From a virus, in IMG/VR virus record IMGVR_UViG_3300043331_001676, positions 15,024 through 79,023 of that record: 64,000 nt of DNA. The stretch is one strand, 5' to 3'. A program made the translations under genes and the position numbers. Under the pieces are notes generated by a model. It was not told where the DNA came from. It did not search any database and worked only from the letters and a program-made list of their open reading frames with translations. The stretch's first letter is position 1, and each line of letters starts with the position of its first letter. This document shows, piece by piece, positions 1-64,000 of this stretch.

Positions 1-621
1 GCGTTTTTTGAGAAGCGCCCACACTTGCTTTGGCCCAATGTTTGGCTTGGTACGAGTGTCGAAAATCAGGAGCAAGCCGATAAGCGCATACCCGAATTGC
101 TCAGGACCCCGGCTCAGGTTCGTTTCCTGAGTTGTGAGCCGCTTTTGGAGCCGGTACGGTTGGCTGATGCGTGGTTATATGATTATGTAACTGATAGGCG
201 AGACGCTTGTTTTATTGATTGGGTCATTGTTGGCGGCGAATCAGGACCGCAGGCGAGGCCGATGCACCCCGAATGGGCGTGGCAAATCGAGCGGCAATGT
301 GAAGCGGCAGGCGTAGCCTTTTTCTTTAAGCAGCACGGCGAATTTATTAGCAAACCCGAAATTGCCGATTTGACCGAAGATGGATGGAAGGTCAGGCCAG
401 AATGGTTGCCGATGATTCAAGGTAGCCGGTGGGGTTGTCTTGACATCAACGGAAAGTACAGGCCGGAAACTACAACCTGGAATGGGCGGCAAAATGATCC
501 ACAGGATGATTATGAGGTTACGGTTTATAAGGTCGGCAAACATAACGCTGGTCGCCTGCTCGATGGCCGGACGTGGGACGAGTTCCCCGACACCGCCACG
601 CTTGAGCCGGCCACACTTTAA
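1..621 (+). CDS. DUF5131 / phage Gp37Gp68 family protein (5' partial)
   Basis: NVWLGTSVENQ, RFLSCEPLL, IDWVIVGGESG, FFFKQ-G and GRLLDGRTWDEFP motifs; frame open from base 1. Confidence 0.92.
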   Translation, partial: AFFEKRPHLLWPNVWLGTSVENQEQADKRIPELLRTPAQVRFLSCEPLLEPVRLADAWLYDYVTDRRDACFIDWVIVGGESGPQARPMHPEWAWQIERQCEAAGVAFFFKQHGEFISKPEIADLTEDGWKVRPEWLPMIQGSRWGCLDINGKYRPETTTWNGRQNDPQDDYEVTVYKVGKHNAGRLLDGRTWDEFPDTATLEPATL

Positions 622-638
622 TCTCTTGAGGGAGGGTT

Positions 639-947
639 ATGAGTATGCGAATCGGAGACAAAGCCACCTACACGGGCACGGCCTACCCCTGGGCCACCGG
701 CCGCGAAGTCGAGATCAAGGGGATCATCCGGGATAACCGGACCATCAAGGATAACGTGCTGCTGGACGCTACAGGCGGCACCCGGGAGAGCGACCACGTG
801 ATCTTCTCGCTGCTGGATGCCGATGGCTTCCGGTTTAGCGCGCCGGATGCGCGGCTGGGGGATTTTGAGGTGCAGCCGGTGATTGCTCAAGCGCCGCTGG
901 GTGCGGCCGTGGAGGCTGCCGAACCGGAATTCCTAACGCTCGTTTGA
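639..947 (+). CDS. Hypothetical phage protein
   Basis: GGAGGG RBS, co-directional ORF. Confidence 0.7.
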   Translation: MSMRIGDKATYTGTAYPWATGREVEIKGIIRDNRTIKDNVLLDATGGTRESDHVIFSLLDADGFRFSAPDARLGDFEVQPVIAQAPLGAAVEAAEPEFLTLV

Positions 948-1156
948 ACGTTGATTTCGGGATTCGAGTGTGATAGACTGAATAAAATAAAATTGCCTTG
1001 ACCCGTCCTGCCGCCAAGCTAAGCCGGGTCAAGGCTGATGACAGGAGTCCGCAGGTAAGGGCAAACTACCGTCTTTTGCTATTATACCATGCTTTGCCCC
1101 CGACCGGGCAAGTTTGCCGCCTCGCCTGTTGATTCCACAAACGGGATCAGCGATCA

Positions 1157-2707
1157 ATGCCAAAATACAAACCTATAGGTCAGGGCCAGGGTTGGACCGT
1201 TATTAAGGCTGATGTGCTAGATTACCTGGTTGGCTCGCTCTGGCTGCGCCAATACTACGGCGAATATTTCCATTTCCTGTTTGACGATTGGCCCTATAAC
1301 CTCGATTCTATCACCCGGCGGTTCGGCCCAGCGGGCAGCGCCCCGGCTCAATTTGGCCGGGACGGGGCCTTTGCCCGGCAGTCACGCGGATTCATGGGGC
1401 AAACCTGGGACACTGATTTGGCCTACCAGCCGGAAACCTGGACCACTATCCTACCCCATCTCTACCCCGGCGCGTTTACCGCCAGCTTCAGCCATCCCCG
1501 AAAGCAGCACCGACTGGCGCTGGCCCAGGAGTTAGCCAGGTTTGTGATAAATCCGGCGCTGTACCAGATCGGCTGGGTGTATGCAAGTGGCAAGCCGAGC
1601 GGGACGCGCATTGACACACAGATTGACCGGCGAGCTGGGGCCGAGCGGGAAGTGGTGGGGCAGGTAAAACGATGGGGTCACAATGCAGGGGCCGGCTCCG
1701 GCAGCTTCTATGCTAATGGATATCAGGCCACCACCGGCAGAGCGAAACTTGACGTTATTACTACCCCCGCCACCGCCCTGGCCCAAACCTGGGCCGGCCA
1801 TCAATACGGCTCACCCCTGGCCCCGGAACTGGAACCGATCATTATCGCTCAAGCTCCCTGGCCAGAGAACAGGCTCGATACCATCTTGAAAACCGGCGCA
1901 GGCGCGGTCAATATCGAGGCGGGGAAAAATGGGATGCCGGAACGGGGATACCCCGGCCACTTTATCCTCACGCATCATCCTGGATGTGGCTACCTGGGCG
2001 AGAAGCGGGTCAGGAACGGCAGCGGTGACGTGACCGGCCAGGAGCCGAGCAGCCAGGCTTACGGCAAGACATTAAACACTTACGCCGGGAACTTTAAGCC
2101 CAAACCCTATCAAGCCAAAGGGGACCAGGACGGCTATATCAGCGTCCCTGATTACGATTGCCACCCGGATTGCCCGGCCCGGCGGCTCGACGAGCAGGCG
2201 GGCGAAAAGAGTTACCACTTCTACCAGGCCGACTGGACGTATGATATTCAGGAGCGCCTGGCCGGGATCAATCCGCTTTATTACCAGGGCAAGGTCACTG
2301 CGCTTGAGCGCAATGCCGGCTGTGGCCAACTGCCGCTTAAGGAGAGGCGGCGAGTCAATCCGGGCGGGCTGGAACGAGAGAAGCGATTCGCGAGTACCTG
2401 GCAGCACAATGATCACCCTACCCTGAAAAGCATCAAGTTGTGCAAGTGGATTGCTGGCCTGTTTCTGCCGCCGGAGCAGTACCGGCCCAGGCGGGTCCTT
2501 GTGCCGACCTGTGGCACGGGCAGCGAAATGATCGGCTGCCTGCTGGCCGGGTGGGATGAGGTAATTGGGGTGGAATTAAATGCCGGTTACGCAGAGGTGG
2601 CCTGCCGGCGCCTGGAGTGGTGGTCCAGGCATCTGGAATGGGGCCTGAATGATGTGGACCGGATTATGGCCAGCGCCAGGACGGGCGCGGCCCAGGCAAT
2701 GTTTTAA
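1157..2707 (+). CDS. Site-specific DNA methyltransferase (N6/N4, beta-class-like) with atypical motifs
   Basis: N-terminal DWPY (DPPY-like), GFMGQTWD, HPTLK, C-terminal VPTCGTGS..IGVEL SAM-binding motif. Confidence 0.8.
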   Translation: MPKYKPIGQGQGWTVIKADVLDYLVGSLWLRQYYGEYFHFLFDDWPYNLDSITRRFGPAGSAPAQFGRDGAFARQSRGFMGQTWDTDLAYQPETWTTILPHLYPGAFTASFSHPRKQHRLALAQELARFVINPALYQIGWVYASGKPSGTRIDTQIDRRAGAEREVVGQVKRWGHNAGAGSGSFYANGYQATTGRAKLDVITTPATALAQTWAGHQYGSPLAPELEPIIIAQAPWPENRLDTILKTGAGAVNIEAGKNGMPERGYPGHFILTHHPGCGYLGEKRVRNGSGDVTGQEPSSQAYGKTLNTYAGNFKPKPYQAKGDQDGYISVPDYDCHPDCPARRLDEQAGEKSYHFYQADWTYDIQERLAGINPLYYQGKVTALERNAGCGQLPLKERRRVNPGGLEREKRFASTWQHNDHPTLKSIKLCKWIAGLFLPPEQYRPRRVLVPTCGTGSEMIGCLLAGWDEVIGVELNAGYAEVACRRLEWWSRHLEWGLNDVDRIMASARTGAAQAMF

Positions 2708-2773
2708 GCGGGTCCTTCGTAAATTCTAAACGAGCGTTTCAAAGTAAGGCGGCGGAGAAAAACAAGGAGTGCA

Positions 2774-3970
2774 ATGAATCACGACACATCTATCGAGGCC
2801 AGATTTGAAGGACATGAAGTCGTCGAAGCTGGCACAGCTACCATCCCTCACCTGCTTCTGTGGCATTATCGTGACCTGGGATTGGTGGATGCTCAATTCA
2901 CCCTGCTCACTCTGATCATTGCCAGGAAGTGGACCAGGGAAGCCCCCTATCCATCCCTGGCCCGGCTGCCCATGACCGCCAATTTGGACAGCCGGCGGCG
3001 CTATGTCCGGGACCTGCGCCAGAAGGGCCTCATTTTTACAAGCCGGCTTTACTGGACCAATAAGGACATAGAGGGAAATCCGAGCGCCAGGCCGGGGCGC
3101 GTCAGGTCCAATATATGGTATCTGGGCAGCCTTTTTCATAATCTGGTCAGGATTCACCGCTGGCTCCACGAAGGCAATCCCGCAGCATCATTTTGCGTTG
3201 AAATCCCCCTGACCACGATCAAGATGTTTCTCAAGGGCGATTTTCACGATACACCGGAATATATCATCAACATTATCAATCAGCAGACTCAGGGTGGGGT
3301 CGTTCTCAAGACAGTTACTCTACCGTGCGAAAAACGCACAGTAGGAAAATCTACTATGCGTTTTTCTAGTAGTAGTTTTTCTAGTAGTAGAAAAACGCAT
3401 AGTCATGAAGAAGAATCAGAGTCTAAGAAGAATCAAAAGAAAAAGAAGAATAAGGTAAAGGGCGCTGACGCGCCGCCTCTTCATGGGAGGAACAACCTGC
3501 CGGCAGAGGTGGCTATCAAAACCAGGGTTAAGGAAGTCTTTTGTCTAAAGACAGGCTTAAGCATGCCCCGACGCAAAACGGATCAAAACTTCTGGTGGTC
3601 CAACTTTGGCGAGATCGCCAGTATTGCCGAACAAAACATCGAGCGGGCCGAATGGCTGGTCGAGGAGGTCATTACTTACATGACAGATGAGCACCTGACT
3701 ATTTCCGGCCCGCAAAGCATTGTAAATCTGTGCCGGTCGTTAGCCGCCGGCCAGGTATTAGCAAAAGGAGGTACTAAGAAAGATGGACAAACTAGACGCA
3801 GTAATATCAAAGGTTTACGAGAAAACGGCAGCGATAACCCCATCAAGCCAATCTTCGACCCCGACACCGGGGAAGATTACTACGTTGACGCCCGATCCGG
3901 GCAGCGGGTCCATCCTGACGGCTGCCCCTGCTACGGGTGCCATCCAGAGCACCGACCCGACCCAGCCTGA
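2774..3970 (+). CDS. Phage replication initiator (lambda O-like)
   Basis: N-terminal wHTH-like region (YPSLARL), internal iteron/IR region followed by Lys/Glu-rich linker, immediately upstream of DnaC-like gene. Confidence 0.75.
   Translation: MNHDTSIEARFEGHEVVEAGTATIPHLLLWHYRDLGLVDAQFTLLTLIIARKWTREAPYPSLARLPMTANLDSRRRYVRDLRQKGLIFTSRLYWTNKDIEGNPSARPGRVRSNIWYLGSLFHNLVRIHRWLHEGNPAASFCVEIPLTTIKMFLKGDFHDTPEYIINIINQQTQGGVVLKTVTLPCEKRTVGKSTMRFSSSSFSSSRKTHSHEEESESKKNQKKKKNKVKGADAPPLHGRNNLPAEVAIKTRVKEVFCLKTGLSMPRRKTDQNFWWSNFGEIASIAEQNIERAEWLVEEVITYMTDEHLTISGPQSIVNLCRSLAAGQVLAKGGTKKDGQTRRSNIKGLRENGSDNPIKPIFDPDTGEDYYVDARSGQRVHPDGCPCYGCHPEHRPDPA
3329..3450. promoter_or_regulatory. Putative replication origin (iterons plus A-rich tract) inside the initiator gene
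   Basis: GAAAAACGCA(C/T)AGT at 3329 and 3390; 16-bp inverted repeat 3353-3368/3388-3403; direct TTTTTCTAGTAGTAG repeat; A-rich run downstream. Confidence 0.7.
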
Positions 3971-4829
3971 TCCCTTCGATGAACCCTTCGACCGCGCCCT
4001 TCGACAGGCTCAGGACAGCGCTCAGGAAGTTCTCAGGGCGCAGCCCTGCCCGGCCTGCGGCGGGACCGGCTTTTTCCGCCTCGATGCCCCGGTCGGTGCG
4101 CCCGGCTTTGGCCGCCTGGAAGCCTGCGATCACCCCAACCATACCCCAGTGAGGTTGGCCCGCCTGTCCGGCCTATCTAGCCTGCTTCCGGCTGAGGCAA
4201 AAAAGCGGCTTAAGGACATAAGGTCCAATAGCAAAAATGGCGAGGTCCTGGAGGCGGCCAGGGAGATGATTCGCAATCCGCGCGGCTGGTGGCTGTACCT
4301 GTACGGCAAGGCTGGCAACGCCAAGAGCGATGTCCTTCTGGCCGTCCACAACGAGATCAATGCCGCAGGCCGGGGTCCGGCGCTCTACGTTGAATTCACC
4401 CGGCTGCTGAACTGGATCACCGAAGCCCACAACGAGAAGGATTATCGCAGCAAATTCCTGGCCGGCGGGGGCGGGAAAGAGGGGGGGATGCCCGACAGTC
4501 TCGGCTACCAGGCCCGCCTGGACCGGATTACGGCCCTCCCGGTCATCCTCATTGACGAATTCGACAAGGCTCGGATGACCGACTTCCGGGAAGAGTTCCT
4601 GTTCGAGTTCCTGAACACCCGCTGGCGGCAGGCCGTGGCCGGGGAGACGGCCACCCTGTTTGCCGGCCAGACCGCGCCCATTGACTGGCCCGACCCGATC
4701 CGCAGCCGGATTGAAGACGGGCGTTTCAAAGTCGTCCACAACCTGGCCGGCGATGCCCGACGGGCGATGAAAAGAACCCTTCGACCCTTCGACTTCGCTC
4801 AGGAAGTTCAAGCTCAGGATGGGAGGTGA
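3783..4829 (+). CDS. DnaC/IstB-like helicase loader ATPase
   Basis: CPACGGTG..C Zn motif, Walker A variant GKAGNAKS, Walker B ILIDEFD, RSRI arginine finger; AGGAGG RBS. Confidence 0.85.
   Translation: MDKLDAVISKVYEKTAAITPSSQSSTPTPGKITTLTPDPGSGSILTAAPATGAIQSTDPTQPDPFDEPFDRALRQAQDSAQEVLRAQPCPACGGTGFFRLDAPVGAPGFGRLEACDHPNHTPVRLARLSGLSSLLPAEAKKRLKDIRSNSKNGEVLEAAREMIRNPRGWWLYLYGKAGNAKSDVLLAVHNEINAAGRGPALYVEFTRLLNWITEAHNEKDYRSKFLAGGGGKEGGMPDSLGYQARLDRITALPVILIDEFDKARMTDFREEFLFEFLNTRWRQAVAGETATLFAGQTAPIDWPDPIRSRIEDGRFKVVHNLAGDARRAMKRTLRPFDFAQEVQAQDGR
3972..4037 (+). repeat. Triple-nested CCCTTCGAC-N3-CTCAGG REP-like element
   Basis: Three CCCTTCGA starts followed by three CTCAGG ends, in frame in the DnaC-like gene. 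Confidence 0.85.
4777..4819 (+). repeat. Double-nested REP-like element
   Basis: CCCTTCGA[CCCTTCGACTTCGCTCAGGA]AGTTCAAGCTCAGGA at the DnaC C-terminus. Confidence 0.8.
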
Positions 4830-4832
4830 ACG

Positions 4833-5243
4833 ATGTGGCTCTTTACAACCTTCGGCTTTTTCTCTGTCGTCAAAAAGCACGGCGACACAGATTTAACCGT
4901 TCGCGCTCGTGTGGCCGCCGACCTGGACAATCTCAGAACGCGCGTTCCCGAACTCTCGGAGACTATTGCCACCCCGGACCAGGATTACCCGTACCGGGCC
5001 ACCGTCTCGGCGGTAAACCTGGCTATCGGCCTGGGTGAGGCGATCCAGGAGATTGACTACGATAACTTCAAGGCCGAGGGACCCATTGGGCCGACACTGG
5101 CCCGGCGGCAGGGCTATTTCCGGGCCGGGATGTACAGCCAGGTCTGGATGGGGCTGCATAACCTGCCTTATGAAGCGGGAAACCCTTCGACCTTGCTGGC
5201 CTCTCCGGGCCACTTCGTCTGGACAGGCCCTGATGTCAAGTAA
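4833..5243 (+). CDS. Hypothetical phage protein
   Basis: GGAGGT RBS; MWLFTTFGFFSVV..VRAR..DYPYRA..IDYDNFK pattern recurrent in phage proteins. Confidence 0.8.
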   Translation: MWLFTTFGFFSVVKKHGDTDLTVRARVAADLDNLRTRVPELSETIATPDQDYPYRATVSAVNLAIGLGEAIQEIDYDNFKAEGPIGPTLARRQGYFRAGMYSQVWMGLHNLPYEAGNPSTLLASPGHFVWTGPDVK

Positions 5244-5460
5244 ACGCCGCCGGCGCAGGCGCGAGTGCGAGGGCAAGCAGCGCTTCGAGAGTCCCGAAGC
5301 GGCAGGCCGGATGATCGGCTGGCTGGCCCGCATTGGCCGGCTCAGGCCCGGCACCCACGCCTACCCCTGCGATTTCGGCAACCACTGGCACATTGGCCGG
5401 GGCAGGAGAGGGCTGCGCCGGCAGCGGATCAAGAGCTGGCAGTGGAATATGGGAGTATGA
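5233..5460 (+). CDS. Small basic Cys/His protein
   Basis: ATG at 5233; C-x-GKQRF...AYPC..GNHWHIG motif. Confidence 0.65.
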   Translation: MSSKRRRRRRECEGKQRFESPEAAGRMIGWLARIGRLRPGTHAYPCDFGNHWHIGRGRRGLRRQRIKSWQWNMGV

Positions 5461-5461
5461 G

Positions 5462-6763
5462 ATGACTTTAGTAAAACAAACCAACCGCCGTATCTCTTTT
5501 TTTGACGACCAGCGCTTAACTCAGAGCGAGGCTATCGAGCTGACCGCGCAGGCGCTTATCTACTACATCGGCCAGTACCCGGACGTGGTTGTGTCCTATT
5601 CCGGCGGCAAAGACAGCACGTCTTTGCTGACCCTGCTCCTGGTTCTGATCGAAGCCGGGCGGGTGCCCCGGCCCAGGTCGCTGCGGGTGCTCCTGGCTAA
5701 TACGCGGGTCGAACTGCCCCTGCTGCACCTGGCGGCCCTCCAGATCATGCAGATCGTGCGAGAAAAGGGCTACCTGGCACAGGTGGTCGAGCCTCCCCTG
5801 GATGACAGGTTTTTTGTGCGCATGTTCGGCTTTGGCTATCCACCCCCACACAATGGCTTTCGCTGGTGCACCGATCTCTTAAAACTCAAGCCGATGCTGA
5901 CCGCGCTATTAGCGGCGCGCCAGGCTGCCGGCCAGAAATTTCTGGCCTTGACCGGGATGCGTATTGGGGAATCAGCCATGCGCGATCAGCGGATTGTCCT
6001 GGCCTGTGGCAGCAAGGATGGCGAGTGCGGCCAGGGAGCTATCCTGGCCCAGGCCCAGGAGAAGGCCAGGAAGGGTGGGGATAAATTTGGCCTGTACGAA
6101 AGCTCCCCGATCTCTTACCTTTTTACCCACACCCCGGCCAGTGAACCCGCCGATGTGCTTTCGCCCTTGCTTCACTGGCGTGTCTGCCATGTGGCCGACT
6201 GGCTGATGCTGGAAGCGCCTTCCTACGGCTTCCCCACCCATCGTGTGCTGGAAGCTTACGGGGCGGGCGTGGGCGATAGTGAACCGCTCGAGGCCCGCAC
6301 CGGCTGCATCGCCTGCCCGGTCGCGGGTAACGGCGATCCGGTCCTGGTCAAGACCACCAGGCTGCCGGGCTGGGAGTACCTGCGGCCCCTGCTGCGCCTG
6401 CGCGACCTGTACAACGAACTATCCAGGCCGAAGTACCGTCTCAAAAAGTCCGGCGAGCGCAACAAGGACGGCAAGTTATCCTCCCGGCCCAACCGGGGCG
6501 GACCACTTTTATTTGAGTCACGCCTGTATGGGATGGAGCAGGTATTGCGGATCCAGGCCGAGGTGAATGAAGGCGCGCGAGCTGCGGGCCGGCCCGAGCT
6601 GGTCTTGATCAGCGACGAGGAAAAGACCCGCATCCTGGAACTTATCGAGGCTGAAACCTGGCCTCAGAAATGGAGCGGGGATGATCTCCGGGGGGATGCG
6701 CTGGTAGACCTGGTGGTAGGCGAAGGATTGACCCAGCCGGTTTTGGCCGGGCTGAAAATATAA
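5462..6763 (+). CDS. PAPS-reductase-family PP-loop protein, DndC-like
   Basis: SYSGGKDS PP-loop, GYPPP..FRWCT..LK..P, GMRIGES, RTGCIAC, C-terminal GPL..R; start re-called at ATG 5462. Confidence 0.85.
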   Translation: MTLVKQTNRRISFFDDQRLTQSEAIELTAQALIYYIGQYPDVVVSYSGGKDSTSLLTLLLVLIEAGRVPRPRSLRVLLANTRVELPLLHLAALQIMQIVREKGYLAQVVEPPLDDRFFVRMFGFGYPPPHNGFRWCTDLLKLKPMLTALLAARQAAGQKFLALTGMRIGESAMRDQRIVLACGSKDGECGQGAILAQAQEKARKGGDKFGLYESSPISYLFTHTPASEPADVLSPLLHWRVCHVADWLMLEAPSYGFPTHRVLEAYGAGVGDSEPLEARTGCIACPVAGNGDPVLVKTTRLPGWEYLRPLLRLRDLYNELSRPKYRLKKSGERNKDGKLSSRPNRGGPLLFESRLYGMEQVLRIQAEVNEGARAAGRPELVLISDEEKTRILELIEAETWPQKWSGDDLRGDALVDLVVGEGLTQPVLAGLKI

Positions 6764-6795
6764 AAGATAGTGAGATATTTTACAGGAGGTGCAAT

Positions 6796-7935
6796 ATGAC
6801 CAATCAAATTCAAACGACGCCAATCACAATACCGCTGGCCAAATTAAAAACAGGCCGGTACCAGCAGCGCAAGGCGTTTGATGTAGCCGAGATGGGCGGC
6901 CTGGCCCGGACAATAAAAGCCGGCAAGCTAATGTTTCCACCTATGGTTATGGCAGTCAACGGCCATTATGAGCTGATTGCCGGCGACCGGCGTCGGCGCG
7001 CGCTGTATGCCCTGGCCCTGGAATCAGACGGCATGGGGATGGACCAGGCTTTAACCCTGGTTTGCAGTCCGACCGTAGACCAACTGCCGGACCGCTTCCC
7101 GGTGCTGCACAAGATAACAGTGCAGGTCAATCTGAGCCAGGAAACCGACCCTGCCACCCTGCAAACCCTGGCAGCAATCGAGAACCTGCAACGGGTTGAT
7201 TTGACCCCACTGGAGAAAGCAGTGGGGTTTCAAAGTCTGCTCGATGACGGCCTGACCCTGGCCGAGGTTGTCGAGCGTACCGGCGAAAAAGCCTCTTCCA
7301 TCAAGCGCTATCTGGCCCTGCTCTCGCTGCCGGAGCCTGTTCAGGAACATTTCGACAAGCGGCGTATCCCCCTTGATGTCCTGAAAGAACTGAGCGGGCT
7401 GCCCAAAGAAGTACAAATCCAGGTAGCCGAAAAGATGGCAGGCCGCAAAAGTAGTGAAATCAAGGCGCTGGTCAAGATGGTTCAGAAGCGGCTGTCTAAC
7501 TCGCCTCGTGCAACCCCCGGTAACGGATTATCAACGCTGCCGGCGTCGGAAACGGAAGGGGTATCGCTCGGTCTGGATAGTACAGAAGTGGAAGCCAATG
7601 CGATAGAAACCCGGCCCGCCTCGATTCGGGAGCAGTTGGCCGGGGCGAAGGAGATAATCTCCAAACTCACCATGCAGCTTCACCTGGATAGCCGGTTACT
7701 TAGAATGTGCGCGGAAGAGTTAATTGCTTGCACTCCCGACTCGCGCGTAGCGCTGATAGCCAACGCCAGAGCTGAGCAAATCGAGCGGTCAATCAAGCTG
7801 CGCAAGCGGCAGCCGCCGGTGGCCCAGGTGCAGCGTGGTCTAAAGATCGAGCGCTTCATGGAGAAGCGGCAGCGTGGCATCAGGCTTCGTCCTGAAGCTC
7901 AGCCCGAAGGGAGGCGAGATGCCCAACCTGGTTGA
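6796..7935 (+). CDS. ParB/RepB/Spo0J family protein
   Basis: YELIAGDRRRRA, ENLQRVDLTPLEKA and following HTH. Confidence 0.9.
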   Translation: MTNQIQTTPITIPLAKLKTGRYQQRKAFDVAEMGGLARTIKAGKLMFPPMVMAVNGHYELIAGDRRRRALYALALESDGMGMDQALTLVCSPTVDQLPDRFPVLHKITVQVNLSQETDPATLQTLAAIENLQRVDLTPLEKAVGFQSLLDDGLTLAEVVERTGEKASSIKRYLALLSLPEPVQEHFDKRRIPLDVLKELSGLPKEVQIQVAEKMAGRKSSEIKALVKMVQKRLSNSPRATPGNGLSTLPASETEGVSLGLDSTEVEANAIETRPASIREQLAGAKEIISKLTMQLHLDSRLLRMCAEELIACTPDSRVALIANARAEQIERSIKLRKRQPPVAQVQRGLKIERFMEKRQRGIRLRPEAQPEGRRDAQPG

Positions 7936-9280
7936 TGAAGCAGTCCGCCAACTTGATACAGCCCTGGTCTGGCTCGAAGTACCGCAAGGCAACCGTCGCT
8001 ATGGGTGGCATCGGCAGGAAGATGCGGTTCTGCGCCGGTGGTGGGGGAAAATTCCCCGGCCCGAACTGGCCCGGCGCGTTACCGGCGCGCTGCGTCAGGC
8101 AACCGGAGACAATCAAGCCGAACGGAGCATCAATGCCTGCATGAACCGGGCCGCTGAATTGGCCCTTGTCGCCTATGACGGTGAGCCGGGGGAAACTTAT
8201 CTCAAGCGGCTTTGCGAGGAGTCGAATGCCCCCTATGAAATGGCGCACAAGTCGGTCAGAGACGGCGAACTGGCCGCGACGAAAAAAGGCAAGAAACTGT
8301 ACGTCACCGACCTGGCCTGGGCGCTGTGGCTGACAAGCTACCGTGAACGGCTGCTCACTCAAGGCGAGGTTCTGAACGCGCTTGAAGGCGAAGTGGTCCT
8401 GACCAAGCGTGAGGCAATGAAATTTACCTGCCTGTCTGAAACTCATCTCGCCCGGTATTTACAGACCGGGGTTATCCAGGCGTGGCTGCTGCCGGGTATC
8501 AAAACCGGCAGGCCGGGAGAGTGGCTGGTGAGTAAAGCTTCAGCCGAAGCTTTTGTTCAGGCGCGTTCAGAAGGCCGGCTGCGGGCGCTGCTAGATCAAA
8601 ACCCGAAGTATGTAGCCTTGAGAAACCAATTGACCGGCCAAATTGGCGGGCTGCGCCGGGCCGGCCGGTTAAACGATGCCGACCCTCTGACAGAGCCGCA
8701 AAGCCTTTACCATCCCGGCTGCTTCACCATCAAGCAGGTGGCCTCTCACCTGGACCTATCTACCCAGGCCGTGCACGAGGCAATTGCCACTGGCCGGGTC
8801 AAAGCAAAAATCATCGTTAAAGGCGGCCGGCCACGCTACGCGATCACGCCGGAGGAGGCCCGGCGCTACGCCGGGCAGGTAAAGAGCCAGTCTGATACCG
8901 CTATCCGGCGCGACACCTGGTATCTGCGCCAGATTAAAGAGGCGAGACTGCTTACGGTACGCGACCTGGCCGAGCGCTGGCATAGATCGGAAGCGACGGT
9001 TCTTTTATGGGCCAAAAAAGCGGGTCTGCCGCGCCGCCGCTGGGGCCGGTACTGGGTCTTTGAACCGGAAGCTCTTGCTTCATTTGAAGCCACTAATTTC
9101 TTGACCCTGAGCGACCTGGCCCAGCGGTGGGGTAAATCTCCCGCTACGGCCGGGTTGTGGACCCGGCAGGCCGGATTACCCAGACGCCGGTGGGGCCGGG
9201 GGTGGGTATTTGAGCTTGACGTTATCACCTCGTTTGAAACCAGGAAGGGAATTCAGGGTGAAGCAGTTAGATTTTCTTGA
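7919..9280 (+). CDS. Multi-HTH (excisionase/MerR-like repeats) DNA-binding protein
   Basis: Several LT..E/D(L/A)A..-type wHTH modules, the last two near-tandem (LTVRDLAERW../LTLSDLAQRW..GLPRRRWGR.WVFE). Confidence 0.7.
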   Translation: MPNLVDEAVRQLDTALVWLEVPQGNRRYGWHRQEDAVLRRWWGKIPRPELARRVTGALRQATGDNQAERSINACMNRAAELALVAYDGEPGETYLKRLCEESNAPYEMAHKSVRDGELAATKKGKKLYVTDLAWALWLTSYRERLLTQGEVLNALEGEVVLTKREAMKFTCLSETHLARYLQTGVIQAWLLPGIKTGRPGEWLVSKASAEAFVQARSEGRLRALLDQNPKYVALRNQLTGQIGGLRRAGRLNDADPLTEPQSLYHPGCFTIKQVASHLDLSTQAVHEAIATGRVKAKIIVKGGRPRYAITPEEARRYAGQVKSQSDTAIRRDTWYLRQIKEARLLTVRDLAERWHRSEATVLLWAKKAGLPRRRWGRYWVFEPEALASFEATNFLTLSDLAQRWGKSPATAGLWTRQAGLPRRRWGRGWVFELDVITSFETRKGIQGEAVRFS

Positions 9281-9551
9281 GATCGTGCAAAAGACCTCGT
9301 TCGACTTCAAACACCACCCTGATCCCGAAATGGTTTTTGGTGATTTAAAAGTGGGCGACTGGTTTCAGATAATTACCTGGGTTAGCGGGGAATGGCACAC
9401 GATTTCTGAGGTTTTTGTTCGGGTGGATCAATCTGATGTTTCATTTCCTAACAGCATCGCTCTTGAACGCGACAGGCGGTATCCTTACCGGCTCGCCACA
9501 ACCTCATTTTTTAAAGATGTGCCGGTCAGGCTGGTAATAAAATCTGCATAA
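9258..9551 (+). CDS. Hypothetical protein
   Basis: GTG start overlapping upstream gene end. Confidence 0.55.
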   Translation: MKQLDFLEIVQKTSFDFKHHPDPEMVFGDLKVGDWFQIITWVSGEWHTISEVFVRVDQSDVSFPNSIALERDRRYPYRLATTSFFKDVPVRLVIKSA

Positions 9552-9581
9552 TTCAAGTAAAAAGAGACGAAGGATCCCAAT

Positions 9582-9842
9582 ATGTCCCCTCTCCGAATCC
9601 AGCAAAAAATAGTCCACCTCAGCCGGCTGCTCAGAGACCTCTCGATGCGCTATACCATCGCCTGCCTGGGGGATGAGCACGAGGAGGCCCGCCGGCTGGG
9701 GGCCGAGGCTCACGAGATCCGTTTTGAGATTTTGCGGCTCAAGCGCGCCTACCAGGATGAAGTGTCGCTCAGGGCAGAGCAGGCGGCGGCGGTGGCCGAA
9801 GCCTGCCGGATCATGGGAGCCGTGGCAGATACCCGGTCATAA
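9582..9842 (+). CDS. Hypothetical protein
   Basis: AAGGA RBS, operon position. Confidence 0.65.
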   Translation: MSPLRIQQKIVHLSRLLRDLSMRYTIACLGDEHEEARRLGAEAHEIRFEILRLKRAYQDEVSLRAEQAAAVAEACRIMGAVADTRS

Positions 9843-9869
9843 TCTTTATCCAAAGCACAAGGAGGCTTT

Positions 9870-10481
9870 ATGAACGCAATCACTCTCAAGCAAAGCCTGG
9901 TCGAGGCATTACGCGATAAATCCGGCCTGGAGCAGCACCGGCCCTACCTGGGGATGAGCAGTATCTACTACTGCCCGCGCAAGCTCTATTTTGATTTTGT
10001 CGAGGGCCGGCAGTCATTTACGGATAGGGATCACTATTACTGCTGGCTGGGCTATATGTACGAGGACAGGCTCAAGCAGCTTCTGGGCGAACAGGTCCAG
10101 TATAGGCCCATCGAGATCGTGGCCGAGTGGGATGCGCGCTTCCGGGGACACGCCGACTACCAGTTCGACAGCGCCCTGGTCGAGATCAAGTCTACCAACT
10201 GGGACAAGTATCAGAAGATCGTCGCCGACCGCAGGCCCGACCCGGCTCACGTGGCCCAGGTCCAGATGTATCTCCGCCACGGCGGCTGGCCGGCCTGCTT
10301 CATGATCTATATCGCGCGGGATGTGCCGCCGCGCGAGTGGCAGGCATTCCCGCTCTGGATTTTTGAGATCGGGCCGGACCCGGCCCTGGCTGACACGCTG
10401 GACCAGAAGGCCCGTCGTATCCTGATGGCCGTAGATAAAGGGCTTCCGCCGAACTGCATTTGTAACTGGTGCCGGCGGTAG
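9870..10481 (+). CDS. Solo Cas4-like PD-(D/E)XK exonuclease
   Basis: SSIYYCPR, GHAD, VEIKS, QVQMY and C-terminal CxCxxC (split Fe-S ligands). Confidence 0.85.
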   Translation: MNAITLKQSLVEALRDKSGLEQHRPYLGMSSIYYCPRKLYFDFVEGRQSFTDRDHYYCWLGYMYEDRLKQLLGEQVQYRPIEIVAEWDARFRGHADYQFDSALVEIKSTNWDKYQKIVADRRPDPAHVAQVQMYLRHGGWPACFMIYIARDVPPREWQAFPLWIFEIGPDPALADTLDQKARRILMAVDKGLPPNCICNWCRR

Positions 10482-10532
10482 GGTGGAATTCCAAACGCGC
10501 GTTTTGATTTCTTGTAGCCATAGGATTATCCG

Positions 10533-11186
10533 ATGAAGAACCCACAGATAGACACCTTACTGCAAGCAGCCAGAGCCACTAACATTCCAGCCGCCTGGTC
10601 TGGCGGCTGGTTTGTCGAGAAAACCCAACTCAAATTGCCGCAGCCTGTCTCGTACAGAGGGGGGATAAGGCTCCTGTCACCCGGAATCTACACGGCTCTT
10701 TTCCGAATGACCGACTCGACCATGATGAATTGGCCGCCGGGCGAGGTCGTAATGGAAGATACGCCCTTCGAGTTAAAAACCCATCTTGAGTTTATGCTCA
10801 AAGCAAGGGGCAGCATCCTTGTGACCGGCCTCGGCCTGGGCTGCGTCACGCGCGGCCTGCTGGCAAATCCAGCCGTGAACCATGTCACCTGCATCGAGAA
10901 ATCAGCCGACGTTCTAAAGCTGGTGCAGCCTTATATGCCCCAGACCAACCGGCTGTCCATCATCCACGCCGATGCCCTGGAGTGGACAACGACGACAACT
11001 CAAACCTTTGACTACGCCTGGCACGACATATGGTCGAATCGAGATGCCGGCGAGCCTCATCTTGATGAGCTGCACACTCATCTAATTTTCAACTGCCGCG
11101 ACAAAGTGAGGAACCAGGGCGCGTGGAAATACGCACGAGAAGCCAAACGGTTCCTGGCAGCTAAACAGATGAAGCTGATGGCTTAA
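10533..11186 (+). CDS. Class I SAM-dependent enzyme (spermidine-synthase-like methyltransferase fold)
   Basis: ILVTGLGLG, VTCIEKS, IIHADAL, FDYAWHDIW. Confidence 0.8.
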   Translation: MKNPQIDTLLQAARATNIPAAWSGGWFVEKTQLKLPQPVSYRGGIRLLSPGIYTALFRMTDSTMMNWPPGEVVMEDTPFELKTHLEFMLKARGSILVTGLGLGCVTRGLLANPAVNHVTCIEKSADVLKLVQPYMPQTNRLSIIHADALEWTTTTTQTFDYAWHDIWSNRDAGEPHLDELHTHLIFNCRDKVRNQGAWKYAREAKRFLAAKQMKLMA

Positions 11187-11195
11187 TATCAAAAT

Positions 11196-11385
11196 CCGGG
11201 CCGGTGAGGCAGCAAGCCGCCGGCAACACCCAGGCTGCAAAACAAAGACCCCCACACCAGGAATAACCCGGTGTAGGGGACGGTCACAGAACGACCGGAG
11301 CGGGCAGAGCGGGGAGTATGGGAAGGGTCGGGAGAGTACGCTCGCCTTCACGGTCGAGAGTACGGCACTAACGAGAGTGCCGGGA
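11196..11385 (+). ncRNA. Candidate structured RNA (multi-hairpin)
   Basis: At least five consecutive stem-loops in a non-coding gap, repeated GAGAGTA/GAGTA motifs. Confidence 0.45.
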
Positions 11386-11577
11386 GGGTGATTGTGACTG
11401 ATCTCATCCTACAACCAATTGGTTTGCTGTTCAACCCCAATTATTGGGGGTACTAAGGATAAGTTCGCAGGCCGGTCTCCCAGAATTATAAACGAGTGTT
11501 AGGAGATTTAAGTGATGCCATTTTCTCAAGAGGACCTTATCAGGGGCTTCGGCGACAAACTGTTTGGCCTGCTCACA

Positions 11578-11895
11578 ATGACCCAGGCCGACCTGGAAGC
11601 GATCCAGGCGCGGGTAGAGGCGGCGACACCGGGGCCGTGGGAAGGGCGACCAAGGCTTTTGCATAATGGTCGGGAGATAAGCTGCGAGATCGTGGGGAAT
11701 ATACATCCCGGCTGGGCTACCCCGGTCTGTCAGCTTTCACCCGGCTTTGCCTGGTACGAAAATGACAAAGATTTTTTGACCAGTGCCCGCACCGACATCC
11801 CCGCCCTCCTGGCCGAGATCGAGGCCCTGCGCCGGGCCTGCTACCATTACGCTACCCAGATGGGGCGATGGGGTGAGAAGGGCAAGAAAAAATGA
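11578..11895 (+). CDS. Ead/Ea22-like phage protein
   Basis: LEAIQARVEAATPGPW...FLTSARTDIPALLAEIEALR; start could be 11512. Confidence 0.7.
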   Translation: MTQADLEAIQARVEAATPGPWEGRPRLLHNGREISCEIVGNIHPGWATPVCQLSPGFAWYENDKDFLTSARTDIPALLAEIEALRRACYHYATQMGRWGEKGKKK

Positions 11896-13010
11896 CCGGC
11901 TACTTCGGCGTCATCGGCAACCGCGACTACATCAAGATCAAGGGTGAGCGCCGGCCCTTCTGGGAGTTCCTGGACCGGCAGCCGGCCGGCTGGCTGTGCT
12001 CGCTGGCCTACAGTAGAACTGATGTGCCGGCTGCGCCGATGATCTGGGACTGCGGAGCCTGGAGCTACAAGGCCCAGGAATCGCCCCGGCTGGGCAAAAC
12101 AGAAGTCACCCCGGCCTGGGCTGCCGGCCAGTATACCCAACTGGCCCGCCCCGGCGATTTCGCCGTCGCCCCCGACCATATGCTTATCCCCTTCGCGGGG
12201 GTGGACATCGAGGCTCGCCGGCACTTCAACCGCGCCTCGGCCCTGACCTTCATCGAACTCTGCCCGGCCCACCTGCGCCCGATGGCCGCCGTCCACGGCC
12301 TGAGTTTGGCTGAACGAATCGAGAACGCGCGTTTTCTTATGGATGCCGGCTACCACACGCTGGCCCTGGGCGGCCTCGCGGGGCAGGCGAATAAACGACA
12401 GATGATTTTTGAAGTGGTCGGCGCGATCCGCCGTGAATTCCCCGGCGTCTGGCTGCATGTCCTGGGCCTGTCGTCGCCGGGCTATGCGGCTGAGTGGCAG
12501 CGAATAGGGGTGGACAGTTTCGACGGGGCCAGCCACTTCAAGCAAGCCTTCACTGCCGGCAAGTTCTTTATGGAGCAGGACGGCAAGCTCGCCGGCTACC
12601 AGGCGGCCCGGCCTGGCCAGCCTGTCACGGCCCCGGCTTGCGACTGCCTGGCCTGCCTGCGGCTGCGGGCTGAAGGCGTGGACACCCGGAGCTACGGCTC
12701 CAACGAGCATAATATGGGCCGGGCCGCGCACAATCTGAACCAGTTGATGAGGGCTATTGACATCCAGGCCGTGCGCTCCCCCAGTTTCCCGCTAGATTGC
12801 CCGACCGGGGCAGCCGGCCGGCGAGATAACCGCTTGCCGCGCCACTGCGCGGGCTGCCGGTCCTTTCAGGAGAAGGGCGGCCTACGATGTGTGTACCCTG
12901 ATTTTGCCAACGATCATCTTGAATTCATCCAGGCTCACCTGGCTCGGACTGGATCGCTGAAAGAGATCGAGTGGACCCTGCGTGGTGATAACCGGCCCGG
13001 GGTCAGGTAA
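11892..13010 (+). CDS. tRNA-guanine-transglycosylase-fold protein, DpdA-like
   Basis: WDCGAWSY (DSG motif), APDH, ALGGLA, LHVLG, SFDGAS, Zn site CDCLAC...HNL. Confidence 0.85.
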   Translation: MTGYFGVIGNRDYIKIKGERRPFWEFLDRQPAGWLCSLAYSRTDVPAAPMIWDCGAWSYKAQESPRLGKTEVTPAWAAGQYTQLARPGDFAVAPDHMLIPFAGVDIEARRHFNRASALTFIELCPAHLRPMAAVHGLSLAERIENARFLMDAGYHTLALGGLAGQANKRQMIFEVVGAIRREFPGVWLHVLGLSSPGYAAEWQRIGVDSFDGASHFKQAFTAGKFFMEQDGKLAGYQAARPGQPVTAPACDCLACLRLRAEGVDTRSYGSNEHNMGRAAHNLNQLMRAIDIQAVRSPSFPLDCPTGAAGRRDNRLPRHCAGCRSFQEKGGLRCVYPDFANDHLEFIQAHLARTGSLKEIEWTLRGDNRPGVR

Positions 13011-13024
13011 TTGGAGTTAAAGTT

Positions 13025-13381
13025 ATGAGCACCCTCGACCAATACCGCTTAGGCTACGCGCTCAAAAGCAAGCGGTCCGGCCTGGACCTGAACCTGCGCG
13101 AGGTGGCCGCTGCCACCGGCATCAGCACTTCGACCCTGTCGCGGGTCGAGAACGGCAAGGGCCACCTGCTGCAAATAGATACCTTTCTGGCCCTGTGCGA
13201 CTGGCTGGGGGCGGACCCGGCCAGCTTCATCGTGCCCGGTACGGAAGCAAACAGCGCACCCGAAATGGGCGACCTGGAGGAGATTGAGGTCCGGCTGCGG
13301 GCCTGCCTGGAAGCGCCGGCGCTGTGTAAGGCTATCGCCGAAGTCATCCGGCTGATCAGGCTTGAGCAAGCAAATTCATAA
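13025..13381 (+). CDS. XRE-family HTH regulator
   Basis: LNLREVAAATGISTSTLSRVENG. Confidence 0.92.
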   Translation: MSTLDQYRLGYALKSKRSGLDLNLREVAAATGISTSTLSRVENGKGHLLQIDTFLALCDWLGADPASFIVPGTEANSAPEMGDLEEIEVRLRACLEAPALCKAIAEVIRLIRLEQANS

Positions 13382-13398
13382 GAACGGAGGATCATCGA

Positions 13399-14103
13399 AT
13401 GTTACCTGTACTGATCGGCTGCCGGGGCAATGACCCAGATGCGCCCAAACTGCTGAAAGCTGAGGGCTGGCGTTATGGTTTTCGGAGTGATGCAACGCCT
13501 TACGGCTGGCCTTACTTCGTAGACATCAAATGGTGTGATTATATTTGGTCTAGCCATTTGGCAGTCATTCGTGAATGGCGGCCCGTAATAGCGATGGTAG
13601 CCGATTATGAATCTCTGACTCGGCAATCTTTTATGTTAGCCCAGATTCGTGACATCTCTTCTCTGGGTGTTCGGCCTATGGTTTGCCCCAAGTTTTCAGG
13701 CGCAGTAGCCGACATTCCAAAAGGTTGCATTGTGGCTGTTTCTGTACCAACCGATTATGCCGGCTTCTTACCTGAACCAAGCGAGGTCAAGGGGCGAGAG
13801 TTGCATCTTCTCGGCGGCCATCCTGACCAATTTAGGGTGCTGATTCAGCGATATAATCAAAGCAAAGTAGTAAGTATTGATTGTTCGGCTATTTTTCAAA
13901 AGGCGCAATTTGGGGCTTTTTGGAGCGCAAAACGAAACACATGGAGACATGTGAAGCATCGCTTTTCTACTCACGCACTTACCAGAATGAGTGCAAGGCA
14001 AGTCACTACATATCTGGGTCAACCCCCTAAGTTATTCCTAAAACAGAGGAAGCGGCTGTACCAGGTTGGCTTCGAGCTGAAGCCTTCATTGTTTCAAATT
14101 TAA
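13399..14103 (+). CDS. DUF6610-like protein (second, divergent TGT-like barrel)
   Basis: YGFRSD, FVDIKW, VAD, CPK, LHLLGG.P, VSID motifs; lower GC than neighbours. Confidence 0.6.
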   Translation: MLPVLIGCRGNDPDAPKLLKAEGWRYGFRSDATPYGWPYFVDIKWCDYIWSSHLAVIREWRPVIAMVADYESLTRQSFMLAQIRDISSLGVRPMVCPKFSGAVADIPKGCIVAVSVPTDYAGFLPEPSEVKGRELHLLGGHPDQFRVLIQRYNQSKVVSIDCSAIFQKAQFGAFWSAKRNTWRHVKHRFSTHALTRMSARQVTTYLGQPPKLFLKQRKRLYQVGFELKPSLFQI

Positions 14104-14126
14104 CCCTGATTATGGAGAAGCAATTT

Positions 14127-14831
14127 ATGGAGAAGCAATCAACAAACTTTAAAAAGCACAAAGACGATGAATTTTTTGACCGCATTGACCTGATAGAAAA
14201 ACGCACCGGCCAGCCGCTGATCCGGCTGATCGTCGTTCCCCGCTACAAGACAAGCGGCTTAAGTGGGGACGAGTGGCGCATTAGCGGGCAGATTCAAATC
14301 AACAAAGGAAGCCGTTGGGAGCACTTTGACCGGCACTTCCTCGACCTGGAAACGGCGACGATAGGGCTGTATCCGGCCATCTTTGGCCATCCCAGGTTGC
14401 ACCAGGTCAGCATTGCCCACGCCGACTTTTACCGTAAAGGGGTTAAGGTCTACGAGTCCACATACGACGGCAAGCTGCTGCCCCTGATTCACGTCGCCGG
14501 CCACCTGCCCTGGGCCTTCATCCTGGCCCGTGAAAATGTGGAGCCGGGAAATTGGGACGAGTTCTGTTTTCAGCCCAGTTGCTCAGCCGAGGCGGTTTCG
14601 ACCTATCAGTTGAAATACGAGTATTGCCACCGGGGCCATAAAACCAAGCCTGTAACCGGCCCATATCATCGCCGGTTCTGCAAGCGGCATTTGAGGCGTG
14701 GCAACTGCGGCCTGGAAGATGCGGATGAGAATTACATCGTCATCGAAGGCCTCGGTCCCGACCAGGCCGAGGGCTGGGAGGAAGACGCCAGGCCGGCTGT
14801 ATTTGGCGGGTTTATTGATTTAGCAAAGTAG
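14127..14831 (+). CDS. Hypothetical Cys/His-rich protein
   Basis: ORF with duplicated start region; C-terminal FC..HLRRGNC motif. Confidence 0.7.
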   Translation: MEKQSTNFKKHKDDEFFDRIDLIEKRTGQPLIRLIVVPRYKTSGLSGDEWRISGQIQINKGSRWEHFDRHFLDLETATIGLYPAIFGHPRLHQVSIAHADFYRKGVKVYESTYDGKLLPLIHVAGHLPWAFILARENVEPGNWDEFCFQPSCSAEAVSTYQLKYEYCHRGHKTKPVTGPYHRRFCKRHLRRGNCGLEDADENYIVIEGLGPDQAEGWEEDARPAVFGGFIDLAK

Positions 14832-14853
14832 TTAGCCAGGAGGAAAACCAGGA

Positions 14854-15105
14854 ATGAACATTGACACAGGCCATTTGGTAGACACATCGGGAATGACGCC
14901 GGAGGAGCTGCTGGGGCTGCGCCAGGTCGGCTATGAGGAAGTCCCGCCCGGGCTCAGCCGGGCGGCCCGGCGGGCGCTGGCGGGCAAGAAGGAAACAAAG
15001 ATCAGCCTGACTTCAGGCGGCCAGCTTTCCCGGTGGGCGGCGGCGAAGCGGAAGGCGCGCCGGAAGATGGCGAAGGAGTCGAGAAGGAAGAATAGGGGGA
15101 AATGA
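14854..15105 (+). CDS. Small basic hypothetical protein
   Basis: AGGAGG RBS; KMAKESRRKNR tail. Confidence 0.75.
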   Translation: MNIDTGHLVDTSGMTPEELLGLRQVGYEEVPPGLSRAARRALAGKKETKISLTSGGQLSRWAAAKRKARRKMAKESRRKNRGK

Positions 15106-15167
15106 TCGTCATCTTCAAGTGCGCCAGCGAGGGGGAAATGATCGTCATCTTCAAGTGCGCCAGCGAG
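15094..15167 (+). repeat. Perfect 36-bp tandem duplication spanning RBS and start codon
   Basis: AGGGGGAAATGATCGTCATCTTCAAGTGCGCCAGCG twice. Confidence 0.95.
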
Positions 15168-15347
15168 CACTGCCTCCAGCAGTTTACCGAGGAATGGCCG
15201 CTCTCCTCCCTTTTGGGTCACTTTCTCCAGGGCCGAGTGGTACAGTGTCCGACCTGCGGCCTTCGGCAACTGCTGCATCCACCGCAGCCGGCCACGGCCA
15301 TCGTGGTCAGTATTGATCCGGTTGACCCCAAAAAACCTATTGCCTAA
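15102..15347 (+). CDS. Small zinc-ribbon protein
   Basis: CxxxxC and CPTCG motifs; ATGA overlap with upstream gene. Confidence 0.6.
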   Translation: MIVIFKCASEGEMIVIFKCASEHCLQQFTEEWPLSSLLGHFLQGRVVQCPTCGLRQLLHPPQPATAIVVSIDPVDPKKPIA

Positions 15348-15450
15348 TCTTTCCACCTGTGATAGACTCATAACCAAGCGGCGGGTAGTCCATCATTGGC
15401 TACTCTTGCCGCTTCGTTTTAAAAGCGCCAAAGCTTTTGGGACGAAATCT

Positions 15451-15495
15451 AAAAGCACCTCGGACAACCCGCCGCCGTCCGAGGTGTGCTTTTTT
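15451..15495 (+). terminator. Rho-independent terminator
   Basis: GCACCTCGGAC...GTCCGAGGTGTGC stem followed by T6. Confidence 0.75.
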
Positions 15496-15498
15496 AAA

Positions 15499-15527
15499 AG
15501 GATGAAGGATGAAGGATGAAGGATGAA
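15499..15527 (+). repeat. (AGGATGA)n heptamer tandem repeat
   Basis: About four copies in an intergenic gap. Confidence 0.85.
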
Positions 15528-15567
15528 ATAAAGAAAATGTTCCCCCTCACTCCTCATCCCTCTAAAG

Positions 15568-16170
15568 ATGGCCGATGTCAATGACCTCCAGGAGGCGCTG
15601 AACGCGCCCCCGCCAACCCAGGCCCAGATCATCGAGACCTGGCTGGCGTTAAAGGAGGCTCACGAGAAGGCGGAGCAGGCGGCCAGGGAAGCGGCTGAAC
15701 GCAGCCGGCGGGCTGAAACGGCGGCCAAAAACCAGATCAGGATCCACGAGACGCTGCTGTCGGAGCTGGGCCGGATCATCCAGCAAAACGCCCTGTGGAT
15801 CGCGGCCATCGGCGAATTCCAGGAGGAGATCAGCCAGAAGCTGGAGCAGGGCGATTACCGACTATCCCTGATCCTGGAGGGAACCCGGATCAGGCTTGAG
15901 GGGGCCAGGGCCGATAAGGAGCGACTGGCCCAACTCATCGAGGAGATCAAGCTCTCAGAGCTTGATCTGATCGAGACTGAGGAGGTTGGGCTGCGCAGGC
16001 GGATCAGGCTGCACCACAAAAACCTGAGCAGCCTGGAGATCCAGAAGGCGGCTTTTGGTTCGATGTCCACGCCGCTCTACATCCTCAACCAGATCGCCGA
16101 TGAGGAGGATAAAATCAAGGAACTTGAGGCCAGGCTGGCCGAACTTATGAAAGACAGGAATACCCCATGA
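15568..16170 (+). CDS. Coiled-coil protein with C-terminal helical-hairpin (EAD-like) domain
   Basis: Heptad-rich; C-terminal NLSSLEIQKAAFG..TPLYILNQI..EE.KI. Confidence 0.7.
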   Translation: MADVNDLQEALNAPPPTQAQIIETWLALKEAHEKAEQAAREAAERSRRAETAAKNQIRIHETLLSELGRIIQQNALWIAAIGEFQEEISQKLEQGDYRLSLILEGTRIRLEGARADKERLAQLIEEIKLSELDLIETEEVGLRRRIRLHHKNLSSLEIQKAAFGSMSTPLYILNQIADEEDKIKELEARLAELMKDRNTP

Positions 16171-16245
16171 TCCTGCTAAAAAACAATCTCCCTTTCTTCT
16201 GGCAATGTCCACTTGACTTTTTGAAACTGAAGGTGGTGCTGAGGC

Positions 16246-17274
16246 GTGTCTTCTGTCGTTGAACTTATGGATGCCCTGCTCCTCCTGCTGGGCTTTATCC
16301 TATTTACGCAGTTTCTGTATGCCGGCTTTTACGCCTGGAGGGACCTGCTGGCCGGCCAGAACGGCTTCATCCGGGCTATCGCCCTGTTTTCCCTGGGAGG
16401 CGTCCTGGCCGGCTCGCGGACCATTGCCGAGGTCGTGCTGCAAAACCTGGACATGAATACCCAGCCCTATATCAACCTGCTACTGAAACTCTGGCAGGCC
16501 GGCGTCTATGGCCTGGTTACCTTCTCGCTGCACCTGATGATCCAGAAGCTCAGAGATGAGCGAAAGAACGAAGAGGGGCAGGTCCCTCGATCCCACTCAG
16601 GACAGGCCCTGGTCGAGATGGCCCTGATCCTGCCCATCCTGATTTTCATATTGATCGGCGTCTTTGAGGTCGGCTACGCTCTGCGCTCCTACATCGTCCT
16701 GGCCAATGCCAACCGGGAGGCGGCCCGCTTTGCCGTCCGGCCCCGGGTGCTCGATTACAAACTGCCCGACCCCGGCTATGCCAAGATCTGGACGCACACC
16801 CTTAACTCTATCGAGGGCCAGATTGCGTTCGAGCGCGGCGGGGAGATGCTGGTGAGCCGGGTCTTTGTGGACGCCGGCATGGCCTGCCCGCTCACGGGCA
16901 CGTGCAACTGCGACCAGGCCATGCGGGCCCCCTTCACCCCGACGATCCTGCTTAACCCGGTCCTGTATCCGACCCATACGGCCCGCTTCCCGGCCACCCT
17001 TCGGGCTGAGCCTCAGGACGAAGCCTCGACCCGCCAGAGCCGGGTCCTCAGCCCCGACTTTTATCTGTACCTGGTCGCGCAGAACCGGCGGCATAATTGC
17101 GAACTGATCCAGAAGGGAGTCCTGCCGGTGGTGGACGACCTGATCGTGGTCGAGATGTGGTACGAGCAGCCGCAACTGTTCGGATTTCCACTCATCTCTA
17201 ACCCCTATACCGACCCCGTGCCGATGTACACCCACACGGTCATGCGGCGCATCGAAGCCGTGAGGAGTCCATGA
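16246..17274 (+). CDS. Multi-pass membrane domain fused to TadE-like pseudopilin
   Basis: About three N-terminal TM segments, then SGQALVEMALILPILIFILIGVFEVG...ANREAARFA. Confidence 0.85.
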   Translation: MSSVVELMDALLLLLGFILFTQFLYAGFYAWRDLLAGQNGFIRAIALFSLGGVLAGSRTIAEVVLQNLDMNTQPYINLLLKLWQAGVYGLVTFSLHLMIQKLRDERKNEEGQVPRSHSGQALVEMALILPILIFILIGVFEVGYALRSYIVLANANREAARFAVRPRVLDYKLPDPGYAKIWTHTLNSIEGQIAFERGGEMLVSRVFVDAGMACPLTGTCNCDQAMRAPFTPTILLNPVLYPTHTARFPATLRAEPQDEASTRQSRVLSPDFYLYLVAQNRRHNCELIQKGVLPVVDDLIVVEMWYEQPQLFGFPLISNPYTDPVPMYTHTVMRRIEAVRSP

Positions 17275-17780
17275 GTTCTACCCTGTTCGGCCCCCTGAAC
17301 AAGACCCTGCGCCGGATGGTCAACGATAGCGCCAATTACCAACGCGGCGTGCTGGACCTGGTCAAAAACATTGGCCGGTCTGAAACCAACCGGGAGCAGT
17401 TCGAGCGGGACCTGAATAAATTAAACGAGAGCGCGCTGGCGATGATCCGGGACAATATGGCCCTGGCTGCCAGCTCGCGGGAGCTTGAGGAAGCGCCTTC
17501 GATTGCCGATGATATAGCCGATCTGACCATCAAACTACAGTTGATGGATTACGCCCAGCGGCTGGATTACATCGGCCTGGCCCGCTTCCTGGAAAATATT
17601 GACCCCGAACTGTTTGAGCCGACCTTAAAAGAGCTGTCCACTTACGAGGGCGGGGAGGAGCGGATCCGGGCGCTGCTCGCGGCTATCGGGAAGGTGCTGC
17701 TGAAAGATAGCCAACCCGCCGGGGAAGCGGGCCAGGCTGTCGAGGTATTGCCGGCAGAGGATTCCCAAACGAGCGTTTGA
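17271..17780 (+). CDS. Hypothetical protein
   Basis: GAGGAG RBS, ATGA overlap. Confidence 0.75.
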   Translation: MSSTLFGPLNKTLRRMVNDSANYQRGVLDLVKNIGRSETNREQFERDLNKLNESALAMIRDNMALAASSRELEEAPSIADDIADLTIKLQLMDYAQRLDYIGLARFLENIDPELFEPTLKELSTYEGGEERIRALLAAIGKVLLKDSQPAGEAGQAVEVLPAEDSQTSV

Positions 17781-17801
17781 AGTTTCTCAAGGAGAGACAT
17801 T

Positions 17802-18377
17802 ATGGCAGGAGGCAGGCCGTCCAAATTGGACGCCTCAACCCAACAGATCATCTGCGCGGCCATCCGGCGCGGTCTGGGCTACGAGCCGGCGGCGCGAATG
17901 GCCGGCATCCGCTATTCTACTCTGCGCAACTGGATCAACCGGGCCGAGGCCGAACTGGAGCGGCTGAAAAAGTCCAGGACCCGCCTTTATGCTTCGGAAA
18001 AGCCATTTGTGGAGTTTTTGGATGAACTCCAAAGGGCTGAGGCCGAGGGTGAAAATACCAATGCCGACATCATCAATGATGCGGCCCGGGGCGGGCAGCA
18101 GGTCACCAAAACCGAGAAGTACGAAAAGCGGATTTGGGATAAAAAAACCGGGGCCTTTGTTGTCATCGAACAAACGGAGACGACAAAAATAGAGACGGCT
18201 GCCCCCGACTGGCGCGCGGCAGCCTTCATCCTGGAGCGCCGGCACGCCGACCGCTGGGGCCGGCAGGTAAGGACCGAGATCAGCGGGCCAGGCGGCAAGC
18301 CGGTACCGATTCAGATCACTTCTATTGAGGTAGTAGCCCCGGCAGGGCCGGACGATGCAAACGGCGACGACGAATGA
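17802..18377 (+). CDS. terS: Terminase small subunit
   Basis: GRPSKL N-terminal HTH, DWRAAAFILERR..WG, EISGPGGKP; directly before terL. Confidence 0.85.
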   Translation: MAGGRPSKLDASTQQIICAAIRRGLGYEPAARMAGIRYSTLRNWINRAEAELERLKKSRTRLYASEKPFVEFLDELQRAEAEGENTNADIINDAARGGQQVTKTEKYEKRIWDKKTGAFVVIEQTETTKIETAAPDWRAAAFILERRHADRWGRQVRTEISGPGGKPVPIQITSIEVVAPAGPDDANGDDE

Positions 18378-19677
18378 ACTGGTTGAAATTACCCCGGAAG
18401 GTAAACTCAGGCTTCACTTCCACCATGGCCAGTGGCAGGCGTGGCACAGCAGCCGGCGCATCGTCGGCGTCATTGCCGGCACTCAATCCGGCAAAACCGT
18501 TTTTGGTTCTCCGTGGCTTCATCGAGAGATCCAGCAGCGCGGCCCCGGTGATTACATGGTGGTCACGCCTACTTTCCCCCTGCTCGAACTCAAGGCCCTG
18601 CCCGAATTTCGCCGCTATTTTGAGGACATCCTGGCCCTGGGGACTTACCGGGCATCCCCGGTCCGAATTTTCAACTTCTCCGAATCCGGCCAACTGCGCA
18701 CCTTTGGCAACAGCGGCTACGACTATCGCACAAACGTTTTTTTTGGCTACGCGGCTGAGCCTGAGAGCCTGGAAAGCGCTACGGCCAAGGCGGCCTGGCT
18801 GGACGAAGCCGGGCAGAAGCGATTCAAGGTTGACTCCTGGGAGGCGATCCGCCGCCGGCTGTCCATCCACCGGGGCCGGGTCCTCATCACGACCACGCCC
18901 TACAACCTGGGCTGGCTCAAGCAGCGGGTGTGGGATAAGTGGAAAGAAGGCGATCCCAACATTGACGTTATTCGCTTTGTGTCTATCACTAACCCGCTTT
19001 TTAGCCGGGAGGAGTGGGACGACGCCAGGCGGAATCTGCCCCGCTGGAAATTCGATATGTTCTACCGGGCCATCTTTACCCGCCCGGCGGGGCTTATCTA
19101 CGATGTTTTTGATGAGACCCGGCACAGGATTCCGCGCGGGCAGATTACTGTCCAGGATGACTGGCCGCGCTACCTGGGCCTCGACTTCGGCGGGGTGAAC
19201 ACAGTCGGCCTGTTCTATGCCCAGATACCGGGCACAAGCAAGCTCTACCTCTACCGGGAATATAAGGCCGGGGGGCGGACGGCCAGGGAGCATGTCGAGC
19301 ATCTGCTCGAGGGCGAGCCAGTCGTCCCCTTCTGCGTGGGCGGCTCCAGGTCCGAAGGGCAGTGGCGCAGGGAATTTCTGGCAGCCGGCTTGCGGGTCAG
19401 AGGCCCGGCAGTCACCGATGTCGAGGTGGGTATTGACCGGGTCTATGGCCGGCATAAGGCCGACGAGATTTTGGTCTCTGGGGACTGCACCGGCTACCTG
19501 GACGAGAAGTTGACCTACAGCCGGGTGCTGGATGAGAACGGCGAGCCGACCGAAGAGATCGAGGACAAGAGCGAATTCCATTTTATGGATGCTGAGCGCT
19601 ACGTTCTGGGCTGGCTGACCCGGCCCAGGCAGCAGCAGGGTGGAGGCCGCTCGCATTCTTCGCGCTCGCTGCGCTAA
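18355..19677 (+). CDS. terL: Terminase large subunit
   Basis: Walker A AGTQSGKT, Walker B WLDEAG, ITTTP, RNase-H motifs GLDFG and HFMDAERY. Confidence 0.95.
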   Translation: MQTATTNELVEITPEGKLRLHFHHGQWQAWHSSRRIVGVIAGTQSGKTVFGSPWLHREIQQRGPGDYMVVTPTFPLLELKALPEFRRYFEDILALGTYRASPVRIFNFSESGQLRTFGNSGYDYRTNVFFGYAAEPESLESATAKAAWLDEAGQKRFKVDSWEAIRRRLSIHRGRVLITTTPYNLGWLKQRVWDKWKEGDPNIDVIRFVSITNPLFSREEWDDARRNLPRWKFDMFYRAIFTRPAGLIYDVFDETRHRIPRGQITVQDDWPRYLGLDFGGVNTVGLFYAQIPGTSKLYLYREYKAGGRTAREHVEHLLEGEPVVPFCVGGSRSEGQWRREFLAAGLRVRGPAVTDVEVGIDRVYGRHKADEILVSGDCTGYLDEKLTYSRVLDENGEPTEEIEDKSEFHFMDAERYVLGWLTRPRQQQGGGRSHSSRSLR

Positions 19678-19687
19678 AGGAGCACTT

Positions 19688-21331
19688 ATGGACTTTGAAA
19701 CGCTGGACCTCAAAAAAGCCACCGAGCTGATCCCGGATGCCAGCGCCGATTGGCTCAAGGTCAACAAGAAGTTTTATGAGGGCGACCACTGGCAGGACGC
19801 CGGCGGCTGGTCCGGCCCCACCCCGGAGGATGATCACCCGCTGCGTAAGGACCTGATGCTGGAGATCCAGCGCGGCTTTGTCTCCAAGAACACGGTGGCC
19901 GAAGTGACGAACCGGCACGTGGGCGGGGTGATTGGCCGCGAGCCGATGTGGGCGATGGCCCTCATCCGGCCCCTGGCCGAGGGGGAGGAGCCGAGCGCCG
20001 AGGAGCAGGCCCTGATAGACGAGGCCGAGGCGCTGCTCACGGACTGGTGGGACGATTCCAGCCGGGGGGTATCCTGGCGCGACCAGACCGACCACGGCGT
20101 TCACAGCATCCTGCAAGACGCCGTGGCCACGGCCCTGTGGGCCAAACGGGGCGCGCTCAGGCTGTTTGTGCCCCCCGGCCAGCTTCAGGCCGATCCCACT
20201 GACCCCACCGGCCGGATCGTGCCCCGGGCCGATCTCAAAACGAGCGTTATGAGAATACACCTGGACCACCCCGACCCAACCCAGGCGGCAGTGATCCTGG
20301 ACCGGGAAACGATGGCCCAGGCCGGGATTTATCTGTACGAGAAGGATAAGCAGAAGTTCGCCGAGGTTGTATACCTGGACGAGCAGGGCAACACGGTCAT
20401 TCGGATCGTCGGAGCAGGTGAAACCAAGCAGGATGCCCCTTCGCCGGCCTTCAGCCTGACCCTGGGCGGCCAGCTCACGATGCACGAGATAGCCCGCGAG
20501 CGGCTCATCACCGACCAGGTCATCCAGAATCAGAAGGCCCTCAACCTGGCCCTGACGATGCTCAGCCGCAACGTGGTCCTGGGCGGCTTTCTGGAACGGA
20601 CCTATCTCAACGCCCAACTGCCCGGCAGAGAGGAGGATGATCCCAACCGGCCCGGCCAGAAGCGCTTTGTGCCGGAACGGCTGCACGTGGGGGCCGGGGC
20701 GACCAACTTTATCAGCGGCGTTGTGACCGGCATTGACCAGAACGGGAATGATGTCATCGCCACGCCGCAGCTTATCTACCGCGACCCGGTCCCCGTGACC
20801 ACCTTCCGCGACACCAAGGCAGAGAGCTACCGCACCATCCTGGAAGAAGTTCAGCAGCTCCACGCCCTGATCTCAGGTGACGCGACGAGCACCGGCGAGA
20901 GCCGCAAGCAGGCCCGGTCAGATTTCGAGGAGAGCTTGTCCGACACCAAAACCCAGGTCGAAGCGGCCATTCGCTGGCTCCTGGAGACGGTGCTGGCCAT
21001 GGCGGCCACTTTCGCCGGCCAGCCGGGCCGCTACGCCAGCCTGCGGGCCAGCGTTACCTGCCGGCTCAACCTGGGGCCGATCAGTTCCGAGGACCAGCGG
21101 GTCGCCAAAGAGCTGGTCGAGGCCGAGATCATCAGCCGGGAAACCGGCCGTAATTGGGTTGGCGTGGACGATGTGGATGCCGAGGCGGCAAAGATCGAGG
21201 CCGAACAGGAGGTTATCGGAAAGCGGACCCAGGCGAATATAGCGGCGGGCGTGCTGGGTGCGCAGCGGGCGCTGGCCGGGGGCGGGGGTAATGGCCTGGA
21301 GCGGGGAACGGATCAAGATGAGGATGAGTAG
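19688..21331 (+). CDS. Portal protein
   Basis: Follows terL; FYEGDHW, STGESRKQAR, ISRET motifs; AAGGAG RBS before ATG 19688. Confidence 0.85.
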   Translation: MDFETLDLKKATELIPDASADWLKVNKKFYEGDHWQDAGGWSGPTPEDDHPLRKDLMLEIQRGFVSKNTVAEVTNRHVGGVIGREPMWAMALIRPLAEGEEPSAEEQALIDEAEALLTDWWDDSSRGVSWRDQTDHGVHSILQDAVATALWAKRGALRLFVPPGQLQADPTDPTGRIVPRADLKTSVMRIHLDHPDPTQAAVILDRETMAQAGIYLYEKDKQKFAEVVYLDEQGNTVIRIVGAGETKQDAPSPAFSLTLGGQLTMHEIARERLITDQVIQNQKALNLALTMLSRNVVLGGFLERTYLNAQLPGREEDDPNRPGQKRFVPERLHVGAGATNFISGVVTGIDQNGNDVIATPQLIYRDPVPVTTFRDTKAESYRTILEEVQQLHALISGDATSTGESRKQARSDFEESLSDTKTQVEAAIRWLLETVLAMAATFAGQPGRYASLRASVTCRLNLGPISSEDQRVAKELVEAEIISRETGRNWVGVDDVDAEAAKIEAEQEVIGKRTQANIAAGVLGAQRALAGGGGNGLERGTDQDEDE

Positions 21332-21588
21332 TGGCCGGCCCTTCGGCAAGCTCAGGAGGAACCGAGATAGACCTTCAAGCTGTTTTTACCCAGTTTACCA
21401 ACCTTGAGCAGCGTTACCTGCCGGGCGCGCCGGCTGAGCACGACATCCTGCTGATCCTGGAAAATGCGCTGATTGGTGGGGAGTTGATGTTACTAAAGGA
21501 TTTGACCGGATCTTGCGACCATCTAAGGCTGCTGCGCAACGCGCTGCGGATTGCCTACCAGGTGGGGAAAAGTGAGGCCGAAGCGTGA
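21331..21588 (+). CDS. Hypothetical protein
   Basis: Translationally coupled to portal; REP-derived GPSASSG near start. Confidence 0.6.
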   Translation: MAGPSASSGGTEIDLQAVFTQFTNLEQRYLPGAPAEHDILLILENALIGGELMLLKDLTGSCDHLRLLRNALRIAYQVGKSEAEA

Positions 21589-21983
21589 ACGCGGCCCAGT
21601 TCCACCAGGAAATGTTTGAAGCAAAGTTTGAGGCGCTCTGTCACAAGTGGACAGGTTTGTTGAACCTGGGCAACTGGGCCATTGATTATTGGGTGGCCGA
21701 AGTAATTGATGAGGACGGTACAGTTGAGGGTAAATGTCACGTCAAAACCCAGCTCGGCCACCGGGCCACGGTCACTTTTGCCAGCCGGATCGGCTTTGAG
21801 GATGACCTGATGCGAGAAGAGTTGATTGTTCACGAGCACCTACACGTTGTCCTGGACGAGCTGGGCCAGTTCGTCTACCAACATCTGCCCAGAGAGCACC
21901 ACGATTACTTTACCCGGCTGATGGAGATTGCGGTAAGCGACCTGGGCCGGGTACTGGTCAGGCTGAGTAGCGCCCAGGAATGA
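21585..21983 (+). CDS. Small HExxH (zincin-like) protein
   Basis: LIVHEHLH with downstream Glu (MEIAV). Confidence 0.7.
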   Translation: MNAAQFHQEMFEAKFEALCHKWTGLLNLGNWAIDYWVAEVIDEDGTVEGKCHVKTQLGHRATVTFASRIGFEDDLMREELIVHEHLHVVLDELGQFVYQHLPREHHDYFTRLMEIAVSDLGRVLVRLSSAQE

Positions 21984-21984
21984 A

Positions 21985-22050
21985 CCCTTCGACGGGTTCG
22001 ACAGGTCCTTCGAGGGCCTCAGGAGGCTCCTCACCGCAGGCAAGCTCACC
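21985..22050 (+). repeat. Nested REP-like cluster (intergenic)
   Basis: CCCTTCGAC / GTTCGACAGG / CCTTCGAGGGCCTCAGG with CTCACC ends. Confidence 0.75.
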
Positions 22051-22090
22051 CCCGTGAGAAGCCGGGGGCAGGTGATGAAAGGAGATCAGA

Positions 22091-22633
22091 ATGCAAGCTT
22101 ATGAGCCATTGAATGTCCTGCCGCCTGACATTCAGCAAGATTGGATGGCTAGTTTACAAAAGGCTGTACCAACCGAAAAAGGTGTCTTTCGGCTGGTGGG
22201 CATCCGCCGGACCAAGCCCAAATCTTTTGAGGAGCAGCGGGTTATTGTTCTGGTCGTTGATGAGAACGGCTTTCTGATGCCGAACGTCCGGGTCGCCTTC
22301 TCTTACAGCACGGCTGACGGGTACGTGCTCACCCCCGATTTTCTGTGGAGTCCGCCCCCGCCCAGCAAAGCCTTCATCGTGCCGACTGCCGGCAGCGGGC
22401 AGATTGACCAGGTGCAGGGCAGCGCGGTCAGGCCCGGCGAGCCGGGCGGGATCACGGTTTATATGCTTGAGCCGGAGTATTCCAGCGATGTGGTGACGGG
22501 GGCGGGCATGCTGGCCGATCACACCGGTCTGCACCTGATTTATCAACTTCGCCGCACGGGCATTGTGCCTTTGATGGAGCGGATCGCCAACCTTGAGGCG
22601 CGGGTGGTCGCGCTTGAAGCGTTACAAAATTAA
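22091..22633 (+). CDS. Hypothetical beta-sandwich protein with C-terminal coiled coil
   Basis: VLVVDENG..PNVRV, SDVVTGAGM..H, ERIANLEARV. Confidence 0.7.
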   Translation: MQAYEPLNVLPPDIQQDWMASLQKAVPTEKGVFRLVGIRRTKPKSFEEQRVIVLVVDENGFLMPNVRVAFSYSTADGYVLTPDFLWSPPPPSKAFIVPTAGSGQIDQVQGSAVRPGEPGGITVYMLEPEYSSDVVTGAGMLADHTGLHLIYQLRRTGIVPLMERIANLEARVVALEALQN

Positions 22634-22657
22634 ACCAAAACATCTTGGAGGTCAACG

Positions 22658-22969
22658 ATGTACCCAACTTTTGAGAACCCGGCAACTTTACCTACAGCCG
22701 ATGGTGGTCAGGTCAGGCAGACGCAAGTTTCCAGGGAGTGCGTGGGGCTGGTCGAGCAAACCGAAATACTGATGAAGCTGATCAGTAGTCTTGAGGACCG
22801 GCTGCACCCTATCCTTCGGCCCCATCCCACGCCACCCAATGGACGTATTTCGGAGGAGGAAAAAAGGGAACCGCTGGCGGCCCACGCCGAGTTCCTGCGT
22901 GTCCGAAACGCCCAGTTGAATGCCGGTATCCACATTCTGGAAGGCATCCCTAACCGGCTGGAGCTATAA
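22658..22969 (+). CDS. Hypothetical protein
   Basis: GGAGGT RBS. Confidence 0.7.
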   Translation: MYPTFENPATLPTADGGQVRQTQVSRECVGLVEQTEILMKLISSLEDRLHPILRPHPTPPNGRISEEEKREPLAAHAEFLRVRNAQLNAGIHILEGIPNRLEL

Positions 22970-22972
22970 GCG

Positions 22973-23350
22973 ATGAAACGCAACCGCAAAGCTGAAGCCT
23001 TGAGGGATCAGCGCCGGCTCAGCCGGCAGGAAGCCGAGCGCAAGCAGGTGGCAATTCTTCTGACCGAGATGGAGCAGGCGGCAAGCCAGGTGCTGGCCGA
23101 GCACTTCAGCTTCACCGAGGAGCAAATCGCCCAATTTCTTGAACTCCTGCGCGCCCGCTACCGCGACATCCAGGCCCAGCCGCCTATCTTTAGCCAGGAG
23201 AAGCGGCTGGGGGTGGCCGCGCAAAAGTTCGGCCTGGCCGCCTTGCAGATACTCATCGAGGCTTACGGGTTCACCCCGGAACTGGCCGACGCCTGGCTAA
23301 AGAAGCTGATCGAGCAGGGGCATAGGAATCGAGCAGGAGAGAAAAAATGA
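22973..23350 (+). CDS. Hypothetical protein with internal repeat
   Basis: Repeated A.QVL.EHF.FT.EQ / ALQIL.EAYGFT.EL motif. Confidence 0.7.
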   Translation: MKRNRKAEALRDQRRLSRQEAERKQVAILLTEMEQAASQVLAEHFSFTEEQIAQFLELLRARYRDIQAQPPIFSQEKRLGVAAQKFGLAALQILIEAYGFTPELADAWLKKLIEQGHRNRAGEKK

Positions 23351-23429
23351 GCCGGTTTCTATGTATTAACAGGGGTGAATGGCAAAGCCGGGAAGGTGAG
23401 CCGGCCTTGTTCACCAGGCGGACATTATA

Positions 23430-23459
23430 AATGTAACTTAAGCTTTATTAAGTTACATT
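23430..23459. other. Symmetric dif-like (tyrosine recombinase-type) site or operator
   Basis: AATGTAACTTAA-GCTTTA-TTAAGTTACATT: perfect 12-bp arms, 6-bp spacer. Confidence 0.55.
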
Positions 23460-23476
23460 AACATAAGGATAACAAA

Positions 23477-23719
23477 ATGGTAGCAGTCTTAACCAAAACC
23501 GACCCACTGGAAGCCCTGAAACGGGCCAATGCCAAGGAAAGCTACGAGTGGCTGGCTACCAACAGTCCAGACCATTTCGATGCAGTTACGGTAGCAATAG
23601 AGCAAGGCGTCACGCCGGATGACGTTTATAGAGCCGTATATCGTGATACCTATAGACACGAGATCGCCCACCGCTGCCGGCTGGCGGCCCGCTGGATGAC
23701 CATCCAGGCTTCGTCGTGA
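23477..23719 (+). CDS. Hypothetical protein
   Basis: TAAGGA RBS. Confidence 0.7.
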   Translation: MVAVLTKTDPLEALKRANAKESYEWLATNSPDHFDAVTVAIEQGVTPDDVYRAVYRDTYRHEIAHRCRLAARWMTIQASS

Positions 23720-23790
23720 GCGCTCAGCCGAACGGCCGGGCAGGCCGCGGCCGCGTAAGACTTTCAAACGCTCGTTTGGAATTCTAGCCA

Positions 23791-25809
23791 ATGCCCGACC
23801 CCTTCGACGCAGCCCTTCGACTGGCTCAGGAGGAGCCTCAGGATGTACCCCTGATTGTCCAGCTCACCCGGCAATTCCAGGCTTCCCTTGACGCCAGAAA
23901 TAGCGCGGCCATGCAGCAGATGGCCGCCGAGTGGCTCAAGGTCGAGGACCGGCTGCGTGCCGAGATCGAGCTTTTGGCCGCCGAGCTGGCCAGCCCACCT
24001 GGCCAGCCGCTCAAGCTCGACCCCGTGACCGAAATGGTGGTCAGGATGCGGGAGGCCGGCTACGCCCCGGACCGTATCCAGCAGCTTCTCGCCTCTCAGG
24101 GCATCTTCAAAATCCCCGACATCCCCCAGCCGCAGGCCAAGGAACTTAAAGCCTGGCAACTCGCCAAACTCCAGCGCTATGTCCGGCTGCTGGCCCAGGT
24201 GCAGCAGGAGATCGAGCGCTTCACGGGCCAGACCGCCACGCCGGTGATTGACCAACTGCTGGCCGATAGCGCCTTCGCCGGCCTCGAAGATGCCCTGACC
24301 CTCATCAATGCCACGATCACCGCGAGCGGCGGCAACGCCATTGACTTTGGCTTCGACCGGCTGGGCATCGAGGCGGTCCAGAATATCGTGGCTGTAGCTT
24401 CAGCCGGCAAGCCGCTCGGCGACCTGCTCCAGGCGGCCTACCCGCTGGCTGCCGGCGGGATCACGGATAGGCTGATCTACGGCACGGCTGCCGGCTGGAA
24501 CCCGCGCAAGACGGCCAGGGCGATCATTAACGAGGGCCTGGCGCAGGGGCTGAATCATATTCTGCTTGTCGCGCGGGATCAGCAGGTAAGGAATTACCGC
24601 GAGGCCAGCCGGCAGCAGTATCTAAAAAGCGGGGTCGTCCAGCAATATCGCCGGCTGGCGGCCAGGCAGTCGCGTTCGTGCCTGGCCTGCCTGGCCCTGG
24701 ATGGCACGATCCAGGACGTGGCCGAACTTATGGCCCTACACCCCCAGGATAGATGCTCGATCATCCCTCTCGTCCCCGGCTTTGATCCTATTCCCACCGA
24801 AAGCGGCGAAGCCTGGTTCAATAGGCAGCCCGCCGAGGTGCAGCGGCGGATGATGGGGCCGGGTAGGTATAATGCCTGGAAAGCCGGCAAGTTCAAGTTC
24901 AATCAGTTAGCTACGATCAAGCCCAACGCTACCTGGGGGCCATCGGCGCAGGTAACGCCGCTTAAGGACCTGCTCAAGGGCCGGGGAGGATTTACCCCTG
25001 CTACACCACCTGAGCCGCAGCCTATTCCAACCCCCGGCCAGACGCAGCCGCTAACCGGCCCGGCTGCCCGCAAGCTGATCGAGGCGATGAGTCAGGAAAG
25101 CCAGTTGGCCCAGTACCGGACGCAGATTGCGGACCAGGAGCGATTGGCTGAGGCTGCCTTTAAGGCCGGTGACGTTGCCAGCGCGACGGCGCTCCTTGAT
25201 CAATCAACCGAAGTCCTGGTGCAGCTCAGGCAGGCCGAGGAGGAGGTCAAGACGCGGATCCGGGAGAATTTGCTCTATGTCCAGACCCCGGCTACCTTCC
25301 AGGTCAATTTTGCCAGCCGGTTCAACAGAGAGCTAAAAGCCCGCTACCAGGTCGGCCTGGATGCTTTTGCCAGGATGGTCGGCTTAAGAACACTGGATGG
25401 CCAGACCGTCCAGGTCAAGGCCAGGCGCGGCGGTGGCCGGGCTTACTATGACCGGATGGCAATTGTTCTATCCAGGGGAACGGGTGAGCGGGTGGTCATC
25501 CATGAGGCCGGCCACTGGCTGGAAGACCTGGACCCGGAAGTGCATCGGAAGGCTCTGGAATTCTATGATCGCCGGACCCAGGGCGAGCAGGTGGAATGGC
25601 TGGGGCCGGGCTACAGCCGCTGGGAGGTAACTCGGCGGGACAAGTTCTTGAGCGATTATATGGGTAAAGAGTATAAGGATCGCCGGGGCGAACGGTACGC
25701 GACCGAGATTATTTCAATGGGGATGGAATATATGTGGGATGACCCGGTCCGACTGGCGACAGAAGACCCGGATTACTTTGACTTTATCTTTGAGGTGCTG
25801 CGGGGTTAG
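23791..25809 (+). CDS. MuF-like minor head protein with C-terminal HExxH metallopeptidase-like extension
   Basis: AR.Q...RSCLACLALDG...HPQDRC MuF core, Pro-rich linker, VIHEAGHWLE and TEIISMG. Confidence 0.85.
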   Translation: MPDPFDAALRLAQEEPQDVPLIVQLTRQFQASLDARNSAAMQQMAAEWLKVEDRLRAEIELLAAELASPPGQPLKLDPVTEMVVRMREAGYAPDRIQQLLASQGIFKIPDIPQPQAKELKAWQLAKLQRYVRLLAQVQQEIERFTGQTATPVIDQLLADSAFAGLEDALTLINATITASGGNAIDFGFDRLGIEAVQNIVAVASAGKPLGDLLQAAYPLAAGGITDRLIYGTAAGWNPRKTARAIINEGLAQGLNHILLVARDQQVRNYREASRQQYLKSGVVQQYRRLAARQSRSCLACLALDGTIQDVAELMALHPQDRCSIIPLVPGFDPIPTESGEAWFNRQPAEVQRRMMGPGRYNAWKAGKFKFNQLATIKPNATWGPSAQVTPLKDLLKGRGGFTPATPPEPQPIPTPGQTQPLTGPAARKLIEAMSQESQLAQYRTQIADQERLAEAAFKAGDVASATALLDQSTEVLVQLRQAEEEVKTRIRENLLYVQTPATFQVNFASRFNRELKARYQVGLDAFARMVGLRTLDGQTVQVKARRGGGRAYYDRMAIVLSRGTGERVVIHEAGHWLEDLDPEVHRKALEFYDRRTQGEQVEWLGPGYSRWEVTRRDKFLSDYMGKEYKDRRGERYATEIISMGMEYMWDDPVRLATEDPDYFDFIFEVLRG

Positions 25810-26039
25810 AGAATACGACCTTCCGGCTCTTCTGCCGGGGCCTCGGCAGCGACGATCACGCCGCCGAGCCGGCCCACCGCATCCTGGGCGGCGGTCAGGT
25901 CCGGGTTGGGGTCGGCACCGGAAGGGCCGGCGGGGTTGAGCATGGCGTTCAGTGCGGCCTCCAGCGACGGGTCGGCGCTGGTCCAGCGGTAATCGGTTAT
26001 GGTGGCCTCAAGCGGGCCGATGCGGATGGTTGCGCTCAC
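25806..26039 (-). CDS. Small acidic protein, candidate MuF partner/immunity
   Basis: Convergent ORF whose stop overlaps the MuF stop; AGGAAGGG RBS. Confidence 0.65.
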   Translation of the reverse strand: MSATIRIGPLEATITDYRWTSADPSLEAALNAMLNPAGPSGADPNPDLTAAQDAVGRLGGVIVAAEAPAEEPEGRIL

Positions 26040-26072
26040 AAGTTTCCAGATATTCCCTTCCTGAGTAGTATA

Positions 26073-27771
26073 TCATATCCCGATCCCCAAAATCAACTTT
26101 GAAACGCGCGTTGCAAAATAGGTTATTATGAGAGGCGGGTTAAAATGAGCGATGGACTTAACTTTGCAAAGCTGGCTGAAGCGTGGGACGCTATTTGCCC
26201 GCCGCCTTACTACGCAATCGGCGAATACATAGAGCCGGGCAAGGTGCTCTGGGTAAGCGAAGGCAGGCATTACCCGGAATACATCGTTTGCCACCCGGAT
26301 GATCTTGAAATGTTTAAGCGCAATATCGTGGGCCGGCGACTGGCCCCCTTGCAGGATTGGCGGCCGGCGTAGGCTTCGGTCATGCTGCCAGTTCTGGCAC
26401 CCGAACCTGCTCAGGAGTGATGGGTATCGCCTGCCCCTCCCATTTTGGGCCACAAGTGCCTGGGTTTTGCGGTACTCGTCGGCCTGAGCGATCAGGGTAA
26501 ATTCTATCTCCCCGTGATTTTGACGGACAACCTCCTGGATTTCGGCCAGGCTAACCCTGAAGAATTCCTTGCGTAAGTTGACCTGGTTGATACGCCTGGA
26601 GTCGAAACAGTTGTGTAGCTTCGTCTCCAGGGTAGGCGCGTCCTCGCAGAAGATTAGGGCGTGAATGTCGAAGGGGAACGGCACGGAAGCGTCGCCCAAC
26701 TCCTGGATGCGCTCCTCCGGCACAAGCCGGCGCGTCATCCCGATCTTGTATATATCCTCGCCAAAAGAGCCGATGTTTGAAATGATATAGACATGGCCTG
26801 ATCGGGTCATCTGGGCGCGGGACATAGCCCGCTCTTTTTGCTCCTGGGCCTCTATTAGCCGCTGCTGAAGCAGCTCGATTTGTGCCTGTAGCTTGTCGTG
26901 TCTTGCTCCGGTGGCCTGCTCCATTTCAATGCGAGCCTGCTCTAGGGCCTCTTGATACCGCCGCTCTTCCTTCTCGGCATCCTGCTGCGCTTTTTCTATC
27001 TCGCGGCGAGCAATCTCTTCTTGCCGCATCTGCTCGCGGATCTGGCGCTGCTCTTCCTTCTCGGCGTATAGTTTCTCCTGGTATTCGTGGACCAGGTGCA
27101 ATTCTTCGATCTTCAGGTCAAAATAGGCTTCATTGATCCAGCAGGTTTTGGTTTTGCCGAGTTTGTTGATGGCATCATATAGCGATTTAATGCGCTCTCC
27201 GATCCGCTGAATGTTGTCATATTTCACCTTCATAATCAGAGCATCGCACTCCCCGTTGAAGGCTCGCAGCATGAGCTTCATCTCTTCTTCAACCATCTTG
27301 CGGCCTTCCTTCTTGCTGCCGTGAACCGTCCATTCCGTGCCGCAAATGACGGCCTGTTTGGCCTGGATCATTTGCTTCTGGCGCTGGTGGATTTTATCTA
27401 TTTCCAGCTTATATCGCTCGGAGGAGCCAAAGTCATATTTTGGTTCATATAAACCGTAGCTTTGAATGTCCAATTCACCATCCAGGCTTTTCAACTGGGC
27501 ATTTAGCTCGGCAATAGCCTTTTTTGATCTTCACCCCTTCTTCTTTCAGCCGATCCTGTTCGGCCTTCAATTGTTCATTCTTTTCAGTCAACTTATTGCT
27601 GACACTTCTGATTTTGTCCTGCTCGGCCTCAAGGTCGCTAATACCCTTGTACCTGTGCAGCCGCTTCCTCATACCAAGAAGCTCGTACACCAACCAGCCG
27701 ATAACGACCAGTGCCGCGATAAACAGTGCGGCTACAAAGAAAGCGATTAAAAAAGATTGCATATTAGACAT
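26073..27771 (-). pseudogene. DUF4041 / T5orf172 (GIY-YIG-like) membrane protein, split by a frameshift
   Basis: N-terminal TM ORF 27475-27771 joins the LRAFNGECD...GHVYIISNIGSFG..KIGMTRR..ASVPFPFD ORF if one A is removed from the A6 run (27520-27525); native stop also appears lost. Confidence 0.8.
26145..26372 (+). CDS. Hypothetical protein
   Basis: GAGG RBS, protein-like composition. Confidence 0.55.
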   Translation: MSDGLNFAKLAEAWDAICPPPYYAIGEYIEPGKVLWVSEGRHYPEYIVCHPDDLEMFKRNIVGRRLAPLQDWRPA

Positions 27772-27938
27772 TTTTTACGCTCCTACACGTGTCTAAAATG
27801 GCCTGAAGTGCCGGCTTCTTCCCCATCCTTATTATAAAATTGCCAGGTGTGTATTCGGTTTGAATCCACGTTCGATATATTTTCGGCGGGACTAAATTCC
27901 TACACCCTGCCACGTTAAGCCTGTTCAAAATCACCCTA

Positions 27939-27967
27939 TTGCCAACTTCTGTGTCTTATGGTAAAAT
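27939..27967 (+). promoter_or_regulatory. Sigma70-type promoter
   Basis: TTGCCA-17-TAAAAT with TGn extension. Confidence 0.55.
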
Positions 27968-28091
27968 AAATCCAAGCGGCGGCCTCTGTGGGGGATTCGC
28001 CGTTTTTTTGTCCCCCAGGGAGATGCGACGAAGGACCCAACGGGCCGAATCTGGCCCGTAGAGGCCAAGTGCTAATGCCTGGAGAAGTCAC

Positions 28092-28238
28092 GTGCCGGAA
28101 TGGCTACTAAAGCTCGCTCGTCGTTTGATGGCCTTACCAGAGGGTCGCTATCAAATAACAGTGACTATCGGGCCGGGCAATTATTATGACTGCACAGTGA
28201 CCGAACTCGGCAAAGTTGAGATTTTAGGCAAAAAGTAA
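28092..28238 (+). CDS. 48-aa small protein missed by the ORF track
   Basis: GGAG RBS then GTG; MPEWLLKLARRLMALPEGRYQITVTIGPGNYYDCTVTELGKVEILGKK. Confidence 0.6.
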   Translation: MPEWLLKLARRLMALPEGRYQITVTIGPGNYYDCTVTELGKVEILGKK

Positions 28239-28291
28239 CTTTGCCTGGCCCGGCCACCATACCGGGTAACAGCACCAGGAACGTTAGATAC

Positions 28292-28329
28292 ACGGGGCTA
28301 AGACAACTGTCTTAGCCCCGTTTCTTTTT
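28292..28329 (+). terminator. Rho-independent terminator-like hairpin before the scaffold gene
   Basis: ACGGGGCTAAGACA-AC-TGTCTTAGCCCCGT then TTCTTTTT. Confidence 0.75.
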
Positions 28330-28349
28330 ATCACTCAGGGAGTGCAACT

Positions 28350-29198
28350 ATGTTCGTTCGCCAAAACTTACTGACCCGGCTCTTTTGGTTTCTTGTCCCG
28401 CTTCTGGCCATCTACCAAAGCGACCCGCCAGCCCTGCCGCCGGCTGCCCCACCCGCTCCCCCAGCCCCAGCCCCACCTACCTCCCCACCCGCCGACCCGG
28501 GTGCCGGCGTGCAGGCCCTGATCGCTCGCCACAACAACGACCTGATGCGGGTGATTGACCATCTGTACGGCGACAACTTTAGCCTGCGGGAAAAGAACCG
28601 GACCCTGAAGGAGCAGGTAAAGGACCTGGGAGAGAAAGCGCCGAAGGATGGCGCGGTGGTCCTGACCAAGGCCGAGGCCGATCTACTGGAGAGCTACAAG
28701 GCCCTCGGCGACATCGAAACGCTAAAGACCGCTCAAAGTGAGCGGGATCAATTCAAGGGAGAGCTAGGAGCGCTCCGCAAAGACGGCATCCTGCGGGACG
28801 TGGCCGAGGTTAGCTCATTCAAGTTCCCGGTACTCAAGACGCTGAGTGAGAACAAAGCGCTCAACGGCGAGACCGAACTTGAATTCGAGATCAAAGAAGT
28901 CGAGAAGGACGGCCAGAGAAAGAAGGTGGCCTTTGTCAAGAACGGCCCTTCGACAGGCTCAGGACAGGCTTCAGGCGAAGCCAAACCCCTGGCCGACTAC
29001 GCCACCGAAAAGTGGGCCGACTTCCTGCCCTCGCTGCAAGCCCAGCCCCAGCCACAAACGAACGGCGTGCCGTATCCAAGCCAGACAACCGGCGGGCCGC
29101 CAGCGCCATCCAACGTCCTGGCCGACTTCAAGAAGCAGAGCCAGGAAGCCCGCGCGGCGCAGCCCAACCCATTGAATCCGGTAGTAGGTAGTAAGTAG
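28350..29198 (+). CDS. Capsid scaffolding protein
   Basis: Pro-rich N-terminus, coiled coil, position before decoration/capsid; in-frame REP peptide PSTGSGQA. Confidence 0.75.
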   Translation: MFVRQNLLTRLFWFLVPLLAIYQSDPPALPPAAPPAPPAPAPPTSPPADPGAGVQALIARHNNDLMRVIDHLYGDNFSLREKNRTLKEQVKDLGEKAPKDGAVVLTKAEADLLESYKALGDIETLKTAQSERDQFKGELGALRKDGILRDVAEVSSFKFPVLKTLSENKALNGETELEFEIKEVEKDGQRKKVAFVKNGPSTGSGQASGEAKPLADYATEKWADFLPSLQAQPQPQTNGVPYPSQTTGGPPAPSNVLADFKKQSQEARAAQPNPLNPVVGSK

Positions 29199-29252
29199 TA
29201 GGGAGTAGGGGAATTTCCCCGTCTACCGTCTACCGTCTACCGTCTACCTCCC
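29180..29252 (+). repeat. Heptamer repeat hairpin (GGTAGTA)n ... (GTCTACC)4
   Basis: Two quasi-complementary heptamer arrays around the scaffold stop codon. Confidence 0.85.
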
Positions 29253-29271
29253 AAGAAGGAGATCTCCTATT

Positions 29272-29931
29272 ATGACCCGACAGACCTTTTATGTTACCAA
29301 ACCACCCTTTGTGGTTGATTCCAAATCCATTGACCGCAACAGCGGCCGGCAGATAGATTGGTCGGTCGTGCCCGATAGCTATCGGATGGGCGCGGTCAAG
29401 GTCGCGGCTGCGACCGTCGCCGATTCCGGCGCGACCACCATGGCCATTACGGCCATCACCGGCGCGATCCCCAGCGGTACGAACCTTTATTTCGGCCAGG
29501 CCGGCGAATTCGCCCGGCTGGCTGCTGCGGCGGCTGCCGGCGCGACCGCGCTGACCGTGGATGCCCTGGGCACCACGATTGAGAGCGGCGACGTGGCCTA
29601 CTACCCCGGCACCGGGGCCAAGACCCTGCCTGCCGGCAAGCTCCTGGTCGAATTGTCCAGTGGCAAGGTAGCCACTCGCGCTGAACGGCCCGGTTCTGAG
29701 GCGGCCTTTGGGTTTCTCGAAACCAACGCTATCGAGAACGAACCCAGCCACGCCCTGACCGGCTACGGCGTCATCGTCGGCGGGGTGCTGTTTGAGAACC
29801 TGCTGCCGGATGCGGCTGCCGGCACCACCGGCGCGCTGACCGATGCCTACAAGCAGGAGCTGGTCGGCAACACCTCCAACCCCAAGTCCACCGGCTTTGT
29901 CTTTGAACAATACGCCGATAACCGCAGTTAG
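29272..29931 (+). CDS. Head decoration protein
   Basis: GRQIDW, KTLPAG, GVIVGGVLFENLLPD; directly before the capsid gene. Confidence 0.75.
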   Translation: MTRQTFYVTKPPFVVDSKSIDRNSGRQIDWSVVPDSYRMGAVKVAAATVADSGATTMAITAITGAIPSGTNLYFGQAGEFARLAAAAAAGATALTVDALGTTIESGDVAYYPGTGAKTLPAGKLLVELSSGKVATRAERPGSEAAFGFLETNAIENEPSHALTGYGVIVGGVLFENLLPDAAAGTTGALTDAYKQELVGNTSNPKSTGFVFEQYADNRS

Positions 29932-29968
29932 CCAGGGGCTAAAGCAAAGAAAGATAAGGAGATAAACC

Positions 29969-31084
29969 ATGAACTTCAATTTTGCTCAAGCCCTGGCCGC
30001 CCTGCCCCCAGACGCGGCTTTCCAGATCGCCAACGAGGCCCGGCCCCCGGCCAGCTACCTGTTTGCGACACTGCTGCCGGAGCGGCCGGTCTATGACTAC
30101 CAGGCCAAGGCCGGCTCGATGACCGTGCGGACGACAATGGCCGGCCTGGCCGCGATGGACTCGCCCTATCCTGAAGGCGGACTGATCGAGGTCGAGACCT
30201 TCAGTGAGAATACTGCCAAGGTCGCCAACCGGGTCCGGCTGCCTGAAGCCGCGCTCCGCCAGCTTCAGAATATGGTCAAGGAGCTGATGCTCAGTAACCA
30301 GCCGACCCTGGAAGTCCTCCAGCGCGAGGCCCTCAACTTCGTGGACAAGCTCATCGTCCAGGCCCACCTGGACACCTTTGAGTGGCTGCGCGGCAAGGCT
30401 CTGGTGACTGGCGCAATCAATTGGACCTTCAACAAGAAGCAACTGTTGGTGGATTACGGCATTCCCTCGGCCAACCTGCTGACCAACCGGACCGGCAATG
30501 ATGCCTACAGCGGCAGCGCCTCCAAGTTCTGGGACGATGTCCAGTCGGCCCGGCGCAAGCTCAAACGCGCCATCCGGGCGGCCATCGCCCACCCGGACAC
30601 GATTGACGACATCGTGTACAACAGCGCTAACTCCATCTGGAATGCGAGCGAGGGCAGCGGCGGGGCGATCACCATCACCCGGCGCGCCGGCGGGCAGAGT
30701 ACGGCAGACCGGGCCGAGGAGACCGAACTATACCGGATCACCCTGATCCCTTACGGCCTGGAAGGCGAGATCTTCGACCTGGCCAACCCCGGCCAGACCG
30801 TGACCGTGCCCTTCATGCCGCGCGGCAAGGTGCTCTTTATCGGCAACGAGGCCCGCCCCCGCTTCATCGTGGGCGAAGGCTCGACGCCGGAAGTGCAGAA
30901 CGCGCTGGGCTACACCCACCTGGCCCCGACCGTCGAGGGCGGCGGACGGCCCGGACGCTGGAGCCGGGTCTACACGCCCGAAGCCGAGCCGTGGGCGCTG
31001 GAGGCTCAGGGAGTAAGTAATGGCCTCCCCGTGATCGAAAATGTTAATTTGATCGTGGTTAGTTCCACGGACATGAGTGCGTAA
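29969..31084 (+). CDS. Major capsid protein (lambda gpE-like)
   Basis: 371 aa, EWLRGKAL.TG.I, VDYGIP, C-terminal GLPVI; module position. Confidence 0.88.
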   Translation: MNFNFAQALAALPPDAAFQIANEARPPASYLFATLLPERPVYDYQAKAGSMTVRTTMAGLAAMDSPYPEGGLIEVETFSENTAKVANRVRLPEAALRQLQNMVKELMLSNQPTLEVLQREALNFVDKLIVQAHLDTFEWLRGKALVTGAINWTFNKKQLLVDYGIPSANLLTNRTGNDAYSGSASKFWDDVQSARRKLKRAIRAAIAHPDTIDDIVYNSANSIWNASEGSGGAITITRRAGGQSTADRAEETELYRITLIPYGLEGEIFDLANPGQTVTVPFMPRGKVLFIGNEARPRFIVGEGSTPEVQNALGYTHLAPTVEGGGRPGRWSRVYTPEAEPWALEAQGVSNGLPVIENVNLIVVSSTDMSA

Positions 31085-31185
31085 GTTTCAAAGAGGTGGC
31101 AGCCGCTCACAGTAGCGGCCGCCACCGCCTTAAAGCGTCCATTCTCACACCCCTAAAGGGTGTGCCAGGGGCAGGGAGAATTGTT

Positions 31186-32085
31186 ATGGAGCAGACATTC
31201 AAGATCATGCTGGCCCGCTTCCCCGGCGGGGATGCCGAGCACCCGGCCGAGGTGAACTGGATCATCAACACCCTGCTGTTTTGCAAGGATGATCCGCGCA
31301 TCGGCGGCCTGGAGCACTTCTTTCTCAACGACACGCCGGTGACGATGTCGCGCAACCGCTGCGTCCGCGAGGCGATTGCGAGGGGTGTGGACATCCTGCT
31401 CATGGTGGACAGCGACATGGGGCCGGACCTGGTCAATGCCGACCACTGGTTCTGGCCCAGTGCGCTGGATTTCATCGCCAGCCGCTGGCACATCGCGCCA
31501 ACGATCATCGCCGCGCCCTACTGCGGCCCGCCGCCGCACGAGAATGTCTACATCTTCCGCTGGCGCAAGTACCAATCCGACCACGCCAACCCCGACTACA
31601 AGCTGGACCAGTTCACCCGCGAAGAGGCGGCGGAGCGCAAGGGCATCGAGGCCGTGGCTGCTCTGCCGACAGGACTTATCGCCATTGATATGCGGGTTTT
31701 TACCGGCTTCAAAGCAGGTGATGAGCTTCTCAGGCTCCCCACGCCCTGGTTCTACTACGAGTGGTCGGACGAGTATCAGAGCCACAAAGCCTCAACCGAG
31801 GACGTGACCTTTACCCGTGACGTGCACCTGCTCTTTGGCGCGCACGGCCTGGACACCGTCTTTGTGGATTGGGACGCCTGGGCGGTCCACTTCAAGACCA
31901 AGGGTGTGCCGAAGCCGGCGATGGTTGATCCCGGCGGGCTGGCCCGGCTATTCAAGCAGCGGGCCAGCGAAGTGGCCCGTAGGAGTGCCGGCCCAATGGG
32001 TCCCCAGGCGCTCGGTTCTGTGCCAGCAAACGGCCAGGAGCATGAGCCGCTCACGGTCAACGTTCCTGCCTTTATGCGACCGTAA
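31186..32085 (+). CDS. GT-A fold (GT2-like) glycosyltransferase
   Basis: SRNRCV, LLMVDSDM (DxD), TGLIAIDMRVF, TEDVTF, late His. Confidence 0.85.
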   Translation: MEQTFKIMLARFPGGDAEHPAEVNWIINTLLFCKDDPRIGGLEHFFLNDTPVTMSRNRCVREAIARGVDILLMVDSDMGPDLVNADHWFWPSALDFIASRWHIAPTIIAAPYCGPPPHENVYIFRWRKYQSDHANPDYKLDQFTREEAAERKGIEAVAALPTGLIAIDMRVFTGFKAGDELLRLPTPWFYYEWSDEYQSHKASTEDVTFTRDVHLLFGAHGLDTVFVDWDAWAVHFKTKGVPKPAMVDPGGLARLFKQRASEVARRSAGPMGPQALGSVPANGQEHEPLTVNVPAFMRP

Positions 32086-32103
32086 ACAGAAAGAGGTCCT
32101 TAA

Positions 32104-32478
32104 ATGCCTAAAGTCAACCTAACCGGAACCTATGGCTATCGCAACCCGGCCACCCGCGAGATGGTTTACTACGGCCCCGGTATGGGGATTGAGGTACCGC
32201 AAGGGCTGGTAGATACCCTGGGGCTGGACGTGCTGCCGGAAGCCGAGGTCAAGGCTGCACCAGTCGCAGTTACCAACAAGGCGGGGCAGGAACCGGCGAC
32301 CGCAGGGAGGGACGGCGATCTGCCCGAAGATTTTCCGGGCCGTAAGTTCCTGGTCCAGGCGGGCCATACCACCCTGGCCGATGTCAAAACGCTGTCCATT
32401 GACCAGCTCATTGAGGTGAGGGGCATCGGCACCCGGCTGGCCGAGCAAATCCTGCAAAAGGTGAATGAAGATGCTTAA
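32104..32478 (+). CDS. Helix-hairpin-helix domain protein
   Basis: LVQAG.TTL.DV....DQLIEVRGIG..LAEQI. Confidence 0.8.
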   Translation: MPKVNLTGTYGYRNPATREMVYYGPGMGIEVPQGLVDTLGLDVLPEAEVKAAPVAVTNKAGQEPATAGRDGDLPEDFPGRKFLVQAGHTTLADVKTLSIDQLIEVRGIGTRLAEQILQKVNEDA

Positions 32479-32926
32479 CAAAATTTTGTTTGCCCTGATC
32501 CTGATCCTACTTCTGGCTTTTCCGGCGATGGCCCAAGATGCCGACACGCCTCCGGCAACCGCAGCCGAGGGCTTGCAGTGGCTGGCTGCGGGCCTGGCCG
32601 CGCTGGCCGGCCTGCTGGCCTACGCTGTGACCGACGCCATAAAGCGCATCCCCTGGCTGAATGATGAGGAGAAATCAAAAATCTCCGGCCCGATGGCGAA
32701 CCTGGTGGCGGCAGTGGTTTCGATTGCCAGCGGCTACCTGGTGGGTAGCTTTGGCCAGGTAGCCGGGTTCCTGGACGAGAGCGGCCTGTGGCAGGTGGTT
32801 GTCTTTGCCTGGCCGGCAGCCAAAGCCTGGTTTGAGGTCACGCCCCGGCATAACTATGTCGAGCTTCAATCGGTACTGGAAGAGGTCAGAGAGGTCGAAG
32901 CGTGGCCCTCGAACCAACAGTCCTGA
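32471..32926 (+). CDS. Membrane protein, holin-like
   Basis: Signal peptide-like start, 2-3 TM helices, VTDAIKRIPW. Confidence 0.6.
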   Translation: MLNKILFALILILLLAFPAMAQDADTPPATAAEGLQWLAAGLAALAGLLAYAVTDAIKRIPWLNDEEKSKISGPMANLVAAVVSIASGYLVGSFGQVAGFLDESGLWQVVVFAWPAAKAWFEVTPRHNYVELQSVLEEVREVEAWPSNQQS

Positions 32927-33294
32927 TCGAACCGCAGGGCCGGCTGCAGGCCGGCCTCTTTCCCGACGGCGACATTGTCACCAGGGTGACCGCCTGGCTG
33001 GCCACAGCCTACACCAAAGTTGGCGGGATCACGGGCAGCCTGCAAGATGCCGCCGCCACAGCTTACACCTATTACCTGGCCTACAGCCACGTGGCCGACC
33101 GGCTGGCGAATGAACCCAACAGCGTCAGTGTGGACAGCGCGGCCAATGTCAGCAAGGCGGTCGGCCAGGACCGGATCGCTTACTTCAGCCGGCTGGCCCA
33201 GAAGTATCTGGACGAGTACGAGGGCTATCTCTCGACCCCGGCCAACCCGGAGCGGCCCCGGTCAGGGTGGGTCAGAAACCAGCCGGTGTTTTAG
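32902..33294 (+). CDS. Head-tail adaptor/connector protein
   Basis: Size and position after the capsid module. Confidence 0.6.
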   Translation: MALEPTVLIEPQGRLQAGLFPDGDIVTRVTAWLATAYTKVGGITGSLQDAAATAYTYYLAYSHVADRLANEPNSVSVDSAANVSKAVGQDRIAYFSRLAQKYLDEYEGYLSTPANPERPRSGWVRNQPVF

Positions 33295-33338
33295 GTAGTA
33301 GGTACGAAGTGGCCCGTAGAGGCCAGTAGGTAGTAAGT

Positions 33339-33773
33339 GTGTTCATCTCTAACGCGACCTTGCAGAGCCTAAGACAGATCCACCAATCGGCAATGATGGA
33401 TGAGGCGGAGCTGTATAAGCGCTTCGTGGGCGGGCCGGACCAGTACAATATGCCGGAGCCGGACCGGTACACCTACCTGGCTACTCTACCCTGCGCCTTC
33501 CGGCCCTCTCCCGGCAGCAGCGCGGCCAGCTCGGAGGGGATGACCAGAAGCGAGGTACCGCTCCTGGACGGCCTGATCTCCTTCAACTTCGATGTCGAGC
33601 GCGCCCACGAGGTTGATTTGAGCAACTTCGACCGGGTCAAGATAGTGAAACTTCACGGTGAGCGGCTGGATAAACCGCTGCTGTTCGACCTGGCCGGGCC
33701 GGCGCGCCGGGATAATCTGGCCAATATTTTTCCGCTCAAGCGGGTGACTGAAAGGGAAGCCGAGGATGGATGA
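33339..33773 (+). CDS. Head closure protein
   Basis: Position; PCAF and DRVKI beta pattern. Confidence 0.6.
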   Translation: MFISNATLQSLRQIHQSAMMDEAELYKRFVGGPDQYNMPEPDRYTYLATLPCAFRPSPGSSAASSEGMTRSEVPLLDGLISFNFDVERAHEVDLSNFDRVKIVKLHGERLDKPLLFDLAGPARRDNLANIFPLKRVTEREAEDG

Positions 33774-33999
33774 GAACAAGTGGCAGGTCATTGTGGCCGA
33801 GTGCGAGAAGTTGAGCGAGGCTACCGGCGCGAAGGTGCTGCCGCTTCAGCCACCGGCAGAAGGCCAGCCGGTGGGCCTGGAATGGGCCGACCCCTGGGTG
33901 CGCGAGGGGCGCTACCTGGACTGGCTGACCAGTTTTTTAATGCGGGTCAACGGCGCGCTTCAGCGCGAAGACCAGGAACCAGAGGCCGGGAGTAGATGA
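33766..33999 (+). CDS. Hypothetical protein
   Basis: Coupled ORF in the neck operon. Confidence 0.6.
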   Translation: MDENKWQVIVAECEKLSEATGAKVLPLQPPAEGQPVGLEWADPWVREGRYLDWLTSFLMRVNGALQREDQEPEAGSR

Positions 34000-34424
34000 C
34001 CGCCGAAGCCAAGGTCAACTGGTATGAGGACAAGGTCCGGCTGGTAATTGACGAAAAAACCGGCCAGACCCTGCTCAATGCCGCTTTTCGCATCGAGGAG
34101 CGGACCAAGGTCAATATCAACCAGGCTCCCGGCGCAAGTGGGCAAGGATTGATTGACACCAGCTTTATGCTCAACTCGACCTACGTGGTTGGGCCGAAGG
34201 TGAGTACCTATGACCAGGCGCTAAGGTCCGGGATGTACACCAACCGGGCCGGCGAAGAAGTCGAGCGCAACCTGGCCCCCCAGGCGGACCTGCCCAGGGA
34301 TGCGGCAGCGCTGGTTGCCGTGGGGGCCGAATATGCCGTTTTTCAGGAGATCATCCATCACTTTTTCTTTCAGGCTATTGAGGATACCTCAAGGGAGCTT
34401 GGCGGACTGATCGAGAAATTTTGA
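33996..34424 (+). CDS. HK97 gp10-like neck protein
   Basis: IDTSFMLNS, VAVGAEYAVFQE, FF.QA. Confidence 0.75.
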   Translation: MTAEAKVNWYEDKVRLVIDEKTGQTLLNAAFRIEERTKVNINQAPGASGQGLIDTSFMLNSTYVVGPKVSTYDQALRSGMYTNRAGEEVERNLAPQADLPRDAAALVAVGAEYAVFQEIIHHFFFQAIEDTSRELGGLIEKF

Positions 34425-34435
34425 TGAGCGACCTG

Positions 34436-34468
34436 TAGTGAGCCTGTCGAATAGTGAGCCTGTCGAAC
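34436..34468 (-). repeat. Two tandem REP-like half elements
   Basis: TAGTGAGCCTGTCGAA twice (reverse complement of TTCGACAGGCTCAC). Confidence 0.8.
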
Positions 34469-34469
34469 T

Positions 34470-34853
34470 ATGCGCGACACCGACGCGGCCCTGACCGCTT
34501 TTTTACTGGCCCGACCCGGCCTGACTGCCGTAGCCGGGCAGCGGATCCACGCCAGCCTTTACCTGCCGAAGGGCTATAAGCCGGATGATGGGCCGGCGCT
34601 CATTTTTAACCCGCGCGGCGGGGGGCAGGATTATTCCAGGCTGGTCCTGTCGCCATCGTACCAATTCAGAAGCTTTGGCCTGACCCAGGCCGAGGCCCGC
34701 CGGCTGGACCGGGCGCTTTACGATGCACTCAATGACGCGCAGTGCTATCCAATCAAGATGGCCCGGATGGAATCCATCGGCCAACTTTTTCAGGAACCGG
34801 ACACAGGGTGGCCGTTCGTTCTGACATTTTATCGAATTGATTTCTGCAATTAG
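34470..34853 (+). CDS. Tail terminator (DUF3168-like)
   Basis: L.A.PGLTAVAGQRI, QFRSFG.T..EARRL...LYDAL. Confidence 0.8.
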   Translation: MRDTDAALTAFLLARPGLTAVAGQRIHASLYLPKGYKPDDGPALIFNPRGGGQDYSRLVLSPSYQFRSFGLTQAEARRLDRALYDALNDAQCYPIKMARMESIGQLFQEPDTGWPFVLTFYRIDFCN

Positions 34854-34965
34854 GTAGTAGGTAGTAGGTAGTAGGTAGTAGGGGTTTCCTGTACCCCAGG
34901 GGGGACCCAACGGGCCGAATCAGGCGAAGCGCTCTCTACCGTTCTACTGTCTACCGTCTACCGCC
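34851..34965 (+). repeat. (TAGGTAG)4 array, GGACCCAACGGGCCGAATC element and (GTCTACC)n array
   Basis: Array starts in the TAG stop; 19-mer also present at 28033. Confidence 0.85.
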
Positions 34966-34982
34966 CAAGAAGGAGACCTACT

Positions 34983-35318
34983 ATGGCACGAACAGCCTTA
35001 TCTGTGCAAACCATCGTCCAGGGCGGGATGACGCCCAGTTACGTTGCGGCCAATACCGACGGCCACTCGTTTGTCAACAACGGCAATACCTACCTGGCGA
35101 TCATCAACAACCATACCTCGGCCACCATGACGGCCACCATCGCCCACCCGGGCCAGATTGACGGCCTGGAGGTGGCCGACCAGGTGGTGTCGGTGGCCGG
35201 CGCCAGTACCAAGTACATTGGACCGTTTTCGGCCCGCTTCCACCAGCCGGGGACCAACGACGTGAACGTGGACGTGAGCTCGACCGCTGCCTCGGTCGGC
35301 GCGTTCAGGATCGGCTAG
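34983..35318 (+). CDS. Small virion structural protein
   Basis: Beta-rich; DGHSFVNNG, KYIGPF; AAGGAG RBS. Confidence 0.7.
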   Translation: MARTALSVQTIVQGGMTPSYVAANTDGHSFVNNGNTYLAIINNHTSATMTATIAHPGQIDGLEVADQVVSVAGASTKYIGPFSARFHQPGTNDVNVDVSSTAASVGAFRIG

Positions 35319-35327
35319 GAGGATCAT

Positions 35328-35912
35328 ATGGCTGTAGCAGACATCCTGATTACCCCGGTCTGGGTCTGGTCCAGTCCGGTTGGCACGCCCAGGCCCTACG
35401 AGAGCGTGGCCTACGGCGCTGCCTGGCCCGGCTGGAAGCGGCTGGGCTATACCAACAGCCCGCTGACCTCCAATCTGGAGCGAGAGCGAACCAACAAGAT
35501 GGTCGAGCAGGCTATGAGCAAGGTCGGCAGCCAGGTGACCGGCGAAACGTTGACCTTTGAAACGGCCCTGGCCGAGTTCACCCTGGCCAACCTGCAACTG
35601 CTCTGGCCGGGTATACTGACGATCACGCCGGCAGCGGTCGGCCAGCCGGGAACCGAGCGGCTGGTTGGGGGCAACAAAGCCTGCCTTTCGACGCTCCAAT
35701 GGGGCTTTGAGGGCCTGTACCAGAACGAGGATTGCAGCGTAAGTTTGCCGCTGCGCTTCTGGTGCATTGGTGAGGCCGAGATGGGCGGCCAGCTCGAATT
35801 CGGCAAGGCGACCCAGACGGGGCTGCCGCTCAGGGTCGAGGCCAGCTTCGACTTTGCTACCGGCCAGCTCTACGAGTGGTTCAAGGTGGTAGCCCCGGCG
35901 CTGTCCGCCTAG
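35328..35912 (+). CDS. Tail tube (major tail) protein
   Basis: WKRLGYT, FETALAEFTLANL; precedes the chaperone. Confidence 0.82.
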   Translation: MAVADILITPVWVWSSPVGTPRPYESVAYGAAWPGWKRLGYTNSPLTSNLERERTNKMVEQAMSKVGSQVTGETLTFETALAEFTLANLQLLWPGILTITPAAVGQPGTERLVGGNKACLSTLQWGFEGLYQNEDCSVSLPLRFWCIGEAEMGGQLEFGKATQTGLPLRVEASFDFATGQLYEWFKVVAPALSA

Positions 35913-35937
35913 TTCTGAACGCTCTTTTTTAAATCAA

Positions 35938-35970
35938 GCCGGAGCCGGCCCTTTCCGGCCTCCGGCTTTT
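35938..35970 (+). terminator. Rho-independent terminator
   Basis: GCCGGAGCCGG...CCGGCCTCCGGC then T5. Confidence 0.7.
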
Positions 35971-35994
35971 TAATTTCCTAAGAGGAGATACAAA

Positions 35995-36513
35995 GTGGCT
36001 GACGAACCAAAGGAAACAAAAGTTGTTCCAATCGAATACGCCGAGCTTGGGTTCGGCGAAAAAGTCTACCAGGTGCCGGCAGCGGGCCTGATCCGGTCAG
36101 AGACCTGGCGGGCCAGGCTGCAACAGGAGATCGATGCCCTGGTGGGCCTGCTCAAGGAGCAGGGCGGGATTTTTGAAAATATTGACCCGGGTAATCTGAA
36201 AGAAACCCTATCCGGCCTGAGCGCCATCGAGCTTGTGCCGGTAGTTGCTGCGGCGTTTGCCCAACTCAATGTCTCGATGTCGAGCCTGGGTGAGATCATC
36301 TGCCTGTATAGCCCTGATTTGGAAAGGGACCGGGATTACATCCTGGAGCACACCACGACCAGGCAGGCTATTGCCGCAGTGATGGAGATGGTCAAGTTTG
36401 AATTCCCTTTTGGTATGGTCTTCGGCCAGAACGGGAAGACGCCTGGCCCGCCGGCAGCTACGACGTTGCCGAACTCGCTTACGCGGCCTGGCAAATCCCG
36501 CCGCAGGAATTAG
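35995..36513 (+). CDS. Tail assembly chaperone G
   Basis: Between tail tube and tape measure; slippery site near 3' end. Confidence 0.8.
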   Translation: MADEPKETKVVPIEYAELGFGEKVYQVPAAGLIRSETWRARLQQEIDALVGLLKEQGGIFENIDPGNLKETLSGLSAIELVPVVAAAFAQLNVSMSSLGEIICLYSPDLERDRDYILEHTTTRQAIAAVMEMVKFEFPFGMVFGQNGKTPGPPAATTLPNSLTRPGKSRRRN

Positions 36514-36719
36514 ACCGGATGGACAGCCTGACCGTCCAGCGCCTGGTTTTCGCCTGGATGCGCCGCAAGCGATGGGAGAGCCGGCTGCTGGCCGGGGAGA
36601 TAGCCGCTCTATTTACACCCCCCGGCGCAAAGCCGGCAGGACGCAACTCCGCTCCGGCCCGGACCGTGGGCAGGATCAGCGGCGGCGAAATGTTAGCGAT
36701 GATGGGAGTAACGCTTTGA
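36405..36719 (+). CDS. Tail assembly chaperone T portion, reached by -1 frameshift at C CCT TTT
   Basis: X XXY YYZ heptamer at 36405-36411 in the G frame; -1 frame opens right after TGA 36399-36401 and runs to 36719. Confidence 0.8.
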   Translation, partial: PFWYGLRPEREDAWPAGSYDVAELAYAAWQIPPQELDRMDSLTVQRLVFAWMRRKRWESRLLAGEIAALFTPPGAKPAGRNSAPARTVGRISGGEMLAMMGVTL

Positions 36720-37390
36720 TCACTTTTAACGCCCCTATCGGCCAATACCTCGACCCGGCGGGCCTGGAGCACCTACACCTGAGCCTGACCATCGGCCTGC
36801 CCCCCGACGCCTCCCTGCCCGAAGCGCCGGGCCGGACCTGCCTGCCGGGGATGCTTGAGCTGATGGGCGCGCGGGTGGGCGTGGAGGTGGGGGTGCAGCG
36901 GGGCGAGTTCTCGGCTTATCTGCTGGCCAACTGGCCGGGCAAGCTGTGGCTGGTGGACCCCTGGCAGGCGCAGGGGCCGGAGTATGTGGACGTGGCCAAC
37001 GTATCGAATACTGAGCACGAGGCCAACTACCAGGCCACCCTGGAGGCGATGCGGCCCTTTGCCGGCCGCTACGACATCATCCGGGGCTACTCGGCCTGCG
37101 CTGCCGGCTTCTTTGAAGATAGCGCCCTGGATTTTGTTTACCTGGACGGCAACCACGGCTACGAAGCTGTGACCCTGGACCTGAACGCCTGGTGGCCCAA
37201 GCTCAGGGTCGGCGGGCTGCTGGCCGGCCACGATTTTTTAGATTACGACGGCCCGCTGGGGTCGTTCCGGGTCCGCCAGGCGGTGCTGGAGTTTGCTGCC
37301 GACCTATCCCCGGTTTCCCACGGGGAAAGGGAACGGCGGGTTTACGCCTCCCGCGAGCCGTGGCCGTCGCTGTGGTACATCGTGAAGTGA
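36716..37390 (+). CDS. Class I SAM methyltransferase (Methyltransf_24-like)
   Basis: GVEVGVQRG, LVDPW, DFVYLDGNHGYE, GGLLAGHD; TTG start overlapping TGA. Confidence 0.88.
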   Translation: MITFNAPIGQYLDPAGLEHLHLSLTIGLPPDASLPEAPGRTCLPGMLELMGARVGVEVGVQRGEFSAYLLANWPGKLWLVDPWQAQGPEYVDVANVSNTEHEANYQATLEAMRPFAGRYDIIRGYSACAAGFFEDSALDFVYLDGNHGYEAVTLDLNAWWPKLRVGGLLAGHDFLDYDGPLGSFRVRQAVLEFAADLSPVSHGERERRVYASREPWPSLWYIVK

Positions 37391-37749
37391 TGAGTGGGTT
37401 AAACTTCGACATCTTCCAGGCCCCGGAGATCCGGGATCTGCTCAAGACCAAGGCTCACCTGCTACGGGCCGGCCTGTCGGCGGATCACGTGGTCATCGAG
37501 ACCTTTAGCCAGATCGTGGCCGTCTACCGCCGCCGGGTTGGGTTGGAGACATTCCTGAGTCAGATGTTGGGCGAGATAGCCACAACTCCGATTCAGGACT
37601 GTCAACTGTACCGGGCCAGCGGCGAGCCGGTTGATACTCATGGCGCTCACGGCCAGCCGGTCCAAAGATTTATCGCCCGTGGCTTTTCTGATCGAAGCCT
37701 GCTGGCGGGCCTTCGGGTGGTGGCCGGCGGGCAAGAGCGGTATCTGTAA
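37390..37749 (+). CDS. Hypothetical protein
   Basis: TGATG coupling to the methyltransferase. Confidence 0.65.
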   Translation: MSGLNFDIFQAPEIRDLLKTKAHLLRAGLSADHVVIETFSQIVAVYRRRVGLETFLSQMLGEIATTPIQDCQLYRASGEPVDTHGAHGQPVQRFIARGFSDRSLLAGLRVVAGGQERYL

Positions 37750-37771
37750 TCTGGAAACGAGCGTTTGAAGT

Positions 37772-39013
37772 TTACAGCAAAGAGAGCTGACTGCCCTGAA
37801 AAGGGGTAATTTGTTTGGGATTGTGAATACGGGTCGTGCGCGTGATAGGTCTAAATGGTGTGCCGGTGTGAAGTTCGATGGAGGTCTTTAGGATAGTTTC
37901 GATATGACGGTACTCAGTATATGGAATACGAATCAGGATAAAGTTGTGATCCTGGGCAAATTTTGCCTTGATTGCATCGCGCCGTTGGGTTTCTTTTAGG
38001 TTCTCCCGTCCTCCATAAAATTCAAGGTCTTTAAAGTGATGAGGGCCATCGTATTCTACCAAAAATTGCAACTTGCCGATTCGAAAATAAAAATCAAATC
38101 GCAACATTCTTTTCTCTCGAAGAACACTAAAGCTTTTTTGGTGAACAAAATGAACTTTCCAGGATTTAAGCAGATAAAGGATACGTTGCTCTCCCTGAGA
38201 AGCAGAACACTTAGGGCAACCTTGACCTTGTCCAACATGATTTCCCGGTGTTTGCCAGAAGCTTCCGTGTTGAGAGCATATAATTTCAACCTTGACCTTT
38301 CCACGCCTATAGACAACTTTGGAATAATCGTACATGTCACCATGTATTCTCCGGGCTTCCTGGATAAAAACATCTTGCTTCTTGGTATTCTTTATACTTG
38401 CCTGATTTTTTCCACATCCAGGGCAACCATGTCCTTTAAGAAAATCGTGGGGACGTGCCCAAAAAGCCCCATGTTCATGGCAGATAATTTTCACCCTAAA
38501 CTTATCGCCATTGTACATAACTTCAGAGTAATTATATCTATTCCCAAAAACAGCCATGCACCCTTTGATAAAGCTGTCCTGAGTCCTGATTCTGGTTTGC
38601 GCCCCCTTTTCCTTACCGCATTTAGGACAACCGGCTCCACGAAGATGGTTACTGGGCACTTGCCAAAAACTCCCATGTTTAGGGCAAACGATTTCAACCT
38701 TAATTTTATTGCCTCTGTATTTTATCTTAGAGTAATCATATTTGCTTGCGTGAATGGATTTAGATTCCTGAACAAAAGAATCGTGAGACCTCCTTTGTAC
38801 TTTGGAACGCTGCTCGTTGGCACATATAGGGCAGCCATGACCCTTATGCCCCAGATGATCATGGGGTGTCTGCCAAAAACTTCCGTGCTGAGGGCAGATG
38901 ATCTCGACCGGGATTCTGTTGTTCGTGTATTTCACATTGGAATAATCGTACCTATCTCCATGTACCTGTCTGGATTTTGCAATAAAGTCATCTCTGGTCA
39001 TCTGTTTCGGCAT
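37772..39013 (-). CDS. Free-standing endonuclease: four DUF723-like Zn-finger repeats plus Vsr/DUF559-like nuclease
   Basis: Four YDYS..Y....V.I.C..HG.FWQ.P..H..G.GCP.C repeats; RFDFY..LVEYDG.HH; low GC, antisense to the tail operon. Confidence 0.88.
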   Translation of the reverse strand: MPKQMTRDDFIAKSRQVHGDRYDYSNVKYTNNRIPVEIICPQHGSFWQTPHDHLGHKGHGCPICANEQRSKVQRRSHDSFVQESKSIHASKYDYSKIKYRGNKIKVEIVCPKHGSFWQVPSNHLRGAGCPKCGKEKGAQTRIRTQDSFIKGCMAVFGNRYNYSEVMYNGDKFRVKIICHEHGAFWARPHDFLKGHGCPGCGKNQASIKNTKKQDVFIQEARRIHGDMYDYSKVVYRRGKVKVEIICSQHGSFWQTPGNHVGQGQGCPKCSASQGEQRILYLLKSWKVHFVHQKSFSVLREKRMLRFDFYFRIGKLQFLVEYDGPHHFKDLEFYGGRENLKETQRRDAIKAKFAQDHNFILIRIPYTEYRHIETILKTSIELHTGTPFRPITRTTRIHNPKQITPFQGSQLSLL

Positions 39014-39152
39014 ATTTTTAACCCGTACAAAAAAGCACTCCTGACGTTGATTGCCTGATTGTTGCCACACAAGAGGAATCACGCCAGGGGTGCTCATCTG
39101 GAATAATAGCAAGCCCTAATTATTTCGGCAATTCTCTTGTGTGGCAACAATC

Positions 39153-39161
39153 ATTATAGCA
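39153..39161 (-). promoter_or_regulatory. Extended -10 promoter for the endonuclease
   Basis: TGCTATAAT on the - strand. Confidence 0.6.
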
Positions 39162-39214
39162 CATTTGAGCTACGAATTTCAACTATTAAACGAGCGTTAC
39201 GAAAAAGGTGATTC

Positions 39215-42058
39215 TTGGCACTTACATTGGGTGATTTAGTCGTTTTCCTTCGCGGGAATAGCGATCATTTAAATAAAAGCCTCGATTCCGCCGAGCAGAA
39301 GTCCCGCTCTGTGGCCGGCAACATCTCCGGCTTCTTTCAGAACGCCTTCTCCTTTATGACCGGACAGGTCATCACCAATGCCTTAAGTGGCATTGTGAAT
39401 AGCCTGGGCGCGGTCAAAGACGCCATGATCGGCGGCAATACTGCCTTCGAACAATATGAAACTCAATTCGCTGTTCTTTTAGGCAATGCGGATTTGGCCC
39501 AAGCCCGCCTGCAAGAATTGGCTGAATTTGGACAGAGGACACCTTTTGAATTACCGGAACTAACACAGGCCGACCGCATTCTGCAATCCTTCGGCCTGCA
39601 CGCCCCGGACGTTACCGCTCACTTCAAACAGATGGGCATTGACATCCGCACCATCACCGGGGATATCGCCGCCGGGACCGGCGCTTCCTTCCAGGAAATT
39701 GCCACCCTTATTGGCCGCTTCAGCGCCGGGGCCACCGGCGAGGCTATCCAGCGCTTCCAGGAACTGGGCATCACCACGCGGGCCGAGATGGCGGCGATGG
39801 GGGTTGAGTTCTCCAAATCAGGCGAACTAACCTCACCTCTGAATGAGGCTATGGACGTGGTGCTGCAACTGATGCAGCAGAAGTTCGGCGGGATGATGGA
39901 GGCCCAGAGCCAGACCCTGGGCGGGATGTGGTCTAATTTTCAGGACTGGGTCGGCAACGTGGCCCGGACCCTGGGCGAACCCATTTTCGACCGGCTCAAA
40001 GAGGGCCTGCAAGGCTTCCTGGAGCTGGTCCAACCCGGCTCGCCGGTAGATAACGCGGTCAAGGAATTTGCCAATACCATCCGCCTGAGCCTGGACCTGA
40101 TCGGCACGTTATTTCAGGCCCTGACCGGCGGCGGCCTGGGCGCGACCATCGAGAGCTGGGCCACTTCCCTTGTCAGCGCCCTGGAGCGGGTCAACGCCTT
40201 CCTGCGCCAGCTCAAGGACGAAATCCTGGGGCTGACCGCTGGCGACATACTGGGCGAGCTGGGGCCGGGGCTGGACGCCTTAAACCAGCAGATGAACCAG
40301 TCCCTGGCCGACCTGTCCAACCGGCACAACCAGACCATCTCCAGCTTGCAATCCCAACTGACCAATGCCGCCGATAAGTTGGGCCAGGACCTGGCCGCGA
40401 TCAACGAGAAGTACGCCGATAAGATCGCCGATCTACAGGAGCGCCTGGTTGAGACGGCGGAGAGTTTTAGCGAACGGCTGAACGACCTGGCCGAAGCGCA
40501 CGGCAAGCGCCGGGCCAAACTGGAAGAGCAGATCGCCAAAGCCGTTGCTGACCGGGAAGAAAAGCTGACCGAGCTGAAGGCCGAGCACGAGCGCCGGCGG
40601 CGGCAGCTCTCGACCGACCTGATGCTGGCCGAGAGCGAAGAGGAATATCTGCGCATCCAGGCCCAAATGCGGACCGAGGATGAAAAGTACGCCGAGCAAA
40701 AGAGCAAGGCCGAGAAGGCCGGCGACGAGCAGATTAGCGAGCTTCAGGCCCGGCTGGCCGAAGAGGACGCCGAGTACGCCAAGCAGGAGGCCCGGCTTAA
40801 GGCGCAGCGCGATAAGGCCCTGGCCGATCTGAACGAACAACTGAGCAAGGTTGAAGCCGCCAAGGCCAAAGAAGTGGCCGAGGTCCAGAAGGCTTATGAC
40901 CAGCAAGTGGCTGCGCTCAACGCCAAGATCGCCGCCGAGAATGCGGCCTACGCCCAGCAGCAGGAAGAGATCAGGGCGATGTACGCCCAGCGCATGGCCG
41001 ATTTCGAGGCGGAAATTAACGCCCGTGCGGCGGCCATCGGCCAGGGGCCGGCGGCCCAGGTCGGGGCGATGATCCGGGACTGGATTGCCCGCTTTGATGA
41101 ATTCAAGGCCAGTGCGGCGGCAGCCTGGGCTGAGGTCCAGCGGATCGTCGGCATCTTCCAGGAGCAGGGCCTTGGCGCGGGCCTGAGCGCCCTGGTAGAG
41201 CTAGCCACCCAGAAGCTGAACGACTTGACTACAGCCATCAACACCTGGGTCGCCGATCCGGCAGTGGTCGAGCAGTTCCGCACCTGGGGCCGCAACGCCG
41301 GGCAGGCCCTGGTAGATGGGATTGTGTCGCTCTTGACGGGGGAGGGCACCCAGAGCCTGGCCGGGGGTCTTTCCTCGGCCCTGCTGGGTGCCTGGGTCGC
41401 GATCAATACCCTGCCGATTGAGCTGGCAACCTACTTTGTGGAGGGCTTTATCGGGGCCGTGACCTCGGAGGAATCGGTCGAGCGGCTCAAGACCAGCATC
41501 GGTTCGGCCTTGCAGCAGGCCAGTGAGTGGTGGGGTCGGACCCTGGCCGAGTGGGCCGACAGCATCGCCGTGTGGCTGGCCGAGACCGCCGAGCGCTGGG
41601 GCAATGTTCTGACAGAGTTCAATTGGGGCAGCGTGGCCCAGAGCGTGGTGGATGGGGTCGGCGGGCCGTTATTATCCGGCTTAAGGGACCTGGCTTCTCA
41701 GGCCGCGGACGCCCTGCGCGGTATGGCCCAGCAGGGGATGGAGGCGATAGACGCCAACTCGCCCAGCAAGCTGTGGATGCCGGTCGGTGAAGCGATGCCC
41801 GCCGGCGCCAGCGTGGGTTTTGAGAAAGGCTTGCCCGGTTTGCGCCAGACCATTGCCAAGAGTATGGAAGGGCTGGTCCCGCCGGCCAACCCGGCTTCGG
41901 CCTCGGCTATCGGCGGCTGGGTAACGAACAATATCAGCCTGCTTCAAACTAATAATCTACCCCAGGCCCCGGCGGGCTTTGACCGGCAGGGTCTGATGAA
42001 CGACATTCAGCAGCAAACGCTGAATTTGCTGGAGCGGGTTTACACAACGGAGAGTTGA
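39215..42058 (+). CDS. Tape measure protein
   Basis: ALTLGDLVV start, FGQRTPFEL tape-measure motif, SQTLGG.WSNFQD, long coiled coil, NSPSK. Confidence 0.93.
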   Translation: MALTLGDLVVFLRGNSDHLNKSLDSAEQKSRSVAGNISGFFQNAFSFMTGQVITNALSGIVNSLGAVKDAMIGGNTAFEQYETQFAVLLGNADLAQARLQELAEFGQRTPFELPELTQADRILQSFGLHAPDVTAHFKQMGIDIRTITGDIAAGTGASFQEIATLIGRFSAGATGEAIQRFQELGITTRAEMAAMGVEFSKSGELTSPLNEAMDVVLQLMQQKFGGMMEAQSQTLGGMWSNFQDWVGNVARTLGEPIFDRLKEGLQGFLELVQPGSPVDNAVKEFANTIRLSLDLIGTLFQALTGGGLGATIESWATSLVSALERVNAFLRQLKDEILGLTAGDILGELGPGLDALNQQMNQSLADLSNRHNQTISSLQSQLTNAADKLGQDLAAINEKYADKIADLQERLVETAESFSERLNDLAEAHGKRRAKLEEQIAKAVADREEKLTELKAEHERRRRQLSTDLMLAESEEEYLRIQAQMRTEDEKYAEQKSKAEKAGDEQISELQARLAEEDAEYAKQEARLKAQRDKALADLNEQLSKVEAAKAKEVAEVQKAYDQQVAALNAKIAAENAAYAQQQEEIRAMYAQRMADFEAEINARAAAIGQGPAAQVGAMIRDWIARFDEFKASAAAAWAEVQRIVGIFQEQGLGAGLSALVELATQKLNDLTTAINTWVADPAVVEQFRTWGRNAGQALVDGIVSLLTGEGTQSLAGGLSSALLGAWVAINTLPIELATYFVEGFIGAVTSEESVERLKTSIGSALQQASEWWGRTLAEWADSIAVWLAETAERWGNVLTEFNWGSVAQSVVDGVGGPLLSGLRDLASQAADALRGMAQQGMEAIDANSPSKLWMPVGEAMPAGASVGFEKGLPGLRQTIAKSMEGLVPPANPASASAIGGWVTNNISLLQTNNLPQAPAGFDRQGLMNDIQQQTLNLLERVYTTES

Positions 42059-42059
42059 A

Positions 42060-42470
42060 ATGAGCTATCCCCAGTACAGCATCGGCCTGACCTATCCGCC
42101 CCAGAGTTTTGCCGCCTACAATCCCCCTATCCCCTGGCCGATGAAGTCCACGCCAGAGCTATATTCCGTTACCTTCCCTAGAGGCGACGGGACAATTTTC
42201 GGCGGGGGCTTTCCCTATACAACCCTCGTATTTCAATTTATTGACCAGGGTTCATTGAACCACCTGCTGAACCTCCTCACTATTGGCGGCGTTTTACACA
42301 AGTCTCGCTCCGGCATCTACCTCAAAACCCTTACCCCGGAAGATCAATCGCAGTTTGCAGTTTATACGACCATAATGATGCTGCCCGACAAACTGGCCGA
42401 CTACCGGCAGCCGGGTGGTTTTTATGCGGGCGTGCCTTTTGAATTTCGCCACCTTGAGCCATACCCCTGA
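42060..42470 (+). CDS. Distal tail (Dit)-like protein
   Basis: Directly after tape measure; size. Confidence 0.6.
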   Translation: MSYPQYSIGLTYPPQSFAAYNPPIPWPMKSTPELYSVTFPRGDGTIFGGGFPYTTLVFQFIDQGSLNHLLNLLTIGGVLHKSRSGIYLKTLTPEDQSQFAVYTTIMMLPDKLADYRQPGGFYAGVPFEFRHLEPYP

Positions 42471-42478
42471 GCTGACCA

Positions 42479-45241
42479 ATGGCCGATTTACTGACCAGCG
42501 ACCAGAAGACCAAGCAGCGTAGCGACGGCCACCGCAGTAAGTTCTACTTGTCCGTGGCCAGGCCGGTTGTTCTACTGACTGCGACGGTCAACAACGGCTC
42601 GATTGCGATGGGCGCGACGACCATTGCCGTGGACAATGGTACCTCGATTGACCCGGCCCGCATCCGGGACAATACCATGTTGCACGTGGTCACGGCCTAC
42701 GGTGTGTACAAGGTGCGGATCATGTCGGCCTCGTTGTCCGGGTCAAACCCCAACCGGACCGGCACAATCGAGACGGACTGCAACTCGATTCCGTGGGCCG
42801 ACAACCAGACGGTCACGGTCTACGAGATGTTCGAGCCGTGCGTCATCCCGCCCACGTTTGACGCTACGACCGGCATCTCGACCAAGCGCCGGCAGACCTT
42901 CGCCGGCCAGACCGCGCAGCCCGGCCCTATCTGCAAGGCCGGCGTCCACCGGGCCGGCTTTGTCGAGGGCAGCCTGGTCTTTACCTTGAACGGCGTAGCT
43001 GAGGCGATGGCTCCGGGCGCGACCATCGTCTCGTGGGCCTGGTCCGCGACCATCGGCGCGATTGCTGCTCCGACCAGCCAGAATACGACCCTGACCCTGA
43101 ACGCGCCGGGCGAGGGCTGGCTGTTTTTGACCGTGACCGATTCCAACGGCAAGACGCACACGGCGGTCCGCCACGTCTGGGGCCACGACCCGGACCCGGA
43201 GTCCGCCGACTACCCGTATAGCGACTTCTCAGTCGGCCAGATTTCGCTGACCTTCGACGGCGGGATGCAAATCCCGATCAAGGTGACCGGCGTGGCCGAC
43301 TTCACCGAGTTCGTGGACGGGGCGCTGGTCATGCTCTGGCGCGAGAGCTGGTTCGGCAGCGAGGCCGGCGCGATCAGCTTCATCACGAACGGCGCGGAGC
43401 AGTTGTTCCTGGGCTACATCGCCAAGGATACGATTGTGACCGACTCGGAGCACGGCACGGTCTCGTTTGAGGCCCACGCCATGCCGGGCGTCATGAAGAC
43501 CATGAATATGCAGGCGCTCAGTATCCACGCCGAGAGCACCTTGCAGTATTGGTTCCAGATGCCGACGTTTATGACCATGCGCCACATGCTGTACTGGCTG
43601 CTTTACTGGCATAGCAATGTCCTGGAGCTGACCGACTGGTTCCTGCCGGCCAGCACAATCAAGAAAAAGTTATTCTCGTTCAACGAGGGATCGCTCTACA
43701 GCCAGGCCCAGGACTGCGCCGGCAAGTTGTTGGCCCAGATCGGCTGCGACTGGGCGGGCCGTATGTTCGTCGAGCAGGATGTCCAACTCCTGCCGACTGT
43801 GGCCGAACGGGATGCCATCGAGGTTGTCAGCGACATTACCAGCCGGGACTGGCGGGGCGAGCAGACCATCATCCGCCGCCAGCACAATGAAGCGGCAAAA
43901 GTCGAGGTCAAGGGCTTCGCCTTCGACGGGGTGAATGTCATCCCGCACTGTTCGGTCGCCCCGTCCCGTATCCCGGCCACTCGCGGCAGCAAGCGCAGCG
44001 TGGATGGCCTGATGGTGGTAAACCAGCTCTATACCGACCAGCTCGCGGGCCGGCTGTACGGCAAGGCCAACAACGAGTACGAGGATGTCAGGATGCCGTT
44101 CGCCGGGGATTACTCGGTCTGCTGCCCGTTCCCGCAGCGTTGGTGGCGCATGAGCCTGGCAGCCGGCGACACCGGGCGCGGGATCACCGAGACCGACCTG
44201 CGCATGCTGCCCAGAGTGGTCAACCTGGAGCTGGACATGGAGAACGGCTGCGTCATCGCCGACGCGGTTTTTGAGCCAGAGGTCAATGTCCCGGACGGAA
44301 TCGCCGTGACCTGCCCGGGTACCGGCGACGACCCGCCCGCAGCCAGTCCGCCCTGGCCGCCGACCCCGCCTCCCGGTGGTGGCGGTTCAATCGGCTTGCC
44401 GGCGTTGCTCACCTTCAGCAGCGCCCAGTACCGCGATGACAACGCCGCCGAGTGGAGCGAGTGGAACGCCGCCGTGGCCACAGGCGGGTATGTTGACCCG
44501 TTCTGGAAGCAGAAGCAGGGATCGGCCAACCCGGCCCAGGCCCTGGCCTGGATGAACACCGATGCCGCCACGATCAGCCAGGTCACGGCCAGCGGGATCA
44601 CGCCCCGGCAGCCGGCCACGGACCCGCCGAACAGTTGGGGCGACGATCCGGCCCCGACCATCGAGGAGTGCCACATCGTCCGCAGCATCGGCAGCCGCTT
44701 TGTCCAGAATAAGCATTATGCCCTGGTTGGCTTTACCAACGGCTCGAATGAGTGGCGCGGCTGGCTCGCCGTGACCGAGAACGACTGGCAGGACGTTGAG
44801 TGGGTGACCCTGTTTGAGGGCGGCAACGGCGAGACCCGGCCTTTGTGGCTGGCCGAGGATGGGCAGGACGGCTCGCTGCTGTACGTGACCGTCTGGCAGG
44901 ATGGGACGCTGTATCTGGACAGGTGGACCACGGCCACCATGACCCTGACCGCCTCGGTTGACCTGGGTGACGTGGCCGACATCGCCGACATAGATGCCTT
45001 TGTCTGGTGGGCCGGTGTGGCAACTGCGCCCGGAGACAAGAACCTGGTCTTTGTTTTTGGCCGGTTGAACGACCCGGCTGGCCTGGGAACGCAGCATATC
45101 GTCAAGAGCCAGAATGGAGGAGCGACGTTGCAAAGCGTGATTGGCAATTGGGGCAGCGACTATTGTGCTGATTTTCACGTCAGCGAGACTTCGGGCGGCA
45201 ACCGCAAGTGGTATGCCGTCCGGGTAGCGGCAGGGAACTGA
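42479..45241 (+). CDS. Tail tip/hub protein with PKD-like and propeller-like regions
   Basis: IVSWAWS..LTVTDSNGKT PKD motif, Pro linker, Asp-box-like SQNGG. Confidence 0.75.
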   Translation: MADLLTSDQKTKQRSDGHRSKFYLSVARPVVLLTATVNNGSIAMGATTIAVDNGTSIDPARIRDNTMLHVVTAYGVYKVRIMSASLSGSNPNRTGTIETDCNSIPWADNQTVTVYEMFEPCVIPPTFDATTGISTKRRQTFAGQTAQPGPICKAGVHRAGFVEGSLVFTLNGVAEAMAPGATIVSWAWSATIGAIAAPTSQNTTLTLNAPGEGWLFLTVTDSNGKTHTAVRHVWGHDPDPESADYPYSDFSVGQISLTFDGGMQIPIKVTGVADFTEFVDGALVMLWRESWFGSEAGAISFITNGAEQLFLGYIAKDTIVTDSEHGTVSFEAHAMPGVMKTMNMQALSIHAESTLQYWFQMPTFMTMRHMLYWLLYWHSNVLELTDWFLPASTIKKKLFSFNEGSLYSQAQDCAGKLLAQIGCDWAGRMFVEQDVQLLPTVAERDAIEVVSDITSRDWRGEQTIIRRQHNEAAKVEVKGFAFDGVNVIPHCSVAPSRIPATRGSKRSVDGLMVVNQLYTDQLAGRLYGKANNEYEDVRMPFAGDYSVCCPFPQRWWRMSLAAGDTGRGITETDLRMLPRVVNLELDMENGCVIADAVFEPEVNVPDGIAVTCPGTGDDPPAASPPWPPTPPPGGGGSIGLPALLTFSSAQYRDDNAAEWSEWNAAVATGGYVDPFWKQKQGSANPAQALAWMNTDAATISQVTASGITPRQPATDPPNSWGDDPAPTIEECHIVRSIGSRFVQNKHYALVGFTNGSNEWRGWLAVTENDWQDVEWVTLFEGGNGETRPLWLAEDGQDGSLLYVTVWQDGTLYLDRWTTATMTLTASVDLGDVADIADIDAFVWWAGVATAPGDKNLVFVFGRLNDPAGLGTQHIVKSQNGGATLQSVIGNWGSDYCADFHVSETSGGNRKWYAVRVAAGN

Positions 45242-45246
45242 TCAAG

Positions 45247-46491
45247 ATGGCTGATTTCAACACGTTAGTCACAGATGTTTTTAGCGGCAGCACGCCGGTC
45301 TCCAACGGGGTGGACAAGCTGTACAACGTATCCGGCAAGACGGTCCAGGAGTGGGATTTGGCGACCGGCCTCTCGACGTCGCTGGACCAGGTGGGAGACG
45401 ACAACGACGGCCTGGCCTTCGTGGCCTGGTTTAAGGGGGCGTTGTACGCCCTCTGGACCGACGAAAGCCCGTTCGATGTAGGCATTTCGGTCTGGGACGG
45501 CGACTCGTGGAGCCGCGTCTGGACGCCCGACCCGGCCATCAATAGCGCGTTAGCTACGGGTATCTGGGCTACGGCCAGCCAATTAGTAGCCCTGCCCGGC
45601 GCTTACGAGAACCCCGGCTCGGTCCGGCAGGGCTGCGTCTATTCGTCGAACGGCAGCAGTTGGAGCCAGGGGACGGTGGAGGGCGACAGTGGCTTGATCT
45701 TGATACCGGACGGCCCGGTGCTGACCCACGACTCGATTTATCTGAAAGGGTCGTCGGAACACCTGAACCCGCTGGCCGACGCGCACCTGTACCGCTGGAG
45801 CGGCAGCGACTGGGTGAACGTGGTGGACAGCTTTGGCTCGATGTTCAGCGGCACACCGTATCCGTATCTGATCGCGGTGAGTTGGGACAAGTTCTGGCGC
45901 TTTGAGGCGGCCACGCCGGAGACCCGCTACGCCGAGACTGTCACCGGGAGCTGGACGACGACGCCCGACAACGAGTCGGCCTTGACCATGCTGCCGGTCT
46001 ACCAGATCAACATGCCCCGAACGTATGGCGCGGCCTCCGGCTTCAGCTTCTTGCAGGCGTGGCTGGACGATACCGAGGAGTGGGAAGCCGGCGTGTTTGA
46101 CACCTGGGTGTTGGCGACTTACGGCAGCAACGTCCAGTTTCTGGTCAGGGTGGCCAGCGGTGATGTCTACATGGGCGTCCAGAAGGCCAGCCCATTTGCC
46201 TACAACCTGCTGAAGCGCAGCGCCCCGTTACCGTTCTCGGAGGACCCGAACGTGAGCAAGTTCTACCAGGGCGTCGAGGGCCTGACCTTACGCTCCAGCC
46301 TGCCGTTCAAGAGCGTCCGGCCCGGCAACATGGCCGTGCGCGGCGACGGCAAGGTGGCCATCGGCAACGGCGGCGGGACCGGGCCGGCTGTGGTGACCGG
46401 CCAGGCCGGCGACAACTACGCCACGTGGACCGACAGGACCGGCAATCATCCCGCCCTGACAAATGGGGTGGTCTGGATCAACGGTGAGTAA
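45247..46491 (+). CDS. Beta-propeller tail/receptor-binding protein
   Basis: Repeated WDG.SW / SSNG.SW / WSG.DW motifs. Confidence 0.7.
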   Translation: MADFNTLVTDVFSGSTPVSNGVDKLYNVSGKTVQEWDLATGLSTSLDQVGDDNDGLAFVAWFKGALYALWTDESPFDVGISVWDGDSWSRVWTPDPAINSALATGIWATASQLVALPGAYENPGSVRQGCVYSSNGSSWSQGTVEGDSGLILIPDGPVLTHDSIYLKGSSEHLNPLADAHLYRWSGSDWVNVVDSFGSMFSGTPYPYLIAVSWDKFWRFEAATPETRYAETVTGSWTTTPDNESALTMLPVYQINMPRTYGAASGFSFLQAWLDDTEEWEAGVFDTWVLATYGSNVQFLVRVASGDVYMGVQKASPFAYNLLKRSAPLPFSEDPNVSKFYQGVEGLTLRSSLPFKSVRPGNMAVRGDGKVAIGNGGGTGPAVVTGQAGDNYATWTDRTGNHPALTNGVVWINGE

Positions 46492-47333
46492 TGGATATTA
46501 GAGACGTAAGAAAGGCCAGGCAGCGGCATGAGCGGCAGTTCGCCCAGGAGACGGTCGTCTTCAACGGCGACACGGTGGCCCTGAACGGCACGACCGCCGT
46601 CATCGGGGTGCCGAACCACGTCTACGTGCAGCCGTGGGAAGGCGGCGACCCGTTTGCCGTCTTTAACCGCAACGTCAAGGCCAACCGGCCCAGAGTGGCC
46701 GTCCAGGTCGGTTTCGCGCCGTATTCCTCGGTGTTGGAGATTTTGAGGACGGTCATTGACACGTCCTACCTGATCGAGGCCATCGAGGGCCTGGATGTCG
46801 GGCCGCATGCCGGCAGCCACCGGGTAGACGGCGACGACCCGCTGTTTGTTGAGGAGCGAGCTATCCTGTCGCTCCTGACCTACCCGACCGGCCAGGAGGC
46901 CATCGAGGTCCACGTCTCCAATTATGGCTATTGGGCTGATAGCGGGGTCTGGCAGGTCTTTCCAGGCTACCAGAATTTTAGCCTGGCCGCGTACCAGCCG
47001 GGTTCAGGCTCCCTGCTGGCCCTGGTGTACCTGGACCTGACCACGAACACGCTCGGCGTGGCCGTGGGCGAGACGATTGCCCAGGACACCCTGGCCATCA
47101 TCCCCCCACCGCCCGGCTTGCCGGCGACCCCTGGGAGTGCCACGCCGAGCGCCTTTGTCCGGCTGCGGGCCAGCGCGACCGAGATAGGATGGGGTGAGAT
47201 TTTTGGAGCGCGGGACATTCTGTCTACGTCGGGCCGGCTGCTGACGCTGCGCCAGGATATGATAGAGCTGCTGGCTTCACAGGAAAATGAATTTGATTTG
47301 GCCCTGACGGCGCATGCCGTAAACGGCTGGTAA
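46491..47333 (+). CDS. Minor tail protein
   Basis: Coupled ORF in the tail module. Confidence 0.65.
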   Translation: MDIRDVRKARQRHERQFAQETVVFNGDTVALNGTTAVIGVPNHVYVQPWEGGDPFAVFNRNVKANRPRVAVQVGFAPYSSVLEILRTVIDTSYLIEAIEGLDVGPHAGSHRVDGDDPLFVEERAILSLLTYPTGQEAIEVHVSNYGYWADSGVWQVFPGYQNFSLAAYQPGSGSLLALVYLDLTTNTLGVAVGETIAQDTLAIIPPPPGLPATPGSATPSAFVRLRASATEIGWGEIFGARDILSTSGRLLTLRQDMIELLASQENEFDLALTAHAVNGW

Positions 47334-47345
47334 GGAGAGGCATTT

Positions 47346-47840
47346 ATGTACGGAAACACCGGGCCGGGAGACGGAACCGGCACAAGTAAGTTCGTCCGGG
47401 TCAACAGCCGGGGCGAGCTGATGGATGGCCGGGTGGCCGAGTTGCAGTCCGAGGAGACGCTAAACGACAGCGACAAAACGCTGACGGTGCCGGCAGGCTC
47501 CGAGTGGGAGGTGCTGTCCATTTACGTCGAGTTGGTGACCACGGCCACCGTGGGCAACCGGCAGATGGCAATCTATTTCACGGATGAGGCGGATGACATC
47601 ATCGGCCAGGTGCGGGCCGGGGCGGTGCAGGCGGCCAGCCTGACCCGCTTTTACCAGTTTGCAGCCGGCTTGCCGGATTTGGCCGCGTTCCGGGACACCG
47701 ACTGGCTTTCGACCCCGCTGCCGGCTGGCCTGGTCCTGCCGGCTGGCTACAAGATCAGGGTTTTTGATAAGGCGGCCATAGACGCGGCGGCGGACGATAT
47801 GGATGTCCAGGTGATGGTCAAGGAGAGGCTGGTACCGTAA
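47346..47840 (+). CDS. Virion beta-sandwich protein
   Basis: LTVPAG.EW.V.SI, LPAGYKI. Confidence 0.7.
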   Translation: MYGNTGPGDGTGTSKFVRVNSRGELMDGRVAELQSEETLNDSDKTLTVPAGSEWEVLSIYVELVTTATVGNRQMAIYFTDEADDIIGQVRAGAVQAASLTRFYQFAAGLPDLAAFRDTDWLSTPLPAGLVLPAGYKIRVFDKAAIDAAADDMDVQVMVKERLVP

Positions 47841-48055
47841 TGGCGCAGTTGATCCATGCCCGTAGCCTGTATATCGGCACGTCCGCCGAGCGCACAGCGA
47901 CCACGCCGCCCGCCGACGCGGCTGGCCTGGGTTGGTGGGACACCGACCAGGAGACGATGTACTTCTGGTCCGGCACGGCCTGGGAGGCCGGAAGCGGGAT
48001 TGGCGGTCAGACGCCGCCAGCACTCAAGATTTGGATAAGTAGGAATTTCAGGTGA
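47840..48055 (+). CDS. Small tail-fibre-associated protein
   Basis: GTSAER...WWDTD...YFWSGTAW motif. Confidence 0.7.
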   Translation: MAQLIHARSLYIGTSAERTATTPPADAAGLGWWDTDQETMYFWSGTAWEAGSGIGGQTPPALKIWISRNFR

Positions 48056-48063
48056 GGTGAAGT

Positions 48064-48453
48064 ATGCCAGCAAATATTGATCCAATTTTTACGCTGACGC
48101 CGGTCATCGGCATGGCCGCGTTCGATTCGGCCAACACGAACCGGGACGGCTCCGGGACGTTGGCCGACCTGGTGACCGGGGCAACCAATGGGACGTTGGT
48201 CGAGTACGTTGTTTTCAAGGCCACTGTCTCGACCACGGCGGGTATGATTCGGCTGTTTATCCATGACGGTACGAACAACAGGCTGCTGGATGAGCTAGAG
48301 GTAGACGCCATCACCGTCAGCGCCACGCAGAAGGCTTGGAAGGGTATCTATTACCCCGACTGGTCGCTGGTGCTGCCGGTCAACCATATATTGAGGGTTG
48401 CCACGCACATAGGCGAGATGTTCCACGCCGTCGCCTTTGGAGGCAATTACTGA
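48064..48453 (+). CDS. Virion beta-sandwich protein
   Basis: PANIDPIF, NRDGSGT..L.TGA.NGT, IRLFI.DG, GGNY end. Confidence 0.75.
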   Translation: MPANIDPIFTLTPVIGMAAFDSANTNRDGSGTLADLVTGATNGTLVEYVVFKATVSTTAGMIRLFIHDGTNNRLLDELEVDAITVSATQKAWKGIYYPDWSLVLPVNHILRVATHIGEMFHAVAFGGNY

Positions 48454-49982
48454 TGACCAGGATGCCGGTGCTGCGCGGCCAGAAACAGCACGTGCAGTCG
48501 TTCTCGTACAACCGCAAAGAGGTCTACGAGCCGAGCAGCGAGATCGTCATTGACAGGTCCTCGCACCATGCTCACTTCAATGACCTGCTGGCGGCGATTT
48601 TGTGGAAAAAGGCGCATTTGCCGCAGCACCAGGTTGTGTTTCGCCTGGGGCCGGGCGAATGGATTTTCAACGGCAGCATTGCTCTGCCTGGAATCAGCCT
48701 CAAGGGCAGCGGCAGAGGCGTGACGATTATCAGGCTGTTCAAGGGAGCTATGAGTATCCTGGTCAATCCTGAGATCAGCCAGGACGCGGAGACTGGCATT
48801 GTCCTGTCCGACTTTTCGCTGTATGTAGAAGATTCGGTGTCTACAATTCTGGCGCTTGGGATGGCTATTTCGGGTGGAGCGACCAAAACCGTATTATGTC
48901 ACAACGTTGATCTGAACCTGGCGGTCGGCGCTGCGGCCTCGGCCTACGGGTTTTATAATGTCGCCAATCAAGTGACGTTGATGCTGGATAACTGCTCTGC
49001 CATCGAGGGCGGGGCCGGCACAACGGGAGCAGCCGTATACGAGAGCGGCCTGGCCTGCCATATTATTGGCGGCGGGCTGTACAGCGGCGACAATTATGTT
49101 GCGGTGGCCGATGGCTCGCAGATTTATGTCAGGAATTTTCCGATCACGGCGGGGCAATCTTTCAATGCCATTAACAGTGGCGCAGTCAATTGGGAGTGGC
49201 TGCAAAACACCACCAGGCAATTGATTGCCAGAGTCACGACTGACCCGGTTGGTCATCACCACAGCCAATTGTTCGAGTCGGATGGCGGCGCGGTGGCGAT
49301 GGAGACTGACGCAGCCGGCAACGTGACGGTCGAGGGTACGAGGAATCTAAGTATCGCCGGTGGCGACCTGTACATTGCCGGGGACGAGGCCGGGGTAAAG
49401 CAGCGAGTGACCAATGTTTTTCAATCCGGCATCACCGACCATTTCGATGGTGGCAGCGTGAGCGGATTTACCTGGGCAGCTTATGCGGGTTTTGGAACGC
49501 CGACGAATATTGAGGCAACGACGTATCCGAGCATCGCGTTGTTTCATGCCACCAATACAAATCGTTCATTTGGTTACGTCGCCACGAGCGGAACGTCTAT
49601 TATCGCCCGCCTGTCATCTACACTGGACGTTCGTTCAGGTATCCGAATTGACGATGCCAGTAATAGCAACTACGCCGAGTTTTTTATGGAAGCGCCGGGG
49701 TTTGGTTCGGCCACCCTGCTGAGGTATAGATATGCAGTAGGCGGGGCCGTGACCGGGCCAACGACTCTGTTCACACTCCCGCTCAATGTGTTTCTAATTT
49801 TGCAACTGAACCGGCAGGGGACGAATTGGTTGGGGTTTTACTCGACCGACATACCTCAGCTTGGCGCGGCGGTGGTGATACCGCTCAACGTGGCTGCGAG
49901 CAGGTTAGGGATTTATCACGAAAATCTGACCGCAAGCGGCGGGCCTGCAAGGGCCACCATTGTAGATTGGTACAAGGTATAA
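48453..49982 (+). CDS. Tail spike/fibre with beta-helix-like and C-terminal lectin-like regions
   Basis: LGPG, ISLKGSGRGVTII, D.FDG, terminal VDWYKV; last gene of the tail module. Confidence 0.72.
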   Translation: MTRMPVLRGQKQHVQSFSYNRKEVYEPSSEIVIDRSSHHAHFNDLLAAILWKKAHLPQHQVVFRLGPGEWIFNGSIALPGISLKGSGRGVTIIRLFKGAMSILVNPEISQDAETGIVLSDFSLYVEDSVSTILALGMAISGGATKTVLCHNVDLNLAVGAAASAYGFYNVANQVTLMLDNCSAIEGGAGTTGAAVYESGLACHIIGGGLYSGDNYVAVADGSQIYVRNFPITAGQSFNAINSGAVNWEWLQNTTRQLIARVTTDPVGHHHSQLFESDGGAVAMETDAAGNVTVEGTRNLSIAGGDLYIAGDEAGVKQRVTNVFQSGITDHFDGGSVSGFTWAAYAGFGTPTNIEATTYPSIALFHATNTNRSFGYVATSGTSIIARLSSTLDVRSGIRIDDASNSNYAEFFMEAPGFGSATLLRYRYAVGGAVTGPTTLFTLPLNVFLILQLNRQGTNWLGFYSTDIPQLGAAVVIPLNVAASRLGIYHENLTASGGPARATIVDWYKV

Positions 49983-50159
49983 CATGGCGAAATTGTTAAG
50001 CGCCAGAAATAATTTGAATGAGCTACGCTTGCCGGGGCTGGTTGGAATTGGTGGACAGCGCCGAGCAGCTCGTGATTGAGTTTTGGCGGTGGGACGGGCT
50101 AAAGACATGGGTGTTTGGGGTTTAGATGGGCACGATCCTGTTTGCGGGCAAACGGGGCG

Positions 50160-50210
50160 AACCAAAAAAGACCTTATCGGGTGGGACATGATAAGGGCTT
50201 TTTTGGTTTT
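50160..50210. terminator. Bidirectional terminator between converging arms
   Basis: A6-GACCTTATC...GATAAGGGC-T6. Confidence 0.7.
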
Positions 50211-50437
50211 TAGTCCGCCGCCGCCCGTCCGAGCGCCGACCTCAGTCTACCCAGGCTAATGTGCCGCGCCGTTGTGTCAAAGGCGCAGCCGGTCTCTGCA
50301 ACGAGCTGATGGCGCATTTGCCAGATCACCTCAAGCTGCCGGCGTTTGCCGCTCTCCAAAATGACCGGGTCAGCCTGGCGCATAATGCGCTCGGCGGCGG
50401 CGCCGATGATTTGATTACGTTCCCAGTTGTCGGCCAT
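50210..50437 (-). CDS. Hypothetical protein
   Basis: GGAG RBS, operon position. Confidence 0.6.
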   Translation of the reverse strand: MADNWERNQIIGAAAERIMRQADPVILESGKRRQLEVIWQMRHQLVAETGCAFDTTARHISLGRLRSALGRAAAD

Positions 50438-50759
50438 TTTTGTCTCCCGGCTCAACGGTAACTTTGATTTCGTCGTTTTTCCAGGCCGTCAAAAATTGGC
50501 TCAGTCCCTCAAAGCCTAGCCCCTGGGCCAGCCGGTCCAATTCTTCGTTGCGCCGGTTCACCCGCTCGGTGCGGGTGGCATCGTGGAGGCGGTTGTAACG
50601 ACGCCGCGCCCAGAGTGTAATATCAAACGATTCGCCCTTGCTCTGAGCTTCTTCCCGGTCAATGTTGGCGTCCGGGTAGCACTCATCCCGGCATAGCAGC
50701 ACCGGGCCGAGGCCGATTACTAAATTTGTTTCCTTTCCGCAAGCCTGACAGCGTTTCAT
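50415..50759 (-). CDS. Zinc-finger hypothetical protein
   Basis: CQACG...LCRDEC; AAGGA RBS. Confidence 0.7.
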   Translation of the reverse strand: MKRCQACGKETNLVIGLGPVLLCRDECYPDANIDREEAQSKGESFDITLWARRRYNRLHDATRTERVNRRNEELDRLAQGLGFEGLSQFLTAWKNDEIKVTVEPGDKNGRQLGT

Positions 50760-50816
50760 GGTGGTCCTTTCTGCCGGTTATTATGGCCCACCGGCGGGGG
50801 CGTAATGTTTTGGTAA

Positions 50817-51080
50817 TCAGTCCCAATAAATCCGGGTTGCCTCGTCGTAATCATAGGTGTCAAGTTCACGATATTCGCCCTTTACAGCTTTAAATTCCCA
50901 GTACACCGTGCAGTCATTCCCGGCCTCATCGTGCCCTGGAGCAGACATCTCAAAGTAGTAGGTGTCCCCTTCCTCGGCCTCGTGATAGGGCAGGTAAGGC
51001 ATTAAGCAGCCTGTAATCTCGGCCTGACCATCCAGTATGATGGTTTTGCCTTCGCATTGGGTGGTTCCGTAATTAGACAT
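50817..51080 (-). CDS. Small acidic early protein
   Basis: AAGGAG RBS, first gene after a strong promoter. Confidence 0.75.
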   Translation of the reverse strand: MSNYGTTQCEGKTIILDGQAEITGCLMPYLPYHEAEEGDTYYFEMSAPGHDEAGNDCTVYWEFKAVKGEYRELDTYDYDEATRIYWD

Positions 51081-51115
51081 TTTGTATCTCCTTTAAGAAT
51101 TGGGTTGATTTAATT

Positions 51116-51168
51116 ACCGTTTATTAACGGTGTAATCTCAGTATACACCCGTTTATAAACGGTGTCAA
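51116..51168 (-). promoter_or_regulatory. Consensus sigma70 promoter with two palindromic operators
   Basis: TTGACA-17-TATACT (51168-51140); CCGTTTATAAACGG at 51149-51162 and ACCGTTTATTAACGGT at 51116-51131. Confidence 0.85.
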
Positions 51169-51208
51169 GGGGTTTTTTGATGAGTTTCAAAATCTTTAAG
51201 GTTCAAAT

Positions 51209-51964
51209 CCCTTCGTTTGTGGGGAACGCCAACGCGCCCAACTTGTGACCCAAAAGGGCGAAAGTGATTTGATGCTGATTGACGGTCACTTCTACCTCTT
51301 TGCCACGTGTGAAGTGGCAGAGGATTCGCCCTTCCAACCCTCTGAATATCTTGGGTGCGACCTGGGTATCAAAAACATCTTGACCGATAGCACCGGCAAG
51401 CCCTACGCCGGAAATCACCTTAATAGCCTTCGCAAGCGTCACGCCAAACTCAGAGCCAAGTTGCAAAGCAAGGGTACTAAATCGGCCCGTCGCTTGCTCA
51501 AAAAACGCCGCCGCAAAGAGCAAAGAATGGCGGCCCACAAAAACCACGAAATTTCCAAGCAGGTTGTTGAAAAGGCCAAAAGGCACTCTATGGGAATAGC
51601 CCTTGAAGATTTGAAGGGCATCCGTCAAAGAGTAACGGTTAGAAAAGGCCAGCGGAGACAACATCACGCTTGGGCGTTTCACGATTTGCGCCAAAAGATT
51701 GAATACAAGGCGCGTTTGGCCGGTGTGCCGGTGGTTTTGGTTGACCCGCGCAACACGTCCAAAACCTGTCAAGTCTGCGGTTGTGTTGATAGTCGTAACC
51801 GTCCTAATCAAGAGACTTTCCTGTGCATTAGCTGTGGTTTCTCTGCCCACGCTGATTGCAACGCTGCGGTCAATATTGGCCGTAGGGCGCAAGTCAACGC
51901 GCCAAACATCTCAACCCCCGTCGCCATTGGTAGCTCTAATCTGAGCATGGCGATGGTCGGTTAG
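51209..51964 (+). pseudogene. tnpB: 5'-truncated TnpB (RuvC/Zn-finger half retained)
   Basis: GCDLG, ALEDL, NTSKTC..CG, HADCNAA; homology to the full copy starts at PFVCG (about 51209). Confidence 0.88.
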
Positions 51965-52000
51965 GGACAAGCCCCCGACATATTGTCGGGGGTAGTTGAC
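51209..52000 (+). mobile_element. IS200/IS605-family remnant with intact right end
   Basis: CCCCCGACATATTGTCGGGGG hairpin followed by TAGTTGAC end, identical to the second copy. Confidence 0.85.
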
Positions 52001-52145
52001 CGTATCTTTTCCCGCACCGAGGACAGAGAAATAACGAAGTCAGATGGCAGTTGCACGTGGGACAATGCCAGGGGTGCCCGGTGAGGCTTTCGTCCAGGGC
52101 TGAATTATCAACGCCGGGGCAAAACAGCAAATCCGGCCCGGTCAC
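51936..52145 (-). CDS. Small Zn-finger protein whose C-terminus now runs into the IS end
   Basis: GTGA overlap with upstream gene; CPTC..CPRCG; junction at 52000. Confidence 0.55.
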   Translation of the reverse strand: MTGPDLLFCPGVDNSALDESLTGHPWHCPTCNCHLTSLFLCPRCGKRYGQLPPTICRGLVPNRPSPCSD

Positions 52146-52522
52146 AACTGTACCCCCAGACTTTTGAGCGCCCGTTTGAAACTCTCCGGCTCCCCCTCGG
52201 CATAGTTCGCCAGCCGCAGCAGGACCGCCGCCCGCAGCCGGGCCGGCAGCAGCCGGCGGATGCGAGCCACGTCGTCCGGGCTGATCTCGGTACCGAGGTA
52301 CAGGGAGCGCCGGGTGGCGTCTCTGGCGCTCTCCAGGTTGGGCCTGCGGCCTGTCCGGCCTGCCGGGCGCTCTATCCGCTGGAAGGCTTTGACACTTTCG
52401 GGATCCACCTGCCAACGGCCCCGGTCGTCCTGCTGGCCGGTGAGCAGGCCGGTCTTCTTGAGGTGGTGCAATATGGTCGTGTATTCAAGGCCGAGGATGT
52501 CGGCGGCTTCTTTAGGGGTCAT
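52142..52522 (-). CDS. HTH (excisionase-like) DNA-binding protein
   Basis: MTPKEAADILG...GRWQVD.ESV. Confidence 0.8.
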   Translation of the reverse strand: MTPKEAADILGLEYTTILHHLKKTGLLTGQQDDRGRWQVDPESVKAFQRIERPAGRTGRRPNLESARDATRRSLYLGTEISPDDVARIRRLLPARLRAAVLLRLANYAEGEPESFKRALKSLGVQL

Positions 52523-54267
52523 CTGTGTCCCTCGCGCAATTCCATAGGAAATAACAACTCTGTCGCCGCGACATAGCCCGGCCTGGGATAGGCGATCAGG
52601 CCCAACGACCGCAACTTGCCCAGGTTGTTGGTGTAGCCGCTTGAGGTGGGGGATTGGCCGGCCGCCTGGGCCAGGCCAGTTTTGTCCACTTCATCAGGAT
52701 AACGCTCGACCAGTGCCTGCAAAATTCTGGCCTGGGGATTGGATAGCCGGGTATACCATGCTTGATGCAGGTCATCCAGGGAACTGATCGGTATCTCGAC
52801 CTGGGCCAGTTGCCGGCCTGGTGCGGTCAAGACGACCAGATTTGGCCCAGGGTAAGCAATCAGGCCCAGGCTGCGCAGCCGGCCCAGGTTGTTGGTATAG
52901 CCGCTTGAGGTGGGCGATTGATCGCTCCAGACGGCCAGGTTATGGCGGGCTACCGACCGCAGGCCCAGGGTCTCAAAGGCGGCCAGGGCATTCAGGATTC
53001 GCTGCTGCGGCAATGATAGTCCCTCCTGTAAAACGGGTCGCTCTCCATCTCCATTGGAAGAAACAGCGGGCGGATTCCCGTGCTGTTTTATGGGCGGCAA
53101 AAGTGCGGGTACCGGCAGGGGCCGGTTCACTGCCAGCGCCAGAGCGGCCTTAAGATCACCGGCGATCTTCGCCACAGTTTCGCCGGTGCGGGCCAGATTA
53201 TCAATGGCCTCTCCAAGCTGCTCGATCTGATCCTCCTTCAGGACCGGCACTTCAAGGTGCTCGACAATCTTCTCGACCTTCGTCTCAGCGGGCCGGCCCC
53301 GCAGTTCCTTTTCCAGTTCGGCGATACGCCGGCGCAGCTCGCGGGGATCGTCGGACCTGGCGCGCTCGGTGGTGGCGGCCAGGCGCTCACGCAGCTTCTC
53401 AATATCCACTTCGGCCAGCCGCCGGGGGGCTTGAATTTTTGCGCCAACCTTCGGGGTGGCCGAACTGTCAAAGGTTTCCCGCCAGCGTATTTGCACCCGC
53501 TCAAACACATCCAGCCAGCCAGGCGACCAGAACCAGGCCGTGCCGATGGGCAGAGAGGGGAGCGAGGTCATTAGCTCCTCGCGCTGGGCAGGCTCGCCGT
53601 GTACCCTGATCCAGGCGTCAATAGCCTCCCGATCCTGCGGGGCAATGGTGCGTAGAGTAACCAAAACTTCAGCCTGAGTGAGCACGTCTTTGTTCAAAAC
53701 AGCAGCTCGCTGGGTGACCAGGGTAATACCCAGGCCGCGCGCCCGGCCGCGGCGGACCAAATCCTCAACCGCGCCCAGAAGCCGCTCCTGGCCCTTCATG
53801 GGGCGCTGTGGCGCGAAAGCGTCGGCCTCATCGAGCACCAGGTGCAACGGCTGCCTGTTTTTGTGGTAGAGCCGCTCGCAGAAATCGGTCATAAAGCGAG
53901 TTTGCTCACCCTTGCGGAATCGGCTCAGATCAAGAACGACAGAAAGTTCCTCCCCAGCCACCAGGTCGGCGATGACCTCGCCGGCAGTGACTTCCAGGGG
54001 CGCATCGCCGTGATCCCCTCCCAGGACAATGATGGGCAGTCCCGGCCCCTTGCCGTCGCCAGAGGCCCGCAGGCCCCACCAAACGCCAATTGGATCGGCC
54101 ACGCAAACGCGCAGGCCGGCCTTGAGCATTTCCTCGACCATGACGCTGGCGCTGTAAGTCTTGCCAACCCCGCGCTTGGCCAGGATGGCGAAGGTCTCGG
54201 TGATCGCTTCGTGCGGCAAGCTGAAAGGCGCGCCCTGGGCGGTCTGGCCGATGTGGAGTAATTTCAT
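52519..54267 (-). CDS. HerA/DUF87-like P-loop ATPase with tandem C-terminal wHTH
   Basis: AKRGVGKTY, LVLDEAD, RRGRARG, VTQR; duplicated QSPTSSGYTNNLG.LRSLGLIAYP. Confidence 0.88.
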   Translation of the reverse strand: MKLLHIGQTAQGAPFSLPHEAITETFAILAKRGVGKTYSASVMVEEMLKAGLRVCVADPIGVWWGLRASGDGKGPGLPIIVLGGDHGDAPLEVTAGEVIADLVAGEELSVVLDLSRFRKGEQTRFMTDFCERLYHKNRQPLHLVLDEADAFAPQRPMKGQERLLGAVEDLVRRGRARGLGITLVTQRAAVLNKDVLTQAEVLVTLRTIAPQDREAIDAWIRVHGEPAQREELMTSLPSLPIGTAWFWSPGWLDVFERVQIRWRETFDSSATPKVGAKIQAPRRLAEVDIEKLRERLAATTERARSDDPRELRRRIAELEKELRGRPAETKVEKIVEHLEVPVLKEDQIEQLGEAIDNLARTGETVAKIAGDLKAALALAVNRPLPVPALLPPIKQHGNPPAVSSNGDGERPVLQEGLSLPQQRILNALAAFETLGLRSVARHNLAVWSDQSPTSSGYTNNLGRLRSLGLIAYPGPNLVVLTAPGRQLAQVEIPISSLDDLHQAWYTRLSNPQARILQALVERYPDEVDKTGLAQAAGQSPTSSGYTNNLGKLRSLGLIAYPRPGYVAATELLFPMELREGHR

Positions 54268-54304
54268 CTTCTCATTCCCAATCTGTAAACGCTCGTTTGA
54301 AATT

Positions 54305-54928
54305 CTAGCCCGCTATCAGCTCACTAAACCGGCGCTGGATCGCCGCCAGCCAGCCGAGTTCAGTCGGGTCATAGCCGTAGCCGGTTAGTACAAAATCCGA
54401 ATCGTAGGGGCAGACCCAGCCACCTTTGGGCTGGCGAAAAGCCGGGAGGTTATCATAAGCATTATGAGAAGTTTCTATTAGCTCTCGGTTAGAGATCAAG
54501 TAACGCAGCGCGCGGATCTCTGTCCATTCGTCCTGTACATACTTACCAACTCGCCAGGGCTGGCGCTTTGTGCTAAATATTCTTTCCCGGAAGCCATCGC
54601 AGATATAATCCCTGACCGCCTGGCTAAACCTTTCAGGAACCCAGACCTCGATCAAGAACTTCTCGGCCAGGTAATGAGGCTCCAGCTTCTGGCTGAACCA
54701 ATCCAGGTCATAGCCCCTGGCAATGACGCCACCCCGGCCGCTTTTGCTGCCGGGGTGATTATCGCCAGTGAGGATGATCCCTTCCGGGGAGAAGACAAGC
54801 AGCGTGCTCATCATGCGGCTGTCCGGCTGCCGCCGCAGGTAGAAGCTTTTGATCTGCTCGCCCTGCTCAAGCGGCTCCAGATAATGGTCTTTTAATTGAT
54901 TGTAGTACCAATCCAAATCTGGATTCAT
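54305..54928 (-). CDS. Hypothetical phage protein
   Basis: IILTGD, YLAEK motifs; start codon abuts the IS left end. Confidence 0.75.
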   Translation of the reverse strand: MNPDLDWYYNQLKDHYLEPLEQGEQIKSFYLRRQPDSRMMSTLLVFSPEGIILTGDNHPGSKSGRGGVIARGYDLDWFSQKLEPHYLAEKFLIEVWVPERFSQAVRDYICDGFRERIFSTKRQPWRVGKYVQDEWTEIRALRYLISNRELIETSHNAYDNLPAFRQPKGGWVCPYDSDFVLTGYGYDPTELGWLAAIQRRFSELIAG

Positions 54929-56202
54929 AGATTTTTAGCCTCTGGAAACTCCCGACATCGTGCCGGGAGAGGAAAGAGGCTTTTTACCTCCTGCTTTAGC
55001 ATTTGACTTACAAAACATCTGTGCTATAATTCTTTCAAGGCTTGAAAATGAAACTTATTGCACAGGTAAAACTTCTGCCAACTAAAGAACAACACGGCGC
55101 ATTGGTTGACACGCTGACTACTACCAACGAGGCGTGTAACTATATCAGCCAATACGCCTGGGATACTCGCACTTTTCGCCAGTATGACATTCACAAGGCG
55201 ATTTACTATGAAATACGGGAACGCTTTAGCCTGTCGGCTCAAATGACCGTGAGGGCTATTGCGAAAGTAGCCGATGCTTACAAAAAAGATAGGCAGACCA
55301 AACGCACCTTTAAGACCGTTGGGGGTGTTGCTTATGATGACAGAATCCTCTCTTACAATCTCGACAAGTCCACTGCTTCTATCTGGACAACTCAAGGCCG
55401 GTTGACTATCCCCTTTACCTGTGGCCCGCTTCAAAAGGCTTTGCTCAATTCCCAACGAGGTGAATCTGACTTGATTCTGTTCAAGGGTGACTTTTACCTG
55501 TTGGCGGTTTGCGACGTTGATGAACCAACCCCGAAAGATGTTGAGGGCGTTTTGGGGGTGGATTTGGGCATCGTAAACATTGCCACTACCAGCGACGGTG
55601 ATACTTTTGCGGGCAATCAGATTAACAACGTCCGATACCGTCACCGACGCCTGCGAAAGAAGTTGCAAGCCAAACAAACCAAATCGGCCAAACGCCGCCT
55701 TAAAAAGCTTTCCGGCAAAGAGGCGCGTTTTGCTAAAGATGCCAATCACGTAATCAGTAAAAGCATTGTAGCTAAGGCTAAAGGCACAAATAGAGCCGTT
55801 GCCGTTGAGCAATTGACCGGCATACGCTCTAGGGTACGGCTTCGCAAGTCTCGGCGAGCTACGTTGCATAGCTGGTCTTTTTTCCAACTCAAAGACTTTA
55901 TCGCCTACAAAGCTAAACTTGCAGGCGTTCCCTTGATAGAGGTTGACCCTCGGAACACTAGCAGGACTTGCCCCGCTTGCGGTTGTGTGGATAAACGCAA
56001 TCGCCCTAATCAATCTACTTTCTCCTGTATAGTCTGCGGATTCGCTGGTCTGGCTGACTATATCGCGTCTGTCAATATTGGCAGACGGGCGCAAGTCAAC
56101 GCGCCAAACGTTTCAACCCTCGTCGCTATTGGTAGCTCTAATCTGAGCATGGCGACGGTCGGTTAGGGACAAGCCCCCGACATATTGTCGGGGGTAGTTG
56201 AC
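54929..56202 (+). mobile_element. IS200/IS605-family (tnpB-only, IS1341-like) element
   Basis: Left hairpin 54949-54969, promoter TTGACT-16-TATAAT, tnpB, right hairpin 56174-56194, TTGAC end; left boundary inferred. Confidence 0.85.
55048..56166 (+). CDS. tnpB: RNA-guided endonuclease TnpB
   Basis: Full length; RuvC D-E-D (GVDLG, AVEQL, LADYIA) and Zn finger CPACG/CIVCG. Confidence 0.95.
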   Translation: MKLIAQVKLLPTKEQHGALVDTLTTTNEACNYISQYAWDTRTFRQYDIHKAIYYEIRERFSLSAQMTVRAIAKVADAYKKDRQTKRTFKTVGGVAYDDRILSYNLDKSTASIWTTQGRLTIPFTCGPLQKALLNSQRGESDLILFKGDFYLLAVCDVDEPTPKDVEGVLGVDLGIVNIATTSDGDTFAGNQINNVRYRHRRLRKKLQAKQTKSAKRRLKKLSGKEARFAKDANHVISKSIVAKAKGTNRAVAVEQLTGIRSRVRLRKSRRATLHSWSFFQLKDFIAYKAKLAGVPLIEVDPRNTSRTCPACGCVDKRNRPNQSTFSCIVCGFAGLADYIASVNIGRRAQVNAPNVSTLVAIGSSNLSMATVG

Positions 56203-56205
56203 TGA

Positions 56206-57768
56206 TTACACCACCTCCCCGACCGCCGACCGCAGCTTTTCCCTGTCGGCCAGCAAGTCATTCACCGAAACTATCTTGTCACAGAACTGGTCCACCTGCC
56301 GGTTGATCGAACCGATGACCACAGTTACCACCTTGACCGGCCTCTCGGCCTTTGCCGCGTCCAGCCGGCGCAGGAAATCGGTCGACGGGTGGGCAAAATC
56401 GCCGTCGGTCAAAAGCAGCACGTCGGCCTTGAGCTTACTTTGCTCGATCTCACCCAGCGCAGCCTTGAGCGGCCCGTAGGGTTCGGTCCCGCCGCCGTAG
56501 AAGTGACCCAAATGAGCCAGTAGCCCCGGCAAATCCGCCTGCCCAGCCTTCGGCGCGCGCCAGACCTGGAACTGGCCGGCCCCGGAAAACGGCACGCTGA
56601 TAAAGTCCCGCTTATCCCGCCGGGCGATGTCAAGGAGCGCCCACTCCAGGGCGACCGCCAGCGCGTGCCGGTCGCCCTGCATAGAGGCGCTTTCGTCCCG
56701 GACCAGGACCAGCGGCCCGCGCCCCTCCTCGCTCTCACCCTCGAACTGCCGGTGCTGCACCGCGTTGTCGGCGGCTCTTCTCTGCCAGTCCTGGCGGATC
56801 GGCTCAGCCGGGCTGACCATCCGGGCCAGCTCGAAACTTGCCATTTTGGAGGGCTGAAGCGGCTGCTTTTTGTAGCCGGTCATTTGCACGTGACCGCGCT
56901 GGGATTTGCGCCATTCGGCCATCACCATCCGTTTAGCCCAGCCGAGCATCTCGGCCAGCCTTTGCAGGTTGGGCTGGGTCTTCATAAGTTCCATTATACC
57001 ACGAACACTATCCGGGTCTACATAGCCGTCCTCGCTGCCGGCGGCAAAGGAGAAACCGCGAACGAGCATTTTTGATTCCTGGGCCTGCTCCCCGGCGCGG
57101 GCGGCAGCGTTGTTGAGGGCGGCCTGGATTTGGGGGGCATAGTTATCCAGCGCCTTCCCGGCAGCCTGGCCGGCCTGGTCAGCCTGGCCCTGCCAGCGCA
57201 TCGCCTCGGTGGTCGCCTCAGCGGCCTGGGCCTGGGCGGTGGTGGCTTGCTCTTGCATCTCGTTTGCCCGGTTAAGGTCCTGATCCTGGGCTGCTTTCTC
57301 GGCCATCTCGGCCAAGAGGTCGGCCATCTCCTGGGCGGCCTCGGCCTGCCGCCGGGCCTCGTCGGCCTTGCGTTGAGCCTTAGCCTGCTTCTGGGCCGCT
57401 TCCTTCAACTCATCCGGCAGCGCTCGCATCACCTGCTCGACAAAGACCTCAGCGCCGACGGCGGCACAGACAGTGTCGCCGATACTGCCGGCCCTGAGCT
57501 TCTGGTATTCCGGCGTTTCCCGGCCCCGCTCGATCAGCGAGCGCAGAGGGGTCAAACCTTTAGGGCAGGGGTCGGATAGTCTTGGGGCGGCTTTGTACAG
57601 GTCAAAGAAGGCATCCTGGCCGGGCTGGCCGCAGAAGTCGCGGGCGGCCACCAGGTTGGTCTGGGCCAGCCGGGGGTAGGCCGAGGTGGCCTGGAGGTAG
57701 TCTTGTAGGTCGAAGCGGTCGGCCTGGAAGACGCTTTCAACTTGCTTGATTTGCCAGAGTTGGGTCAT
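56206..57768 (-). CDS. VWA-domain protein (ViaA-like)
   Basis: MIDAS DESASM, GGGTE, LLTDG. Confidence 0.9.
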   Translation of the reverse strand: MTQLWQIKQVESVFQADRFDLQDYLQATSAYPRLAQTNLVAARDFCGQPGQDAFFDLYKAAPRLSDPCPKGLTPLRSLIERGRETPEYQKLRAGSIGDTVCAAVGAEVFVEQVMRALPDELKEAAQKQAKAQRKADEARRQAEAAQEMADLLAEMAEKAAQDQDLNRANEMQEQATTAQAQAAEATTEAMRWQGQADQAGQAAGKALDNYAPQIQAALNNAAARAGEQAQESKMLVRGFSFAAGSEDGYVDPDSVRGIMELMKTQPNLQRLAEMLGWAKRMVMAEWRKSQRGHVQMTGYKKQPLQPSKMASFELARMVSPAEPIRQDWQRRAADNAVQHRQFEGESEEGRGPLVLVRDESASMQGDRHALAVALEWALLDIARRDKRDFISVPFSGAGQFQVWRAPKAGQADLPGLLAHLGHFYGGGTEPYGPLKAALGEIEQSKLKADVLLLTDGDFAHPSTDFLRRLDAAKAERPVKVVTVVIGSINRQVDQFCDKIVSVNDLLADREKLRSAVGEVV

Positions 57769-58583
57769 TGTCGGTTTTGCCTCGCTTCGTTACATTCAGC
57801 ACAGACATAATTCTGATCTCGAAAGTTGGCGATATATTCGCCATTAAAGCCGTAGATATAGCACCATGCGCCGTTGTGAAGCCCGGAGCCGTGAAATACA
57901 GTGACCGGGTTTTTGTGACAAAACTCACATCTGTGCGAGATGGCCGCTACTAATCTACCTGTCGGCAACTTCATCAGTGGGTAAGCGCGGTTATTGTGGT
58001 AGACCAGCTTTTTGCCGACAAAGGAATCGGGGTCGTAGCCATCGTCAAGTAGATCATCAATCTCCTCGACATCCACTCTTGAACCCTCAAAACTTTTAGG
58101 CTCACAAAAGTTGATGATTTCTTTCAGGTCAGGCTTTTTGGTCTCGGCCTCGGCTATCTGCTTATTACCCTCGCAATACTCGCAGACCCCGGATTCCCAA
58201 CAGTACAGGCAGGTGTCATGCCCACAATCACCAGGGCAGGGGAAATATTCATCCTCGATCACAGCGCGATGACATCTTGGGCACTCCAATCGGCCATGCT
58301 TTTCGAGATTCTTACGCTTGACCCTCGTTCCCCTCGGCATCCAAAGCCACTCATCGAGCCATGCTTCCTTTTGCCGCTGGTGAGCCAGGAGACAGTCGGC
58401 GCATTCGTAGGCCACAATGGGCGTATACTCTCCGCACTCCGGGCATCTCTCCAGGTGGACGAAGGCACCACTTTGAGCATCCCTGACACCATGCCTTGTT
58501 TCCATCTCTGGGTGTTGGCAAACCGGGCAAGGTCCAACGGTAAGAATAGAGACTTTGGCTACAATTCTAGTCTGGTCTGCCAT
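57765..58583 (-). CDS. Cys-rich multi-zinc-finger protein
   Basis: Many CxxC pairs. Confidence 0.7.
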   Translation of the reverse strand: MADQTRIVAKVSILTVGPCPVCQHPEMETRHGVRDAQSGAFVHLERCPECGEYTPIVAYECADCLLAHQRQKEAWLDEWLWMPRGTRVKRKNLEKHGRLECPRCHRAVIEDEYFPCPGDCGHDTCLYCWESGVCEYCEGNKQIAEAETKKPDLKEIINFCEPKSFEGSRVDVEEIDDLLDDGYDPDSFVGKKLVYHNNRAYPLMKLPTGRLVAAISHRCEFCHKNPVTVFHGSGLHNGAWCYIYGFNGEYIANFRDQNYVCAECNEARQNRQ

Positions 58584-58585
58584 AT

Positions 58586-58888
58586 CTAATAATCCTCTCT
58601 GTATTGGCTAACGGCCTTCAGCGGCTCCGGCTTGATCCTGAGCAGGGTCATCTTGACCACGTCCTCAGTGCAGGGCGTCACGCACCAGATGGCTGCCGAG
58701 CCGTAGATTTTACTGAACGGCTCCGGCACCGCCGTGCCCACCTTCGGCACGTCCACGCGCCAGAACAGCGCCCCCCCCACTTGATAGGTCTCGACCCGGC
58801 CGGCGATGAGTGCCCGGCCCGTCAGCTCGACCACGGCCCAGCCCTTGAACTTGAATTCAACATCTTGAACTTCAGTGAGATTATCCAT
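58586..58888 (-). CDS. Hypothetical phage protein
   Basis: WAVVEL.G...IAGRV, RVDVP, AIWCVTPCTE motif. Confidence 0.78.
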   Translation of the reverse strand: MDNLTEVQDVEFKFKGWAVVELTGRALIAGRVETYQVGGALFWRVDVPKVGTAVPEPFSKIYGSAAIWCVTPCTEDVVKMTLLRIKPEPLKAVSQYREDY

Positions 58889-58898
58889 AATCCTCCCT

Positions 58899-58930
58899 TA
58901 CTACCTACTACCTACTACCTACTACCTACC
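58899..58930 (-). repeat. (GGTAGTA)n heptamer array
   Basis: TACTACC repeated about 4.5 times right after the MoxR stop. Confidence 0.9.
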
Positions 58931-58931
58931 C

Positions 58932-60203
58932 TCACCAATCCAGCACTTCTTTCCAGATTTGATCGGCCTGGCTGACCACCGCCTCAAGTCTGCCCTTATA
59001 GCCGTTCACCCCCTGGGCCAGCAGCTTCCCGGCCTCTTTGCTAAGCCTGCGACCCTTGGTGATCAGGTCCTGCCGGGCCACGGCATCATTTCGCCGCACC
59101 GTGCCCTTGGCCTGCTTGAGATCGGCCAGCAGGGCCTCCAGGTTCAGCACTTCGCCGGCCAGCGGGTCGCACTTGCTCATCACCAGGTTGGCGACGTTCT
59201 CGCGCTCATCGAGGTCGTTCCAGAGGGTCCAGCGGGCCACGCTTAGGTGGCGTGGCCCCGGGGTCTGTAGACCTTCGAGCAGGGCCGAGGCGCAGGCCAG
59301 CTTCAGGGTGCGCCGCCAGCGCCGGTCGGAGACCGCGCGGCCGTTCTGGCCCAACTCGCGCCACAGGTCGCGCAGGGCCTCTTTCAGATCGGCCGGCGGA
59401 TCCAGGGCCAGAAGTTCGCTCGCGGCGGCCAGCAGGCGCAGCTCGTCGGGGCTGGTAAGCTGGGGCGTCTGGACGCTGCCGGCGTCTGAGGTGAGCATTT
59501 GACCGAACAGGTCGGCGTCGTGGATGTAATTAACCTGGAGCCGGACCAGGAAGCGGTCCCAGTCGGCCTGCTGATTTTTCTCGGCGGAGACGTGGTTGCT
59601 GTCGGCGATGGCGGAGAGCAGGGGAATGGGCCGGATTACATCGCCGTCGTGGACAATGCGCCCTTCCAGGGCGGTCTTGAAGATATTGGTGACAGTTGAA
59701 GAAGCCTCCCAGACCTCGTTGATATAGAAGACATCGGCCAGGGCAATGCCTGACCAGCGGCGGGTATATTGGCCCTGGGAGAAGGCAATGGCGTCAATCG
59801 GGCCGAAGATCTCGTCGGTAGTGGTCTCGGCTGTGATTTGCCGCTCGCCAAAAGTTCCGCCGATGCCGGCAGTGATGGCCTCGATCAGGGCGGTCTTGGC
59901 CGTGCCGGGCGGGCCGTAGATAAAGCAGTGCTCGCCGGCGGCCAGAGCGGTCAGGGTGGCCTCGACCATCTCGGCCCGGTCCACGAATTGGGAATTAACC
60001 AGGTCGCCAAGTTGGCGCAGGTTGGCCGCGGTTTGAGTGAGGTCTACCAGTTCATTGATGTCGCCGAGGATTTGGGGCACGGCGTAGGCCCGGCCGGCCA
60101 GCAGCCGGCGACCACTCGGCGCCGGGTTGTTCCCGCCGCGAAGAGGCGCGGGGCCGGAGCCGTTGGGAAAAACAATGGTCTGGTTATTAAAGTGAGCGTG
60201 CAT
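58932..60203 (-). CDS. MoxR/RavA-family AAA+ ATPase
   Basis: GPPGTAKT, EIFGP, YINEVWEA, DRF, SDRRWR; start may be further downstream. Confidence 0.9.
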   Translation of the reverse strand: MHAHFNNQTIVFPNGSGPAPLRGGNNPAPSGRRLLAGRAYAVPQILGDINELVDLTQTAANLRQLGDLVNSQFVDRAEMVEATLTALAAGEHCFIYGPPGTAKTALIEAITAGIGGTFGERQITAETTTDEIFGPIDAIAFSQGQYTRRWSGIALADVFYINEVWEASSTVTNIFKTALEGRIVHDGDVIRPIPLLSAIADSNHVSAEKNQQADWDRFLVRLQVNYIHDADLFGQMLTSDAGSVQTPQLTSPDELRLLAAASELLALDPPADLKEALRDLWRELGQNGRAVSDRRWRRTLKLACASALLEGLQTPGPRHLSVARWTLWNDLDERENVANLVMSKCDPLAGEVLNLEALLADLKQAKGTVRRNDAVARQDLITKGRRLSKEAGKLLAQGVNGYKGRLEAVVSQADQIWKEVLDW

Positions 60204-60221
60204 AGATGGTGTTCCTTTCCG

Positions 60222-60500
60222 TTAGCGACGGTCAACTATATCTACATTACCCTTTTGCAGGGCGTGATAATCATCAATGTATTCACTGTCGTAGCAGTGG
60301 CCGATTGCGCCGTCCTTTTCGCGTTCAATTGAGGCGGTATATAAAAGCGTGCCATGTGGGGTGCGCTCAAACATTCCGAAGATAGCGTAGACGGATTGAG
60401 CCTTGTCAGGCATATATTTGAGGTCGCCTTCCGTTTCGATGGCGACATACTCGTAACCTTGGTCATCTGCTAGTTCATAAGTGACGATTTTGTGAGCCAT
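60222..60500 (-). CDS. Hypothetical protein
   Basis: AGGAG RBS before ATG 60500. Confidence 0.7.
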   Translation of the reverse strand: MAHKIVTYELADDQGYEYVAIETEGDLKYMPDKAQSVYAIFGMFERTPHGTLLYTASIEREKDGAIGHCYDSEYIDDYHALQKGNVDIVDRR

Positions 60501-60601
60501 TAGATACTCCTGTAAACTACTTCCATTAGATAATGGAATAACAGAATTATACAGGATAATCAGAGGAATTACAAGCCCCCAGAGCAACTTTTAAGGTTAA
60601 A

Positions 60602-61303
60602 TTATCTGAGCCTCATAAATTCGATGACCCACACCCAGGGATTAACAGACCAACCAAAATCGCGTTTGGCGTTGACGGTGTCCCATAAGGTTCTATAGCT
60701 ATCTACTTCCGAGAAGTGCTGGCCGGCTGTCACCCATTTTTTATACCGATAGTTATATCTGGCTGTCGTAAAACTTCGGCGCAAAAACGTACCACCAATC
60801 GAATAGACATCCTCTAACCCTTGATCGGCTATTCCTTCTGCTATGGCATCCTCAAGAGAAATGTCCTGCACCCGCTCAACCCGGATGCTCTTGATTTCCA
60901 CATCAAAGCGGCTGGCCCAGCGGGGCATGAACATTCCCGGTCGCCATTTGCCTCGGTGGTCAGAGTATTTTGCCGCGCCGGTCCAGGCTGCGTAGTAAAG
61001 CATACGCGGGCGATCAAATAGAGGGATGTCGGTGGGGCGCAGGTGGTCATATTCCTTGATTGTCGCCCAGGTTTCACGAATCCAGAGCCGGTCGCCGACC
61101 GCACCGTAGCGGCAATTCTCGATAAACCATTCCGGTTCATCTTCAGGACTCATGCACAGCATCCAGCTTGGGGTAATGACCCGCCGGGTCTGGCATTTGT
61201 AAGGCTTACTTGGGTCAATCGGCTCTGCCGGCCACACGCCCGGTTTGACATTTTCCAGGGCGTGGATCATATCGGTCATAAAGGGAAGTGGTCGCTCTTT
61301 CAT
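60602..61303 (-). CDS. ASCH/PUA-like phage protein
   Basis: QTRRV, GDRLWIRETW, WRPGMFMPRWASR, VERVQDIS, NPWVWVIEF. Confidence 0.85.
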   Translation of the reverse strand: MKERPLPFMTDMIHALENVKPGVWPAEPIDPSKPYKCQTRRVITPSWMLCMSPEDEPEWFIENCRYGAVGDRLWIRETWATIKEYDHLRPTDIPLFDRPRMLYYAAWTGAAKYSDHRGKWRPGMFMPRWASRFDVEIKSIRVERVQDISLEDAIAEGIADQGLEDVYSIGGTFLRRSFTTARYNYRYKKWVTAGQHFSEVDSYRTLWDTVNAKRDFGWSVNPWVWVIEFMRLR

Positions 61304-61638
61304 CTTTGCCTGCCTATCCGTTTAAGGGCTTTGGGATTCTCGATCACGTAAGGCACTGGCTGGCCTGTCATTAACAACTGCTTGGCCTGCTGATTATCTG
61401 CTAACTGGGGCGATTGGCCGGGTTGAAGGATATAGACCACAGGCGGCGCGCTCCGCCTCCTGAGCTTGAGGATGCAGCCGGTGACGGTCACGATGATAAG
61501 GCAGAGGCCCAGGCTGCCGGCCAGGATGATCCAGGGCAGCGATTGAGCAATGGCCGTGATCGCCAGGGCAGCGGCGAGGATAGCCGCGAAAGCCAATTGA
61601 GCGAGAAAAATAAACATGCTTTCCCTGAGGTCTTTCAT
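61300..61638 (-). CDS. Two-TM membrane protein
   Basis: Two hydrophobic helices; start re-called at 61638. Confidence 0.7.
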   Translation of the reverse strand: MKDLRESMFIFLAQLAFAAILAAALAITAIAQSLPWIILAGSLGLCLIIVTVTGCILKLRRRSAPPVVYILQPGQSPQLADNQQAKQLLMTGQPVPYVIENPKALKRIGRQR

Positions 61639-61643
61639 CTTTG

Positions 61644-62051
61644 CTACCCCTTTATCGTAAATTCTTCGAGCTGCGGCACGCTGGCCTCGCTCCACTGCCC
61701 ATCGAGCAGCATGGTCGGCGGGACCTCTGGCTGAGCGCCCGGCTTGGTGGCATAGATCACCCTGGCAAACTGGGCCAGAGCCTCGGTCTTCTGGACATCC
61801 CAGCGGTCATTGACCTGCTGGGCCTCCAGGACCGCCCTGGCCCCGGCGATCAGGTCCCGCTTGCCCTGCATAGCGCCGAGCATGTTCGCGGCCAGGATGT
61901 GGCAAAAATAGGTCGCCACCCACAGGCCAACGGCCACCTCGGACAGGCCGAAGATGAAAAAGGCCAGGCCACCCAGGGGCGGGGCCAGGACCAGGCCCAG
62001 GATCAATAGAGTAAACCACTTATCAATTTTCACGTTTCCTCCTGACATCAT
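61644..62051 (-). CDS. Membrane protein
   Basis: N-terminal hydrophobic helices. Confidence 0.7.
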   Translation of the reverse strand: MMSGGNVKIDKWFTLLILGLVLAPPLGGLAFFIFGLSEVAVGLWVATYFCHILAANMLGAMQGKRDLIAGARAVLEAQQVNDRWDVQKTEALAQFARVIYATKPGAQPEVPPTMLLDGQWSEASVPQLEEFTIKG

Positions 62052-62080
62052 ACCCCTTCGGGTTCGCCCCTTCGGGCACT

Positions 62081-63442
62081 CTAAGCTCGTTCCGAAGCGT
62101 CATAACCGGCTTTCAGCATTCCAAGATAGATTTTCTTGGCCACCTGCAAGTGGCGCTCCATCTTCTGCTGGTTCCACATCGGACTGAGCGCCTTGCCCAG
62201 GGTCGAGGCCGATCTGGGCTGCTCCCGGCGGTGGTAACAGGTGGCCAGGTAGCCAACCAGTTCGCCGATGCGCTCGTAATCGAATGGGTCCGAGCCGCGA
62301 CCAGGCTGGCGGCCAGAAGCGCCCGCCAGCTCGTGACCGAAGCTAAACTCCGGCACCATATCGGCGCGGGGCAGGGCCTCGATGTCCTGCGCTGTAATCA
62401 GCGGGCCGATGATCCGCTTGACCAACTGGTTGCTGGCCGGGTTGATGTAGAGCATGTCGCCCGACCCGGTCAGGGCCTCGGCCCCGGAGCCGGCCAGGCC
62501 GGTGGCGACCCTGGCCGCCGAGTCGTCGGCCACTTTACCGACCAGCCGGGTGGGGGCATAGGCGGCCAGGTCGCGGTTCTTTATATTTTCCTTGGTCGGA
62601 TTGTGCGCGACCAGGAGCGCGTGAATCCCCAGCGCTCGCCCACTCATTGTGATCCGGGCCAGAGGATCGGCCAGCCTGGGGTTCTGCTGCAACAGGTCAA
62701 TGATCTCGTCCACGATCAGGAAGATGTGTGGGCTGTCATAATCCTGCTCGCCTCGCCGGGCCATCTCAAGTAAGGTCCAGGCCAGGACCCGCTCGACCAT
62801 TTCCAGCTCGGTCACAACCGCGCAGGCCCGGTGGGCCAGCCGGTCGAGCTGCTTGAAATCCCGGCCCCGCTTGGTTGAGGCGTCAACAAAGATAAAACGC
62901 ACCTCGCGCGGGTCATTCTGGCGGGTCAGGGCGCGGATCAGGCAAAGCAGCTCGTTGGTTTTGCCGCTGCCCGGCACCCCGGCCACCAGGCCGTGTGGGG
63001 TGATAGGGTTGGCAAAATCGAGTGTTTCGACCTGGCCGGTGGCGCTGACCCCGACCGGGACGATCAAACCCTGGCCGGCCCGGTCCAGCAGACTGGCCGG
63101 AAGGTTCTCGATCCACAGCCCTTCGGGCTTGCCGATCTCCAGGGCCAGCGTTCCCTCCGGGCCATTTGCCACCCGGATCGGCAGGGCATCGTTCGCCCTG
63201 AGCGCCTGCCGGCAAGCCAGGGAAAAGGTGCCGACCGGGAGCTTTTCAAACTGCTTGATCGCCCGCTGCCGGATTTGCAGGTTGAGCAGGAGCGCCCGCG
63301 GCCCCTCGATGCGGCTGAGTATCCGATAATGCAGGCCGTGGCCCAGATTGAGCATGGCCAGTTGGACGATGATGACCTGGGTCACGGTTCTGGTAAAGGT
63401 TTGTTTGTCCATAGTTCCCGCCACCGGCCCTTCGACACTCAC
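62081..63442 (-). CDS. FtsK/SpoIIIE-family DNA translocase ATPase
   Basis: PHGLVAGVPGSGKT, LIVDEI, GRALGIH, GAEAL.G.GDML; start may be ATG 63412. Confidence 0.9.
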   Translation of the reverse strand: MSVEGPVAGTMDKQTFTRTVTQVIIVQLAMLNLGHGLHYRILSRIEGPRALLLNLQIRQRAIKQFEKLPVGTFSLACRQALRANDALPIRVANGPEGTLALEIGKPEGLWIENLPASLLDRAGQGLIVPVGVSATGQVETLDFANPITPHGLVAGVPGSGKTNELLCLIRALTRQNDPREVRFIFVDASTKRGRDFKQLDRLAHRACAVVTELEMVERVLAWTLLEMARRGEQDYDSPHIFLIVDEIIDLLQQNPRLADPLARITMSGRALGIHALLVAHNPTKENIKNRDLAAYAPTRLVGKVADDSAARVATGLAGSGAEALTGSGDMLYINPASNQLVKRIIGPLITAQDIEALPRADMVPEFSFGHELAGASGRQPGRGSDPFDYERIGELVGYLATCYHRREQPRSASTLGKALSPMWNQQKMERHLQVAKKIYLGMLKAGYDASERA

Positions 63443-63548
63443 TTCGGTCGCAGGACGCGGAATGGAATGAATTAAAAACGTGCGTTCAAAACTCTCGACT
63501 TGCGCTTGAAATTAGATAAATAATTTCATTCCATTCGGAATGAAATAG

Positions 63549-63752
63549 CTATGATATGGCCCAGGCCACCGATTTGAGGCCGATGGCCAGGACATCCAGG
63601 CCCATGCGCACGGCCCGGCACAATTCGCGCCAGTCCCGGCCCAGCTTGCCCAGGATGGCCTCGGTCGCGTACCTGCCGGTCAGGGCTTTACGCCGGCTCC
63701 GGGTTTCAAAGGAGATGTAGATAAAGACGCTCAGATTATTTTGCCTTTTCAC
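63549..63752 (-). CDS. Hypothetical protein
   Basis: GGAGGT RBS, overlap with upstream gene. Confidence 0.5.
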   Translation of the reverse strand: MKRQNNLSVFIYISFETRSRRKALTGRYATEAILGKLGRDWRELCRAVRMGLDVLAIGLKSVAWAIS

Positions 63753-63999
63753 CGTTTACCTCCCGATCAATGGCCACCAGTAGCTGCAAGCGGCGGTACT
63801 CCATCCTGAGCCGGGTATAGTCCTGCCACAACTCGGTCGTATTGGCCGGATCCGGGTCCAGGGCCGGCTGAAGCTGGCTTTTGTCCAGGGGTACGCTGGC
63901 GACCACCGGAAGCTGCGCTGCGGGTCGTTCGAGCAACTGCGGGCTGGATAAGTTCCGCAGTTGCCGCCGGCGTTCGGCCAGGGCCTGGCGGGCGCTCTC
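63736..63999 (-). CDS. Hypothetical protein (5' partial)
   Basis: Frame open to the window edge. Confidence 0.55.
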   Translation of the reverse strand, partial: ESARQALAERRRQLRNLSSPQLLERPAAQLPVVASVPLDKSQLQPALDPDPANTTELWQDYTRLRMEYRRLQLLVAIDREVNGEKAK

Positions 64000-64000
64000 T

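Follow-up and report, generated by a model that had tools for sequence, protein, structure and literature searches.

Here, a temperate soil phage was found to carry a gene for a predicted DpdA-type DNA-guanine transglycosylase together with a gene for a second, DUF6610/DpdA4-type barrel, and these two genes probably constitute the functional unit behind the finding. By its sequence, the former enzyme falls into a DpdA subfamily without a match among deposited phages, and it is accompanied by a DpdA4-type barrel; the DpdA superfamily, DpdA4/DUF6610 and phages that possess DpdA without synthesis genes are already known. The stretch analysed, hereafter the window, comprises 64,000 nucleotides and is part of a 79-kb IMG/VR record (G000) with a CheckV completeness of 81%.

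Organization of the gene block

The following features were assigned from the ORF list and from profile matches:

1..621, + strand: C-terminal part of a DUF5131 protein (radical-SAM superfamily; Pfam DUF5131, 6e-49), the gene beginning upstream of the window
1157..2707, + strand: 516-aa weakly DNA-methyltransferase-like protein (PHROG 67, 1.8e-7)
5462..6763, + strand: DndC-like PP-loop protein (PHROG 12882 'PAPS reductase', 5e-108)
6796..7935, + strand: canonical ParB with ParB_N and HTH_ParB (Pfam, NCBIfam)
7874..9280, + strand: multi-HTH (HTH_17) DNA-binding protein (Pfam HTH_17, 5e-17), a bystander
9870..10481, + strand: Cas4/PD-(D/E)xK-type exonuclease (PHROG 1990, 6e-14), a recombination gene and bystander
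10533..11186, + strand: SAM-dependent 'spermidine-synthase-like' class-I methyltransferase of ~200 aa (PHROG 15480, 2e-29)
11187..11511, no strand: non-coding gap of 325 bp, with the genes from DndC to methyltransferase on one side and the DpdA genes on the other (ORF list)
11512..11895, + strand: 127-aa ORF, its stop overlapping the DpdA start codon (PHROG 1667/722, function unknown)
11892..13010, + strand: predicted DpdA-type DNA-guanine transglycosylase, 372 aa (NCBIfam DpdA, 1.4e-20)
13025..13381, + strand: XRE-type HTH protein between both barrel genes (Pfam HTH_31, 3e-10)
13399..14103, + strand: DUF6610/DpdA4-like minimal TGT barrel, 234 aa, without zinc subdomain (Pfam PF20314, 4e-26)

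The initial annotation had put forward a candidate new hypermodification system for this block, and the genes that it named, including the DndC-like, ParB and SAM-enzyme genes supported by profile matches, all lie on the + strand at the positions listed; from the DndC-like gene to DUF6610 the ORFs run in one direction within 9 kb. The 325-bp gap contains a hairpin with a 13-bp stem (11249-11279) and did not match any Rfam family, preQ1 riboswitch included. The 127-aa ORF is not kept beside DpdA elsewhere (tblastn of related loci gave no match), and a homologue of the XRE-type HTH gene was not found in the sister phage G006. As reported initially, DUF5131 and a DNA methyltransferase candidate lie upstream: the complete DUF5131 gene is located at G000 14655-15611 (293 bits), and the methyltransferase likeness of the 516-aa protein is weak, its Pfam and NCBIfam searches having given no match. 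We read the block as the likely early/replication region of a temperate phage, where several DNA-modification genes unrelated to one another have accumulated.

The DpdA-like protein

Judged by sequence and fold, the gene at 11892-13010 encodes a predicted DNA-guanine transglycosylase that is closer to DpdA than to tRNA TGT. Its NCBIfam DpdA score of 73.5 bits lies under the 200-bit equivalog cut-off, and we place the protein in a separate, putative bDpdA-related subfamily rather than with bacterial DpdA proper. Its top PDB sequence match is Salmonella DpdA (7UI4; phmmer E 2e-6), and the Foldseek search that had been suggested as a check of the barrels likewise returned 7ui4 as best match (E 2.6e-12). 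The E-values of the tRNA TGTs (2.8e-8 or weaker, ~1e-7) trail it by some four orders of magnitude. The DxG, HxLG, SFD and zinc motifs noticed at the outset are all invariant among 15 homologues, namely D53-C-G, H189-V-L-G, S209-F-D211 and the zinc site C250/C252/C255/H280, which aligns to CxCxxC...HN of 7UI4. Within these motifs, D53 and D211 align with Asp95 (general acid/base) and Asp256 (nucleophile) of Salmonella DpdA, for which residue roles were taken from PMC10164549 and the numbering offset was derived from the tag. H135-G136, aligned to His181-Gly182, and the positions equivalent to Phe99, Gly206-Gly207, Leu236 and Phe265 are invariant in the homologues as well. An invariant APDH motif (D95) resembles the Salmonella SLDH with the base-recognising Asp130, but in the phmmer alignment the two are shifted by 5-6 residues. 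A tblastn search (E <= 1e-5) of 50,697 deposited phage records with this protein yielded no match.

In comparison to the DpdA-DpdB-DpdC system of Salmonella Montevideo (PMC10164549), the window protein has the same fold and catalytic residues, and a ParB-superfamily gene is close by; however, the phage possesses neither a DGQQR-type DpdB nor a DUF6884/DpdC-like gene. The protein ends in a Cys-rich tail of ~85 aa. In about half of the homologues this place behind the DpdA barrel is taken by a fused DUF6884, a YaaA-like DNA-binding domain (PMC11701544). Modification of phage DNA is what we infer from these sequence features. Since tRNA modification is the ancestral role of the TGT superfamily and TGT is the sole Pfam match of the DpdA-like protein, host or phage tRNA might be the target instead, but this is very improbable: the nearest match in sequence and fold is a DNA enzyme, the equivalent of the DNA-contacting Phe265 is invariant, relatives are fused to DNA-binding DUF6884, and the candidate hosts already possess a tRNA TGT.

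The DUF6610 barrel

The second barrel had been described as divergent. Its likeness to TGT was borne out, and it belongs to DUF6610, the published DpdA4 subfamily (PMC10516641; PF20314 score 92.2 bits versus a cut-off of 27), which the initial annotation had not recognised. The AF2 model is a TIM barrel (pLDDT 94) whose nearest structure by VIA is the archaeosine TGT ArcTGT 1iq8, with Z 15.0 over 224 residues where generic TIM barrels reach Z 12-14. In BFVD its viral neighbours are DpdA-type proteins, the best matches being a ParB-fused homologue from an uncultured phage (2.6e-13) and then an uncharacterised HCTV-1 protein (1.6e-11). D42, D69 and D161, all at strand ends, and HLLGG are invariant; hhalign against the DpdA-like profile (E 1e-3) aligned HLLGG to HVLG and, at 21% probability, D161 to the DpdA nucleophile Asp.

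The protein shares Pfam family and minimal TGT-like barrel with DpdA4 of HVTV-1 (gp69; Cui, Hutinet et al. 2023, PMC10516641). The DNA of that virus contains dPreQ1 and DpdA4 is its sole barrel, and activity of DpdA4 in E. coli could not be demonstrated (PMC10516641). As for haloarchaeal DpdA4, members of the window's family occur with or without synthesis genes; in contrast to it, the window protein, ~25% identical to halovirus proteins, adjoins another DpdA, and about one third of its homologues carry a fused N-terminal GNAT acyltransferase domain. A restriction of DpdA4 to archaeal viruses (PMC10516641, 2023) no longer holds, as gp1 of Mycobacterium phage Knocker has the domain and relatives of the window phage lie on bacterial MAG contigs.

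Pairing of the two barrels

Co-occurrence, which the initial annotation had named as a check, was seen for the barrels: DpdA and DUF6610 are contiguous in the sister phage G006 (99 kb), where their stop and start codons overlap. G000 and G006 have capsid and tail genes in common, and therefore their shared gene set counts as one evolutionary observation, not two. Among ~12 DUF6610 and 16 DpdA-like loci, both genes occur together only in these two phages; as most loci have just one of them, the pairing is not obligatory. Genes 1-6 of Knocker also unite DpdA, a DUF6610 domain and a ParB-family domain in one cluster, but there DUF6610 and the ParB-like domain form one fusion protein and the cluster contains FolE, QueC and QueD of a preQ0 pathway, neither of which applies to the window.

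It could be imagined that DpdA and DUF6610 form a single complex, possibly with ParB as NTPase loader, by analogy with the eukaryotic QTRT1/QTRT2 heterodimer or with bacterial DpdA and its ParB-fold ATPase DpdB. Besides the neighbourhood of the genes and their overlap in G006, such a complex would be in line with the ParB-DUF6610 fusions, one beside DpdA in Knocker and one as best BFVD match, with the requirement of bDpdA for DpdB (PMC10164549) and with the situation in G001 and G007, where ParB-domain genes are close to DpdA or Que genes. Nevertheless, we regard it as unlikely, given that all three DUF6610 aspartates are invariant, unlike in a non-catalytic partner, that most loci hold one gene only and that DpdA4 stands alone in HVTV-1 (PMC10516641). 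A DpdA-DUF6610 fusion was searched for and not found, which is weak evidence. Furthermore, the window ParB was rejected as a DpdB candidate: it is the sole ParB-family protein, matches ParB/Noc models (TIGR00180, 74.3 bits versus a cut-off of 58.45), has a box (AGDRRRRA) of the GxxRxxA partition type, not DGQQR, and its homologue was not found in G006. The two barrels are preferably read as separate enzymes.

Source of the base

The absence of folE, queC, queD and queE from the window extends to the whole 79-kb record (81% complete), in which QueC, QueD/PTPS, FolE, radical-SAM (QueE) and YhhQ were not detected; precursor genes were also not found in G006, which is 96% complete, or in G004, a complete genome. 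Because the phage has neither precursor synthesis genes nor a transporter, the inserted base probably comes from the host pool, and a host-derived base, as suggested from the start, is the logical substrate of DpdA-type enzymes in this setting. The phage thereby resembles the 'singleton DpdA' phages such as Salmonella phage 7-11 and Mycobacterium phage Orion, which have DpdA without preQ0/G+ synthesis genes, for which a host or imported 7-deazaguanine is presumed and the modification status was left open (Hutinet et al. 2019, PMC6884629). It differs from them in that its DpdA is nearest to bacterial DpdA and that a second, DpdA4-type barrel is present. In relatives, the genes are linked to base supply: G007 (148 kb, 58% identity) has QueC, FolE, QueD and a radical-SAM gene (QueE) in a single cluster, and a YhhQ-type preQ0/preQ1 transporter gene is found directly downstream of the DpdA-like gene in loci L006/L012 and of DUF6610 in L032.

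The host is tentatively assigned to Anaerolineae, the class of G015. A DpdA 70% identical to that of the window occurs on an Anaerolineae MAG contig, and a prophage capsid gene with 44% identity was the one match in 401 genomes. In this class, QueC was found in 0/41 genomes, tRNA TGT in 41/41 and YhhQ in 33/41, a pattern that points to salvaged preQ0/preQ1. If the host does not synthesize preQ0, the base might be in short supply, or the enzymes might use a different substrate. Since the likely host cannot make preQ0, the barrels might exchange a 7-deazaguanine other than preQ0/preQ1 or else a purine analogue of an unrelated kind; substrate shifts are known among DpdA subfamilies (PMC10516641), and the GNAT fusions hint at different chemistry. 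We give this proposal little credence: the YhhQ and TGT counts of the same class imply that a salvaged pool exists, relatives are linked to QueC/D/E and YhhQ genes, and the host assignment is weak.

The DndC-like, ParB and SAM-enzyme genes

The supposition that the DndC-like, SAM and other neighbouring enzymes thiolate, methylate or aminoalkylate the inserted base was not supported, and a single pathway of this kind is improbable. The DndC-like protein has a PP-loop (SGGKDS, residues 47-52) and similarity over residues 33-391 to the DndC model (NCBIfam TIGR03183), but scores 86.5 bits versus a cut-off of 290.4. C136, C182, C189, C242, C282 and C285, invariant in the protein and four homologues, are putative Fe-S ligands. 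In agreement with the reported lack of dndA, a cysteine desulfurase (Aminotran_5; DndA/IscS type) was not found in the 79-kb record, for which host IscS could substitute; in the DndE search of the phage the controls were silent too. The small methyltransferase gave only sub-threshold matches to spermidine synthase and RsmA and was rejected as SpeE (24.6 bits versus 260 and 16.9 versus 249.55, NCBIfam/TIGR cut-offs). Its atlas clusters are 82-92% viral.

In favour of one pathway, the genes are co-directional, the DndC-like gene also occurs in G006, DUF5131 adjoins DUF6610 in G006 and G011, and tailoring after insertion has precedent in DpdM, DpdN and DpdC (PMC10516641). Moreover, G001, G004 and G011 have PP-loop genes of the PAPS-reductase family PHROG 424 at a distance of no more than 3 kb from DpdA or DUF6610; they belong to another subfamily than the window's gene (PHROG 12882), and PP-loop enzymes may have a looser functional link to DpdA/DUF6610. 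However, homologues of the window's DndC-like, ParB and SAM enzymes were found within 10 kb of DpdA-like relatives in 0/16 loci, the block is divided by the 325-bp gap, and DUF6610 is near DUF5131 in just 2/13 DUF5131 loci. A distance of 42 kb separates the DndC-like gene from DpdA in G006, and homologues of ParB and of the SAM enzyme are missing there. We judge the DndC-like gene to be a separate module, since its relatives abut or lie near DNA methyltransferases, usually C5 (7/7 checked, among them those of the cultured phages Dobby, phiC725A and RR1-A), and not DpdA. The SAM enzyme, whose homologues are scattered in unrelated Caulobacter, Gordonia, Microbacterium and Microcystis phages not known to have DpdA, is likewise judged independent of the pair.

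Proposed mechanism and implications

On balance, a host-supplied 7-deazaguanine handled by two TGT-fold enzymes, with the other genes as separate modules, is the likely explanation. We propose that the DpdA-like protein and DUF6610 would act as base-exchange enzymes after replication, each flipping guanine out of phage DNA to form a covalent Asp-deoxyribose intermediate, with D211 and D161 as the respective nucleophiles and D53 and D42 as general acid/base. The intermediate would be resolved with free 7-deazaguanine base, preQ0 and/or preQ1, drawn from the host pool, which in an Anaerolineae host would be salvaged from the environment via YhhQ, and the modified genome would resist host restriction. 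The two barrels would most likely differ in base or sequence preference, and the DndC-like protein, ParB and the small SAM methyltransferase would serve in modules of their own. Beyond this, DpdA, DUF6610/DpdA4 and a ParB-family NTPase loader might together represent a previously unrecognised multi-part base-exchange machine of bacterial phages, loading scavenged preQ0/preQ1 in a host lineage without synthesis; the recurrence cited for it comprises the window, G006 and the ParB-DUF6610 fusions in actinophages, and we hold it to be rather unlikely. If true, it would mean that phage anti-restriction hinges on an environmental micronutrient.

Phage Setting and Gene Content of the Block

The window comprises bases 15024-79023 of a 79,023 bp IMG/VR virus record with an estimated completeness of 81% (CheckV). 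A large serine recombinase gene upstream in the record, a terminase gene (18355-19677) and a long structural module mark the phage as temperate and tailed and place the block in its early/replication region. The G+C content is about 58-60% over the whole block, and megablast of the block against 50,697 phage records returned no match. According to the ORF list and family matches, the genes named in the initial annotation are all present on the plus strand, and the block is composed as follows:

5462-6763, plus strand: PP-loop (DndC-like) protein; PHROG 12882 'PAPS reductase' (5e-108); 86.5 bits to the DndC model over nearly its full length (cut-off 290)
6796-7935, plus strand: canonical ParB with ParB_N and HTH_ParB; box AGDRRRRA
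7874-9280, plus strand: multi-HTH protein; HTH_17
9870-10481, plus strand: Cas4-like nuclease; PHROG 1990
10533-11186, plus strand: small SAM enzyme; SpeE/RsmA likeness, sub-threshold only
11187-11511: non-coding gap of 325 bp with a strong hairpin at 11249-11279
11512-11895, plus strand: 127-aa ORF, its stop overlapping the start codon of the DpdA-like gene
11892-13010, plus strand: TGT/DpdA protein (first barrel)
13025-13381, plus strand: XRE HTH protein; HTH_31
13399-14103, plus strand: DUF6610 protein (second barrel); 92 bits against a cut-off of 27

The gap at 11187-11511 is the only sizeable non-coding one of the block, and its hairpin has a G+C-rich 13-bp stem and, on the minus strand, a T-run; no Rfam family matched within 1-20000, the hairpin included, and promoter and terminator scans did not rise above shuffled sequence. 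A DUF5131 gene extends past the left edge of the window, and 1157-2707 encodes a 516-aa protein of weak methyltransferase likeness (its sole DNA-methyltransferase PHROG match is weak), a 39%-identical homologue of which is found in another virus (L025:880-2757), where a GNAT-DUF6610 gene lies some 8 kb away. A weak, sub-threshold match to the Mom family of phage Mu DNA modification was obtained for a gene of a related locus (L019:8589-9314; 25.2 bits, cut-off 27.1), and its homologue in the window's phage (L002:13768-14421), immediately upstream of the DUF5131 gene, is possibly one further DNA-modification gene.

A DpdA as the First Barrel

The protein at 11892-13010 is a DpdA: the closest PDB sequence is Salmonella DpdA 7UI4 (E 2e-6), and Foldseek with the AF2 model (pLDDT 80) matched 7ui4 at E 2.6e-12 and tRNA TGTs at about 1e-7; next to these values, tRNA as the target is a very improbable reading. 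Residue equivalences were derived from the 7UI4 alignment and from the roles described for the Salmonella enzyme, namely Asp95 as general acid/base, Asp256 as nucleophile and Phe265 as DNA-contacting residue (PMC10164549). In this alignment D53 pairs with Asp95, W57 with Phe99, H135-G136 with His181-Gly182, G160-G161 with Gly206-Gly207, L191 with Leu236, D211 with Asp256 and F220 with Phe265, and all of these residues as well as C250/C252/C255/H280 are invariant in 15 homologues. The equivalent of Asp130 is probably D95 of the invariant APDH motif, where the pairwise alignment is out of register.

Since the protein misses the bacterial DpdA equivalog cut-off (73.5 vs 200 bits) and tblastn against 50,697 deposited phage genomes gave no match, it represents a distinct, so far metagenomic, DpdA subfamily, which has at least 347 members. 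About half of them carry a C-terminal DUF6884 domain (e.g., P0109, P0083, L003:8611-9963 and L011:10001-11356), a YaaA-like DNA-binding, base-flipping fold according to the Pfam curators (PMC11701544), and in the complete 45-kb phage G004 DUF6884 is encoded by a gene of its own (39941-40312) right behind dpdA. By analogy, this arrangement recalls the pairing of DpdA with a DpdC-like protein, in which case dADG might be expected instead of dPreQ0. In place of DUF6884, the window's DpdA and the relative nearest to it, which is encoded on a 282-kb Anaerolineae MAG contig, have a Cys-rich tail. Modeled with low pLDDT, this tail (12759-13010, DpdA residues 290-372) recurs in P0002 and P0005, the closest homologues, and in no others, and it may fold as a zinc ribbon.

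The Second Barrel Belongs to the DpdA4 Family

The second barrel is a member of an already published family: DUF6610 was found by Cui, Hutinet and colleagues as a remote TGT relative in halovirus HVTV-1, the DNA of which contains dPreQ1, and it was named DpdA4 and called specific to archaeal viruses (PMC10516641). An exhaustive structural comparison of the window's DUF6610 model (pLDDT 94) returned archaeosine TGT at the top (Z 15.0, 224/234 residues), with unrelated TIM barrels (Z 12-14) as well as TGT, Cap10, QTRT2 and DpdA (Z 12-13) below it. The nearest viral models were those of a homologue fused to ParB (2.6e-13) and of an uncharacterised protein of HCTV-1 (1.6e-11), one of the haloviruses with the DUF6610 family, followed by phage proteins whose annotation reads queuine tRNA-ribosyltransferase or tRNA-guanine transglycosylase and by uncharacterised proteins of phiST and nt-1, phages known for DpdA3 and DpdA2. 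PDB sequence searches with the DUF6610 protein, and likewise with gp1 of Mycobacterium phage Knocker, gave nothing meaningful, and the profile-profile match to the DpdA-like family was weak (21% probability, E 1e-3), pairing HLLGG with HVLG and D161 with the nucleophile. Because D42, D69 and D161 are invariant across 29 DUF6610 homologues and lie at strand ends in the model, the protein is expected to be a catalytically competent enzyme.

Among deposited phage genomes DUF6610 was detected only in haloarchaeal viruses (about 25% identity) and one mycobacteriophage, and metagenomes yielded at least 142 relatives with 35-79% identity. Roughly a third of the homologues have an N-terminal GNAT domain (P0177-P0239; L024:9281-10654, L025:9584-10657, L031:7929-9014 and L032:1033-2208), a fusion absent from the description in the DpdA4 paper (PMC10516641), and this domain architecture suggests acylation coupled to base exchange. 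No fused DUF6610 forms longer than 410 aa were found, which is weak evidence.

Source of the Base and Host

The statement of the initial annotation that no folE, queC, queD or queE is recognisable in the window was borne out, as QueC, QueD, FolE, radical-SAM and YhhQ families were found nowhere in the entire 79-kb record. The links to 7-deazaguanine metabolism rest on relatives, not on the window's phage. The 148-kb relative G007 encodes a DpdA-DUF6884 fusion of the same subfamily (58% identity) and has, clustered together, genes for QueC, FolE, QueD and a radical-SAM protein. A YhhQ/Vut_1 gene (preQ0/preQ1 transporter family) is located immediately 3' of the DpdA-like gene in two loci (L006, L012) and immediately 3' of the GNAT-DUF6610 gene in L032. 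Moreover, gene 1 of Knocker (L060:1-1317) joins a ParB-like domain to one of the DUF6610 type, the latter scoring 60 bits to the DUF6610 profile with its motifs retained, and is followed by FolE, a DpdA, QueC and QueD. Next to these gene sets of relatives, the exchange of a different base is considered improbable.

In G007 (C1:124830-126341, minus strand) one 561-aa frame matches FolE twice, by profile 12-71 and by profile 69-178, with about 1 kb between the two parts; an intein or another in-frame insertion could interrupt the GTP cyclohydrolase I gene of this phage. The sole annotation of Knocker gene 1 is 'ParB-like nuclease domain protein', and a second ParB-DUF6610 fusion is BFVD A0A6J5RUN9; the full fusion was found in three deposited phages only. 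It recalls how bacterial DpdA depends on DpdB, and such fusions hint at DpdA and DUF6610, perhaps with ParB, forming a joint machine, a reading that we regard as rather unlikely.

Phages with DpdA alone have been described previously, and host or imported precursors were suggested (PMC6884629). True QueC was present in four of five bacterial genomes bearing a DpdA-like relative. Anaerolineae are tentatively taken as the host class of the window's phage: an Anaerolineae contig encodes a DpdA that is 70% identical and has the Cys-rich tail as well, and 401 genomes yielded a single capsid gene of a chromosomal prophage, at 44% identity. Forty-one genomes of this class, that of G015, were sampled; with QueC in 0/41, tRNA TGT in 41/41 and YhhQ in 33/41, Anaerolineae look like salvagers of queuosine precursors. 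Should the host, for which the call is weak, belong to this class, its scavenged pool would supply the phage with the base.

Co-occurrence Separates the Pair from the Block

The initial annotation had proposed a new DNA hypermodification system spanning 5462-14103. Scans of viral contigs gave few loci with single-protein queries and only 10, 6 and 3 with alignment-based queries, the metagenome scan 7 short loci and the genome scan 6, so that co-occurrence rests on small samples. A DpdA-like relative occurred in 16 loci and DUF6610 in about 12, both together only in the window and in the 99-kb phage G006, where SNF2-methyltransferase, DpdA, DUF6610 and DUF5131 follow one another with overlapping stop and start codons. 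As capsid and tail genes are common to G006 and the window's phage (40-77% identity), the pair was retained in a sister lineage and is not independent evidence. G006 has no homologue of the window's ParB, SAM enzyme, Cas4-like nuclease, multi-HTH protein or XRE gene, and 42 kb separate its dpdA from the DndC-like gene (47% identity).

The small SAM enzyme, tentatively placed in the base pathway in the initial annotation, is not only absent from G006 but belongs to a family of about 200-aa proteins that is 82-92% viral and scattered over unrelated phages (of Caulobacter, Gordonia, Microbacterium and Microcystis), which argues against this role. With regard to the DndC-like gene, a large C5 DNA methyltransferase gene abuts it in Pseudomonas phages Dobby and phiC725A and Rhizobium phage RR1-A (L057, L058, L059), and DNA methyltransferases also flank it in L019 (11918-13318), L020, L021 and G006 (72858-74060). 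These neighbors indicate that its conserved partner is a DNA methyltransferase, which, together with the distance in G006, speaks against its participation in the base pathway. ParB_N was absent from the entire record in three other DndC-like relatives. Assignment of the DndC-like protein to the IbrA type (PAPS reductase plus DUF3440) was rejected as DUF3440 was not matched, that of the window's ParB to DpdB on family and motif, and DUF5131 as obligate partner of DUF6610 because DUF6610 was nearby at only 2/13 DUF5131 loci.

PAPS-reductase genes of another subfamily (PHROG 424), a large family, lie <3 kb from DpdA or DUF6610 in G004 and in the records G001 and G011. Co-occurrence gives no support to a single pathway, this proximity being the remaining caveat, and one pathway spanning the block has a low probability. 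What stands of the hypermodification proposal is the pair of DpdA and DpdA4-like proteins in a precursor-less phage; its extension to the DndC-like, ParB and SAM genes is not supported by co-occurrence. The reading that we favor, with moderate confidence, is that this pair in a precursor-less temperate phage represents a novel form of a known anti-restriction DNA modification and that the remaining genes constitute independent modules.

Without co-occurrence data, DNA-modification genes that point the same way in phage early regions should not be taken for a single pathway, and the PHROG 12882 DndC-like gene with its abutting or close C5 cytosine DNA methyltransferase gene is a conserved pair worth its own study. 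The candidate host class, QueC-less and bearing YhhQ and TGT, offers a natural case for asking whether protection of phage DNA depends on salvaged queuosine precursors. Taken together, a family published as restricted to archaeal viruses is now placed in bacterial phages, and DpdA4 can adjoin a second, bDpdA-like transglycosylase, which raises the question whether the two barrels duplicate each other, complement each other in the base or sequence that they select, or make up a single machine.
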